From the IMG/VR virus record IMGVR_UViG_3300012200_000017, positions 1 through 25,202 of that record: DNA of 25,202 bases; one strand, written 5' to 3'. This stretch comes from a virus. Its lineage: Duplodnaviria > Caudoviricetes. Positions 1 through 25,202 of the stretch are shown piece after piece. The notes beneath the pieces were generated by a model that saw only the letters and a list, made by a program, of their open reading frames with translations, made no database searches and had not been told where the DNA came from. The position numbers and the translations under genes are program-made. Position 1 is the stretch's first letter, and every line of letters begins with the position of its first letter.

Positions 1-2
1 AG

Positions 3-938
3 ACTCCGGAAGAATACGTGGCCGCGATGCTCCAGGTATTTCGAGAAGTGTGGCGCGTACTCCGGGACGACGGCACGCTCTGGCTAAACATGGGAGACAG
101 CTACTGTTCTGGGACAGGAACTGAACGCACGCGCGAGACGATGGAGACCGGAACGGAATGCGGGCTTCCGAGAAATTGGTTCGCCGGCGCGAACAAAATC
201 CACCGGAACGGAAAGCCTCCTGGCTGGAAGGAGAAAGACCTGGTGCCGACATCCTGGATGCTGGCGCTGGCGCTGAGGGCCGACGGTTGGTATCTCCGTA
301 GCGACATCATTTGGAGCAAGGGGAATCCCATGCCGGAGACGGTCGAGGACCGGCCAACGAAGGCCCACGAGTACATTTTCCTGCTGAGTAAGAAAAAGAA
401 GTACTACTACAACGCCGAGGCGATCAAGGAAGAGGTCACCGGCGAAGCGCACAGCCGCGGGACAGGCGTGAATCCGAAAGCACAGCCAATTCCCGCAGGT
501 TGGGATACTTCGACGGGCAGCGGCGGCCACGGCAATATCCACAAGGAAGGCAGAAGAAATCAGCGGAATGGCGCCTCCCGTTACAACTCTCCCACGTCTC
601 TAGGACAGGGACGGGTAAAGCAGAACCAGAGTTATTCAGCCGCTGTGAGCGGGCTCCTGCCGATCGGCAGCAAGCGCAACAAGCGAACCATCTGGGAAGT
701 GAGTCCGCAGGCCTTCGAGGGGGCCCACTTCGCCACCTTCCCAGAAGAACTCATCAAGCCCTGCATCCTGGCCGGCTGTCCAGAGGGAGGAATCGTCTTA
801 GACCCTTTTGTGGGGAGTGGTACGACCGAGCTGGTAGCGAGGAACCTGCAATGCCACGCCATCGGACTAGAACTAAACGCCGAGTACATCGAAATCGCAA
901 AAAGGCGTCTCGCGCAAAGCGTGATGACTTTCCAGTGA
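3..938 (+). CDS. Site-specific DNA methyltransferase (N4-C/N6-A, beta class), 5'-truncated by the window edge
   Basis: The frame is open to the window start (TPEEYVAAML...). Motifs: FREVWRVLRDDGTLWLNMGDSY, DIIWSKGNPMPE, HEYIFLLSK, HFATFPEEL and motif I VLDPFVGSGTT. The catalytic PPY motif would lie upstream of the window. Confidence 0.93.
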   Translation, partial: TPEEYVAAMLQVFREVWRVLRDDGTLWLNMGDSYCSGTGTERTRETMETGTECGLPRNWFAGANKIHRNGKPPGWKEKDLVPTSWMLALALRADGWYLRSDIIWSKGNPMPETVEDRPTKAHEYIFLLSKKKKYYYNAEAIKEEVTGEAHSRGTGVNPKAQPIPAGWDTSTGSGGHGNIHKEGRRNQRNGASRYNSPTSLGQGRVKQNQSYSAAVSGLLPIGSKRNKRTIWEVSPQAFEGAHFATFPEELIKPCILAGCPEGGIVLDPFVGSGTTELVARNLQCHAIGLELNAEYIEIAKRRLAQSVMTFQ

Positions 939-1651
939 GCGCTCTGTTCACCCCGCAGAGGCTCATCTACGACCGCCAGATAGCGCGGGAGAACGAGACG
1001 ATGAACCGCATCCGGCAGGGAGCGCAGGGGAAGGACGGTCAGTGGATCCCCGGGCCACTCTGGTGGCTCTGGCACTGCACCGAGACCTTCGACAACCATT
1101 GGCTGGAGAAGGGCTTCTCCGGACCTCACAGGCCGTTTCCGGTCCTTCCGTACTTCAAATGGCTGTTCGCGCGGATGCTCACCAGGCAGATTATGTTTTT
1201 CCCGAAGAGCCGGGAGATGATGCTGTCCTGGTGCGCGATCGGCTATTGCACCTGGTTCTGCCAACTCTTCCCCTCCACGCTGGTCCTGGTGCAATCCCAG
1301 AAGCTTGAGAAGGCCTCAGAACTGGTCAAGGGCAAGGAACCGCCTGGGTACGCCTACGCGCTGTACGACCGGCAGCACGCATGGCTCAAGGAGCGGTTTC
1401 CCCTGGCCATGAGGCCGGAAGACCTGCCGGCAGACAAGCTGGTCTGGGCGAACGGGTCAGCCATTCAGGCGATCGGGCGCGGCGCTGACCAGGTGAGGCT
1501 CTACCATCCCACCATTTACGTGATTGACGAGGCGGCCTTCATGGAGGAAGCTTCTGCGAGTTTTGGCGCGGCGACGCCGGTGGCAAAGCAGATTTTGGTG
1601 GTGTCGTCGGCGGGGCCGGGCTGGTTCGGCGATACGTGCTCGGAGGAGTGA
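935..1651 (+). CDS. Terminase large subunit, N-terminal ATPase half as a stand-alone gene
   Basis: The GTG start overlaps the MTase stop (GTGA). Walker A-like PKSREMMLSW, NGSAIQA, Walker B IYVIDEAAF and coupling motif VVSSA are present. The ORF stops about 12 aa after motif III and has no nuclease domain. Confidence 0.88.
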   Translation: MSALFTPQRLIYDRQIARENETMNRIRQGAQGKDGQWIPGPLWWLWHCTETFDNHWLEKGFSGPHRPFPVLPYFKWLFARMLTRQIMFFPKSREMMLSWCAIGYCTWFCQLFPSTLVLVQSQKLEKASELVKGKEPPGYAYALYDRQHAWLKERFPLAMRPEDLPADKLVWANGSAIQAIGRGADQVRLYHPTIYVIDEAAFMEEASASFGAATPVAKQILVVSSAGPGWFGDTCSEE

Positions 1652-1654
1652 AGA

Positions 1655-1876
1655 GTGCTCCGCTATGAAGGCAAGCTGAAGCGTTCCTTCGACCGCTGGC
1701 TTAGAGATCGGCTACTGGAGTTGACGCCGTATTACATGCGAAGGCTTCCTTTTGACCAGGCTTTCAATGCGGCCTATCGCCGGGTAGGAAGAGAATTGGG
1801 ACTTTCACGCATAGAGATTGTCAGAGGGTTGGTGTGGTTTACAGAGGCCAGACTCAAGTTAGCTCGGAGGAAGTGA
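1655..1876 (+). CDS. Hypothetical basic protein (73 aa)
   Basis: GTG start after GGAGGAG. The stop overlaps the next ATG (TGATG). Confidence 0.6.
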   Translation: MLRYEGKLKRSFDRWLRDRLLELTPYYMRRLPFDQAFNAAYRRVGRELGLSRIEIVRGLVWFTEARLKLARRK

Positions 1877-2235
1877 TGGGTCTCTATGAGTTCAAAGACC
1901 GGTTCGTCCCGTTCATAAAGGCGGGCACGAAGAAACACACGATACGCGCGAAGCGCAAGAAGCACCGAGACAAACCAGGAGACATCTGCCACCTGTACCA
2001 TGGGCTTCGCACGAAGAGAGCGAAACTGATTATGCGGGCGCCGTGCGTGAGGGTGGAGGACATCGTAATCACTCCTGGAGGTATGGTTCGGGTTGCCGGC
2101 CAGTGGCTCGCAGATGACGAGCGCGAAGCCCTTGCACGCAAGGATGGGTTTCCAGACTTCGCTTCGATGATTCAGTTCTGGCGGACGCCTAAGAACCGTC
2201 TGCCCTTCCACGGCGATATCATCCATTGGAAGTGA
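1876..2235 (+). CDS. ASCH/PUA-like domain protein
   Basis: The GxKxxTxR motif (AGTKKHTIR), KPGD and ALARKDGF are typical of phage ASCH proteins. The ATG is coupled to the upstream stop. Confidence 0.8.
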   Translation: MGLYEFKDRFVPFIKAGTKKHTIRAKRKKHRDKPGDICHLYHGLRTKRAKLIMRAPCVRVEDIVITPGGMVRVAGQWLADDEREALARKDGFPDFASMIQFWRTPKNRLPFHGDIIHWK

Positions 2236-2481
2236 CTACGAAGCTTTCGCTGCTTGCGCTCTTGGAGGAGGAAGAGGTTTCAGTGTACCGAGTTCGAGCA
2301 TTTTCTTTCGAAGTGTTCGGCAGGTCTCGATGCGCACCGCTACCGTCCAGCCACGATCAGCCATCACGTGGTTGTGTGCCCCCAGGAGGATATTCCATCG
2401 CTCCAATGGGAACCGCCTTAAGTTGTTGCGCTATCCCAACATCGATTGGTTCAACGCTACGCTCATTATTGGGGTGTGGCA

Positions 2482-2694
2482 ATGGGACGTGGCGAAGTGA
2501 AGACTAGGTGCCGAGTCTGCGGTAAGCCGTTCGCTTCTAAGCTCGAGGAGTCTGCTCTGAAGAAAATAGCTGGAACCGGACGAGCCGAACTACTTTGGAA
2601 CAAGCGCTGCCGTTGTACGGAGCGCGTGCTTTCGGTGTTTACTTCTGGTCCGCTGCCTCCGGACTTACAGTGGTACGACAAGTTCATGCGGTGA
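2482..2694 (+). CDS. Small Cys-containing hypothetical protein, possible zinc finger
   Basis: CRVCGKPF ... CRC. ATG at 2482 after GGGGTG. Confidence 0.5.
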   Translation: MGRGEVKTRCRVCGKPFASKLEESALKKIAGTGRAELLWNKRCRCTERVLSVFTSGPLPPDLQWYDKFMR

Positions 2695-2709
2695 TAGGAT
2701 TCGCGACTA

Positions 2710-3006
2710 GTGGCTGACGCCAGCAGTTTCTTTGCAATCCGAGTAATTCACGCGGACTCAACGTCCTGGAGTCCGATTACCTGCCCCATCTATTGCAACA
2801 CCTTCAGCATCCGTCCAGAAGTGGCAGTCAAAATCCGTACAGACCAAGGGGACGCTTCGACGGAAGACGTTATCGCAGATGGAGTGCAAATCAGTTTTCA
2901 AGTCCCTCACGCCTACCCAGGAAACAGGTTCGGCCCGGGGCAAACTATCGCTTACGTCCAGTCAGTTGGCAGCAGCACAGATGTCCACGTGCAATTCGCA
3001 AGATGA
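2710..3006 (+). CDS. Hypothetical beta-rich protein, possibly a small virion protein
   Basis: 98-aa ORF with a beta-strand pattern. It directly precedes two fibre-like genes and has no signal peptide. Confidence 0.6.
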   Translation: MADASSFFAIRVIHADSTSWSPITCPIYCNTFSIRPEVAVKIRTDQGDASTEDVIADGVQISFQVPHAYPGNRFGPGQTIAYVQSVGSSTDVHVQFAR

Positions 3007-3016
3007 GGAGAACTCT

Positions 3017-3778
3017 ATGAACCGTTATCCGAAAACCGGGGCCAGCTACACTTACGGAAGACCTCCGCGGCGCGATCTATCTTTCCCTAGGTGGCTGGGC
3101 ATTGCCTTCGTGCTGACGGTGGCAGGCTTGGTGTTCTCGTATCCCCTGCGGCCCCAGCAGCAGCAGTCCGGGGGCGCCGGCAGCAGCGTGTCGATCAACG
3201 CAGCTCTACCGACGGGCACCAACGTCATCGGCAAGGTTGGTATCGACCAGACAACTCCTGGAACCACCAACCTCGTGTCGATCGGTTCGACTGGTACAGT
3301 GGGGTTGCTGGCAGGGTCGGCGGTCGTCGGGCACGTCATCAACGATGCGAGTAGCGCGGTCATCGGGCACGTGATAGCGGACTCTGGCTCGACTACTGCG
3401 GTGACGACCCTGCCGGCGCTTGTCGGCGGGACCGCCAACGTCGGCTATACCCGGTCTCTCCCATCTTCCTGTACCCAGTCCACCAATTTCACGAGTAGCA
3501 CGGTTGGCGTGGCCACCGGAGCCGGTACCTCCGTGACGTCGACGACCACCTGCGTGACCCTGGTCTACGTCAACAACATCACCAACTCCGCGGTCACCTT
3601 CCGCCTCCAGGACAAGACTGGGACGCCGATCATCTGGGTGGGCGGCAACGCGGACTTCTCCATCCCTGCAAATTCCAACGTGACTTTTCCCCTCGGTGGG
3701 GTTAGCTTTGCCAGCGGCATTACGGCGATTGCGGGGACCGCATCAGCACTGAATCTCCAGGTCTCCGGAGTGCAGTGA
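3017..3778 (+). CDS. Signal-peptide/anchor-bearing Gly/Ser/Thr-rich fibre- or decoration-like protein
   Basis: RBS GAGGAG precedes ATG 3017. It has a basic n-region, hydrophobic WLGIAFVLTVAGLVF, then PLRP-QQQQ, LPxGTNxIGxV-type repeats and a C-terminal beta-sandwich-like region. Confidence 0.7.
   Translation: MNRYPKTGASYTYGRPPRRDLSFPRWLGIAFVLTVAGLVFSYPLRPQQQQSGGAGSSVSINAALPTGTNVIGKVGIDQTTPGTTNLVSIGSTGTVGLLAGSAVVGHVINDASSAVIGHVIADSGSTTAVTTLPALVGGTANVGYTRSLPSSCTQSTNFTSSTVGVATGAGTSVTSTTTCVTLVYVNNITNSAVTFRLQDKTGTPIIWVGGNADFSIPANSNVTFPLGGVSFASGITAIAGTASALNLQVSGVQ
3320..3376 (+). repeat. Short intragenic tandem duplication encoding SAVVGHVI / SAVIGHVI
   Basis: gcggtcgtcgggcacgtcat and gcggtcatcgggcacgtgat lie 36 nt apart. 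Confidence 0.6.
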
Positions 3779-3785
3779 TCGGACA

Positions 3786-4235
3786 ATGGTGGTTAAAACT
3801 TTACACCCTGCGAAAATCTTAACCCCCCTGTTAATTCTTCTGTGCCTAAGTCTGTCAGCCGACGGGCAGCAGCAACTCTCCGCACCGATTACCAAGTTCA
3901 GTTGCTTCGTTCAGGCAGTCACGGTCACCACGCAATGCCAGGCCGCGCCAGCCGCTGGCCTTCGCGCCTACGTTACAGACTTCGCATTCTCTAACCAGGT
4001 TGCTACCGTCCAAACTCTGGACATCGTATTCGGGACTGGAACCAACTGCGCGACAGGGACAACCGCACTCACTCACAAGTTCCAGATGGGGACTGTTGCT
4101 ACAACCACCAGTCCTCAGTCGATCGTGGCGGACCTGAACTCGCCATTGATTCCCACGGCCGCTAACGCCATCTGTGTACGTCCTAGCGCGGCCACGGCCT
4201 TCGGTGCGACCCTAACGGGATATACTGCTCCCTAG
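3786..4235 (+). CDS. Secreted small beta-sandwich-like protein (signal peptide, 4 Cys in the mature part)
   Basis: Signal peptide KILTPLLILLCLSLSADG-QQQL followed by a Thr/Ala-rich mature region. Confidence 0.7.
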   Translation: MVVKTLHPAKILTPLLILLCLSLSADGQQQLSAPITKFSCFVQAVTVTTQCQAAPAAGLRAYVTDFAFSNQVATVQTLDIVFGTGTNCATGTTALTHKFQMGTVATTTSPQSIVADLNSPLIPTAANAICVRPSAATAFGATLTGYTAP

Positions 4236-4242
4236 AGGACCA

Positions 4243-4578
4243 ATGCCAGTACTGACTCATAAGCCTGGAGTTCTCTTCACAGAAATCTCTGCTGCTGGTT
4301 TCCAGATCATCAGCGCTCTTTGCAGAGCTGCGGTCATCATCGGGGAGGACATGGAAATCACTTCCGCCTGTGATGGCGAGCACTCTGGGCCGGAAGATCC
4401 CCACCACCTGGGAAAGGCTTACGACGTGAGGACACACGGTCTACGCGACAAACACCTGGCGCTGGCAACCATTAAGTCGCTGATCGACTACAACAAGTTT
4501 TTCGCGTGGATTGAGGACGAGGACACGCCGAACGAGCACATTCACATCCAACTTCGGCATGGAATGGTCTATCCGTGA
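4243..4578 (+). CDS. Peptidase M15 / Hedgehog-DD-peptidase-fold zinc peptidase, endolysin candidate
   Basis: ITS motif, H-x6-D (HHLGKAYD) and HxH (EHIHIQ). RBS GAGG. Confidence 0.8.
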   Translation: MPVLTHKPGVLFTEISAAGFQIISALCRAAVIIGEDMEITSACDGEHSGPEDPHHLGKAYDVRTHGLRDKHLALATIKSLIDYNKFFAWIEDEDTPNEHIHIQLRHGMVYP

Positions 4579-4919
4579 CGCCGATTCCGAGCCAGGCTCT
4601 GGTAGACACGCTCAACCTGTTCAAGCGGGACTGGGACTCGGACGTTTGTCCGGTTTGCAGGAAGTGTAAATGGGGAAACTCGCCGTTCTGCCGATCGTGC
4701 TCGATCAAGATACAACGCATCAGGATGATGCGAGGTTTCCAAACTTGGATAGGGTTCCCACTTTCACACAACTTCAACTTTTTCAAGAGGCAGGAGCGGA
4801 ATGGCTATAAGAAAGCTGTGTATGCTTGGCTGACATGGTACGACCGCTGCCGAGACTACCTAGGGACGAGGCGTCGCTTTGGAATTCAAACTTTTCGGGA
4901 CTCCGCAGTTCCACGATGA
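4575..4919 (+). CDS. Zinc-finger hypothetical protein
   Basis: CPVC...CRSC. GTGA overlap with the upstream stop. Confidence 0.6.
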   Translation: MTPIPSQALVDTLNLFKRDWDSDVCPVCRKCKWGNSPFCRSCSIKIQRIRMMRGFQTWIGFPLSHNFNFFKRQERNGYKKAVYAWLTWYDRCRDYLGTRRRFGIQTFRDSAVPR

Positions 4920-5493
4920 AGCATGGTACGAGAACCGCGAGGCCGCGGACCACATCCACGAGCCCCTCCACCGGATACGCCTACTCGAATCCCTCAAGCT
5001 CATCTACCACATCATCGAACGGGAAGACCTCGAGCTGACAACCCTAGCCGACTGGGGCGCCGGCAACGGTGGGCTCCTCTCCGAGTTCGGCAGAAACTCC
5101 CACAACATGAAGTTCTGGGGTTACGATCTTTGCCCGAAGAACGTGGCTTACGGCAACGAGCACTACCACGTGGACCTGAAGTTGATGAACATAGTCGAAG
5201 GAGACCCGATTCCCGCGGACATCGTTGTGCTGACGGAGTTGCTCGAGCACCTGCTCAGTCCTCACGACTTACTCGACAGGCTTTTACATCCGGAGCCACA
5301 AACCAGGTGGATTGTTGCCAGCACGCCAGGCTTTGAGGACTTCCAAAACCATTACGAGTATCACCTGTGGGCCTGGACGGGCGAGAGTTTCGCGCAGATG
5401 TTCACTCGCGCCGGCTGGATCGTGAAGCGCCACTTCATCCGCGCTGAGGCCGGCACGCAATTCGTTGTAGCCATGAATCCGGAGCTGCTATGA
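4879..5493 (+). CDS. Class I SAM-dependent methyltransferase (small-molecule/sugar type)
   Basis: Motif I ADWGAGNGGLL, GYDL, DIVVLTELLEHL and ASTP. TTG start after GAGG. Confidence 0.85.
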   Translation: MEFKLFGTPQFHDEAWYENREAADHIHEPLHRIRLLESLKLIYHIIEREDLELTTLADWGAGNGGLLSEFGRNSHNMKFWGYDLCPKNVAYGNEHYHVDLKLMNIVEGDPIPADIVVLTELLEHLLSPHDLLDRLLHPEPQTRWIVASTPGFEDFQNHYEYHLWAWTGESFAQMFTRAGWIVKRHFIRAEAGTQFVVAMNPELL

Positions 5494-5861
5494 CCAAGAA
5501 AAAGAAAAAAGTTCGGCCCGCCACGCGGTCAACACGGAATGTCTCTGGCGTAGAAGTCCGAGCCCTTGCCCACGCAGCCATCGAGGATTGCCACGCTGGT
5601 TATATCTTCACTGCGACTCTCGACAACGTTCTTGTGGAGCACAGTCCTGTTGGCGTAAACGTGCACATCGAGGAAATTGGATTTCCGGGGCAAGCCTGGG
5701 TTTACGACACAATCCTGTTGAGAGCGTTCCAGGATGTCAGGATGAAGATTCGAGAGAAATTGGCCTGCGGGGCCTACGGCGCACAGACTGAATTGGTGCG
5801 AAGGATGATTGGAGAACCGGAACTGGCAGCACAGCAACAGCCCTCCCAAAGCGTCAACTGA
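5490..5861 (+). CDS. Hypothetical protein with a Lys-rich N-terminus
   Basis: ATGA overlap upstream, TGATG overlap downstream, RBS GGAG. Confidence 0.65.
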   Translation: MTKKKKKVRPATRSTRNVSGVEVRALAHAAIEDCHAGYIFTATLDNVLVEHSPVGVNVHIEEIGFPGQAWVYDTILLRAFQDVRMKIREKLACGAYGAQTELVRRMIGEPELAAQQQPSQSVN

Positions 5862-5959
5862 TGGAACAGCTCCTAGTTTCGGTAGGTTCGGTGGTACTCG
5901 CTGTCCTGGTGGTGGTTGCTGTACGTTTCGTATTTAGGAAGCGCAAAGACGATGAATGA
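5861..5959 (+). CDS. Small single-TM protein (32 aa), not in the ORF track
   Basis: Manual translation: MEQLLVSVGSVVLAVLVVVAVRFVFRKRKDDE. The ATG is coupled to the upstream TGA. Confidence 0.6.
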   Translation: MEQLLVSVGSVVLAVLVVVAVRFVFRKRKDDE

Positions 5960-6092
5960 CCAACTCTGGGCGCTGACCTTCTCCATCATGCTGGCAATCT
6001 GTGTGCTGGCTAAAGCGATCTTCTGGCTGCTCTGCCGTTTCAAAGTCCTGCGGGAATTCTTTGCCAGGGTAGATGCGTGGCTAGACAAATAA
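5952..6092 (+). CDS. Small single-TM protein (46 aa), not in the ORF track
   Basis: Manual translation: MNDQLWALTFSIMLAICVLAKAIFWLLCRFKVLREFFARVDAWLDK. It overlaps both neighbours. Confidence 0.55.
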   Translation: MNDQLWALTFSIMLAICVLAKAIFWLLCRFKVLREFFARVDAWLDK

Positions 6093-7081
6093 CGCTCAAA
6101 GAAGTTCGGCAGCCGCTTGGTGAAGAGCCCGAGACTCCAAAAGGGTGCGAACAATGGATCGAGGAGCACGGTTACGACATTTTCAAGGTGCACTGGTCGG
6201 CGGACCCTTCGAAGACGACGGCATGGGCGGAAGCACAGAAGAAGAAGAGTCCTTCCGAGAACACCTACCGGAGAGAGTTCGAGATAGACCATTACGCTGG
6301 ATCTGGCGCGGCGATGTATCCGGAGTTCTTGAAAGCTCTCCACGTCTGCAAACCATTCCCCATCCCGCACGAGTGGACTCGCTACATGGCGATCGACCCG
6401 CACAAGCGCCGGCCTCACGCCTTCCTGTGGATGGCAGTGTCTCCAGACGGAGACCATTGGTACTACCGCGAGTATTGGCCTTCGCGCATCTATGGCAAAA
6501 AGGGAGACACCCCGGAAGACGACCGCTTGTACAAAGTGGATGAGTACGTCGAGGCTATCAAGTTCATGGAAGGCCCCACGGTCAAGCATTTCTCCCCGGG
6601 TGGCTTTGCGGACAATGGTGGGAGGGAAGAGAAGATTCGCCTGCGCGTGATGGACACGCACGGCAAGGCCATCTTCACCACGACGACTGCCGGCAAGGAT
6701 GAGCCAGAAACCTTCTGGGACCGATATGAGAAGTTAGGAATCCGCTGCAAGGAGGCGATCAAAGACGTTGGCAGTGGACGAGATACCGTAGGGATGCGGT
6801 TACGACCGCGGCGGGTGATGCTGGCGAACGAGGAGAAGCAGGAAGCGGTCATCCACATCTTCGATACGCTTCCAGAACTAATTCACGAGATGCGAACGGT
6901 ACGCTGGCCGAGCCTCACGCCGGCGCAAGCTGAGAAGATGGACCCGGTGGACAAGGTGATGCAGAAGCGCTGCCACGAAACGGACTTGATTCGCTACATC
7001 GAAATGGAGGACCCTACCTATCTAGAACCAAACCAGAGAATTAAAAGTGTCAGACAGCTCGAAAGTGGGATAAGTTATTGA
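6077..7081 (+). CDS. Terminase large subunit, C-terminal half (lid plus RNase H-like nuclease) as a stand-alone gene
   Basis: KVHWSADP...YRREFEID...MYPEF...HVCKPFPIPHEWTRYMAIDP, YYREYW, VMDT and HETDLIRY match the TerL nuclease pattern. It lies directly upstream of the portal. Confidence 0.88.
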   Translation: MARQITLKEVRQPLGEEPETPKGCEQWIEEHGYDIFKVHWSADPSKTTAWAEAQKKKSPSENTYRREFEIDHYAGSGAAMYPEFLKALHVCKPFPIPHEWTRYMAIDPHKRRPHAFLWMAVSPDGDHWYYREYWPSRIYGKKGDTPEDDRLYKVDEYVEAIKFMEGPTVKHFSPGGFADNGGREEKIRLRVMDTHGKAIFTTTTAGKDEPETFWDRYEKLGIRCKEAIKDVGSGRDTVGMRLRPRRVMLANEEKQEAVIHIFDTLPELIHEMRTVRWPSLTPAQAEKMDPVDKVMQKRCHETDLIRYIEMEDPTYLEPNQRIKSVRQLESGISY

Positions 7082-7084
7082 GCC

Positions 7085-9286
7085 ATGGCGACCACTGGAC
7101 CAGGTTTTGTCGGCCTCGGTAGCCGGATGTCGGATGCAGAACGGCACAAGGTCGAGCAGACCAGAGAGCGCATCCGCGCAAGCTCGAACTGGCTCCATGA
7201 CAACTTCTGGGGTGAGTGGCAAGAAGCCTTCCGCTCTTACGAAGTCCGCACCGAAGACCTGAAGTATCCCAAAGGACATCCACAAGCCGGCCAGGAAGAC
7301 AAGACACGCACCAACGTGGCTATGCCTGAGATGTTTATAGGCGTCCGCAAGAAGGCAGCACGCAAGGCCAGACGGCCGCCTTCGATCAAGGTTCGCGCGG
7401 AGAGTGACGAAGTAGGCGAGATGATGTCGAAGATGGCCACCTACCAGTGGGACCGCGCCAACGAGCAGCGCTATCAGCGGCGCCACGTCCTCCAGGGCGA
7501 TCTTCTGGGCATTTCCCTCAAGGTGCATTACTACGACCAGGTGAGCCAGCAACGCACGCTGCGATACAGCACCGACAAAATCCTGAACGACCTCTACGTC
7601 AAGATCGACGAGCACGATAAGACGCGGAACAACTGGCTGACCGCGGATGATGACGAGCAGGGCGCCGTAAAAGTCAGCACCATGAACGCCGAAATGCAGG
7701 GCAACGTTCTGGCGCAGCTCGGTCCAGAAGTTACCCAACAAAAGAATTTCACGCGGTTCGACGGTCCAGTGTCTGAGTGGAAGTTCATAGGAGACTGGTA
7801 TCCCGAGCCGGAGTTTGACTCCATCCACACAGCCGCTTGGAACATTTTCGAAGGGATCAAGGATGCCGAATGGCTGGCCTACTGGGCAAGCCAGGAGTAT
7901 ACGGACCCGAACACTGGGGAGAAGAAACCGGTTATCGACCCGAAGTTCCTCGACGAGTTGGAAGAGTACCGTCCTCTCGATACGATGAACAAGAGCGAGG
8001 TGTCCGGAGCTGATCGCGACTTCAAGCAAACCCTCCGCGACGTTATCTTCAAGTCTCGTCCTGTATTCCACGCCCGGCTTATCCCTGTCCGGCGCTACCT
8101 CATCCACACCGATTACACCTTCAGAAAAGGGCTTTGCTGGATCCGCTTTATCGGGAACGAGAAAGTTTTCCTCGGTGAGATGCCGTTGCCGTGGGACCTC
8201 GGAGGCCGGTATCCGATCAGCTCTTATACCCCGATGCCTTCGCTGCTCCATGGGATTGGCGATTCGACCGCGCGGAAGGGGCGGCACCTGTGGAAACTGC
8301 ACAACGTCACCGTGTCTCAGCGCACCGACCTCGTGACCAACGCGCTGAAGAAGCTAATCGCCTTGCCGAAGGGCGCGGACGTTCCCAACGAAGTCATGGA
8401 CCTGGGGCTGTTCCGCGTGGTGTTGAGCGACTACCACAAGGAAATCCTCGCCGCGTTTGCCGCGCCTGGGACGACGATTCCTCCGGCTGCCTTTGAGACG
8501 GAATCTCAGGTCATGCGGATGCTCCAAATGCTTGAGCCGGCCATCATCGACTTCGGAGAGCAGAGCCAGGCGGTTCCGAATACCGGGAAGACTGCCACGC
8601 TCGGGATGCTGCAGCAGCGGTCCGCCGACGTTATCAGCGGAGACGAGTTGGAATGTCTGAACGATGCGATCGGGGAAGAGACCGACATTAAGCTGGCGAT
8701 GTGGCAGCAGGTGATAACTGATCGCGAGCTTGAGAAGATGCAGCAGTGGACCCCCAAGAACGACAAAGCGTTCTGGACGCTCACCGGAGGCGGCGGCCCA
8801 AGCAACCCGCGGAAGTCCTTCAGCGATCCCCTCGAGCTGCAAGAGGACTTTGAGGTGTTCCCGGAGTTGGGGTCTACGCTGGCGCTAGACGACGCCATGA
8901 AGAAGCAGCAGGCGCAGGAAATCTACGACCGCGCCATCCAGGCACCGCAAGTTTGGGACGTTATGGAGGCCGCCAAGAGGCTGGCCACAGCTTCCGGAGT
9001 GTCTAATCCAGAAGAGTTGCTGGCTAAGCCGATGCCGCCCCCAGTGCCACCACCGCAGGAGCCGCGTGTCAGTGGTACGGTCTCGGTGAAGGTCGAGGCC
9101 AACGCTATGCAGTCCGATGAGTTACTGACCAAGGTCTTCCAGATCAGTCCGTCCCCGCCTGCCGAGACGGAACTGCGGAACCTGCACGATCACACTAAGA
9201 TGGCCGAGGAGTCCGCCAGGTCGGCAAAGTATCTCGCGGAAGGTGACCCGGAGGAGCAACCACAGCCGCAACCAGTGGGGCAATAA
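7085..9286 (+). CDS. Portal protein (P22/podovirus-like, 733 aa)
   Basis: Size and position after TerL. Segments PMPSLLHGIG, LHNVTVSQRTD and KTAT, plus a Pro/Gln-rich C-terminal tail, are typical of P22-like portals. Confidence 0.85.
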   Translation: MATTGPGFVGLGSRMSDAERHKVEQTRERIRASSNWLHDNFWGEWQEAFRSYEVRTEDLKYPKGHPQAGQEDKTRTNVAMPEMFIGVRKKAARKARRPPSIKVRAESDEVGEMMSKMATYQWDRANEQRYQRRHVLQGDLLGISLKVHYYDQVSQQRTLRYSTDKILNDLYVKIDEHDKTRNNWLTADDDEQGAVKVSTMNAEMQGNVLAQLGPEVTQQKNFTRFDGPVSEWKFIGDWYPEPEFDSIHTAAWNIFEGIKDAEWLAYWASQEYTDPNTGEKKPVIDPKFLDELEEYRPLDTMNKSEVSGADRDFKQTLRDVIFKSRPVFHARLIPVRRYLIHTDYTFRKGLCWIRFIGNEKVFLGEMPLPWDLGGRYPISSYTPMPSLLHGIGDSTARKGRHLWKLHNVTVSQRTDLVTNALKKLIALPKGADVPNEVMDLGLFRVVLSDYHKEILAAFAAPGTTIPPAAFETESQVMRMLQMLEPAIIDFGEQSQAVPNTGKTATLGMLQQRSADVISGDELECLNDAIGEETDIKLAMWQQVITDRELEKMQQWTPKNDKAFWTLTGGGGPSNPRKSFSDPLELQEDFEVFPELGSTLALDDAMKKQQAQEIYDRAIQAPQVWDVMEAAKRLATASGVSNPEELLAKPMPPPVPPPQEPRVSGTVSVKVEANAMQSDELLTKVFQISPSPPAETELRNLHDHTKMAEESARSAKYLAEGDPEEQPQPQPVGQ

Positions 9287-9529
9287 GTGGACCTAGGACT
9301 TTCTGAACAGTTGGTTCTTGGCCGACTCACCGATGACGAAGAACTCCTGTCGCTCTTGCGAGCTCTGGACGCCGACCGCTGCATCCAGTACCAGCGGGAA
9401 TTGATCGATGAAACTCAATCCGCCCAGCCCAACCTGTACAAGATCATTCAACTGGCGTCGAAACTGGCCGAGCGCCGAGAAGGCGTGAAGCGTTATCTCG
9501 TGGAAGCCAAAAAAAGAAGCAATGAATAA
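9287..9529 (+). CDS. Small helical protein immediately downstream of the portal
   Basis: GTG abuts the portal TAA. 80 aa, amphipathic helical pattern. Confidence 0.6.
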   Translation: MDLGLSEQLVLGRLTDDEELLSLLRALDADRCIQYQRELIDETQSAQPNLYKIIQLASKLAERREGVKRYLVEAKKRSNE

Positions 9530-9740
9530 TTGCTATCTGGTCCGGATTGTCTTCATCAAAGCCGGCGAGCCGGTAGAGGAACAGGTGTACAAGCGGGTGG
9601 TCGATAGGTCTCCGCAAGGTGCGATCGTCAAGGCGTTCCACCAGAGCCGCATTCGCAACGGTTCGAACGGGAAAAACCACGGCAACTACGGTTGCGAAAA
9701 ACTGTCGGTCGAAGTAGAGTGCCTAGGTCGCGTCGAGTGA
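9522..9740 (+). CDS. Hypothetical protein (72 aa)
   Basis: Overlaps both neighbours in the operon. Confidence 0.55.
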   Translation: MNNCYLVRIVFIKAGEPVEEQVYKRVVDRSPQGAIVKAFHQSRIRNGSNGKNHGNYGCEKLSVEVECLGRVE

Positions 9741-9991
9741 TGTTCGCCAAGTTCATCAACGGCCCATTTGAAGGGGACGTTCGGAGTATTCCAGACGATG
9801 TCTTCGAGATCCATTGCCGATCGGTTTCTTTCGTGCAAGGCGTGGAAATCCAGTGGGTGCTCTATCGGTACGTTGGGAGCGAATGCAATGGCGACGTGAG
9901 GTTGTTCGCGTTGAAAGGTGTTTCTGAGGAGTTGGTTCTGACCACGAAGGACCGGAAGTTTTTGAAGTCGCTCCACATTGCAGTAGATTGA
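9740..9991 (+). CDS. Hypothetical protein (83 aa)
   Basis: TGATG coupling. The N-terminus FINGPFEG resembles the GGPxDG-type start of small phage proteins. Confidence 0.55.
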   Translation: MFAKFINGPFEGDVRSIPDDVFEIHCRSVSFVQGVEIQWVLYRYVGSECNGDVRLFALKGVSEELVLTTKDRKFLKSLHIAVD

Positions 9992-10010
9992 GTGCTTGTT
10001 TGCTTGCTTT

Positions 10011-11165
10011 ATGAAGATAGCTGTCATTTTCTGCGGAGCTGTAACGGCGGGCTGGAGCGCTGGCGATGGTCTCGCCAATGCCTTCAGAAAAGCCGGGCAT
10101 CAGATTCTTCCAATCGCACGCAGCCGGCACGATTGCCCCAACCTGACAGTCCAATCTTTAAACATGGCTGACGCGATCATTGTCAGCGGTCCCGAACACA
10201 TCTTCCGGAGCCACGTCAAAGGCGAACCTCCCAACGGCTACTCCCTGGCAGAGAATGAACTCACCATCTACGAGTGGAAGCACGAAGTAAAACCTCCCAA
10301 AATCTTCATGTACCACGAGTCCAACCACCGCGAGGACCAGACCTTCGGTTTTGAGGACTACCTGAGCCTCGGTGACTACCACTTCTTTCCGGCCGTCCAG
10401 GATGCGGAGACCTACGACCAGGAGCACTTCGCCAAGGGCCGATCGTTCTATTTGCCGTTTGGTGTAGACACCGACGTCTTCAAGCCGCTGAGTTGTCCGC
10501 GCTGCACGTGTGGGCTCAAAGGTTTTGGTCCAGGCAGAATCTCTCCAGTCACCGGCCTCTCTGGCTTCAGTGTCCAGGAACTGCAAGACGGCAAGCTGTG
10601 TCCTACCTGCTTAGGCTCTGGCATCGTTCGCAGCCCGAAGGATATCGACGCCGGATTCATCGGGTTGATCTATCCCAAGCGCAATCAATTCCTGCACAGC
10701 CTGTCGCAGCACATGAAGCAGGGACGCGACCCCTGGCTGGTCATTGGCAATGTCCAAGTTTTGGACATGGACGGTCCAGCGTGGACCGATCAAGCCCTGC
10801 GCCTGGCTATGAACTACCGGCGCATCAAGGTGTTTCTGAATCTCCCGGCCTACTCAGAACTCTTGGTAAGCAAGGTGGTGGAGATTATGGCTTGCGGGAC
10901 ATTCATCGTCACGCCAGCGTTGAGCGGTGCAGCGGAGGCTAACTGCGATATCTTCCAGCACGCCAAAGAACTAGCCTACTACCATCCCACCAACCTGCCG
11001 TTCCTGGTTCAGACGGTGCGGGAATTCGTCGAGCGCGACGACATGCGCGAGAGAATTGCCATGGCCGGTATGTCCAAGGTGGTCGAGAAGTACGCGCTGA
11101 AGGTCCAGGTGAAGCAGATTTTGGAGCAATGCAAGCTCGGAATGGCGAAAGAGGTAATCCAATGA
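10011..11165 (+). CDS. GT-B glycosyltransferase (Glyco_trans_1_2 / CgeB-like) with a Cys-rich insertion
   Basis: YLPFGVDTDVFKP, DAGFIGLIYPKR, YRRIKVFLNL, KVVEIMACGTFIVT and RERIAMAG. Confidence 0.85.
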   Translation: MKIAVIFCGAVTAGWSAGDGLANAFRKAGHQILPIARSRHDCPNLTVQSLNMADAIIVSGPEHIFRSHVKGEPPNGYSLAENELTIYEWKHEVKPPKIFMYHESNHREDQTFGFEDYLSLGDYHFFPAVQDAETYDQEHFAKGRSFYLPFGVDTDVFKPLSCPRCTCGLKGFGPGRISPVTGLSGFSVQELQDGKLCPTCLGSGIVRSPKDIDAGFIGLIYPKRNQFLHSLSQHMKQGRDPWLVIGNVQVLDMDGPAWTDQALRLAMNYRRIKVFLNLPAYSELLVSKVVEIMACGTFIVTPALSGAAEANCDIFQHAKELAYYHPTNLPFLVQTVREFVERDDMRERIAMAGMSKVVEKYALKVQVKQILEQCKLGMAKEVIQ

Positions 11166-11782
11166 AGGAAGCGTACCCGCTGGCCTGGCCGGATGGCTGG
11201 ATCCGGACCAGGATTGACCAGCGCAAGGGCAATGCCCAATGGAAGAAGTTGGCAAACGAATCCCGCGAGGCGCTGATTAAGGAGTTGGAGCGTATGGGCG
11301 TCGAGGGAATGCTCATCTCCACGAACATCCCGGTAAAGCTCGGTGGAGCGCTCCAGTCGGTCCAGGAACCGCGCGACCCTGGCGTTGCGGTCTACTTCTC
11401 TCGGAAGTTGAAGGAGGACTACTCCTGGCAGGATATTCTTGGCATCAACGACCCGGCGCCGTCACACGATATGATCGACCGCGCGTACCGCGAGAAAGCC
11501 CGGCTGCACCATCCGGACTCTGGCGGTGACATGGAAACCTTCAAGATGATTACGACTGCCCGCGATCGAGCGAAGGCCTGGGTGAACATGCGGGAGAACC
11601 AGGAACACCAATACGTGATTGCCTGCGACCAGTTCAAAGAGGTGCGGCACAACATCACAGCCATCCGGTTGACCATCGCGGCGATTCGCCAGATGGAACG
11701 CTGTGGAACGTCCTCACTGCTCGAGCGAGCCTTCAAGGGGTTCGAAGCGATCACGGAGGTGGCCGGTGCCAAAACTGCTTGA
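11162..11782 (+). CDS. Phage J-domain (DnaJ-like) protein
   Basis: YPLAWPDGWIRT, ISTN and DPGVAVYF. J-domain ILGI...AYREKARLHHPDSGG with the HPD motif. ATGA overlap. Confidence 0.85.
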   Translation: MKEAYPLAWPDGWIRTRIDQRKGNAQWKKLANESREALIKELERMGVEGMLISTNIPVKLGGALQSVQEPRDPGVAVYFSRKLKEDYSWQDILGINDPAPSHDMIDRAYREKARLHHPDSGGDMETFKMITTARDRAKAWVNMRENQEHQYVIACDQFKEVRHNITAIRLTIAAIRQMERCGTSSLLERAFKGFEAITEVAGAKTA

Positions 11783-12245
11783 GATGGGTGAACCGAGCGA
11801 GTTAGACCTCCTACGCCGGCGCGTCGAAGAGCTGGAAGACGAACTACGCATCGAGCGCCTCAAGGTCGAGGAGGTACGGCAAAGGTCAGTGGCTTCCGGC
11901 CGGGCGCTGGCGCGGCTGCGGTCCTACCTGCAACCCTGGCACATGGCGCTGAAGGAAGTTTTCGGTGAACTCGACGGCGCCGGGATTGAGGAAGGGACTA
12001 GTACCCCGGTGATGACGAGCATTTCTCAGCCAGTCAGCGCAGCGGCCTATGATGCTTGGAAAGCTCGTCTGACGCCAAGCTGTGGCCGCGTCATCGATGC
12101 ATTGTTGGTCCAGCCGTTGAACCTGACGCAGATGTCCACGATCTGCAAGATGAACTACTACACAGCGAGGAATTCTATAGTCCTGATGCAGAAGAACGGA
12201 CTTATCGAGCGGGAAGGCAATTCCTTCAGGTTGAAGAGGCTGTGA
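11766..12245 (+). CDS. Coiled-coil plus C-terminal winged-HTH protein, putative regulator
   Basis: GGAGGT precedes GTG 11766 (alternative ATG at 11784). Heptads LRRRVEELEDELR and wHTH-like VIDALLVQPLNLTQMS...MQKNGLIEREGNSFRL. Confidence 0.65.
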   Translation: MPKLLEMGEPSELDLLRRRVEELEDELRIERLKVEEVRQRSVASGRALARLRSYLQPWHMALKEVFGELDGAGIEEGTSTPVMTSISQPVSAAAYDAWKARLTPSCGRVIDALLVQPLNLTQMSTICKMNYYTARNSIVLMQKNGLIEREGNSFRLKRL

Positions 12246-12595
12246 TGCTGAATCGTTGGCTCTGGCTCCTGCTCATTGTGACGCGCCTTCGTGATCGGCT
12301 GCGGTGCCCGAACTGCAAAGCGGTCGGCACGTACAAACTCCACGCGCCAGAACCGCGGTGGCGCTGGCTCTGTAAGTACTGCGGCTACTATCGGGACAAA
12401 GACAGAACGACTTGGTGTGTACCTTCACCGACATTTGGTTGTTGGATATTCGAGGACCAAGAAACTGGATTCAAAGGTAGAACGCCGCTGCTGATGCTAC
12501 GTGAGGGCGCCGCCGAAGACAGCAAGCAAGCATTCTTCGCAGAGCAGCGTCCAGATGAGCACAGGTTGTACGCTGTGTGGCCGTGGAGGGGATGA
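12245..12595 (+). CDS. Zinc-ribbon protein
   Basis: CPNC...CKYC. TGATG coupling. Confidence 0.6.
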   Translation: MLNRWLWLLLIVTRLRDRLRCPNCKAVGTYKLHAPEPRWRWLCKYCGYYRDKDRTTWCVPSPTFGCWIFEDQETGFKGRTPLLMLREGAAEDSKQAFFAEQRPDEHRLYAVWPWRG

Positions 12596-12801
12596 TGAAC
12601 CGTTGCAAACTAATTTCTCCGACCAACCTCATGCTCGAACGTCCGATATTGTCTCCAGTCGAGGAAGTAGAATTCTTCGTCATTGGCACGAAGGAGTACG
12701 GTCGCTTGCGGAAGCAGAATGTGGCTGTAGGTTTTTTGTGTGGTGGGTTTTTCTTTCTTTGCATCGTGCTTCTAATCAAGATTTGGCGAGGAGCCCTATG
12801 A
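12592..12801 (+). CDS. Small membrane protein with a C-terminal TM helix
   Basis: GGAGGG RBS and VAVGFLCGGFFFLCIVLLIKIW. ATGA overlaps at both ends. Confidence 0.6.
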   Translation: MMNRCKLISPTNLMLERPILSPVEEVEFFVIGTKEYGRLRKQNVAVGFLCGGFFFLCIVLLIKIWRGAL

Positions 12802-13679
12802 CAACTGCGCTGGTCCTGGGAGGCGCCGGATTTATCGGCAGCCACCTAATCCCAAAACTCCTTGAGCGCGGCTACGACGTCCATTCGGTGGACCCGCGGC
12901 ACCATGTCCTTGAGACGAAGTTCGGTAATTCCAAACTGCGCTTCGAAGAGTGGATTAGGGGAGCATTTGCACAGAAGAAGTACGATTACGTGTTTCACCT
13001 CGCGGCCTACCTGACACAATTCGACATCAGCCAGCGGAACCATCTGGGGATGTCAGCGTTCTGGGACACCCAGTTAGACTTCCACGTTGCGGCATATCTG
13101 GAACTGAACCCTCCGCTGGAACGGGTTGTCTGGATGTCTTCCGCTGCGACGGATGCCAAGGACACCGAGAACTACGCTTTCGTGAAGTACGTGTCGGAGC
13201 GCTTCGCGCGTTGGCTCGGAAAGCAGAAGGTTCCGGTGGCCATCCTCAAGCCTTACGCCGGCTATGGGCCCGGGCAAAGCCTGTACTACCCCATGCCGGC
13301 CATCATCGACCGAGCGCTTCGCCGTGATGACCCTCTAGCAATCTGGGGAAACTTGAACACCGTGCGCGATTGGATCTACATCGACGACCTCGTGGAGGCA
13401 GTCCTCATGGCCGCGGATGGTAAGTTCCCTTCTGGAGCTGCTATCCCGATCGGAACTGGCGTTGGAACGACCTTCGCAGGTCTGGCGAAACTGATTGCTC
13501 ATCTGGTTGGATATGAGCCGGTTATCCAGGCCGACACGAGTAAGCCGGTCGGCGGGATGTACCGTGTGGCGCTCACCGGAATCTCTAAGGAGTTTGGCTT
13601 CGAAACCAAGGTGACGCTCGAGGAAGGCGTCCAGAAGTGCATCGCGGACGCCAGGAAGGGCTTCGCCAAAGGAGCGTGA
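12798..13679 (+). CDS. NAD-dependent NDP-sugar epimerase/dehydratase (extended SDR)
   Basis: GGAGFIGSHL, VFHLAA, MSS, YxxxK (YAFVK), YGPG and RDWIYIDDLV. RBS GAGGAG. Confidence 0.92.
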   Translation: MTTALVLGGAGFIGSHLIPKLLERGYDVHSVDPRHHVLETKFGNSKLRFEEWIRGAFAQKKYDYVFHLAAYLTQFDISQRNHLGMSAFWDTQLDFHVAAYLELNPPLERVVWMSSAATDAKDTENYAFVKYVSERFARWLGKQKVPVAILKPYAGYGPGQSLYYPMPAIIDRALRRDDPLAIWGNLNTVRDWIYIDDLVEAVLMAADGKFPSGAAIPIGTGVGTTFAGLAKLIAHLVGYEPVIQADTSKPVGGMYRVALTGISKEFGFETKVTLEEGVQKCIADARKGFAKGA

Positions 13680-13680
13680 G

Positions 13681-13944
13681 ATGACAGCAGGACCAGGAAC
13701 AGCAGCATCTTCAGACCATGGCGAGTTTAGCCACCACATCTACATGGCGAACGACAGAACAACCATCCTCCGCGATGGCAAGAAGAGCAGAGTTGTAATC
13801 AACGGAGCGAGGAAAGAAGTTCGCATTGGCTGTACCACGGTCTCCTTTGACGCTTGCCAACGAATATACGCCTTGATGAGGCGGCATGAAGACGCGGTAA
13901 CCTACGTGGCTCAAAGGGAGAGCGATGGTTTATCCACTGTCTGA
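13681..13944 (+). CDS. Hypothetical protein (87 aa)
   Basis: AGGAG upstream. It fills the operon gap. Confidence 0.5.
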   Translation: MTAGPGTAASSDHGEFSHHIYMANDRTTILRDGKKSRVVINGARKEVRIGCTTVSFDACQRIYALMRRHEDAVTYVAQRESDGLSTV

Positions 13945-14338
13945 GATCTTCGACCGGTTGACGATCGAGACGCGCAAGGCGCAGTACGGCGCAAAGAACT
14001 ATGAATTACGTCAGAACTACGTCCGAGCCATTGCGGATAAGTGCGGGCTGTTCATGGCCAACGTAATCGTGGCCGCGATCGAGTTGACGGTTGCTAATGT
14101 GGACATCGCCAATCTCGAATGGGCCATCCGGACGAACAAAGAACTCTCTCCTTCGGAGGTCGGACGCCGGGCTATCGTCATCCGCAAGATCAATGAGGCC
14201 AGAATTGACGCCAAGGTGCACCTGGCCGGGTATCTCGGGGAAGTGCTGGACCCGAAACGCTACGACCATAAGGAGCGTTTCACCTCAATTCTTCAGCCAC
14301 CAGGGAAAAAACGTGCAAAGACTCCACGACCTAAATAG
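13925..14338 (+). CDS. Helical protein resembling the DUF6165 family
   Basis: The pattern LSEIFDRLTI...N..I..LE..IR...IRKINEARIDAK recalls that family by eye. RBS GGGAG. Confidence 0.55.
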   Translation: MVYPLSEIFDRLTIETRKAQYGAKNYELRQNYVRAIADKCGLFMANVIVAAIELTVANVDIANLEWAIRTNKELSPSEVGRRAIVIRKINEARIDAKVHLAGYLGEVLDPKRYDHKERFTSILQPPGKKRAKTPRPK

Positions 14339-14936
14339 CGACGGCATCCTCGCCAGGCAGATGGCCTCGCCGGCGCGGGTGTATTCGAACGACCGCATCC
14401 AGCACATCCGCATCCTGCACGCGCGAAACGCCGTGAAGAAAATCCTGCTGGCCTTCAAGAGCGAGTACGTCTCGACCGCGCACACGATGAGGACCGTGGT
14501 GGAGCTTGGCGCGAACTCTTGCGACATCAGCGGCAGTATCTCCATGGGACACCACGTCCATGTCTGGGAGATTGCGCCGGCCTGCGTCGCGTACATCAAG
14601 AAGACCTATCCGTGGGTGAATCTGCACACCGAAGACCTCGAGCACGCCGAGCCTATGAAGGCGGACTTGCTCATCCTCTGCGAGATCTTGGAGCACCTGA
14701 CGGACCCGAATGAACTGGTCAAGAAGTGGTTGCCCCTCGCGAACTACGCGCTGATATCTTCTCCGCTGCGCGGGGACCTCGAGGTGGACCTAAGCGGCGG
14801 GGAGCACGTGTGGAGCTTCGACGAGGCGGACTTCAAGAATTTCGTGGAGATTGGCGGGCACCAAATCGTGGACCAGACCTCGTTCGCCATGGGCCAATAT
14901 GTAATCAAAATGATGGCCACGAAGCGGAAGGAGTAA
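14313..14936 (+). CDS. Class I SAM-dependent methyltransferase
   Basis: VVELGANSCD, DLLILCEILEHLTDP, ISSP and EHVWSF. Probable GTG start at 14313. Confidence 0.82.
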   Translation: MQRLHDLNSDGILARQMASPARVYSNDRIQHIRILHARNAVKKILLAFKSEYVSTAHTMRTVVELGANSCDISGSISMGHHVHVWEIAPACVAYIKKTYPWVNLHTEDLEHAEPMKADLLILCEILEHLTDPNELVKKWLPLANYALISSPLRGDLEVDLSGGEHVWSFDEADFKNFVEIGGHQIVDQTSFAMGQYVIKMMATKRKE

Positions 14937-14940
14937 CTAC

Positions 14941-15150
14941 ATGGCTGAGAATTTCAAGATCGGAAAGATCAAATTCTACAGCTCTGAGAAAGGTTACGGC
15001 TTCATCAGAGCCGACAACGGAGACGAGTACTTCTACCACGTCACCGACTTCGCGGACCAGGAGTGGCGTCCGGAAGCCGATCAGCGCGTGAAGTTCAACG
15101 TAGTGACTGGTAAGCGAGGCCCCAAGGCAAAATACGTCCAGCCTTGTTGA
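14941..15150 (+). CDS. Cold-shock domain protein
   Basis: GKIKFY, RNP1 KGYGFI, RNP2-like YFYH and GKRGPKAKYV. RBS AAGGAG. Confidence 0.93.
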   Translation: MAENFKIGKIKFYSSEKGYGFIRADNGDEYFYHVTDFADQEWRPEADQRVKFNVVTGKRGPKAKYVQPC

Positions 15151-15181
15151 CATTACAGCCAGCCAATCGGTTAGACTTTTG
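15144..15181 (+). promoter_or_regulatory. Putative promoter, TTGACA-N19-TAGACT (copy 1)
   Basis: TTGACA at 15147-15152 and TAGACT at 15172-15177. The same motif recurs at 20857-20894. Confidence 0.7.
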
Positions 15182-15184
15182 GCC

Positions 15185-17458
15185 GTGAAGTTTTCCCTGA
15201 AAACACTCTTCTTCCTACTCCTCTTCGTCCTGCCGGCGCGGGCGCAGGTTGCCGTCACCGGGAATCTCAAGGACATCACCGGAACTAGCGTGGTGTCCAA
15301 CTCTGAAGTGGATTTTGAACTCCAAAACTACAAGGGCATCATCCCTAGAATCGCAGCCACCGGAGTAATCGCGCAGGTCAAGAAAGTCTTCAAACCGGAC
15401 AACACCGGGGCGATTCATTGCGTGGGGAGCGGTTGCACAGACACGCTGTACAGGAATATCGACGTGACCCCGACGGGCACGTTCTATAGCGTCTGCATCA
15501 TCTTCCAGGGTCAAACTCTCCGCTGCAACAACTACCTCATCAACGGCTCGTTCAACTTGAATACCGCGACGCCTCTGAACGGGACTGAGAACGTAGGCCC
15601 GGGCTCGATCTTTACCCAGTGCTTCCGGTTCGTGCAGCTCGCCGCGAACGTTACCTGGACGATCACGCACAATTTTCAGGACAACAACGTGTTCGTCGAA
15701 ACCAGCGACGCCAACGGCATTGTGACTTTCCCCGACCACGCGGACATCAGCGACCCGAACGTGACCGTCTTGACATGGATTGCCCCCCAGGCCGGTCACG
15801 CGCTGGTGTGCCATGCGGCGCAAATCAACATCGCCACTAACCAGCCTGATGCGATCGTGTCTCACCCAACTGGGTTGCAGACGATCTACATTCAGCCGCT
15901 GACGCTCACCGGAGACCTGAACGTCACGCAACTCACGACTGGAAAGTGCGTCGAGATAGCTGCAGGAGGACACCTGGTCAGCGCGGCGAATGCCTGTGGC
16001 GTGGGAGTCGGCGGGGTGACCAGCGTAGGGTTAGGCCTCCCGAAGGAATTCAACGTCAGCGGTTCGCCAGTGACCACTTCAGGAACCCTCACCGGCGCCT
16101 GGGTGCAGCCTCCATCCAGGACATTCCTCGCCGGCAATGGCGCGAATACCATCAGCGGAGTCTTCGACGTGGAAGGCTCGGGAATCTCAGGCACGGTCAA
16201 CTCCACAGCTACCGTCACGCCGACAACCTCGCACACCATGGCGTTCTTCACGACTTACAGTTCCATCAACCGTGGGTCTGGCGCTGGCCAAAGCGGGGCT
16301 CCTACTCCTCCGGCTGGATGGTCGAGCCTCGGGACGATTGGAAACAACGGTCAGTACCTCACCAAGACTTTCAGCTCCGGAGGAGCAATCACAGCGACAG
16401 AGGTGTACACAGACGCTATCGCCAACATGGCGCTAATGGTTGCCCTGAAGTATCCGAGTGGTTCACCAACTGTCAGGCAGCAGACTCATCCGAGCGGAGC
16501 CAGCGCTTTTACCGCGGTCATGCCAGGGAACACTTTGGCCGGCAGCAGTTTGTTGTTCATCCACTGCGGCCAGTCAACGAGCGGGAACGGGCAAGGCACG
16601 GCTGTGGACAATCAAGGGGACGAGTACACTCTCGTTGGCTACGTTCCGAACGGACTCTCAAGTTGCATCGCGTTCCTCAGTTCGAACATCGTGGGAGGGA
16701 CAACGCCAACCCTCACATTCTATCCGCCAGAGACGAGTTGGTGCTGTTCCGACGCTTTATTCATGGAGCTTACCGGCCTCTCGACGCAGAACAGTGACCC
16801 AGGATTCCGCAACATTCAGATTGCCGACCTTCCCATTCCTCTCAACAGCGTTCCTCCGACTTTCGCGCACAACACTTTTTGGGCTGGGCCAAGCAATGGT
16901 GCCGCTTCCCCAGATATCCCAACGGTCAGGCTTATAGCCTATGCTGACGAGCCAGGAACTACTCCTGGAGGAAACTGCACCGGCACCAACTTCATGCAGG
17001 GGGTGAGCGCCGGCAGCGTGGCCATTTGTACGGCGGCCCCATCGACTGTTGGCGTCCAAACCTTTGCCGAAAATCTTCTCAGCGGAGATGTGAGCGTAAG
17101 CGCGGCAACTCTCACTACCGTAGGCTCGCAGGCTATCACCATGCCAAGCGCTGGCTGTCCATGCCGTGTGTACATGGCTTTCGGCATGGGCTGGACCTAT
17201 ACGCTATCTGGTGCGGTGGACTTCTATGTGACAGACGGCACAAACGACTTCATCCACACGCCGACAAAATCTACTTCGGCAGGCGTTTTAGTCGGCGGGA
17301 TCAACGGTTCGGGATACACCAACGTAACTTATTCGAACGGTGCGACGGTGACGTTTACGCTGAAGGTCAAAGCTGAAAATGCAATCACCATTAGGGCTGC
17401 AGCGAACCAAGCCGGTCCGAACAGTTTTTTGCAAGTTGTGGCGCAGACCAGCAACTGA
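15185..17458 (+). CDS. Large secreted fibre/adhesin-like multidomain protein (signal peptide, 16 Cys)
   Basis: Signal peptide MKFSLKTLFFLLLFVLPARA-Q. Phage-fibre-type segments TWTITHNF, GVTSVGL...VSGSPVTTSGTL and FWAGP...PTVR. Very Gly/Ser/Thr rich. Confidence 0.75.
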   Translation: MKFSLKTLFFLLLFVLPARAQVAVTGNLKDITGTSVVSNSEVDFELQNYKGIIPRIAATGVIAQVKKVFKPDNTGAIHCVGSGCTDTLYRNIDVTPTGTFYSVCIIFQGQTLRCNNYLINGSFNLNTATPLNGTENVGPGSIFTQCFRFVQLAANVTWTITHNFQDNNVFVETSDANGIVTFPDHADISDPNVTVLTWIAPQAGHALVCHAAQINIATNQPDAIVSHPTGLQTIYIQPLTLTGDLNVTQLTTGKCVEIAAGGHLVSAANACGVGVGGVTSVGLGLPKEFNVSGSPVTTSGTLTGAWVQPPSRTFLAGNGANTISGVFDVEGSGISGTVNSTATVTPTTSHTMAFFTTYSSINRGSGAGQSGAPTPPAGWSSLGTIGNNGQYLTKTFSSGGAITATEVYTDAIANMALMVALKYPSGSPTVRQQTHPSGASAFTAVMPGNTLAGSSLLFIHCGQSTSGNGQGTAVDNQGDEYTLVGYVPNGLSSCIAFLSSNIVGGTTPTLTFYPPETSWCCSDALFMELTGLSTQNSDPGFRNIQIADLPIPLNSVPPTFAHNTFWAGPSNGAASPDIPTVRLIAYADEPGTTPGGNCTGTNFMQGVSAGSVAICTAAPSTVGVQTFAENLLSGDVSVSAATLTTVGSQAITMPSAGCPCRVYMAFGMGWTYTLSGAVDFYVTDGTNDFIHTPTKSTSAGVLVGGINGSGYTNVTYSNGATVTFTLKVKAENAITIRAAANQAGPNSFLQVVAQTSN

Positions 17459-17470
17459 GGAGTTCCAAAG

Positions 17471-18817
17471 ATGAAGCGTCTAACCCTGTTTGTTGCCTGC
17501 CTCGTTTTCGCTGGCGCATCATTCGGCAGGGACTACAGCGGGGCCTATAATCATCCCAGAATTCCGGAGCCGGTCTCGATTGAGATAACCCCACCGATCC
17601 TCGCTCAAGTGTCCGGGAACATCCGGATTCCCTCCATCTACAAGCTAGTTTTCGGTGACGTGACCAAAACCGATGTCACCATCCAGAAAACCGCCGACTG
17701 GCAAATCACAGTTGGAGGCAGCTTAATCTGCACAAAAGTTCCATGCGGAGGAGCAGGGGGCCGAATCGTCGGGCAAACCGATCCCGACTTACAAACAGCG
17801 ATCAACAATGCTGGAAACGGCGGCATAGTTACCGTGCCTCCAGGGACGGCGCTGAGTTTGACGTCCACGGTCACCATTGCCCATGCCCTGCACCTGATAA
17901 TCCAGAGCAATATCAACTCGACGGCTGACCCGATCTTCGCCATCACCGGAACCGGAGGCATTTTGATCGAGGGCGGTGGGGATGGACCGACCGGGAAACT
18001 GGTCTCCGACTCAGTTCCTACGATCACGCAGGACACCAGCGGCGCGAAGATGATGACCGTTGGTGATGGAGTGGTCGCACTTCGCGGTGGCATCGTTGAA
18101 AACCTTCGTTTCGTAGCTACGACAAATTCTGCCACCAGCACATTCCAGCTCAACGCCAACATTGGGGACTTCAAGTTCAGACACCTTTTCGTCAGCGGCG
18201 CAGGATTTGACGGTACAGCCGGGAACTACACAAGAGTGAGCTTCGATCACGTGCGCGTGGATTCGGCGCAGAACCAAGCCTGGAACTTCCAATGCGCGAT
18301 CGGATGTGTCGCTGACTGGAACAACACCTATGCGAACGCTACGGGAGGTTCCCCTGCGATCGGCTACGACATCGGGGGAGCTGGCGGGGGCACCGTTAGC
18401 TTTACCTCGTGCTACGCCGACAGCAACTCTCAGGCTTTTCGCGTAAAGGGAAACGTTCGCATCACCAACTGCGAAACGGAAGGGAACACCGGAGACGGAA
18501 TAAATATCGTCGGCGGGGGGCTCATCACCATCAGCGGCTATCGCAGCTTTCAAGATCAGTTGCCAGTCGTGATGAACGCAACTGGAGCCACGGTCATCGT
18601 GGACGGAATCAGGACGCAGGGAACAACTGGAGCGAATAGCATCACTCATCTTGCAGCCGAAGTACCAGGCGAATGGCGCGACGGCCGGCAACAGCGCCAC
18701 CTTGACGCAGTTGATCGTGGAATATCTGAACTAGGAAAACACGAAAATGAAAAAAGCACTTCTTCTTTGCGGGCTCTTAGGGCTTACCGCGATTCCTTTG
18801 TTAGGGCGAGACTATAG
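17471..18817 (+). CDS. Secreted tailspike-like protein with a right-handed beta-helix (pectin-lyase-like); the C-terminus is probably out of frame
   Basis: Signal peptide MKRLTLFVACLVFAGASFG. LQTAINNAGNGGIVTVPPG is a beta-helix cap, followed by repeats such as FTSCYADSN and ITNCETEGNTGDGINI. Confidence 0.75.
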   Translation: MKRLTLFVACLVFAGASFGRDYSGAYNHPRIPEPVSIEITPPILAQVSGNIRIPSIYKLVFGDVTKTDVTIQKTADWQITVGGSLICTKVPCGGAGGRIVGQTDPDLQTAINNAGNGGIVTVPPGTALSLTSTVTIAHALHLIIQSNINSTADPIFAITGTGGILIEGGGDGPTGKLVSDSVPTITQDTSGAKMMTVGDGVVALRGGIVENLRFVATTNSATSTFQLNANIGDFKFRHLFVSGAGFDGTAGNYTRVSFDHVRVDSAQNQAWNFQCAIGCVADWNNTYANATGGSPAIGYDIGGAGGGTVSFTSCYADSNSQAFRVKGNVRITNCETEGNTGDGINIVGGGLITISGYRSFQDQLPVVMNATGATVIVDGIRTQGTTGANSITHLAAEVPGEWRDGRQQRHLDAVDRGISELGKHENEKSTSSLRALRAYRDSFVRARL

Positions 18818-19040
18818 CGGCGCGTACAACCATCCGAAGGTTCCAGATCCGGCGCCGATCGAGATAGTGCCTCCAGTGTTTGCTCAACTTTCCGGCCAAG
18901 CCTCCGGGAACATCAGAATTCCTTCTATCTACAAATTGGTGTTCGGGGATGTAACCAAGACGGACGTCAGCATCCAGAAGACTTCCGATAACACGATCAC
19001 GGTGGACGGAAACCTGACTTGCACAGGAGCTACTTGCGGG
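17528..19040 (+). repeat. Duplicated ~75-aa N-terminal module at ~17528-17747 and ~18807-19040
   Basis: RDYSGAYNHP...IEIxPP..AQ...SGNIRIPSIYKLVFGDVTKTDVxIQKT occurs in both genes with mainly synonymous differences. Confidence 0.9.
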
Positions 19041-19880
19041 GCGGGCGCTTCGAGCATCATCGGCGGCGCAACCACACAAGTTCAATTCAACGACGCCGGA
19101 GCCTTTGCTGGCAGCTCCAAGATGACTTTTGACAAGGTGACCGGCAGCCTTGTGGTGAGCGCTACCTCTGCCGGCGACACTTATCTGTCAGTCAATGGAA
19201 CTGGTGGCCTCAATGTGCTCGAAGCTCTGGGCGGTGGTGTGAACGTAGATGCTAATTCCACCGGAGGAACGGTCAGCATCTTCACTGCTTCAGGCAACAT
19301 CGCCATGGACCCTGGAGCCACTAAGCACATAACCGTCGGAGGCCCGTCGCAAAGTAATTCAGGCCATCATCGCTACCAAGGAACTACCTCCGGATTCGCT
19401 GATTTTGGCGTAGCGGACGTTGCAGGGTCTCCAGCCCGTGTCAATCTTCCGATCGCCACTGGAGCCGCTAACTCTGTTCTTACGAGCGACGGCGGCACTC
19501 CTCAACAACTCTCTTGGAAACCAGGAACCAGAGTTCTATCGGTGAGCGATCTGGCTCCGGTAGCAGGCGACGACGGGTTGGTCCTGGTAATTGACCCGGC
19601 GAGCGCGATTCATCTGACGAGATTTTCCTGCGGAGTCCAAGGCTCTACGAGCGTAGTCGTCAACCTCGTGAAGGCTGCGACCTCGCTTATTGCCGATGCG
19701 ACCTGCACCGCGGGAGACTCGAACACCGTTGTCGTAACGACCTGGGCGAATGGAAGTTCTCAATGCGGAGGCACCTCGAGCTGCGCCGTAGCCGCGCACG
19801 CGCCGGTGACCATGCACATAGGGACCGTCACTGGCACGCCGACCGCCCTCCAGGTCAGTGTCGAGTACACGGTGGACTAA
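18747..19880 (+). CDS. Secreted fibre-like protein sharing its N-terminal module with the upstream gene
   Basis: Signal peptide MKKALLLCGLLGLTAIPLLG. Fibre motifs GGATTQVQFNDAGAFAGS and VLTSDGG..QLSW. 6 Cys in the mature part. Confidence 0.78.
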   Translation: MKKALLLCGLLGLTAIPLLGRDYSGAYNHPKVPDPAPIEIVPPVFAQLSGQASGNIRIPSIYKLVFGDVTKTDVSIQKTSDNTITVDGNLTCTGATCGAGASSIIGGATTQVQFNDAGAFAGSSKMTFDKVTGSLVVSATSAGDTYLSVNGTGGLNVLEALGGGVNVDANSTGGTVSIFTASGNIAMDPGATKHITVGGPSQSNSGHHRYQGTTSGFADFGVADVAGSPARVNLPIATGAANSVLTSDGGTPQQLSWKPGTRVLSVSDLAPVAGDDGLVLVIDPASAIHLTRFSCGVQGSTSVVVNLVKAATSLIADATCTAGDSNTVVVTTWANGSSQCGGTSSCAVAAHAPVTMHIGTVTGTPTALQVSVEYTVD

Positions 19881-20602
19881 TGAACTACCTCCGCATCGCT
19901 CTGCTACTGGCTCTGGCGAGCCTGCCTCTTCTCCCTCAGACCGTAGTCGTGAAGCACAAGGGGGGCGGCGGTGGCAGCGGCACATTCGTACAGTACGACC
20001 ATGGGGCAGGTTCGTGCTGCAACATTACCGCGACCACTTCCACAGACACCATTACTCTGACTGCTGGCAATCTTCTGGTGGTGAAGACATTAAGCGGGGA
20101 TCCCCGCAACATCATCACTGCCACTGTCACCGACACGATGGGTGACACCTTTGTCCAATCGCCTCTCAGCAGCACTTTCAACACCAATGTCTTCGGAGGG
20201 CAGCGATTCGAGATCTGGTATGCCTGGAACATTATAGGAGGCACGGGCACAGTCACGATGACTGTTGGAACTACCCCAACCTACGTAGGCATTTCCATTC
20301 TGGAGTACCACGGCGGTTGGTTGTCTGACCCGATAGACACCGGAGGCGGTGGCGTTGGGAACTCGCTGGTCTTATCATCTCTTCTGGCCAACGATTTGAT
20401 AGTGGCGTTTGGTGTCTGTACAGGCACATCAGCGCCATGGGACACGCTTACCGACAGGACAGGCACAGCAACTTATTACGAGTCAGTAAGCGGTGTTAGC
20501 GGAGGAGACACGCGCAACGTCAGTTCTGGGAACTACACGGTGAGCGCCAATTCCGTCACCGGTTTCGCGAACACCACCGCGGTAGCCTTCAAAGCTCCCT
20601 AG
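19880..20602 (+). CDS. Secreted Thr/Gly-rich beta-sandwich protein
   Basis: TAATG coupling. Signal peptide MNYLRIALLLALASLPLLP-Q followed by a GGGGGSG linker. Confidence 0.75.
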   Translation: MNYLRIALLLALASLPLLPQTVVVKHKGGGGGSGTFVQYDHGAGSCCNITATTSTDTITLTAGNLLVVKTLSGDPRNIITATVTDTMGDTFVQSPLSSTFNTNVFGGQRFEIWYAWNIIGGTGTVTMTVGTTPTYVGISILEYHGGWLSDPIDTGGGGVGNSLVLSSLLANDLIVAFGVCTGTSAPWDTLTDRTGTATYYESVSGVSGGDTRNVSSGNYTVSANSVTGFANTTAVAFKAP

Positions 20603-20611
20603 GAGAAAACC

Positions 20612-20851
20612 ATGAATCCGACGCTAAAACTGGTGCTCATCATCTCAGCGAAACATGCTGTGAACTCACTACTTGTGAACTCCGCTTTCCTCGCGCTCTT
20701 TCCGGCCACCTTTCAAATTCACACCATGGCCGGATGGCTCAACCTCCTGAAGTCTGCTTTAGCCATCATTGCCAGCCGGGAAGCGATGGTCTGGATTCCT
20801 CGCGTCCTGAAATGGACCACCACCGGTACAGAGTTACCAGGCCCCAGTTAA
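20612..20851 (+). CDS. Small hydrophobic protein, holin-like candidate
   Basis: AGGAG RBS. 79 aa with two moderately hydrophobic helices. Confidence 0.5.
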   Translation: MNPTLKLVLIISAKHAVNSLLVNSAFLALFPATFQIHTMAGWLNLLKSALAIIASREAMVWIPRVLKWTTTGTELPGPS

Positions 20852-20856
20852 CTGCA

Positions 20857-20894
20857 TTGTTGACAATACAGGGTTGCCGCGCGGTAGACTTTTG
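20857..20894 (+). promoter_or_regulatory. Putative promoter, TTGACA-N19-TAGACT (copy 2)
   Basis: TTGACA at 20860-20865 and TAGACT at 20885-20890, in the intergenic gap before the scaffold gene. Confidence 0.75.
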
Positions 20895-20902
20895 CCTGCA
20901 TT

Positions 20903-20934
20903 GTCGGAATTGGGACCGCCCCATCCGACGGAGG
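20903..20934 (+). promoter_or_regulatory. 5'-UTR hairpin abutting the scaffold-gene RBS
   Basis: GTCGGA(AT)TGGG-ACCGC-CCCATCCGAC, then GGAGG at 20930-20934 and ATG at 20939. Confidence 0.5.
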
Positions 20935-20938
20935 CTAG

Positions 20939-22207
20939 ATGGCTAGTCCCACCAACTCACTCGAAACCAGTTTGAACAATACCGGCTTCACCCCTGATGC
21001 AAACGAAGAGGAAACCGCTTCCTCCGCTGCAGCAGAGACAGCCGAAACCGAAGAGTCCACCTCCGAAGAAACCGCCGAAGAAACCCGCGAAGAAGGCGCT
21101 GAGGAAGGTTCAGAAGAATCAACCTCCTCTGAAACTGCGGAGGGAGACGAAGCCGCGGCTGAAGAAGAGCAACCGCAGGGATACGACTTGATGCTGCCAA
21201 ACCAGCAGCTAAAGAACTATCCGGACGAGCTCTACCAGTTGGCAGCGAAGAAATTCGGTGTAGATGCAGCCCTGCTTGAGAACAAATCGGTTAAGGACCT
21301 CCTGAAAGGAAAGATCAACGCTGACATCGAGATCCGTAATCTCCGCGACCGGATGGACACCGGGGCGGAAGAAGATGAGGCGGTGGCGGAAGACGAGGAG
21401 CAGCCGGCCCGGGCGGCGGCAGAACCTGTTGCCATTTCCCCGGAACAGCAACTCCAAGCAACACTGAACCTTCTGCGCCACGGTCCCGACGGGAATACTC
21501 CAATCATCACGAGGGAAGGCTCGAAACTCTACGCTTCGACATTGACGGATGCCTACACGGATATGCAGACCGCGCTAGAATCCGGCGATCAGAAGAAGAT
21601 AGACGACGCAAGCGTGAAACTCACTGAGACTCACGCGGCCTTCGCCACGTCGATGTTTGCGAATATCGTCCCGGCACTTCTTCCGTACATGCTCAAGAGT
21701 ATGCCCTCGGAACTCTGGGATGGCATTGTCGGTGGAAAACTTGAGCAACGCGAGGAGATGAGGGAAACCCACCTGTCTGCACGCGAGATGCTTGCAAAGG
21801 ACCCGCGCTATACCGACCTACCGCAGATGGTGAAGTCGCGCCAAATCTATAACTTCGTCAAGGAGAATCCTGAAATCCTGGAGAAGAGGTTTGTGGACCA
21901 GGAAGGACGGCGGATTACAGACCCGGTGAAACTCGAAATGGCGAGATACCGGTATGTAGTCAACCAGATCCGCGGTCAGAACTACCGGCCGCCAATCGAG
22001 ATGGTCAAGAAGGGCATGGATGCAGGGAAGCGCCAGGCCGCTGTTTTGGCAGAGAAGAAAGCCAACGGCAAGTTGAGCACCGGGCGCACGCGCGGGAACA
22101 TGGGTGGCACTACAGACAGGTACGCACCGAAGGAGTGGGCAGAGCGCATGAAGCGGGCTTCTGACGCCGCTAACCCACTGGGCGCGTTCCTGGACAACAC
22201 GAAATAG
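20939..22207 (+). CDS. Putative capsid scaffolding protein
   Basis: Very acidic low-complexity N-terminus, helical core and basic C-terminus. Directly upstream of the MCP. Confidence 0.7.
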   Translation: MASPTNSLETSLNNTGFTPDANEEETASSAAAETAETEESTSEETAEETREEGAEEGSEESTSSETAEGDEAAAEEEQPQGYDLMLPNQQLKNYPDELYQLAAKKFGVDAALLENKSVKDLLKGKINADIEIRNLRDRMDTGAEEDEAVAEDEEQPARAAAEPVAISPEQQLQATLNLLRHGPDGNTPIITREGSKLYASTLTDAYTDMQTALESGDQKKIDDASVKLTETHAAFATSMFANIVPALLPYMLKSMPSELWDGIVGGKLEQREEMRETHLSAREMLAKDPRYTDLPQMVKSRQIYNFVKENPEILEKRFVDQEGRRITDPVKLEMARYRYVVNQIRGQNYRPPIEMVKKGMDAGKRQAAVLAEKKANGKLSTGRTRGNMGGTTDRYAPKEWAERMKRASDAANPLGAFLDNTK

Positions 22208-22221
22208 CTCCAAGAGGGGAA

Positions 22222-23523
22222 ATGAACAAGTTTCTGGAAAGTAGGTTTTTCTGGGTGGTCGGCTTTGCGGTGATCGTCCTCGCGTTCATGTTCTGTCCCG
22301 CGCATTTTGCGGCCATGACCATGTTCGCGTTTGGACTCGTATCCACCGCCAGGTCCACCAACGAAGCAATCTCTGAGACCGTACTCGTTCGCGATGTTCC
22401 GGATGAAGTCATGGTCTTGGACGGCGACATCACGCCTCTGACGGTCATGTCGGTAAACGCCAAACGTAAGAGAGCGTGTTTCAGTCCGCGCATTGAGAAG
22501 TTCGAGGACGACCTCCGGACGCTGTGGGGCTTTATGAACGCGGCGGCGGTCTCTTCGGCGGTCACCAACATTCTGGTGAACGACGGCACGCTGTTCGCCG
22601 TGGGCGATTTGCTTTGTGCCCCTCAGACGATGAGCGTAAGCACCGCCGACGAAGTGATGCGCGTCACGGCGATCGCCACGAACACCCTTACGGTAACCCG
22701 CGGAGTTGGCGGAAGTGGAGCCGACACTTTGGTCACCTCGCAGTCGCTGAGAATCATGGGCAGCGCCTACGCGGAAAACGCGGCATACGGAACGCCTCGC
22801 AGCACTTCGAAGACCACCATTCTCTCGTACACGCAAATTATCCGCGAGCCATTCGTGCTTTCGGAGACGATGCGTGCCTCGAAGACTTACGGTGGGCCGG
22901 AAGAGGACTACCAGGAACGTATGGCGCTTCTGAACTGGAAGAAGCAGTCGGAAGCCATGGCACTGTGGGGGCGTAAGTCTGAAACGCTGGCGGGCCCGGG
23001 CACCATCCGGACGACCATGGGTTTCAAGCCGCGCGTCACCACCAACGTCACCGATGCGGTCACCACGCTGACGTTGACGCTATTCAACACGTTCGGGCAG
23101 ACCGCCTTCCGATACAACCAGGGCCGGCCAAGGCTGTTCATTGCCGCGCCGATCTACATTTCCGGCATCAACTTCTTCTCACAGAACAAACTTCTTACCG
23201 AGGTCGGGCAAACGGTGTTTGGCGTTAAGGTGAAAACACTGTATTTGCCGCACGGTACGCTGATGCTGGCGAATAACTTCCTGCTGGAGGCCGGTATCTC
23301 CGGTCAGTCTGGCTATGAGGATGAAGCCTATGCGGTGGACCTTGCCAACGTGGAGTACCGCTACCTCAGCGCCAACGGAGTGAACCGCGATGTGAAGCTG
23401 TACCGCGACGTGAAGAAGGACGGTACGGACGGCCAATCCCATGAGTACAAAGGGGAGATCGGCTGGATATTCACCCAGGAGAAGAGCCACAGCCGGATGT
23501 ACGACGCCAAGGCATACGGCTAG
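22222..23523 (+). CDS. Major capsid protein (HK97 fold, SU10-MCP/DUF5309-like) with a hydrophobic N-terminal leader
   Basis: TPL, EKFED, SYTQII...LSET, EAMALWG, RTTMG, FGVKV and GEIG, plus the insertion domain EVMRVTAIATNTLTVTRG. It follows the scaffold and precedes a terminator. Confidence 0.87.
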   Translation: MNKFLESRFFWVVGFAVIVLAFMFCPAHFAAMTMFAFGLVSTARSTNEAISETVLVRDVPDEVMVLDGDITPLTVMSVNAKRKRACFSPRIEKFEDDLRTLWGFMNAAAVSSAVTNILVNDGTLFAVGDLLCAPQTMSVSTADEVMRVTAIATNTLTVTRGVGGSGADTLVTSQSLRIMGSAYAENAAYGTPRSTSKTTILSYTQIIREPFVLSETMRASKTYGGPEEDYQERMALLNWKKQSEAMALWGRKSETLAGPGTIRTTMGFKPRVTTNVTDAVTTLTLTLFNTFGQTAFRYNQGRPRLFIAAPIYISGINFFSQNKLLTEVGQTVFGVKVKTLYLPHGTLMLANNFLLEAGISGQSGYEDEAYAVDLANVEYRYLSANGVNRDVKLYRDVKKDGTDGQSHEYKGEIGWIFTQEKSHSRMYDAKAYG

Positions 23524-23546
23524 AACTTCTCCTCAGCGAGAAGATT

Positions 23547-23587
23547 GGGGGAAGGTATGTAGGGCTGGGGCCTTCCCCCTCTTTTTT
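23547..23587 (+). terminator. Rho-independent terminator after the MCP
   Basis: 9-bp stem GGGGGAAGG / CCTTCCCCC with a 15-nt loop, followed by TCTTTTTT. Confidence 0.75.
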
Positions 23588-23609
23588 GCATAAACCTGGA
23601 GGTTCTTGC

Positions 23610-24101
23610 ATGAGCAAGACGCTGCGGTGCATCAACTGTGAGAAGGAATTCAGGCTTGGAGCCTGGTTCAACTGCGAGGATAATCCCGCGCGGAAACACG
23701 TTGTCGAGAGCAAAACGTATTACAGCGACAGCGATTCCTTGCAGGTTCAGGCGATCGTAGAAACCAGAGTGCTTGGCAATAATGGAAATCCAATCCACAT
23801 CCCTGGTTTCATTGCCCAATTCCACAACGGCACGTTTTCCACGAGCGATCCGCAGGTTCAGGAAGTCCTTGACGTGCGCGTCCCGCAGAGCAAGGAGCAA
23901 TGGGCCGAGAAGCGCACAACTCCCGAGTTGAAAGCTGGCCGCGACCGCGCCATCATTTCTCAGCAGCAGGCCCTGATTGACGAGTTGAGAGCCAAGAACG
24001 AAGAGCTGGAAGCGCAGCGCAGGGAAAATGCTTCTACTTCCGAAGATGCTGACGCGGTGATGAGCGGGGCGAAGGGGAAAAGCAAAGCCGCGAAGAACTG
24101 A
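23610..24101 (+). CDS. Hypothetical protein with an N-terminal Cys/His cluster and a C-terminal coiled coil
   Basis: GGAGG RBS. CINC...C...H and LIDELRAKNEELEAQ. Confidence 0.7.
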   Translation: MSKTLRCINCEKEFRLGAWFNCEDNPARKHVVESKTYYSDSDSLQVQAIVETRVLGNNGNPIHIPGFIAQFHNGTFSTSDPQVQEVLDVRVPQSKEQWAEKRTTPELKAGRDRAIISQQQALIDELRAKNEELEAQRRENASTSEDADAVMSGAKGKSKAAKN

Positions 24102-24103
24102 CG

Positions 24104-24442
24104 ATGCCGTTCTACACCTGGAAGTGTTCCGACGGTCATGTGACCGAAAAGTTCCGCACCATCTCAAAACTCACAGAGACGGTGCAATGCTCCTTCAATA
24201 ACCCGCGTTGCAGAAAGAAGGCTCACCTCTTCCTGCAGACGGCGCCGGGCAATTCCAACCCGAATCGCATCTGGTTAGGTTCCGAAGTCCACGGCAAGAG
24301 AGTGAACTCCGACGAGGTGCGGCAAGATATCGAGGATGCCTGCTTGAAAGAAGAGCACCCAACCATCCCGAAGGATACGCTCGAGGCGATCGAGAAAACG
24401 CGGCTAGGCGTCAATCGAAAGGCGGCGGGCTTTGCGAATTGA
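24104..24442 (+). CDS. FmdB-like zinc-ribbon protein
   Basis: The start MPFYTWKCSDGH...QC....RC matches the MPxYxYxC pattern. Confidence 0.7.
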   Translation: MPFYTWKCSDGHVTEKFRTISKLTETVQCSFNNPRCRKKAHLFLQTAPGNSNPNRIWLGSEVHGKRVNSDEVRQDIEDACLKEEHPTIPKDTLEAIEKTRLGVNRKAAGFAN

Positions 24443-25202
24443 CCTCGCCGTTCCCGTCTACCGCGGGCTGATGAATCCACAGGCGAAGAACGCCATGGAT
24501 AGCCTGCTCCAATACTCGACGTGCTCCTGCTTCGCGCAGAACGCGGAACTTGCCAGGCAGATGTTCGAAGCGATCGAGAAGGGCGCCGGCAAGCGCGTTA
24601 GCATCACCCTCCCGAAGCACAACCCATTCCACGACCCAGGCCATTGTCCATACGGAAAGCACGATATTCGCGTTATCCCGCAGGTGAACGCTTGCGTGAT
24701 TCACTGGGCACGCAATGACCTCCTGGCCAGAAGTCGCAAGGATGCCGAATTCGTTCTCTTCAGCGACGACGACATCGTGCTCGAAAAGGACACTCTTGAG
24801 CGGCTGCTCGCGCACAAGAAGGACATCGTGGCTGGGCTTTGTACCAAGCGTGTCGATCCCCCCGAGCCAGTCTTCCGCCAGTGGCTGGACGAGATCCAGA
24901 ACTACGGAACGATTCTCAAGTGGCAGGAAGGAAAGCTGGTCGAGGTAGATGCCACTGGGACGGGGCTTCTCTTAATCTCCCGAAAGGTCATCGAGGAGAT
25001 GGCTCAGGCATACCACCCTGAATCGTATGCCGAGTACGGTGACGGCTTTTGGTTCGAGTTTTTGAGAGGCCCCCAAAACAAGGAATGGGGAGAAGACGTT
25101 TCGTTCTGCTGGAAGGCGCGGCGCCTGGGGTATCGCATCTTCGTGGATACCTCGATCGTTCCAGGTCACGTGGGCGAGTATCCCTACGGTGTGGCCGACT
25201 AC
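24432..25202 (+). CDS. GT-A (GT2-like) glycosyltransferase, 3'-truncated by the window edge, not in the ORF track
   Basis: Manual translation from TTG 24432: IDLAVPVY...WARNDLL...VLFSDDDIV (DxD)...DIVAGL...TGTGLLLISRKV...GEDVSFC...GHVG. No stop before the window end. Confidence 0.88.
   Translation, partial: MRIDLAVPVYRGLMNPQAKNAMDSLLQYSTCSCFAQNAELARQMFEAIEKGAGKRVSITLPKHNPFHDPGHCPYGKHDIRVIPQVNACVIHWARNDLLARSRKDAEFVLFSDDDIVLEKDTLERLLAHKKDIVAGLCTKRVDPPEPVFRQWLDEIQNYGTILKWQEGKLVEVDATGTGLLLISRKVIEEMAQAYHPESYAEYGDGFWFEFLRGPQNKEWGEDVSFCWKARRLGYRIFVDTSIVPGHVGEYPYGVADY

Follow-up and report, generated by a model that had tools for sequence, protein, structure and literature searches.

A large terminase encoded by two separated genes in an uncultured phage and its relatives, with chains predicted to assemble into one motor subunit

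Organization of the locus

The window analysed here is a stretch of 25,202 nt from the uncultured phage record IMGVR_UViG_3300012200_000017, which is 41% complete; gene calls across the locus are our own. Its features are collected in Table 1. Two genes that we assign to the large terminase (TerL) are separated by 4,425 bases holding 12-13 ORFs on the same strand, most of which abut one another, close to the 4.4 kb and roughly 12 genes estimated when the sequence was first read. Both are intact and overlap the gene upstream, as that reading had stated: the first by 4 bases at the stop of the methyltransferase gene, whose true start probably lies before the contig edge, and the second by 16 bases with a 46-aa ORF.

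Table 1. Features of the terminase locus and of the second terminase chain
Feature	Position	Strand	Remarks
DNA methyltransferase gene	18..938	+	Pfam N6_N4_Mtase, E 4.6e-44; directly upstream of the ATPase half
Large terminase chain 1 (ATPase)	935..1651	+	GTG start, 238 aa; TGA stop at 1649-1651
Cargo block of 12-13 small genes	1655..6092	+	between the terminase halves
Cys-rich ORF	4575-4919	+	cargo; also in gaps of nearest relatives
SAM methyltransferase	4879-5493	+	cargo gene between the halves
Short hydrophobic ORFs	5861-5959, 5952-6092	+	end of the gap; the first of 31 aa
Large terminase chain 2 (lid and nuclease)	6077..7081	+	GTG start, 334 aa
N-terminal arm	chain 2 residues about 1-22		predicted interface
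Beta-hairpin strand	chain 2 residues 33-40		predicted interface; predicted to complete the ATPase sheet
Lid segment with E67/E69, then hinge	chain 2		before the nuclease
RNase H-like nuclease	chain 2 residues 76-316		fold; D107, D193, D303
Likely portal gene	7085..9286	+	733 aa; begins 3 bases past chain 2
Major capsid gene	22222..23523	+	Pfam SU10_MCP, E 8.8e-30

The portal candidate had no match of its own in Pfam or PHROGs. In 24 of 35 loci of the same dispersed layout, the gene that follows the nuclease half falls into one cluster with this candidate, and one member of the cluster matches portal family phrog_1216 (E 2.4e-05). Because the window carries an SU10_MCP major capsid gene, we regard it as a phage head module and not as a satellite. 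No small terminase (TerS) gene was detected in the window's own, 41% complete record, and the missing part could hold another terminase. Promoter and terminator scans stayed at chance level (1 versus 2.0 and 4 versus 6.1).

None of the 11 gap ORFs searched against Pfam and PHROGs matched a family of transposases, homing endonucleases or inteins, in agreement with what had been read from the sequence. Gene content of the gap varies among relatives. A homing endonuclease was also considered as the cause of the split and rejected: a gene that we read as HNH/AP2-like (Pfam AP2, E 0.008) precedes the nuclease half in the relatives L004 and L011 and is absent from L010. Since the ATPase of L010 is identical to that of L004 and L011, this gene looks like late cargo.

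The two genes encode complementary parts of a large terminase

Profile searches identified the two halves with difficulty. PHROGs gave weak matches (E 0.007 for the ATPase half, 0.004 for the nuclease half), and searching the PDB with single halves returned nothing useful; a PDB search with the family alignment reached T4 gp17 (E 0.0015). As neither half matches a Pfam or NCBIfam terminase model, such phages would likely be missed, or called broken, in virus catalogues. Among cultured phages, the ATPase half matched none of 50,697 records, while the nuclease half gave 23 weak matches, all annotated as terminase among the 20 matches listed.

Structure comparison was more informative. The model of chain 1, with a pLDDT of 95 when predicted alone, matches residues 101-303 of T4 gp17 (Z 20.5, rmsd 2.5, 195 aligned), and thus has the N-terminal ASCE/RecA-like ATPase fold of large terminases. 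The chain ends at the helix after motif III, three residues past a nearly invariant Cys. Its Walker B motif is IDE (D198/E199) and its motif III is S224/S225; in an alignment of 51 sequences R93 and E199 are invariant, and D198, S224 and S225 are conserved in at least 90%. The sequence-only reading had listed Walker A, Walker B and motif III in this gene. The last two are conserved, whereas Walker A lacks the canonical Gly-Lys-Thr/Ser: the P-loop K91-S-R93-E-M-M-L-S98-W aligns with SRQLGKT of T4, and the pattern K-[ST]-R-x-x-x-x-[ST]-W is found in split and fused members alike. Since fused relatives have the same P-loop, the absence of Gly-Lys is a family trait and not a sign of decay. The Walker A of lambda TerL is likewise deviant (KSA-R79-VGYS), so that an absent Gly-Lys does not exclude TerL membership. 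It does count against the working motor favoured below, and the ATPase activity of the family is putative.

For chain 2, the nuclease model (residues 76-313) matches D6E TerL (Z 20.3, rmsd 2.3, 181 aligned), and residues 78-316 match T4 gp17 361-562 (Z 13.0). The RNase H-like acidic triad D107, D193 and D303 is invariant or nearly so in 33 sequences. The second gene therefore carries the remainder of TerL with its nuclease acids, as had been proposed. The two halves also map collinearly and without overlap on the one-chain relative P0156, chain 1 being 49% identical to its residues 26-237 and chain 2 46% identical to residues 249-577; with both folds matched, the claim that TerL is split into separate ATPase and nuclease genes was borne out.

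Chain 1 is thus the ATPase core up to about residue 303 of T4 gp17, and chain 2 holds everything beyond. Gp17 residues 304-360, comprising the last strand, the lid and the hinge (limits of the T4 lid and hinge as given in the available passages of PMC3074133 and PMC6379665), are absent from chain 1. The break had been placed before the lid segment; fold alignments and the predicted complex agree, and put it before the last ATPase strand as well.

The two chains are predicted to form one motor subunit

Modelling of the two chains together, a check suggested with the original observation, gave a confident complex with a score of 0.90, against 0.00 for the best of three controls, although resemblance to one-chain terminases of solved structure may account for this score. 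Of 157 solved complexes, 116 reach the mark used for the score; of 215 mismatched pairs, 2 do. Separate runs agreed in at least 93% of contacts, with a partner pLDDT of at least 80, and predict an interface of 143-146 confident contacts located at the Walker A strand.

We therefore favour, with a probability of about 0.84, the reading that two conserved genes encode the large terminase and that their chains, as predicted by modelling, reassemble non-covalently into one motor subunit. In the predicted complex, strand 33-40 of chain 2 pairs with the Walker A strand of chain 1 (residues 86-92) and would thereby complete the RecA-like sheet; the lid would come from residues 65-76 of chain 2, whose N-terminal arm would wrap chain 1. 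The Walker A arginine R93 of chain 1 and the lid glutamate E67 or E69 of chain 2 may act across the chains. The lid-hinge-nuclease track, by which the movement and cutting of DNA would be coupled to ATP turnover, presumably stays covalent within chain 2, so that the break may cost little. Together with a small terminase, such heterodimers would assemble on the portal into the usual ring. Once cut, the gene would offer in its gap a tolerated insertion site, to be filled by changing accessory genes.

The split is shared by a family of relatives

A search for relatives with the same breakpoint, which the sequence-only reading had called for, recovered 78 viral loci with both halves (loci, not independent genomes): 43 dispersed, with gaps of 1.2-5.6 kb, 34 adjacent and one fused. 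The break falls in the same loop in all dispersed and adjacent loci. This loop measures 10 to about 90 residues in one-chain relatives, such as P0156 and L093. Of 120 representative proteins reaching the end of the ATPase model, 84 stop within 30 residues, some of them perhaps contig-edge fragments, and 27 continue into the nuclease.

Rejoining of the halves by RNA splicing, trans-splicing or a split intein was considered, given that split-intein terminases are known (PMC2677866) and that chain 1 ends so close to the Cys. The fused relative P0156 has this Cys too, however, and only three residues follow it, with 22 preceding the aligned part of chain 2 and no intein family match. An Rfam scan of positions 700-7400 gave no match at E<=1. 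The gap is fully coding and variable among relatives, with lengths in all three frames, and in most loci a start codon lies just ahead of the conserved chain 2 segment. We consider such rejoining very unlikely.

Both halves appear to be under purifying selection. In pairs involving the window, dN/dS was 0.13 and 0.21 for the ATPase and 0.06, 0.10 and 0.11 for the nuclease; all computable values were at most 0.22, rough figures since dS often exceeded 1. The tree set comprised 35 dispersed and 26 adjacent rows after removal of near-duplicates and partials. Patristic distances of the two halves correlated over the 35 dispersed rows (Spearman 0.82, p 0.001), which indicates linkage, not co-evolution. 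The trees are congruent. That all split forms share a single origin was rejected (AU p 8e-28, 61 versus 27 rows) with a quick tree that had long branches and no mixture model; for the dispersed forms alone a shared origin could be retained (p 0.53), and for this reason two origins are not claimed.

That the locus is an artefact of assembly, a gene in decay or a pair of unrelated terminase fragments is hardly credible and already largely refuted. It is true that no single public contig covers the whole stretch: two pieces overlap by 22 bases (3252-3273), and the two full holders of the stretch may be its source sample. The contig break nevertheless lies inside a cargo gene and touches neither terminase junction. 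In two public runs (possibly the window's own source), a single contig covers each junction and shows 0 differences, and the direct joint 1651->6077 was absent from four DNA contig sets. Moreover, the arrangement recurs in 42 other loci, under purifying selection and with congruent trees.

Three complete relatives showed no other terminase: among 114 ORFs of at least 180 aa, four matched TerL families and all four were the halves, in a scan of low sensitivity that missed two of six of their own halves. Exactly one ATPase match per record was found in 26 relative records. Pfam Terminase_6N gave no match in 26 relatives, an uninformative result because the family's own halves were missed as well. 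In the complete relative G024, a TerS family gene (phrog_51, E 1.2e-29) lies directly 5' of the ATPase half.

By sequence comparison, then, the split is a trait of a family with fused, adjacent and dispersed states. The proposed stable gene fission is supported as a two-chain split, but not as an event in this particular genome.

ATPase halves without a nuclease half occur in bacterial islands

Stand-alone ATPase halves were also found in Acidobacteriota genomes. Some lie in islands of about 15 kb that are bounded by attachment sites, carry integrases and have no nuclease half; repeats of tRNA ends (48 and 46 bp) flank 15.3 and 15.1 kb, respectively. The G008 island matches primase-replicase phrog_1156 (E 2.6e-103), and none was found among the L095 ORFs scanned. 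Weak TerS matches were obtained for L089, L091, L100 and L154 (E 0.0006-0.01); L095 and L096 match DUF5681, which we infer to be TerS, and L097 had no TerS match. We take these matches as a likely but tentative sign of a small terminase beside the ATPase half. A single-protein search, run without a positive control, detected no nuclease half in five island genomes. In metagenomes, 65 of 80 loci show the ATPase half alone, of which 57 have less than 6 kb downstream and are uninformative.

These islands bear on another reading, a division of labour in which chain 1 alone forms the translocating ring and chain 2 joins only for DNA cutting, with no stable heterodimer. Nuclease-less ATPase halves under selection in host genomes also fit chain 1 acting alone: 8 of the 12 Acidobacteriota genomes contain a stand-alone ATPase half with intact motifs and yielded no nuclease half, dN/dS is 0.065-0.13 in the computable pairs of genome-borne halves, and lone chain 1 is modelled with high confidence. 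Against it stand the missing last strand, lid and hinge of chain 1, the large extent of the predicted interface at the Walker A strand, and a break at one and the same loop in every state. A division of labour thus seems unlikely, and we retain reassembly into one subunit.

Under reassembly, a class of Acidobacteriota satellites may exploit a modular motor, a tentative proposal that we rate somewhat below even: the island would provide its own TerS and ATPase chain, this chain would dock on the helper's lid-nuclease chain by strand complementation, and the hybrid motor would package island DNA or poison the helper ring. Hijacking via half a large terminase was not found in the literature searched, and islands with a likely small terminase and the ATPase half only are new here.

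Comparison with known systems

How the ATPase regulates the terminase nuclease is a long-standing question according to a 2026 review (PMC13595956), whose available passages describe an enzyme of two linker-joined domains and do not use the word 'split'. With its fused, adjacent and dispersed forms, a cut confined to a single loop, and a lid and hinge that stay on the nuclease chain, the family shows which covalent link is dispensable, and it permits the exchange of ATPase cores against lid-nuclease chains. In the ATPase-only islands the split may have found an ecological use. No split terminase appears in the passages available of PMC7302621 and PMC8601537, and no papers were found with the phrase 'split terminase' in a search that covered few subscription papers.

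Among the closest known systems, T4 gp17 (PDB 3cpe), D6E TerL (5oeb) and the P22 gp2 nuclease (4dkw) belong to one-chain terminases. Both folds, Walker B, motif III, the Walker A arginine, the RNase H acids and the position before the portal are shared with these; two genes 4.4 kb apart, a cut ATPase domain and a P-loop without Gly-Lys are not.

Two-gene terminases are already in print for Arthrobacter phages of cluster AY (BillyTP gp2/gp3, BlueShadow 2/3; PMC11920828, PMC12820723), and the split as such is not new. There too, separate ATPase and nuclease genes occur across a phage group, but they are consecutive and of the phrog_9 type, another family with no match to the profiles of the window's family. 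The AY proteins measure 359 and 198 aa. Their first nuclease Asp is residue 15 of the second protein, against 107 in chain 2 of the window, which places the AY cut at the hinge and not inside the ATPase.

In the fractured terminase of PMC2677866, two genes are likewise separated by other DNA, and the products are rejoined by split-intein protein trans-splicing; the window has no intein parts. The best functional analogy is with the split enzymes of T4-like phages, Aeh1 nrdA, gp43A/gp43B and T4 genes 39/60, as described in the available part of PMC2988022: an insertion splits the coding region and two polypeptides reassemble unspliced. Those enzymes are not terminases, and the window's gap holds a cargo of many genes and no homing endonuclease.

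The ATPase-only islands, finally, resemble PICI satellites (PMC10085698), which, like PLE Gpi (bioRxiv 2024.04.22.590561), redirect or block the helper's motor; shared features are integrases and a size of about 10-15 kb, together with the primase match of the G008 island and a likely small terminase. PICIs carry TerS alone and cfPICIs a whole TerL, whereas the islands described here likely carry TerS and exactly chain 1.

Two genes for one large terminase

The open reading frames (ORFs) that the sequence-only reading had assigned to the ATPase half (chain 1) and the nuclease half (chain 2) of a large terminase (TerL) were both borne out, on the same strand and 4,425 bases apart. The gap holds 12-13 small ORFs by our count, all on that strand and mostly abutting. 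Judged by gene content, with its likely portal and major capsid genes, the window represents the head gene module of a phage. Its record (25,202 bases, 41% complete) contains a single match to the ATPase half, and the full stretch is present in two soil metagenome runs, possibly its own source.

Coordinates of the terminase genes, neighbouring head genes and bounded bacterial islands
Feature	Location	Remarks
Chain 1 ORF	window 935-1651	238 aa; overlaps preceding gene
Chain 2 ORF	window 6077-7081	same strand as chain 1; 334 aa; overlaps preceding gene
Likely portal gene	window, starts 3 bases downstream of chain 2	
Major capsid gene	window, at 22222	
Island in genome G008	C17:547730-563058 (L097, L149)	15.3 kb; bounded by 48-bp tRNA-end repeats
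Island in L095	5253-20375	15.1 kb; bounded by 46-bp tRNA-end repeats

Among Pfam and NCBIfam matches of the two halves there was no terminase family, and PHROGs matches were weak (E 0.007 and 0.004). The predicted structure of chain 1 (pLDDT 95) matched residues 101-303 of T4 gp17 (Z 20.5), and that of chain 2 (pLDDT 82.5) matched D6E TerL (Z 20.3), its residues 78-316 aligning structurally with gp17 361-562. From these fold matches we infer that chain 2 residues about 23-77 correspond to gp17 304-360. In the description of gp17 in PMC3074133, the C-terminal part of subdomain II comprises residues 314-353 and the hinge residues 354-364; the segment spans both, and the cut therefore falls inside the ATPase domain, as had been proposed. 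Walker B, motif III and the nuclease acidic residues are conserved. The Walker A motif also claimed for chain 1 did not hold in its usual form: the aligned residues, K91-S-R93-E-M-M-L-S98 versus SRQLGKT in T4, are deviant and without Gly-Lys. A pattern K-[ST]-R-x-x-x-x-[ST]-W replaces it at window 1200-1232 (chain 1 residues 89-99) and in 87 of 88 tree rows, fused proteins included, the exception being one fused row. The shifted lysine may replace the canonical one; a comparably shifted lysine is described for lambda TerL (PMC6379665). Judged by predicted fold and catalytic residues, the product is a large terminase.

Splicing, through an intron or an intein, would restore a single polypeptide. 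From the sequence this is unlikely, as we found no Rfam match, no intein family match, and no room for intein halves at the chain ends.

Some other genes of the window deserve mention. A 111-aa ORF in the gap (4243-4578) carries a His/Asp/His pattern, which we take to resemble peptidase M15, and had no family match; two short hydrophobic ORFs lie at 5861-6092. Together they are possible lysis genes. Glycosyltransferases, a nucleotide-sugar epimerase, a methyltransferase and a J-domain protein (9996-14936 and 24432-25202) lie partly between the portal and capsid genes and partly after the head module, and virion glycosylation is possible.

The split is widespread and under selection

A length-limited search recovered 151 chain 1 relatives and 43 chain 2 relatives, the latter including one-chain proteins. 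Aligned to the one-chain protein P0156 (577 aa), chain 1 covers residues 26-237 (49%) and chain 2 residues 249-577 (46%), leaving an 11-residue gap and no overlap, which is the collinear coverage expected of two halves. In fused relatives, the loop at the break is anywhere between about 10 and about 90 residues long, a permissive site.

From 86 viral loci we removed 3 repeats and 6 with one half on short contigs. The remaining 77 and the window comprised 43 dispersed loci (halves 1.2-5.6 kb apart), 34 adjacent loci (neighbouring genes; L014, with a gap of 308 bases, was counted here) and 1 fused locus. Gap lengths in the split loci occupy all three reading frames. An unrestricted search gave 120 proteins reaching the end of the ATPase model, of which 84 stop within 30 residues, 27 run into a nuclease and 9 have other tails. 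The same breakpoint thus recurs in many relatives. In pairs involving the window, chain 1 gave dN/dS values of 0.13 and 0.21 and chain 2 values of 0.06-0.11, and no computable pair exceeded 0.22, by the NG86 method, which is crude and for which dS was often saturated. These results indicate that the split terminase is real, under selection and widespread among uncultured phages. Among 114 long ORFs of three complete relatives no other terminase was detected, by a scan that recovered 4 of their own 6 halves.

A portal-like gene adjoins the nuclease half in 24 of 35 dispersed loci; of the other 11, one had another gene and 10 lacked a complete long ORF within the retrieved DNA. The family portal is absent directly after the nuclease half in the adjacent clade (L038, L062 and others), and two adjacent loci share a secreted or tail-like gene there. 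In L170, a close relative that looks rearranged, both halves are present (2346-3083 and 5191-6093), but the nuclease half lies upstream, runs on the opposite strand and seems to be shortened.

The trees of the two halves comprise 88 rows (35 dispersed, 26 adjacent, 27 fused) and exclude 13 near-duplicates, 3 loci with a truncation or frameshift (L042, L050, L083) and 8 fused proteins that were partial. The main clades are common to both trees, with distance correlations of 0.82 for dispersed and 0.85 for adjacent pairs. Split versus fused state requires 6 changes on each tree; a tree test rejected one single split clade and did not reject one single dispersed clade. In the chain 2 tree, the rows closest to the window include three fused proteins (98% support). 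Since the trees are unrooted, fission and re-fusion look alike on them.

L004 and L010 have identical ATPases yet gaps of 1,646 and 1,199 bases, indicating that the genes in the gap turn over faster than the terminase genes. Directly upstream of the nuclease half, L005 has a gene (9501-10001; Pfam AP2 E 0.008), HNH-like by our own reading, that L010, with an identical ATPase, lacks. In 21 of 36 dispersed loci (including L015, L016, L029, L030, L034, L026 and L039, and not the window) one to four small basic gap proteins of otherwise differing sequence share a C-terminal F-[YF]-G-E motif, possibly a sorting or capsid-loading signal.

Predicted assembly of the two chains

A two-chain model, as the sequence-only reading had suggested, scored 0.90, against 0.00 for the best of 3 controls; the mark was reached by 116 of 157 solved pairs and 2 of 215 mismatched pairs. 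Contacts agreed by at least 93% between runs, with partner pLDDT of at least 80. Two parts of one split gene can reach such a score through resemblance to one-chain proteins of solved structure, so the score shows that the old contacts are still compatible rather than that the chains bind. The best predicted contacts lie between strand 86-92 of chain 1, the one leading into Walker A, and strand 33-40 of chain 2; chain 1 is also contacted by the chain 2 lid (65-76) and arm (4-24). No segment of P0156 corresponds to the arm, which may have been added as a clasp.

An arginine toggle between a Walker A arginine and a lid glutamate, R162 and E351 in T4, has been proposed (PMC6379665). By position, the pair here would be R93 of chain 1 with E67 or E69 of chain 2; E67 is invariant. 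The proposed signalling track would remain intact, because lid, hinge and nuclease all lie within chain 2.

ATPase halves in Acidobacteriota genomes

All 13 bacterial-genome matches were in Acidobacteriota assemblies, so that split-terminase phages likely infect this group. One match is a fused protein (L093) and another, L098, a dispersed split accompanied by a portal gene. In 8 of 12 genomes with an ATPase match, all incomplete assemblies, the search gave no nuclease half, nor did a broader profile find one in 16 ATPase-only loci (E<0.1). A class-wide sample gave matches in 26 of 401 genomes, mostly weak and possibly to other terminases.

Both bounded islands carry integrases, that of G008 additionally SSB and primase, and in each a likely small terminase (TerS) gene lies directly upstream of a chain 1 ending at the family break. 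The family portal profile did not match either; the capsid-gene scan covered part of their ORFs, four long G008 ORFs being without annotation. Comparable pairs adjoin integrases in L096, L152 and L154, and lie among host genes in L089, L091, L094, L100, L150 and L153. L159 and L167 carry ATPase halves that belong to the same clade as the window (69% and 77% identical); these too lie among host genes, with no nuclease half within 5.8 and 10 kb downstream, respectively. The start of an ORF in the G008 island (L097:4833-5756) resembles, by eye, L156:10155-11306, a likely scaffold gene that a related prophage carries between its portal and capsid genes; the ORF could encode a capsid-size redirection protein.

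The solo ATPase copies have intact motifs and, where computable, dN/dS of 0.065-0.13; two are frameshifted (L101, L155). We tentatively suggest, at somewhat below even odds, that the islands are satellites which bring their own TerS and chain 1 and rely on a helper for chain 2, portal and capsid. Alternatively, their chain 1 would inhibit the helper's ring, or be a selected relic. Placed on the tree, the 12 solo copies imply at least 6 changes: 4 group with the large dispersed clade, 7 fall within the window's clade, next to fused proteins, and 1 sits on a long branch. For those 7, the fused neighbours argue against simple borrowing from a split helper, although adjacent splits (L175, L176, L219, outside the tree set) are among the closest metagenome matches.

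Comparison with known systems

Our literature search found no description of a terminase that is interrupted within its ATPase domain and has its halves kilobases apart, nor of ATPase-only islands. PICIs are described as carrying TerS and cfPICIs a whole TerL (PMC10085698), and in PLE, Gpi is described as blocking TerL (bioRxiv 2024.04.22.590561). In Arthrobacter cluster AY phages, ATPase and nuclease are reported as two consecutive genes (PMC11920828, PMC12820723). The pair of BillyTP, a member of that cluster (359 + 198 aa), belongs to phrog_9, is cut at the hinge and did not match our family profiles; the window terminase, in contrast, is not of the AY kind. A split-intein terminase is also on record (PMC2677866), and the window terminase is not of the intein kind and probably not of the intron kind. 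In T4-like phages, split nrdA, gp43 and topoisomerase are reported to reassemble without splicing (PMC2988022), and the split terminase most likely works like such a genes-in-pieces enzyme.
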